From Thermoanaerobaculia bacterium (GTDB lineage Bacteria > Acidobacteriota > Thermoanaerobaculia > Multivoradales > UBA5704), in assembly GCA_044226625.1 (NCBI GenBank), contig JBGAGQ010000100.1:1-15871 (forward strand): DNA of 15,871 nucleotides, written 5' to 3'. Every line of letters starts with the position of its first letter. Position 1 is the stretch's first letter. Below, piece by piece: positions 1 to 15,871 of the stretch. Both the position numbers and the translations under genes were made by a program. Below the pieces are notes generated by a model. It had not been told where the DNA came from. It did not search any database and saw nothing but the letters and a program-made list of their open reading frames with translations.

Positions 1-18
1 GGCGGGCCGGAGCGGCGT

Positions 19-24
19 TAGACT
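19..24 (+). promoter_or_regulatory. Putative -10 element (TAGACT) of a leaderless promoter for the 31..678 gene
   Basis: TAGACT matches the TANNNT consensus and lies 6 nt (GCCCCC) before the ATG at 31. There is no Shine-Dalgarno at normal spacing; the nearest GGAG is at 9-12, 18 nt upstream. The -35 region falls outside the window. Confidence 0.5.
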
Positions 25-30
25 GCCCCC

Positions 31-678
31 ATGCCGATCGCCCTCCTCCCGGCCGCGGGGGCCTCCCGTCGAATGGGACGTCCGAAGCTGCTGCTCCCGT
101 TCGGCGCGAGCACGGTGATCGGATCGGTGACGTCGAGCTTCCGCGCGGCGGGTGTCGAGCGCATCGCCGTGGTCGCCTCGCCGCTCGATCTACCCTTGCA
201 GGACTGGGTCCGGCGCTCGGGCCTGATCCTCGCGATCAATCCGGATCCCGAAAGGGGCATGTTGTCTTCCGTGCTCGAAGGGTTGGCGGCGCTCGGCGGC
301 GCCGAGACGCTCGCTACGCGCGGAGAGCGTCTCCTGATCTCGCCGGCCGACCTGCCGGCGATCTCGGCCTCGACGATCCTCGCCGCCCTCACCCTGCTGG
401 AAAGCGGGTCCCTCGATTCGGGGGGTCGATCCGGCGACGCGCCGGCGGTCCTCGCCTGGCCGACGTACCGGGGTCGGAACGGTCATCCGCTCGCGGTCGC
501 CGCGGAGGCGATCGCGGAGATCCCGCGGCTCGATCCGTCGATCGGTTTGCGGCAGCTTCGCGAGAGGTTCGCCGGGCGCATCGCGACCGTCGAAGTCGAC
601 GACCCCGGCGCGGTCGACGATGCGGACACCCCGGAGCAATACAAGGCTCTTTCGGGGAGCGCTGACCGCTTGGCCTAG
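31..678 (+). CDS. mocA: MocA/MobA-family nucleotidyltransferase (NTP_transf_3), most like molybdenum cofactor cytidylyltransferase
   Basis: 215 aa. Motifs: N-terminal LLPAAGASRRMGRPKLLLPFG (LAAGxSxRMGxxKLLLP nucleotide-binding loop), NPDPERGMLSSV, PADLP, PTYRGRNGHP and C-terminal DADTPEQY. The AAG...KLLLP and GHP motifs favour the MocA-like over the MobA-like branch. The family call is firm; the orthology call is less so. Confidence 0.8.
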   Translation: MPIALLPAAGASRRMGRPKLLLPFGASTVIGSVTSSFRAAGVERIAVVASPLDLPLQDWVRRSGLILAINPDPERGMLSSVLEGLAALGGAETLATRGERLLISPADLPAISASTILAALTLLESGSLDSGGRSGDAPAVLAWPTYRGRNGHPLAVAAEAIAEIPRLDPSIGLRQLRERFAGRIATVEVDDPGAVDDADTPEQYKALSGSADRLA

Positions 679-700
679 GTCTCTCGCCCGCGGGCGCCGG

Positions 701-800
701 TCAGCTGCCCGCGGCGCGCACCTTCTCCCGGGCCTCGGGCGACATCTCCCTCATCCGCAGCAGGACGCGCGCGATCTTCTCGCTCTGCTCCGGACGCCGC
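701..800 (-). other. Short C-terminal amphipathic tail, putative inter-subunit docking domain
   Basis: ERRPEQSEKIARVLLRMREMSPEAREKVRAAGS*. The helix-(M/L)SxE-helix pattern resembles C-terminal docking helices of modular synthases. Function is inferred only. Confidence 0.45.
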
Positions 801-3800
801 TCGACGGCGAGCACGGCGGCTTCCAGCCCTTCGATCGTCGGCGCTTCGAACAGCCGCTTGAGCGGCAGGTCGACCTGGAACGTCGCCGACACCTTCGAGG
901 CCACCTGGACGGCGAGCAGAGAGTGCCCGCCGATCTCGAAAAAGCTGTCCTCGATGGCGAGGTCGTCCCCCAGCTCCGGGAGCGCGTCGCGCCAGAAGCT
1001 CGCGATCATCCGCTGCACGGCGGTGCGGGGCGCCGTCCGCTCCGGCGTTTCCGTCCGGGTGGGCTCCGGCAGCGCGCGGCGATCGATCTTGCCGGTCGCC
1101 GACACCGGCCAGTCGCCGAGGATCTCGACGAACGCCGCGGGCACCATGTACTCGGGGAGCCGGGCGGACAGGAAGCGCCGGATCTCCGCGGCGCGGGTGG
1201 CGGCGGTCTCGGAAAGCGCCTCGCGCGAGATCTCCGGCGGGCGATACCAGGCGATGAGGCGTTTGCCCGCGCCCGGCATCTCGCGCGCGAGGACGATCGC
1301 ATCGACCACCGTCGGGTGTGCTTCCAGCGCCGCCTCGATCTCCCCCGGCTCGATGCGGAAGCCGCGGATCTTGATCTGTTGGTCGATTCGGCCGAGGTAA
1401 TCGAACGAACCGTCACCCCGCTGCCGAACGCGATCCCCGGTTCGATACAACCTCTCGCCGTCCTTGTCAGCAAAGGGGTTGGGACGAAATCGCTCGGCCG
1501 TAAGGTCAGGACGATCGAGATAGCCGCGCGCGAGCAGCCCCCCCAAAACCAGCTCGCCCGTTCCGCCCAGCGGCGCCAGCCGATCGCCCTCGTCGACCAC
1601 GTACCCCGTGCGATCCGGTAGGAGCCGTCCGATCGAAACCGAGCCCGAGTCCGCCAGCCGTCCGACCGAGAGGTCTTGGCAGGTGGCCGTCACCACCGTC
1701 TCGGTCGGGCCGTAACCGTTGTAGACCACCGGCGACGTCGGACGCATCGCCATCCGCTTCCGGAACCTCTCCGCGGCAGCGGGAGTCATCGCCTCGCCGC
1801 CCGTCACGAGCACGCGCAATCCCTCCGGAAGCGGATCCTCCGCCCGGCTCCACTCGGTCCAGACCGCCGTCGGTAGGTTGGCGTTCGTGATGCGATGGCG
1901 ATCCATCCAGGCCGAAAGCTCGAGGGGATTCGGCAGCTCGGGACCGCGTACGAAGAGGGCGCCGCCCGAGGCGAGCGCCACGCCGATCTGCTCCATCGAC
2001 ACGTCGAAGCTCGCGGCGGCGAACTGGACGACACGGTCGGTCGGGTCCATGCGATAGAACGACGCAGCCGCCGCGAAATGCCCGGCGGCGTGGCGATGGC
2101 TGATCGCCACGCCTTTCGGCGTGCCGGTCGAGCCGGAGGTGTAGAGCAGGTAGGCGAGGTTCTCGGCGAGAGCCGCGCGAGGCGTCTCCTCCGGCCCGGG
2201 CGCGAGCGGCATCCCGTCGCCGCCGAGGAGGAGGGGCGCGACCGCTCCCCCGGGACCCGACAGGCCCAGCGGCAGATCGACGAAAAACGCCTCGCGCGCG
2301 ATCAGCGCCATCGCTCGCGCGTCGCCGAGGAGCAGCGCGCGGCGCTCCACCGGAAGCTCCGGATCGACCGGCAGATAGCAGGCGCCGGCTTTCCAGATCG
2401 CATAGATCGCGAGGACCCGATCGACCGATCGCTCGAGCGACACGCCCACGACCCGCTCCGGGCCGGCACCGAGCGAAGCGAGGCGGCGCGCGAGACGGTC
2501 GGTGCGCGCCGCGACCTCGCGCCAGGTATAACGCCGCCCCGGCTCATGCTCCGATTCGAGAGCGATCGCCTCCGGACGCTCGGCGGCGTGGCGGGCGATC
2601 CAGTCGTGTACCCGAGTCGGCGGAAGCTCCCGGCCGAGGTCGTTCCATTCGACGAGCAGCTGATGCCGCTCGGAGGGACCGAGCAGCTCGACCTCGGCGA
2701 GGCGCCGTCCCGGGTTGCCGACGATCTCGCCGAGCATCGCCACGAAACCGGAGAGCATCCGCGCGCCGGTCGCCGGATCGAAGAGGTCGAGATCGAGCTC
2801 GAGGAGCGCCCGGAGCCCCGCGTCCGGCCCAGCGACCAGCGCTAGGCTCAAGTCGAGCTTCGCGCGCCCCCCTCCGAGCTCCGCGATCTCCGCCGGCACG
2901 CCGGAGAGCAGAACCGGCTCCGGCAGGTTCTGGAGCATCAGCGAGACCGAGAAGAGCGGGGGTGCACCTCCCCGCGCGCCTCCAAGCTCGGCGACCAGGC
3001 GATCGAACGGGAAATCCTGATGAGCGTAGGCGTCGAGCGCCGCGCTCCGCGCGGCGCGCAGCAGATCGTCGAGCGGACGCTCGGCCTCGACCGCGAGGCG
3101 GATCGCGAGCGTGTTGACGAAGAATCCCACCAACCCCTCCGTCTCGATCCGGTTGCGGTTCGCGATCGGCAACCCGACGATCAGGTCGCGCCCCGCCCCG
3201 AGGCGCGACAGGAGGCCCGTCCAACCGGCGAGCAGCACCATGTACGGGGTGGCCCCGAAGGAGCGCGCGGACGCGGCAAGCGACGCCGAGAGGTTGGCGG
3301 GCAGGTCGAGCCGAACCGTCTGGGCGAGCTTCGAAGGACGTGCCGGCCGGGGGCGATCGACCGGCAGCTCGGTCGCTTGCGGCGCCCCGGCCAGCCGTTC
3401 GCGCCACCACGCGAGCTCGCGGGCATAGACCTCGCCCGCAAAAACCTCGCGCTGCCAGATCGCCCAATCGGCATACCCGATCGCAAGCGGTGCGAGGCGC
3501 GCGGGCCGCCGCTCGAGCGCCGCGGAATAAGTCTCCACCAGCTCGTGAGAAAAGACCCCCGTCGACCAGCCGTCGGTTGCGATGTGGTGGAAGAGGAACC
3601 AGGCCTCGTCCCTCCTTGCCTCCCGGTGGACGACCACCGCGCGAAAGACCGGACCTCGGGCCAAATCGAACGGCTGGCGGCCCCACCGCGCCGCGAGCCC
3701 TTCCGCGTGGGGACCCGACCGGCGACCCAGGCCCGAGAGATCGATTCGCGGCAGGGAGATCGCCACCGAGGAATCGATCCGCTGCACGGGCCGGCCGTCC

Positions 3801-6800
3801 GCCATCTCGAACCGGGTGCGAAGCGGCTCATGCCTCTCGGCGAGCGCCGCAAGCGAGCCGGCGAGGGCCGCGGCCGAAACCTCCCCTGCCAACGACAATC
3901 GGAAGCCCACGTTGTACGCCGAGCTCTCCGGCTCCAGCCGATCGAGGAACCAGAGGCGCTCTTGGGCGAAAGAGAGCGGAAGCCGGGCCGACCGCTCCCT
4001 GGCGACGATCGGCCCCAGCGTCGAATGGGAACGCCCCGCCTGCGCATCGATTCGCGCGGCGATCTGGGCGACCGTCGACCCCGAAAACACCTCGGAGAGC
4101 GGCATCTCGACCCCGAACGTCCCACGAATCCTGGAGACCAGCCGCGTGGCGAGGAGCGAATGCCCCCCGAGAGCGAAGAAGTCCGCCTCCGCGCCCACCG
4201 CGACAGCACCCAGCAGCTCCGCGAACAGGCCCGCGACGATCTCCTCGGTAGGCGTCCGAAGGGCGATCCCCTCGGCAACGTTCGACGCCAGATCCGGATC
4301 GGGAAGCGCGCGCCGATCGACTTTCCCCGAGGGCGTAAGGGGCCATTCCTCCATCGCCACGATCGCGGAGGGAACCATGTAGGCGGGCAGGCGACCGGAA
4401 AGATAGGTCCTCAGCTCGGCGAAAGCTTCTCTCTCACCGCCTTCCAAGAGAGTCACCCAGCGCACCCACGCGATCAGCCGCTTGCCCGTCCCGGCCGATT
4501 CGCGGGCAAGCACGATCGCTTCTTTGATTTGAGGATGCGCTTCGAGCGCCGCTTCGATCTCCCCCGGTTCGATCCGGAAGCCGCGGATCTTGATCTGCTG
4601 ATCGAGCCGGCCGAGGTAGTCGAAGCCGCCGTCGCCCCGCTGCCGGACGCGATCGCCGGTTCGATAGAGCCTCTCGCCGTCTCTGTCAGTAAAGGGATTG
4701 GGACGGAATCGCTCGGCCGTAAGGTCCGGTCGATCGAGATACCCTCGCGCGAGCAAACCGCCGAGCACCAGCTCGCCGATGCCGCCCAGGGGCACCAACC
4801 GATCCGCCTCGTCCACCACATATCCCGTTCGCTTCGGCAAGAGGCGTCCGATCGAAACCGACCCCGACTCCGGAAGCCGCCCGACGGAAAGGTCATAACA
4901 GGTGGCCGTGACCACCGTCTCCGTCGGACCGTAGCCGTTGTAGACAACCGGAGGATTGTCCATTCCCTCGAGCCGGCGACGGAAACGCTCGGCCGCCGCG
5001 GGCGCCATCGCTTCGCCCCCGGTGATCAACACTTTCAAGCTCGGAGGCAGAGGTTCCGCGCCCCAGCTCCACTCCGTCCAGACGGCCGTGGGCAAGTTGG
5101 CGATCGTCACTCCCCACCGTTCCAACCAAGCCGAAAGCTCCGAGGGATTCGGCATCTCCGGCCCGCGCACCATCAGCGGCCCGCCGCTCGCCAAGGCGAC
5201 ACCGACCTGCTCCATCGAAACGTCGAAGCTCGCCGAAGCGAACTGCACCACCCGGTCCGAGCCATCCATCCCATAGAACGCCGAGGCTGCCGCGAAGTGT
5301 CCCACCGCATGCCGATGGCTCACGCCCACACCCTTCGGAGTTCCCGTCGAACCCGACGTATAAATGAGATACGCAAGGTTTTCCGCCACCGCCGATCGAG
5401 GGCACTCCTCCGCTCCGAAGTCCTCCCCCTCCGGAAGCCCATCCTCCTTACTGAGAAGAAGCGGAGCCACCCGTCCGTGCCACCCCTCCCAACCGGACGT
5501 CAGGTCCTCCCAGAAGGCACTTCGGCCCACCAATACCACCGCCCCTGAATCCACGACCAACAACCGTCTTCTCCCGACCGGAAGCTCCGGATCGACCGGC
5601 AGGTAGCACCCACCCGCCTTCCATATCGCGATCATCGCCAATACCCGATCGACCGACCTCTCCAACGAAACCCCCACCACCTTCTCCGGGCCCACCCCCA
5701 AGCCCGCCAGCCGGCGCGCCAGGCGATCCGTGTGCCCATCCAGCTCCGCCCACGAAACCCGCCGGCCCGGCTCGTGCTCGGACTCCAACGCCAACGCCTC
5801 CGGCTTTTCCCGCGCCCACCGCCGCACGAAGTCGTGCACGACGCGCGCGGGCAATTCCTCCCCGCCCTCGTTCCATTCGTAGAGCAGTTGATGCCGCTCC
5901 AACCGCCCCAAAAGCTCCGCCTCGGCAAGCGGCCGCTCGGGAACCTCCGCCACGGCCCGCGCCATCCGCTCGAACCCGGCCAGCAACCGCGCCCCGGTCG
6001 CCGGATCGAACAGATCCGTGTTCAGCTCCAGCTCGGCGAGCCACCCATCGCCGGCCGGCGACACTACGAGAGCGAGATCGAGCTTCGCCGCTCCGCCGGA
6101 TAGCCCCCTCACCGTGGTCTCCAGCCCTGGGAGCCTCATCGCCTCCGGCGCCACATCCGGAAGGTTCTGGAAGGCGAACGACACCTGATAGACCGGCGGG
6201 ACGTTTCCTCCCCGCGCGACGCCCAGCTCCGCCACCAGGCGCTCGAACGGGAAGTCCTGATGCGCGAACGCGCCGATCGAAGCTTCGCGCGCATGGGTCA
6301 GCAACGACCGCAGGGGCGCGGAAGGATCGGCAGGTATCCGGAGGGCCAACGAGTTGACGAAGAAGCCGATCAGGCCTTCGGTCTCCGAGCGATTGCGGTT
6401 CGCGATCGGCGAGCCAATCACCAAATCGCGGCCCGAACCCAGGCGGCTCAGGAGGCCTGCCCAGGCTGCGAAAAGCATCATGAAGGGAGTAGAGGCTTCG
6501 GCGTTCGCACGCGTGCGGACCGCTCGTGCCAACTTGGGCGCTAGGGAGCGGTGGACGAGCGCCGCTCGGCGCTTCGGGCCGGAAGGACGCGGCCGGTCCG
6601 CCGGTAGCTCGACGGCCTCCGGCGCCCCAGCCAGGCGCTCTTTCCACCAGGCGAGCTCGCGCTCGTAATACGGACCCGAAAGCTGACGGCGCTGCCAGAT
6701 CGTCCAGTCCGAGTAAGAGATCGGCAGCTCAGGCAGGTGCGCCGCTCTCTCTTCGACGAAAGAGGTGTAGGCCTCGGCGATCTCGCGCGAGAAGACCGAC

Positions 6801-9800
6801 ATCGACCAGCCGTCGATTGCGATGTGATGGAAGCTGAAGATCGCGTCGTGGAGCGTCGGGCCGCGGCGGACCAAAAGTACGCGCACCACCGGACCGCGCG
6901 CGAGGTCGAACGGCCTGCGGCCGAGAAGGCCACCGATTCGGGCGGCTTCGCCCGACGAACCGAGAACCGAGATACCCTGCAGATCGACGCACGGAAAGCG
7001 CGAAAAACTGATCGGAGGAGGATCGACGATCTGCCGCGCCAGGTCTCCGACCTGCACGTAGCGCGTCCGCAACGGCTCGTGCCGGGCGACGACAGCCGAG
7101 AGCGCGGCATCCAGGGCCGGCACTGAAAGTGCCCCTTCGAGCGCCAATCCAAAACCGATGTTGTAAGCCGCCGAGCCCGGCTCCAATCGATCGAGGAACC
7201 ACAACCGCTCCTGCGCGAAGGACAACGGCACCTCGTCCGACTCGCTCGCCCCGCGCGCAATCGGTTCGGCTCTCTTCCCCTCGGTGAGCTTTTCTTCCAC
7301 CGCCGCCGCCACCGCCCCGACCGTCGAGCGCGCGAAAACCTCGGTCAGCGGCAGCTCGATTCCGAAGACCTCACGCACCCGCGACACCAATCGCGTCGCG
7401 AGCAACGAATGCCCGCCGAGCGCGAAGAAATCGCCCTCCACCCCGACCCCACCGCCCCCATCGATCCCGAGCAACTCCCCAAACACACCCGCCACGATCT
7501 CCTCGATCGGCGTCCGCGGCGCCGTGCGCTCGCCTACTTCGCCGTCGAAGACCGGATCGGGCAGCGCCCGCCGGTCGATCTTCCCCGACGGAGTCAGCGG
7601 CCAAACCTCGACCTCGACGAACGCCGACGGCACCATGTACTCCGGTAGGCTCTTCGCCAGGTGCGACCGCAAATCCGGCCAACGGACCTCCGCCCGAAGG
7701 CGAACCCAGCCGACCAGTCGCTTGCCGATCGCCGGCGTCTCGCGCACCGCGACGATCGAGTCGATCACCTGAGGGTGCGCCGCGAGCGCCGCTTCGATCT
7801 CGCCCAGCTCGATTCGGAAGCCGCGGATCTTGATCTGTTGATCGAGCCGTCCGAGGTGATCGAACGTGCCGTCGCCCCGCTGCCTCACGCGGTCGCCGGT
7901 TCGATAGAGCCGCGCTCCGAAAAAAGCGTCAGTAAAGGGGTTGGGACGGAATCGCTCGGCCGTAAGGTCCGGCCGATCGAGATACCCTCGCGCGAGCAGC
8001 CCGCCGAGAGCCAGCTCGCCAATTCCGCCGAGCGGCACCGGGTTCCCAACTTCGTCGACGACGAAGCCCGCGCGCCCAGGCAGCAAGCGGCCGATCGAGA
8101 CGGAGCCCACTTCCGGAAGCGCACCCCGCAAGACGTCATGGCAGGTCGCCGCAACTACCGCCTCGGTCGGTCCATAGGCGTTGAGCGCCAAGAGAGAAGA
8201 ACCCCGCTCGACCCGTTCCCTCAGCCGACTCGCCGCCTCGGCCGGCATCGCCTCGCCTCCGGCGTAGAACATCCGCAAAGCTTCCGGCAGCGGCCGATCG
8301 CTTCGCGTCCATTCGGCAAACAGCGGCGTGGGCATCGTCACGCACGAAATCTGCAGCCGCTCCAACCAAGCCGAGAACTCGGACGGCGCCGGCATCTCCG
8401 GCCCGCGAACGACGAGCGTCGCCCCCGCGGCCAACGCGCATCCCACCTGATCGACCGAAAGATCGAAGCTCATCGCTCCCAACAAGGCCACTCGATCGCG
8501 CTCGCTCCATCCATACCGCTCGACCGACGAAGCGAAATGCCTCACCGCCTCGCCGTGCGCGACCCCGACCCCTTTCGGCTTCCCCGTCGATCCCGACGTG
8601 TAGATCAGATACGCAAGGTTTTCCGCCTCCACCCTCCGAGGAGCCACCTCCGCTCCGAAGTCCTCCCCTTCCGGAAGCCCACCCTCCTTACTGAGAAGAA
8701 GCGGAACCACCCTCCCGATCCACCCCTCCCACTCCGACGTTAGGCCCTCCCAGAAGGCACCGCGGCTGACCACGACCACCGTCCCGGAATCCACCACCAA
8801 CAATCGTTGCCGCTCCATCGGCAGGACCGGATCGACCGGCAGATAACACCCGCCCGCCTTCCAGACGGCGACCATCGCCAAAACCCGATCGACCGACCAG
8901 TCCAACGACACCGCGACCACCGTCTCGGGTCCAACGCCCAATCCAACCAGCCGCCGAGCCAACACCTCCGTATGAGCGTCCAGCTCCGCCCAAGAAACCC
9001 TTCTTTCGGGCTCGTGCTCCGACTCCAACGCGATCGCCTCCGGCTGCTCGCGAGCCCACCGCGCCACGAAGTCGTGCACGCAAGCCTCTACGTCCGCAGC
9101 CCTCTCCCCGCCCCTCTCCCACCCGCTCGCGTTCCATTCGCAGAGCATCTGGTGCCGCTCCGCCGGCCCGAAAACCTCCACCTCGCTCAGCGCCCGCTCG
9201 GGATGTCCGGCCACCGCCTCCGCCATCCGCTCGAACGCCGCGAGCAAGCGAGCCCCGGTCGCCGGATCGAATCGATCGAGATTCAGTTCCAGAAAAGCCC
9301 GAAGATCCCCTTCACCCCCACCGCCCACCGCCGCGATCTCCACTTCGCGTTTCGGCAAGACCACGAGCGAGAGGTCGAGCTTCGCCGTATCTCCCCCCAG
9401 CTCCTCGACGCGGCACTCGACGCCGGGGAGCGTCACCGGCTCCGGGAGGTTCTGGAGACTCGCGAGCGTCTGGTAGATCGGCGGTCCGGCGGTGCCCCGC
9501 GCCGGTGCGATCTCAGCGACCAGCCGATCGAACGGAAAATCCTGATGGGCGTACGCCGCGAGCGCCGCGCGCCGCACCCGCGCCAGAAGCTCGCCGAGCG
9601 AGGCGCCATCCGTCGCAATGCGCAGCGCAAGCGAGTTGACGAACAGGCCGATCAGGCCCTCCATCTCCGCTCGGTTTCGGTTCGCGACCGGCACGCCGAT
9701 CACCAGATCTCTCCCCGCACCAAAGCGCGACAGGAGCCCCGCCCAGGACGCGAGGAGGGTCATGAAGAGGGTCGCCCCCTGGGCACGCGCGCGCCGTTCG

Positions 9801-12800
9801 AGGGCATCCCGCAGATCTCCGTCGAGATCGCGTCCGACCCAAGCCGCTCGTCGTCTCGCCGCGCCTTCCAGCAATCCCGCCGGCCGGTCGAACGGCAGCT
9901 CGAGCCGCTCCGGCGCGCCGCGCAGAGTCTCGCGCCACCAAGAAAGCTCGGCCTCGTAACGCGCGCCGGAGAGAACTTCCCGCTGCCAGGCCGCCCAATC
10001 CGAATAGGCCATCGGCAGCACGGCGAACCGCGCCGGCCGGCGCTCGATCGCCGCGGCGTAGGCCTCCGCAAACTCGCGCGAGAAGATCGCCGTCGACCAG
10101 CCGTCGGTCGCGACATGGTGGAAAGAGAACAGCGCATCGAAAGCGCCCCGTCCGCGCACGACGAGCGCCGGGCGGAAGAGCGGCCTGCGCGCGAGGTCGA
10201 AAGGCCGACGGCCGAAAGAGCGGGCGATGCGCGTGGCCTCCCGCTCCTCGATCCCGTCGGCAGCGAGCCGTCCGAGGTCGACCGTCGACAGGCGGCGGGC
10301 CTCGCGCTCCGGCGGCGCGATCTCGGCAACCGGAGCCGGATCGGCGGCGACGATTCGCGACCGCAGCGGCTCGTGGCGCGCGACGACCGTCGCCACCGCC
10401 GCACCGAGCGCCGAGAGGTCCAAGGAGCCCGAGAGCGTCAACCGGAAGCCGACGTTGTACGTCGCCCGCCCGGGCTCCAGGCGATCCAGAAACCAGAGAC
10501 GCTCCTGTGCGAAAGAGAGCGGCGCGCGGTTGCCCCGGCGCTCCGCGCGCTCGAGCGGACGTTGCGCCGTCACAGGATCCCGAAGGGCGTCCGATCGACC
10601 GTCAATCCGGGCGGCGATCTCGGCCACCGTTCCGGCGACGAACAGCTCCGAGAGCGGCAGCTCGACCTCGAACGCGCGGCGAAGGCGTGAGGCGAGCTGG
10701 GTCGCGAGCAGCGAATGGCCGCCGAGCGCGAAGAAGTCGGACTCCGCACCGATCGGCCCGACGTCTCTCGTTCCGTCGCGCGAAAGCAGCTCGGCAAACG
10801 CACCCGCGACGATCTCCTCGGTCGGCGTCCGCGGCGGCACGTGGCGCGTCGCGCTCTCGACCGCCGCCGGTTCGGGAAGCATCTTTCGATCGACTTTTCC
10901 CGTGGCGGTCTTCGGCCACTCCGGAATCTCGACGAACGCCGCGGGGATCATGAAATCGGGCAGGCGGCCGGCGAGGAAGCGGCGCAACTCGTCGCTCGAT
11001 GGCAGCGGACCGCTCACACCCTCCGCCCTCGGGCGCCACCACGCGATCAGCCGGAGGTCACTGGACGCACCACGGGCAAGGACGATCGCCTCCATGATCC
11101 GCGGATGCGCCGAAAGCGCCGCCTCGATCTCCCCCGGCTCGATTCGGATGCCGCGGATCTTGATCTGATGGTCCAGCCGGCCGAGGAACTCGAACGCCTC
11201 GCCGTCGACCCGCCGCGCGCGGTCGCCGGTCCAGTAGACGCGCGCTCCCGGCTCGCTGGAAGTGCCGTCGGGACGGAAGCGCTCCGCGGTGAGATCGGGA
11301 CGGCCGAGATAGCCGCGCGCGAGCAGACCGCCCAGCAGCAGCTCTCCGCGTCCGTCGCGCGGCAGCGGCGCGCCCGACGAATCGGCGACGTAGCCCGATC
11401 GATGCGGCAGCAGCCGTCCCACCGGAACCGTCGCTCGGCCGCCCAGCTCCTCGATTCGGACCTCTTGGAGCGTGGCGTCGATCACCGTCTCCGTCGGCCC
11501 GTAACCGTTCCAAAGGACGGGCGGCTCGGCGCTCGCGCGTAGGAGCCGCGCAAACCGTCCCGCCGCAGCGGCCCCCATCGCCTCGCCGCCGACGATCACG
11601 GAACGAAGTGTCGACGGGAGCGCCGCGCTCTCCGGATCGGACCATCCCCATTCGTTCCAGATCGCCGTCGAGATGTGCGCCTGGGTGATGCGCAGGCGCC
11701 CCAACCAATCGGAGAGCTCGGCGGGTGCCGGCAGCACGGGGCCGCGGACGACGAGCGTCCCGCCCGAGGTGAGCGCGATGCCGATCTGCTCCATCGAGAC
11801 GTCGAAGCTCGCGGCGGCGAATTGCAGGATGCGCTCGCTCCGCCCCATCCGGTACGCCCCCACCATGGCGGCGAGGTGCACGGCCGCCTCGGCATGGGCG
11901 ACACCGACCCCTTTCGGCGTTCCCGTAGAGCCGGAGGTGTAGAGGATGTAGGCGAGGTTCTCGGGAAGCGCGGGCGTCGGCGCGGCCTCAGGCCCCGGCT
12001 CGAGCGGCGTGCCCTCGTGAGAGAGCAAAAGTGGCCTGACGCGTTGTGTTTCGATGAGGTCAGGCGCCGCCGCGCTCAGCTCGTGCCACAGCTCGTCGCG
12101 CGTGATCAGCGCCACGACCCCCGCGTCCCGCAACAGCAGCGCGCGACGCTCGACCGGCAGCTCCGGATCGACCGGCAGGTAACAGGCACCGGCCTTCCAG
12201 ATCGCCCACACCGCGAGCGGCCGGTCGACCGACCATTCGAGCGACACGCCGACCACCCGCTCCGGCCCGGCACCGAGCGCCGCCAACCGGTGCGCGATGC
12301 CCTCGGCGAGCGCGTCGACCTCGCGCCAGGTAGCGCGCCGCGCGGGCTCGTGCTCCGATTCGAGGGCCCAATCGTCGGGACGCTCGCGCGCGTTGCGAGC
12401 GAGGAAGTCCGGTAAGAGGAGGGTCGAGCGGCGCGACGCCTCCGGAACGCCCTCGATGAGTAGCTGATGCCGCTCCTCCCGCGAAATCAGCTGGGCATCC
12501 AGCAGGGGAATCTCGGGCCGCTCGGCCATCTCCCGTAACATCGCCTCGAAGCCCGAGAGCAGACGCGCACCGGTCGCCGGATCGTAGAGGTCGAGATCGA
12601 TCTCGAGGCGGATCGAATAGCGCTCCCCACCGGGCTCCGGAATCGGTGAAACCCCGACGCCCAGGTCGACTTTCGGCCCGCCGCCGTGAAGTGGCACGAT
12701 CCGCGTCTTGACCCCCGGCAGCTTTGCCGTCTCCGGTACGTTTTGGACCACGAGCGAAGTCGAGAAGATCGGCGGCGCGCCGCTTCCTCGAGCGCCGGGA

Positions 12801-15800
12801 AGCTCGGCAACCAGCCGTTCGAACGGAAAGTCCTGATGCGCATACGCGGCCAAAGCGATGGTGCGCGCTGACGCAACGAGCTGGTCGAGTGAGTCCTCTA
12901 GGCGCGCCTGAATCCGCAACGGCAGCGAGTTGACGAAGAAGCCGATCAGGCCCTCGGTTTCGGCCCGATTGCGGTTCGCAACCGGGGTGCCGATCACCAG
13001 GTCGGCGCCCGCGCCGAGGCGCGAGAGTAGCCCCGCCCAACCGGCGAGCAGGACCATGAATGGAGTGGCACCCGCCGCGCGCGCTCGCGCTTCGAGAGCG
13101 GCCGTCCGCTCGACCGACAGCTCGCGAAAGACGAGATGCGACGTCGGGTGAATCCGTCGCGCCGGCCGCGGACGGTCGGCGGGAAGCTCCGGAACCTCGG
13201 GGGCGCCCTCTAGGTGCTCGCGCCACCACGAAAGCTCGCGCTCGTAGACCTCGCCCGCGAGCCAACGGCGCTGCCAGATCGCGAAATCCGCGTACGCGAT
13301 GGGGAGCGGAGGAAGGATCGGACGCGTCGTCGGGAAGGCCCCGCGCCGATCGACCGCGGCCGTATAGAGCGCCACCAACTCCTTCGAGAAGAGCGCCATC
13401 GACCAACCGTCAGTAGCGATGTGGTGGAACGAAAACACCAGCTCACACGAGCCAGCGCCGAGCGAGACGTGCGCTCCCGCGACCACGGGACCTCGTGCCA
13501 GATCGAACGGTCGTTTTCCAAACGACCCCGCTGCGCGGGCGGCTTCTTCCCGGACGGTCGACTCGGGAAGGGCGCCGAGATCGATCCGCGAGAGCGGGAA
13601 CGGCACTCCGTACGCTGGGGCGATCTCTTGTCGCGGAGTGCCGTCGAGCGTTGGAAACGACGTCCGAAGCGGCTCATGCCGAGCAACGATCTCGCCGAGC
13701 GCCACCGTGAGAGCCGAAACGTCGAGATCGCCCTCCACCTGGAGCCGAAAGCCGATCTGATACGTCGAGCTTCCCGGATCCAGACGGTCGAGGAACCAAA
13801 GCCGTTCCTGCGCGAACGAAAGAGGAATCAACGCGGGGCGTTCGACACGGACCAGGGGAGGCGCCTGCGCGACGCCAGAAGCCGCCTCGATCCTCTCGGC
13901 GATCTGAACGACTGTCGAGCCCGAAAAAAGCTCAGCGAGGGGAAGCTCGATTCCGAACGTCTTCCGAATCCGGGACGCGAGCTGCGTCGCGAGCAGCGAA
14001 TGACCGCCCAGCGCGAAGAAGTCGGCCTCGGCACCCACATCGGAAGCTCCGAGAAGCTCCCCGAACATCCCCGCGACGATCTCCTCTGTCGGCGTGCGCG
14101 GTGCGATTCTCTCGACCGTCTCTTGAATCGCAGGATCCGGCAGAGCGCGCCGGTCGATCTTGCCCGAAGGAGAAAGCGGCCACTCGTCGACCTCGACGAT
14201 CGCCGCCGGCACCATGTATTCGGGCAACCGGCCCTTGAGGAACGAACGCAGCTCGGCGGAGTCTCGAAGCCCGACACCGTCGAGGCTTCGCACCCAGGCG
14301 ATCAGGCGCTTGCCGGTCCCCGGCGATTCGCGCGCCAGCACGATCGCTTCTTTGATCTCCGGATGCGCTTCGAGCGCCGCCTCGATCTCGCCCGGCTCGA
14401 TGCGGAAGCCTCGGATCTTGATCTGCTGATCGAGCCGGCCCAGATAGTCGAAGCTGCCGTCGCCCCGCTGCCGGACGCGGTCGCCGGTTCGATACAGCCT
14501 CTCGCCGTCTTTGTCGGTAAGGGGGTTGGGGCGGAATCGCTCGGCGGTCAGGTCCGGCCGATCGAAATACCCTCGCGCGAGCAAACCTCCCAGCACCAGC
14601 TCGCCGATCCCCCCCGTTGGCGCCAGGCGATCCTCCCCGTCAACCACATAGCCGGTTCTATTGGGCAGCAATCGACCGATCGAAACCGAGCCCGATTCCG
14701 AAAGGCGCCCAAAACCGAGGTCGTAACAGGATGCGGTGACCACCGTCTCCGTCGGCCCATAGCCGTTGAGAACGACGGGCGGGCCTTCCATCTCCTCCAG
14801 GCGCCGCCGAAACCGTTCGGCCGCTGCGGGCGCCATCGCCTCGCCCCCGACGATCACGAGGCGCAACGCGCGGGGCAGCGGCTCTTGCGACCAGGTCCAC
14901 TCGCTCCAAACCGCCGTCGGCAGATTCGCCACCGTGAGGCCGAGCCGTCCGATCCAAGCCGAAATCTCCAACGGGTTCGGCATCTCCGGCCCGCGCACCA
15001 CCAACGTCCCACCACTCGCCAACGCCACGCCCACCTGTTCCATCGAAACGTCGAAGCTCGCCGAGGCAAACTGCACCAACCGGTCGCCCTCATCCATCCG
15101 ATAGAAATCCGACGCCGCAGCAAAGTGTCCCACCGCATGCCGGTGGCTGACTCCCACACCTTTTGGAATCCCCGTCGACCCCGACGTATAGATCAGATAC
15201 GCAAGGTTTTCCGCCACCACCGATCGAGGCCGCTCTTCCGGTCCGAAATCCCCAACCTCCGGAAGCCCATCCTCCTTACTGAGAAGAAGCGGCGCCACCC
15301 GTCCGTGCCACCCCTCCCACTCCGACGTCAGGTCCTCCCAGTAGGCACTCCTCCCCACTACGGCAACAGCTCTGGAATCCACCACCAACAATCTTCGTCT
15401 CTCGACGGGAAGCTCCGGGTCGATCGGCAGATAACAACCGCCCGCCTTCCAGATCGCGATCATCGCGAGCACTCGATCGACCGACCGCTCGATCGAAACC
15501 CCCACGACCTTTTCCGGGCCTACACCCAACCCGGCAAGTCTGCGCGCCACACTCTCGGTGTGCGCATCCAACTCCGCCCACGAATACCGCCGCCCCGGCT
15601 CGTGCTCCGACTCCAAAGCCAGCGCATCCGGCCGCTCGCGAGCCCACCGCCGCACGAAGTCGTGAATGACCCGCCCGGGCAACTCCTCCCCGCCCTCATT
15701 CCATTCATAGAGCAGTTGATGCCGCTCCGCCCGCCCCAGAAGCTCGGCTTCAGCGAGCAGCCGCTCCGGGGCCTCCGTCAACTCCCAGGCCATTCGCTCG

Positions 15801-15871
15801 AACCCGGCCAGCAGCCGCGCCCCGGTCGCCGGATCGAACAGATCGAGGTTCACTTCCAGTTGCGCTTCCAG
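701..15871 (-). CDS. Giant multimodular non-ribosomal peptide synthetase, 5'-truncated by the window edge: (C)-A-T-C-A-T-C-A-T-C-A-T-C-A-T-tail
   Basis: The frame is open from the window edge: 15871 reads LEAQLEVNLDLFDPATG, so the GTG at 15853 is an internal Val, not a start. It runs to TGA at 701-703 (>5050 aa). It contains five YTSGSTGxPKGV (A3 core), five NxYGPTE (A5), five TGD (A7), five GRxDxQIKIRG (A8), five GGHSL carrier motifs and four HHxxxDG motifs. Confidence 0.98.
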   Translation of the reverse strand: MEAQLEVNLDLFDPATGARLLAGFERMAWELTEAPERLLAEAELLGRAERHQLLYEWNEGGEELPGRVIHDFVRRWARERPDALALESEHEPGRRYSWAELDAHTESVARRLAGLGVGPEKVVGVSIERSVDRVLAMIAIWKAGGCYLPIDPELPVERRRLLVVDSRAVAVVGRSAYWEDLTSEWEGWHGRVAPLLLSKEDGLPEVGDFGPEERPRSVVAENLAYLIYTSGSTGIPKGVGVSHRHAVGHFAAASDFYRMDEGDRLVQFASASFDVSMEQVGVALASGGTLVVRGPEMPNPLEISAWIGRLGLTVANLPTAVWSEWTWSQEPLPRALRLVIVGGEAMAPAAAERFRRRLEEMEGPPVVLNGYGPTETVVTASCYDLGFGRLSESGSVSIGRLLPNRTGYVVDGEDRLAPTGGIGELVLGGLLARGYFDRPDLTAERFRPNPLTDKDGERLYRTGDRVRQRGDGSFDYLGRLDQQIKIRGFRIEPGEIEAALEAHPEIKEAIVLARESPGTGKRLIAWVRSLDGVGLRDSAELRSFLKGRLPEYMVPAAIVEVDEWPLSPSGKIDRRALPDPAIQETVERIAPRTPTEEIVAGMFGELLGASDVGAEADFFALGGHSLLATQLASRIRKTFGIELPLAELFSGSTVVQIAERIEAASGVAQAPPLVRVERPALIPLSFAQERLWFLDRLDPGSSTYQIGFRLQVEGDLDVSALTVALGEIVARHEPLRTSFPTLDGTPRQEIAPAYGVPFPLSRIDLGALPESTVREEAARAAGSFGKRPFDLARGPVVAGAHVSLGAGSCELVFSFHHIATDGWSMALFSKELVALYTAAVDRRGAFPTTRPILPPLPIAYADFAIWQRRWLAGEVYERELSWWREHLEGAPEVPELPADRPRPARRIHPTSHLVFRELSVERTAALEARARAAGATPFMVLLAGWAGLLSRLGAGADLVIGTPVANRNRAETEGLIGFFVNSLPLRIQARLEDSLDQLVASARTIALAAYAHQDFPFERLVAELPGARGSGAPPIFSTSLVVQNVPETAKLPGVKTRIVPLHGGGPKVDLGVGVSPIPEPGGERYSIRLEIDLDLYDPATGARLLSGFEAMLREMAERPEIPLLDAQLISREERHQLLIEGVPEASRRSTLLLPDFLARNARERPDDWALESEHEPARRATWREVDALAEGIAHRLAALGAGPERVVGVSLEWSVDRPLAVWAIWKAGACYLPVDPELPVERRALLLRDAGVVALITRDELWHELSAAAPDLIETQRVRPLLLSHEGTPLEPGPEAAPTPALPENLAYILYTSGSTGTPKGVGVAHAEAAVHLAAMVGAYRMGRSERILQFAAASFDVSMEQIGIALTSGGTLVVRGPVLPAPAELSDWLGRLRITQAHISTAIWNEWGWSDPESAALPSTLRSVIVGGEAMGAAAAGRFARLLRASAEPPVLWNGYGPTETVIDATLQEVRIEELGGRATVPVGRLLPHRSGYVADSSGAPLPRDGRGELLLGGLLARGYLGRPDLTAERFRPDGTSSEPGARVYWTGDRARRVDGEAFEFLGRLDHQIKIRGIRIEPGEIEAALSAHPRIMEAIVLARGASSDLRLIAWWRPRAEGVSGPLPSSDELRRFLAGRLPDFMIPAAFVEIPEWPKTATGKVDRKMLPEPAAVESATRHVPPRTPTEEIVAGAFAELLSRDGTRDVGPIGAESDFFALGGHSLLATQLASRLRRAFEVELPLSELFVAGTVAEIAARIDGRSDALRDPVTAQRPLERAERRGNRAPLSFAQERLWFLDRLEPGRATYNVGFRLTLSGSLDLSALGAAVATVVARHEPLRSRIVAADPAPVAEIAPPEREARRLSTVDLGRLAADGIEEREATRIARSFGRRPFDLARRPLFRPALVVRGRGAFDALFSFHHVATDGWSTAIFSREFAEAYAAAIERRPARFAVLPMAYSDWAAWQREVLSGARYEAELSWWRETLRGAPERLELPFDRPAGLLEGAARRRAAWVGRDLDGDLRDALERRARAQGATLFMTLLASWAGLLSRFGAGRDLVIGVPVANRNRAEMEGLIGLFVNSLALRIATDGASLGELLARVRRAALAAYAHQDFPFDRLVAEIAPARGTAGPPIYQTLASLQNLPEPVTLPGVECRVEELGGDTAKLDLSLVVLPKREVEIAAVGGGGEGDLRAFLELNLDRFDPATGARLLAAFERMAEAVAGHPERALSEVEVFGPAERHQMLCEWNASGWERGGERAADVEACVHDFVARWAREQPEAIALESEHEPERRVSWAELDAHTEVLARRLVGLGVGPETVVAVSLDWSVDRVLAMVAVWKAGGCYLPVDPVLPMERQRLLVVDSGTVVVVSRGAFWEGLTSEWEGWIGRVVPLLLSKEGGLPEGEDFGAEVAPRRVEAENLAYLIYTSGSTGKPKGVGVAHGEAVRHFASSVERYGWSERDRVALLGAMSFDLSVDQVGCALAAGATLVVRGPEMPAPSEFSAWLERLQISCVTMPTPLFAEWTRSDRPLPEALRMFYAGGEAMPAEAASRLRERVERGSSLLALNAYGPTEAVVAATCHDVLRGALPEVGSVSIGRLLPGRAGFVVDEVGNPVPLGGIGELALGGLLARGYLDRPDLTAERFRPNPFTDAFFGARLYRTGDRVRQRGDGTFDHLGRLDQQIKIRGFRIELGEIEAALAAHPQVIDSIVAVRETPAIGKRLVGWVRLRAEVRWPDLRSHLAKSLPEYMVPSAFVEVEVWPLTPSGKIDRRALPDPVFDGEVGERTAPRTPIEEIVAGVFGELLGIDGGGGVGVEGDFFALGGHSLLATRLVSRVREVFGIELPLTEVFARSTVGAVAAAVEEKLTEGKRAEPIARGASESDEVPLSFAQERLWFLDRLEPGSAAYNIGFGLALEGALSVPALDAALSAVVARHEPLRTRYVQVGDLARQIVDPPPISFSRFPCVDLQGISVLGSSGEAARIGGLLGRRPFDLARGPVVRVLLVRRGPTLHDAIFSFHHIAIDGWSMSVFSREIAEAYTSFVEERAAHLPELPISYSDWTIWQRRQLSGPYYERELAWWKERLAGAPEAVELPADRPRPSGPKRRAALVHRSLAPKLARAVRTRANAEASTPFMMLFAAWAGLLSRLGSGRDLVIGSPIANRNRSETEGLIGFFVNSLALRIPADPSAPLRSLLTHAREASIGAFAHQDFPFERLVAELGVARGGNVPPVYQVSFAFQNLPDVAPEAMRLPGLETTVRGLSGGAAKLDLALVVSPAGDGWLAELELNTDLFDPATGARLLAGFERMARAVAEVPERPLAEAELLGRLERHQLLYEWNEGGEELPARVVHDFVRRWAREKPEALALESEHEPGRRVSWAELDGHTDRLARRLAGLGVGPEKVVGVSLERSVDRVLAMIAIWKAGGCYLPVDPELPVGRRRLLVVDSGAVVLVGRSAFWEDLTSGWEGWHGRVAPLLLSKEDGLPEGEDFGAEECPRSAVAENLAYLIYTSGSTGTPKGVGVSHRHAVGHFAAASAFYGMDGSDRVVQFASASFDVSMEQVGVALASGGPLMVRGPEMPNPSELSAWLERWGVTIANLPTAVWTEWSWGAEPLPPSLKVLITGGEAMAPAAAERFRRRLEGMDNPPVVYNGYGPTETVVTATCYDLSVGRLPESGSVSIGRLLPKRTGYVVDEADRLVPLGGIGELVLGGLLARGYLDRPDLTAERFRPNPFTDRDGERLYRTGDRVRQRGDGGFDYLGRLDQQIKIRGFRIEPGEIEAALEAHPQIKEAIVLARESAGTGKRLIAWVRWVTLLEGGEREAFAELRTYLSGRLPAYMVPSAIVAMEEWPLTPSGKVDRRALPDPDLASNVAEGIALRTPTEEIVAGLFAELLGAVAVGAEADFFALGGHSLLATRLVSRIRGTFGVEMPLSEVFSGSTVAQIAARIDAQAGRSHSTLGPIVARERSARLPLSFAQERLWFLDRLEPESSAYNVGFRLSLAGEVSAAALAGSLAALAERHEPLRTRFEMADGRPVQRIDSSVAISLPRIDLSGLGRRSGPHAEGLAARWGRQPFDLARGPVFRAVVVHREARRDEAWFLFHHIATDGWSTGVFSHELVETYSAALERRPARLAPLAIGYADWAIWQREVFAGEVYARELAWWRERLAGAPQATELPVDRPRPARPSKLAQTVRLDLPANLSASLAASARSFGATPYMVLLAGWTGLLSRLGAGRDLIVGLPIANRNRIETEGLVGFFVNTLAIRLAVEAERPLDDLLRAARSAALDAYAHQDFPFDRLVAELGGARGGAPPLFSVSLMLQNLPEPVLLSGVPAEIAELGGGRAKLDLSLALVAGPDAGLRALLELDLDLFDPATGARMLSGFVAMLGEIVGNPGRRLAEVELLGPSERHQLLVEWNDLGRELPPTRVHDWIARHAAERPEAIALESEHEPGRRYTWREVAARTDRLARRLASLGAGPERVVGVSLERSVDRVLAIYAIWKAGACYLPVDPELPVERRALLLGDARAMALIAREAFFVDLPLGLSGPGGAVAPLLLGGDGMPLAPGPEETPRAALAENLAYLLYTSGSTGTPKGVAISHRHAAGHFAAAASFYRMDPTDRVVQFAAASFDVSMEQIGVALASGGALFVRGPELPNPLELSAWMDRHRITNANLPTAVWTEWSRAEDPLPEGLRVLVTGGEAMTPAAAERFRKRMAMRPTSPVVYNGYGPTETVVTATCQDLSVGRLADSGSVSIGRLLPDRTGYVVDEGDRLAPLGGTGELVLGGLLARGYLDRPDLTAERFRPNPFADKDGERLYRTGDRVRQRGDGSFDYLGRIDQQIKIRGFRIEPGEIEAALEAHPTVVDAIVLAREMPGAGKRLIAWYRPPEISREALSETAATRAAEIRRFLSARLPEYMVPAAFVEILGDWPVSATGKIDRRALPEPTRTETPERTAPRTAVQRMIASFWRDALPELGDDLAIEDSFFEIGGHSLLAVQVASKVSATFQVDLPLKRLFEAPTIEGLEAAVLAVERRPEQSEKIARVLLRMREMSPEAREKVRAAGS
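800..1030 (-). other. Terminal peptidyl carrier (T) domain T5
   Basis: SFFEIGGHSLLAVQV; Ser codon at 920-922; followed by only ~33 residues and the stop codon. Confidence 0.93.
1062..2612 (-). other. Adenylation domain A5; manual specificity code DVENVGGVTK (one conservative change from A1/A4)
   Basis: YLLYTSGSTGTPKGV (~2108-2152), SFDVSMEQ, TNANLPT, LVTGGE, NGYGPTETVVT, PVSATGKIDRRALP. Confidence 0.92.
2690..3982 (-). other. Condensation domain C5 (LCL-type)
   Basis: PLSFAQERLWFL; HHIATDG at 3569-3589; VGLPIANRNRIETEGLVGFFVNTL; AYAHQDFPFDRLV. Confidence 0.92.
4045..4260 (-). other. Peptidyl carrier (T) domain T4
   Basis: DFFALGGHSLLA; Ser codon at 4157-4159. Confidence 0.95.
4295..5840 (-). 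other. Adenylation domain A4; manual specificity code DVENIGGVTK (same as A1)
   Basis: YLIYTSGSTGTPKGV (~5327-5371), SFDVSMEQ, TIANLPT, LITGGE, NGYGPTETVVT, PLTPSGKVDRRALP. Confidence 0.92.
5130..6020. repeat. GRINS-like skewed intragenic repeat, copy 3 (end of C4 and N-terminal half of A4)
   Basis: Near-identical to copy 1. Hand counts: 5521-5580 C29/G8/A14/T9; 5641-5700 C32/G7/A14/T7. Boundaries approximate. Confidence 0.8.
5920..7230 (-). other. Condensation domain C4 (LCL-type)
   Basis: PLSFAQERLWFL; HHIAIDG at 6809-6829; IGSPIANRNRSETEGLIGFFVNSL; AFAHQDFPFERLV. Confidence 0.92.
7290..7520 (-). other. Peptidyl carrier (T) domain T3
   Basis: DFFALGGHSLLA; Ser codon at 7406-7408; Gly/Val-rich segment LGIDGGGGVGVEG before the motif. 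Confidence 0.95.
7555..9080 (-). other. Adenylation domain A3; manual specificity code DLDTYGAVAK (substrate not recognised)
   Basis: YLIYTSGSTGKPKGV (~8567-8611), SFDLSVDQ, SCVTMPT, FYAGGE, NAYGPTEAVVA, PLTPSGKIDRRALP. Confidence 0.92.
8570..9270. repeat. GRINS-like skewed intragenic repeat, copy 2 (end of C3 and N-terminal part of A3)
   Basis: Shares exact AGATACGCAAGGTTTTCCGCC (8607-8627, 5367-5387, 15195-15215) and CCTCCTTACTGAGAAGAAGCGG (8683-8704, 5443-5464, 15271-15292) with the other copies. Hand count 8881-8940: C27/G12/A16/T5. Boundaries approximate. Confidence 0.75.
9180..10522 (-). other. Condensation domain C3 (LCL-type)
   Basis: PLSFAQERLWFL; HHVATDG at 10100-10120; IGVPVANRNRAEMEGLIGLFVNSL; AYAHQDFPFDRLV. 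Confidence 0.92.
10595..10835 (-). other. Peptidyl carrier (T) domain T2
   Basis: DFFALGGHSLLA; Ser codon at 10712-10714; short insertion (RDGTRDVG) before the motif. Confidence 0.95.
10870..12420 (-). other. Adenylation domain A2; manual specificity code DVEHIGGIDK (basic amino acid, Orn/Lys/Arg-like, inferred)
   Basis: YILYTSGSTGTPKGV (~11905-11950), SFDVSMEQ, TQAHIST, VIVGGE, NGYGPTETVID, YWTGD, PKTATGKVDRKMLP. Confidence 0.92.
12500..13825 (-). other. Condensation domain C2 (LCL-type)
   Basis: Starts with PLSFAQERLWFL. HHIATDG at 13406-13426. Also has IGTPVANRNRAETEGLIGFFVNSL and AYAHQDFPFERLV, which are LCL-type motifs. Confidence 0.92.
13880..14105 (-). other. Peptidyl carrier (T) domain T1
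   Basis: DFFALGGHSLLA; phosphopantetheine Ser codon at 13997-13999. Confidence 0.95.
14135..15670 (-). other. Adenylation domain A1; manual specificity code DVENIGGVTK (basic amino acid, Arg-like, inferred)
   Basis: YLIYTSGSTGIPKGV (~15155-15199), SFDVSMEQ, TVANLPT, VIVGGE, NGYGPTETVVT, PLSPSGKIDRRALP. It is preceded by the tail of a C domain (15871-~15730). Confidence 0.92.
14960..15850. repeat. GRINS-like skewed intragenic repeat, copy 1 (end of C1 and N-terminal half of A1)
   Basis: Near-identical to ~5130-6020 (offset 9828 nt). Example: the exact 37-mer CCTCCGGAAGCCCATCCTCCTTACTGAGAAGAAGCGG occurs at 15256-15292 and 5428-5464. Hand counts on the + strand: 15301-15360 C30/G10/A9/T11; 15481-15540 C28/G11/A13/T8. 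Boundaries approximate. Confidence 0.8.

Follow-up and report, generated by a model that had tools for sequence, protein, structure and literature searches.

Candidate GRINS-type repeats with GC skew alone at condensation-adenylation junctions of a nonribosomal peptide synthetase from an uncultured member of the Acidobacteriota

Work on the skewed repeats known as GRINS has dealt almost exclusively with polyketide synthases of actinobacteria. In the founding report, GRINS are repeats of about 1 kb in assembly-line synthetase genes, in which GC and TA skew are correlated (r = 0.70) and the sign of the skew often flips abruptly; hybrid clusters are noted to hold some in their nonribosomal peptide synthetase (NRPS) modules, and more than one phylum is represented, several in all (Nivina et al., 2021; PMC8256042). 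A later description gives GC and TA skews above 25% and identities that are often above 90% (PMC10394414). A separate line of work, to which PMC9205934 also belongs, concerns recombination and gene conversion within NRPS adenylation (A) domains. It describes mosaic A domains with breaks near the linker between condensation (C) and A domains and in the A core (PMC13500794; bioRxiv 10.1101/2022.12.02.518901). A literature search found no paper whose listed title or abstract deals with such repeats in A domains of NRPSs, although the supplementary lists of PMC8256042, arranged by cluster and gene family, could include some.

The DNA analyzed here (the window; 15,871 nucleotides) is one entire 15.9-kb contig of a metagenome-assembled genome (MAG) from an uncultured, soil-type member of the Thermoanaerobaculia (Acidobacteriota). 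It carries an NRPS gene on the minus strand (701..15871) as a single open reading frame (ORF) whose 5′ end is cut by the contig end, whose stop codon lies at 701-703, and whose translation is unbroken across 5056 codons. Five A-T(-C) modules are arranged in the order (C)-A-T-C-A-T-C-A-T-C-A-T-C-A-T, as judged from matches to the Pfam families AMP-binding, AMP-binding_C, PP-binding and Condensation (E-values 1e-9 to 1e-152), and it is this repeating C-A-T order that marks the gene as an NRPS. The modules, all on the minus strand, occupy positions 12608-15859 (W1), 9293-12607 (W2), 6032-9292 (W3), 2804-6031 (W4) and 704-2803 (W5). Core motifs A1-A10, together with GGHS of the T domain and HHxxxDG of the C domain, were located within them by their standard patterns. 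The closest solved structure is linear gramicidin synthase A (E = 1e-156). Two further NRPS genes of the same genome, X and Y (contigs C3 and C133), are paralogous to the window gene, W, and the three together comprise 15 modules.

Three stretches of gene W are strongly depleted of C on the coding strand, silent codon positions included. As maximal-scoring segments on the minus strand, they span positions 14897-15823 in W1 (927 nt; coding-strand GC skew +0.31, TA skew +0.14), 8202-9346 in W3 (1145 nt; +0.32 and +0.16) and 5108-6158 in W4 (1051 nt; +0.30 and +0.17). The W1 tract begins just before the coding sequence of the preceding C domain ends, passes through the C-A linker and motifs A1-A4, and ends between A4 and A5, and the other two have the same layout. 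The paralogous stretches of W2 (11552..12607) and W5 (1763..2803), likewise on the minus strand, serve as internal controls and are unskewed, with G96:C90 and G89:C107, respectively, at four-fold degenerate sites. Thus, skewed and unskewed paralogous tracts lie within one reading frame and constitute a natural experiment. Antisense ORFs on the plus strand have borders that differ from those of the tracts, and such open frames are usual at this G+C content.

An initial annotation, made from the letters alone, had proposed three skewed segments in the A domains of modules 1, 3 and 4 and a contrast with modules 2 and 5, and both the segments and the contrast are real. Its plus-strand hand counts proved exact for the skewed segments (5521-5580, C29/G8; 5641-5700, C32/G7/A14/T7; 8881-8940, C27/G12/A16/T5; 15301-15360, C30/G10 with A9/T11) and for the stretch in module 5 (2221-2280, C23/G24; 2281-2340, C24/G20; 2401-2460, C25/G16). 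The segments share the 15-mer CTTCTTCTCAGTAAG, which occurs exactly three times, always on the minus strand (5447, 8687 and 15275), where 0.01 occurrences are expected. The description of all three as close copies holds for W1 and W4, whose tracts are 84% identical over about 900 nt, but not for W3, a divergent copy that is 73-75% identical to the others. Similarly, the plus strand of the tracts is A-rich as described, but no more so than the remaining gene: mean absolute TA skew is 0.177 in the tracts and 0.182 elsewhere (Mann-Whitney p = 0.60), whereas mean absolute GC skew is 0.31-0.40 versus 0.089 (p = 1e-44).

On the scale of the genome, these tracts are extreme. GC skew in 900-nt windows has a standard deviation of 0.056 genome-wide, and of the 18 regions that exceed |0.22|, 12 belong to the window gene and its two paralogues. 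When four-fold sites of coding windows are considered (genome mean -0.06, SD 0.11), the top 10 of 5220 windows all fall in the three NRPS genes. The skew is restricted to one A-domain N-terminal family in 11 of the 15 modules, in which four-fold GC skew reaches +0.47 to +0.55; the remaining four modules have values of -0.23 to +0.18, and sequence outside the tract within the same modules has +0.02 to +0.23. Across the 43 further A domains that were found in the genome, no value is above +0.28. The six strongly skewed regions that lie elsewhere in the genome were inspected as ORFs only.

Depletion of C affects all three codon positions, four-fold sites too, and is accompanied by a shift of amino-acid use toward G-rich codons. 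At four-fold sites the ratio of G to C is near 3:1 (W1, G118:C34; W3, G111:C40; W4, G122:C38). GC skew at codon positions 1, 2 and 3 is +0.31 to +0.42, +0.02 to +0.04 and +0.42 to +0.47 in the skewed tracts, versus +0.14, -0.2 and about 0 in W2 and W5. C-ending codons are avoided in all codon families (GGC,.22 in tracts versus.55 in the genome; CTC,.15 versus.52), whereas TTG (.34 versus.07) and GAT (.59 versus.27) are raised. Val, Gly, Glu and Trp are used more often, and Ala, Leu, Pro and Thr less often. The skew peaks at four-fold sites, and amino-acid composition is therefore rejected as its only cause.

Could selection on the message account for this pattern? A block of rare G- and T-ending codons after each C domain might slow translation for folding or, in a variant, C-poor RNA might be favored as less structured or as poor at Rho loading. 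The tracts start at a domain boundary, codons that the genome seldom uses (TTG, GAT, TAT, AGT, CTT and GGG) are over-represented in them, and their predicted RNA structure is slightly weaker (-61.5 versus -67.0 kcal per 150 nt). However, shuffled sequences fully reproduce this energy difference, and RNA structure was rejected as a cause. Moreover, the same shift from C to G extends to the first two codon positions and to the amino acids, where selection for codon speed predicts none; the block is about 300 codons long; and it is missing from four of the 15 modules in the same genes and from 43 other A domains. Taken jointly, these two forms of message selection seem unlikely.

The resemblance to GRINS can be put in quantitative terms. 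We re-implemented the thresholds from the Methods of PMC8256042 in our own code, with ungapped identity: a length of >500 bp, >80% DNA identity to another part of the synthetase (150-nt windows at steps of 30, averaged over 5), and absolute GC and TA skew each >0.15. The tracts (927, 1145 and 1051 nt) and the detector regions (870 nt) exceed the length threshold, and GC skew is at least twice its limit (0.31-0.40). Within the window, the duplication threshold is exceeded at 5131-6000 and 14941-15810 (mean identity 0.84), and the first of these regions is called by the detector (84% identity, absolute GC skew 0.32, absolute TA skew 0.18). The W3 copy is duplicated at this level over only 270 bp (8581-8850). 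With the paralogues on C3 and C133 as targets, all three copies qualify as duplicated (14912-15811 at 0.88, 7892-9271 at 0.92 and 5042-6991 at 0.89). The four-fold skew of +0.47 to +0.55, the codon tables and the amino-acid shift agree with the silent-position skew and protein recoding of GRINS.

TA skew in these tracts is borderline, with values of 0.18, 0.14 and 0.20-0.26, compared with 0.18 in the gene remainder, and in DNA of 67% G+C the TA threshold is reached by background and noise. Two descriptive hallmarks of GRINS fail: the correlation between GC and TA skew is r = 0.06 in the window tracts and 0.35 over the skewed duplicated windows of the three genes (0.04 elsewhere), rather than 0.70, and all 16 tracts of the three genes are positive on the coding strand, with no sign change. 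The TA part of the later description is likewise absent, and identities here are mostly 73-88%, not above 90% (PMC10394414). Further differences from the GRINS of PMC8256042 are that the host is a pure NRPS in the Acidobacteriota and that the skew is common to other species rather than private to one cluster. The likenesses are repeats of about 1 kb in an assembly-line synthetase gene, identity above 80% for two copies, intense GC skew that is kept at third codon positions while the protein is recoded, and, for W1 and W4, copies that are closer within the genome than between homologous synthetases (PMC8256042).

Thus, the match to the GRINS of polyketide synthase genes is incomplete. Of the initial reading of the segments as GRINS, length, duplication, GC skew, recoding and, for W1 and W4, within-genome homogenization stand, whereas TA skew above background, a tight GC/TA correlation and both signs of skew do not. 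Our preferred interpretation, to which we give a probability of roughly 0.6, is that these C-to-A junction repeats of about 1 kb, whose coding strand is persistently poor in C, represent a form of GRINS-type element with GC skew only. If so, the locus extends the GRINS-like phenomenon to a pure NRPS in the Acidobacteriota.

Evidence for exchange between modules comes from conflicting trees. The tracts form a clade restricted to this genome (SH-aLRT 99), whereas the upstream C domains reject such monophyly (AU p = 7.8e-5); the N-terminal A-domain data (A_N) in turn reject a grouping of terminal modules that the C-terminal data (A_C) support (AU p = 1.4e-47), the groups in the AU tests having been chosen after the trees were seen. 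An excess of within-genome identity (+0.04 to +0.20) is limited to the region from the linker to A3. The most skewed part of the tract is the part that is homogenized in the genome, and the adjoining C domains keep their between-species relationships. The W1 tract is 87-88% identical to the X2 and Y2 tracts on other contigs. Homogenization holds for W1 and W4. For W3, orthology with a skewed copy of another species survives the AU test (p = 0.52), and this tract may be a simple orthologue of a skewed copy elsewhere. Such intragenomic exchange between modules and between genes is reminiscent of NRPS A-domain recombination, but the accounts of the latter that were consulted do without nucleotide skew (PMC13500794; bioRxiv 10.1101/2022.12.02.518901), whereas the tract here is marked by a 3:1 ratio of G to C at silent sites.

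Recent conversion among the three copies of the window is a different matter. They share exact runs of 20-37 nt, as 84% identity predicts, and the longest runs (37, 27 and 23 nt) do not stand out from permutations (P = 0.17, 0.054 and 0.26). Identity at four-fold sites among these copies is 0.58-0.68. Four-fold sites have therefore largely diverged between copies, which are not recent conversion products. The gene conversion proposed at the outset is thus backed by the tree conflict and by the excess from linker to A3, and weakened by the W3 test and by silent-site divergence.

One pair of modules departs from this pattern. The W3 tract is 91% identical to module X5 on contig C3, and a patch from A3 to A5 (8120..8600, minus strand; about 470 nt by sliding identity) is 96-100% identical, with exact runs of 75-83 nt; the rest of the module ranges from 74 to 98%. 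The patch could be either a recent conversion or a short-read assembly cross-over. Most of it falls at the end of the tract where skew is weak, and recent exchange is therefore not limited to intense skew. Genes W and X are collinear over a 9.2-kb high-scoring pair (76.9%), in which identity is high only from W3 to the W4 tract. W2 and X4, considered as a clean pair of replaced and retained copies, are about 60% identical throughout and were unusable.

The X5 patch also bears on whether short-read assembly of the MAG, through collapse of repeats or chimeras among them, generates the pattern as a whole, as do a contig end inside a stretch that is 92-97% identical to paralogues and a bin contamination estimate of 5.5%. 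However, the sequences of the tracts are 16-27% apart, too far for collapse, the reading frame is intact, base-composition skew cannot arise from mis-joining, and skewed homologues of the tracts are present in congeners and metagenome contigs that were assembled independently. An assembly or binning artefact is therefore extremely improbable.

The tract is present in related organisms. Among four congeners, 19 of 30 modules are skewed, as are all six metagenome loci at 71-74% amino-acid identity, whereas none of five loci from other genera of the same family is. At four-fold sites, copies from this genome have an identity of 0.62 and copies from different species one of 0.56, where chance predicts 0.45. 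Despite such nearly saturated silent sites, the skew is +0.4 to +0.6 in every lineage that bears the tract, and therefore something still maintains it. The same tract in several species across this divergence argues for active maintenance over mere copying. Regardless, substitutions alone cannot tell silent-site selection from mutation bias, and maintenance fits both equally.

These comparisons weigh on ordinary paralogy, in which a duplicated A-domain N-terminal family would have inherited its composition from a single ancestor, with no ongoing process and with likeness owed to protein constraint. Several observations agree with such an origin: nucleotide identity follows amino-acid identity (84% and 86% for W1 and W4), divergence at silent sites is substantial, exact runs have the lengths that chance allows, copies resemble one another as closely in the unskewed A_C part as in the skewed part (83% versus 84%), and skewed members from all species fall into a single large clade. 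Yet, with four-fold identity only 0.11-0.17 over chance, an unmaintained skew should have decayed toward -0.06. The conflict between tract and flanking-domain trees also speaks against simple inheritance, as does a second, lineage-specific tract of the same sign in the T domain. We consider paralogy alone an improbable account.

The lower G+C of the skewed tracts (0.65-0.67 versus 0.71-0.72 in the unskewed paralogues) and their atypical codons could instead suggest a donor with other codon usage, from which the tract then spread by recombination. A homologue search across the order found close homologues in the same genus only, and matches at 68-74% identity in genome and metagenome collections are all MAGs of Thermoanaerobaculia or Acidobacteriota or unnamed contigs. 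We know of no genome-wide codon usage with a 3:1 ratio of G to C at silent sites, which counts against a foreign origin, and the skew persists without amelioration across saturating silent divergence. A foreign source is thus very improbable.

With regard to mechanism, we infer that the NRPS tracts may keep losing C through a process that is asymmetric between the strands and linked to the coding (non-template) one. The tracts would also provide the homology by which modules and genes recombine or undergo gene conversion. Replication- and transcription-associated strand asymmetry and R-loop-prone GC-skewed DNA produce an excess of G over C on one strand that is most marked at silent sites and, where G+C is high, is accompanied by little TA skew. 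All tracts here are similarly G-rich on the non-template strand, but their skew is 10-20 times the contig background (+0.30 versus +0.015 and +0.030 for the strand of X and Y) and is confined to 0.3-1.1 kb within the gene. Of the possible processes we favor, with low confidence, transcription-linked exposure of the displaced G-rich non-template strand in an R-loop-like state that would be both self-reinforcing and recombinogenic. Specifically, G-rich junction transcripts would form R-loop-like structures, C would be lost at all codon positions, the sequence would become more G-rich still, and the junction would be a preferred site of recombination. This cycle is speculative and we regard it as rather doubtful. 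If true, it would be the missing mechanism behind GRINS generally, and the NRPS case would represent its simplest form, with one sign, GC skew only, unskewed controls in the same gene, and a new T-domain tract in one lineage. A replication-linked component is also possible, as genes X and Y are both on the weakly G-rich strand; W is without flanking sequence, and replication and transcription are therefore inseparable here.

Several candidate sequence features were examined in this connection. A scan with a simplified model of R-loop-forming sequences matched every tract on the sense strand and matched antisense once (gene X, coding nt 4-342), and was discarded as evidence because it merely restates a G content of at least 40%. 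Over-represented 6-8-mers correspond to conserved homologous positions rather than to a motif that would cause the skew. Each tract has 0-1 copies of the E. coli-type Chi octamer, which is also present in an unskewed tract. G-quadruplex motifs are present in W3 and some X tracts, and W1, W4 and all Y tracts have none.

A second, shorter tract is found in the T domain of W3 (7199..7504, minus strand; GC skew +0.36, four-fold GC skew +0.48) and recurs in XT1, XT3, XT5 and YT1 of this genome (four-fold skew +0.43 to +0.50). None of the 30 T domains of the congeners carries it (range -0.29 to +0.33), a distribution suggesting that this tract, of the same sign as those in the A domains, arose newly in this one lineage. 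Homogenized, skewed DNA is thus placed at C-A and T-C junctions. These are fusion points used by engineers, and natural exchange units may therefore be readable from base composition alone. The homogenized core ends before the specificity pocket, whereas GRINS in AT domains swap specificity.

Coding-strand GC skew in the NRPS gene of the window, here called gene W, rises to +0.3 to +0.47 at three places when followed in sliding windows of 150 nt, whereas it stays close to zero over the homologous stretches of modules W2 and W5. As maximal-scoring segments, these skewed tracts lie on the minus strand at 14897-15823 in module W1, 8202-9346 in W3 and 5108-6158 in W4, with GC skews of +0.30 to +0.32. 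Each tract starts 10-50 codons ahead of the C-domain end, spans the C-A linker and adenylation core motifs A1-A4, and stops between A4 and A5, as placed by a scan with core-motif patterns. A fourth segment of the same type, 306 nt long, lies over the W3 T domain (7199-7504, minus strand). The hand base counts of the initial annotation all proved exact on recount, and the 15-mer that it described as shared occurs exactly three times, once per tract. Its description of the tracts as three close nucleotide copies holds for W1 and W4 (84% nucleotide identity) but not for W3, which is 73-75% identical to either. Likewise, the exact shared words are present as 20-37-mers, but words of this length are expected at these identities.

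Gene W is a minus-strand ORF (701-15871) along which the Pfam domains AMP-binding, AMP-binding_C, PP-binding and Condensation recur in order, and which we divided into modules W1 (12608-15859), W2 (9293-12607), W3 (6032-9292), W4 (2804-6031) and W5 (704-2803), all on the minus strand. Facing the 3′ end of gene W on the plus strand is a convergent MobA-like nucleotidyltransferase (NTP transferase) gene (31-678; PF12804, E = 3e-26). The window is a complete contig (C108) of a 6.6-Mb assembly (133 contigs, 67.7% G+C), and the 5′ end of the gene is lost off the contig edge. Because the contig end (15722-15871) falls where paralogous modules match the sequence at 92-97% identity, the missing part probably reflects a repeat-induced assembly break. 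Two paralogous NRPS genes in the same genome are complete, namely gene X with six modules (C3:70076-89911) and gene Y with four (C133:86012-99115).

The tract skew is real, far beyond chance and a striking, statistically extreme feature of gene W. In 900-nt windows the genome-wide SD of GC skew is 0.056, and 12 of the 18 regions with |GC skew| >0.22 lie within W, X and Y. At 4-fold sites, the genome averages -0.06 (SD 0.11; 325-codon windows, n=5220), and the ten windows with the highest values are all in these three genes. Moreover, of 43 further A domains located by motif in this genome, none has a 4-fold GC skew above +0.28.

The skew is seen at codon positions 1, 2 and 3. Specifically, 4-fold sites have G:C counts of 118:34 (W1), 111:40 (W3) and 122:38 (W4), against 96:90 (W2) and 89:107 (W5), which bears out the contrast that had been drawn between the A domains of these modules. 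Third positions overall are.57 G and.22 C in the tracts, versus.41 and.42 in the unskewed paralogues. Every codon family in the tracts shuns C-ending codons, with G-ending codons rising and T-ending codons rising less, and amino-acid use shifts in parallel, such that Val, Gly, Glu and Trp are higher and Ala, Leu, Pro and Thr lower. Thus, the tracts are recoded at the DNA level, and their skew is not a consequence of protein composition. TA skew does not rise with GC skew (0.177 in the tracts, 0.182 in the rest of the gene, p = 0.60; r = 0.06 between the two skews in the window). As a separate observation, TCGATC, a palindromic hexamer, is found 50 times across the 11 skewed C-A junction tracts of W, X and Y, about five per tract, where their dinucleotide content alone predicts 5.4.

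A skewed tract is present in 11 of the 15 modules of the three genes (W1, W3, W4, X1, X2, X4, X5, X6, Y2, Y3 and Y4) and absent from W2, W5, X3 and Y1. Altogether, 16 maximal-scoring segments were found, 11 at C-A junctions and five around T domains, and every one has positive coding-strand skew. Four congeners carry the tract in 19 of 30 modules of homologous NRPS genes, with flanks near zero, and the skew recurs in all six metagenome loci that share 71-74% amino-acid identity. In other genera of the same family, five loci with 42-47% identity do not carry the skewed tract. An assembly artefact as the source of the pattern is very unlikely, since the same tract recurs in independent assemblies and the copies in the window have diverged by 16-27%. 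In the starter module Y1, the homologous tract has a 4-fold GC skew of -0.23 (G73:C116) and falls into a distinct, deeply divergent A-domain clade together with the first modules of congeners. An unrelated A domain, encoded on a metagenome contig and 30% identical to the query, has values of -0.50 over the tract and -0.56 downstream of it, a gene-wide C3 preference rather than a local tract; background thus varies between organisms.

The T-domain tracts (window 7199-7504; C3:73085-73628, 79628-80008 and 86330-86626; C133:88585-89459) represent five modules and have 4-fold GC skews of +0.43 to +0.50. No comparable skew is seen among the 30 T domains of the four congeners (range -0.29 to +0.33, positional counterparts of Y1 included), so this skew appears to have arisen in the lineage of the present genome.

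Gene conversion between modules, as had been proposed, would show as concerted evolution of the tracts. The tract was compared as protein across 45 modules; in the resulting tree, 12 modules from the present genome group together as a genome-only clade (SH-aLRT 99), and the copies of two other species are intermixed. The C domains directly upstream of the same modules form no such clade, and forcing it on the tree costs 375 log-likelihood units (AU p = 7.8e-5). In the A domain's distal half, X6, Y4 and W5 group with terminal modules of other species, a grouping that the tract data reject (AU p = 1.4e-47), and W3/X5 group with a module of another species. The groups for these AU tests were picked after the trees had been seen. 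A sliding comparison confines the surplus of identity within the genome over that between species (+0.04 to +0.20) to a region that begins at the C-A linker and ends shortly before A3, which is the most skewed part of the tract; elsewhere the surplus is at most +0.03. Homogenisation does not extend securely to W3, which need not belong to the homogenised set because a sister relationship of W3/X5 to their other-species counterpart is not rejected (AU p = 0.52). W1 and W4 are equally alike in the tract (84%) and in the unskewed distal A region (83% nucleotide identity). W3 and X5 form an identity mosaic of 74-100%, in which about 470 nt (about 8120-8600) are 96-100% identical with exact runs of 75-83 nt, and the rest of the module is 74-98% identical. 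This patch reflects either recent conversion or exchange between genes, or an assembly cross-over.

At 4-fold sites, skewed copies share 0.62 identity within the genome and 0.56 with other species, where composition alone predicts 0.45. Positional counterparts show the same saturation in their flanking C domains (0.42-0.53 versus 0.37 expected by chance). We argue from simple decay that a merely inherited skew should by now have relaxed largely to the genome value of -0.06, yet the tracts stand at +0.4 to +0.6 in every lineage. This persistence, together with the lineage-specific T-domain tract, argues that some force still produces and maintains coding-strand C depletion.

Any mechanism must accommodate a coding-strand-specific depletion that affects all codon positions, is restricted to the junction tracts of one family, persists across species and coincides with the homogenised segment. 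The sequence fits mutation bias and selection at silent sites alike, although the parallel shift at codon positions 1 and 2 favours mutation bias. A translational explanation is kept alive by the rare codons in the tract and its location at a domain boundary. Replication may also contribute, as both X and Y are encoded on the strand of their contig that is weakly G-rich. We prefer an account in which transcription would expose the G-rich non-template strand at the tracts, and this exposed strand could both deepen the skew and promote recombination. A simplified R-loop model flags every tract, but these flags reflect only composition, given a G content of 40% or more in the tracts. Sequence motifs, Chi-like words, G-quadruplex patterns and RNA-structure effects were considered, and none explains the skew.

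[quoted passage not shown] Our own re-implementation of the detector from the published Methods (150-nt windows, step 30; five-window mean identity >80% over >500 bp; mean |GC| and |TA| skew >0.15), passes 5131-6000 within the window (identity 0.84, |GC| 0.32, |TA| 0.18). The other two copies fall short: 14941-15810 clears the identity and GC-skew thresholds (|GC| 0.31) with |TA| only 0.14, and the W3 copy passes the identity rule over only 270 bp. When X and Y are added as targets, all three tracts pass the identity rule, W3 and a W3-to-W4 block pass both skews, and W1 passes as GC only. The TA threshold is uninformative here, as the entire gene is at about 0.18. Correlated GC and TA skews, a reported GRINS hallmark (r = 0.70; PMC8256042), are absent from the NRPS tracts (r = 0.06 in the window, 0.35 over the three genes). 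A later description gives skews >25% and identity often >90% (PMC10394414); the GC skew of the tracts reaches >25% whereas their TA skew does not, and among the pairs compared only W3-X5 attains 91% identity. The tracts are best filed as a GC-only GRINS variant in an acidobacterial NRPS. They are not a new kind of element, since GRINS have been reported in some NRPS modules and many phyla (PMC8256042), and the supplements of that study may include comparable cases. The value of this locus lies in its built-in unskewed controls, the evidence that the skew is actively maintained, and a T-domain tract specific to one lineage.

Motif searching located at least 57 adenylation domains across 15 contigs, which makes this Thermoanaerobaculia MAG unusually NRPS-rich. 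Outside W, X and Y, six regions also exceed |GC skew| 0.22 in 900-nt windows (C42:30151-31350, C83:301-1200, C86:114001-114900, C86:117751-119250, C109:47701-49200 and C133:77851-78750), two of which have low GC3 and may represent non-coding RNA.
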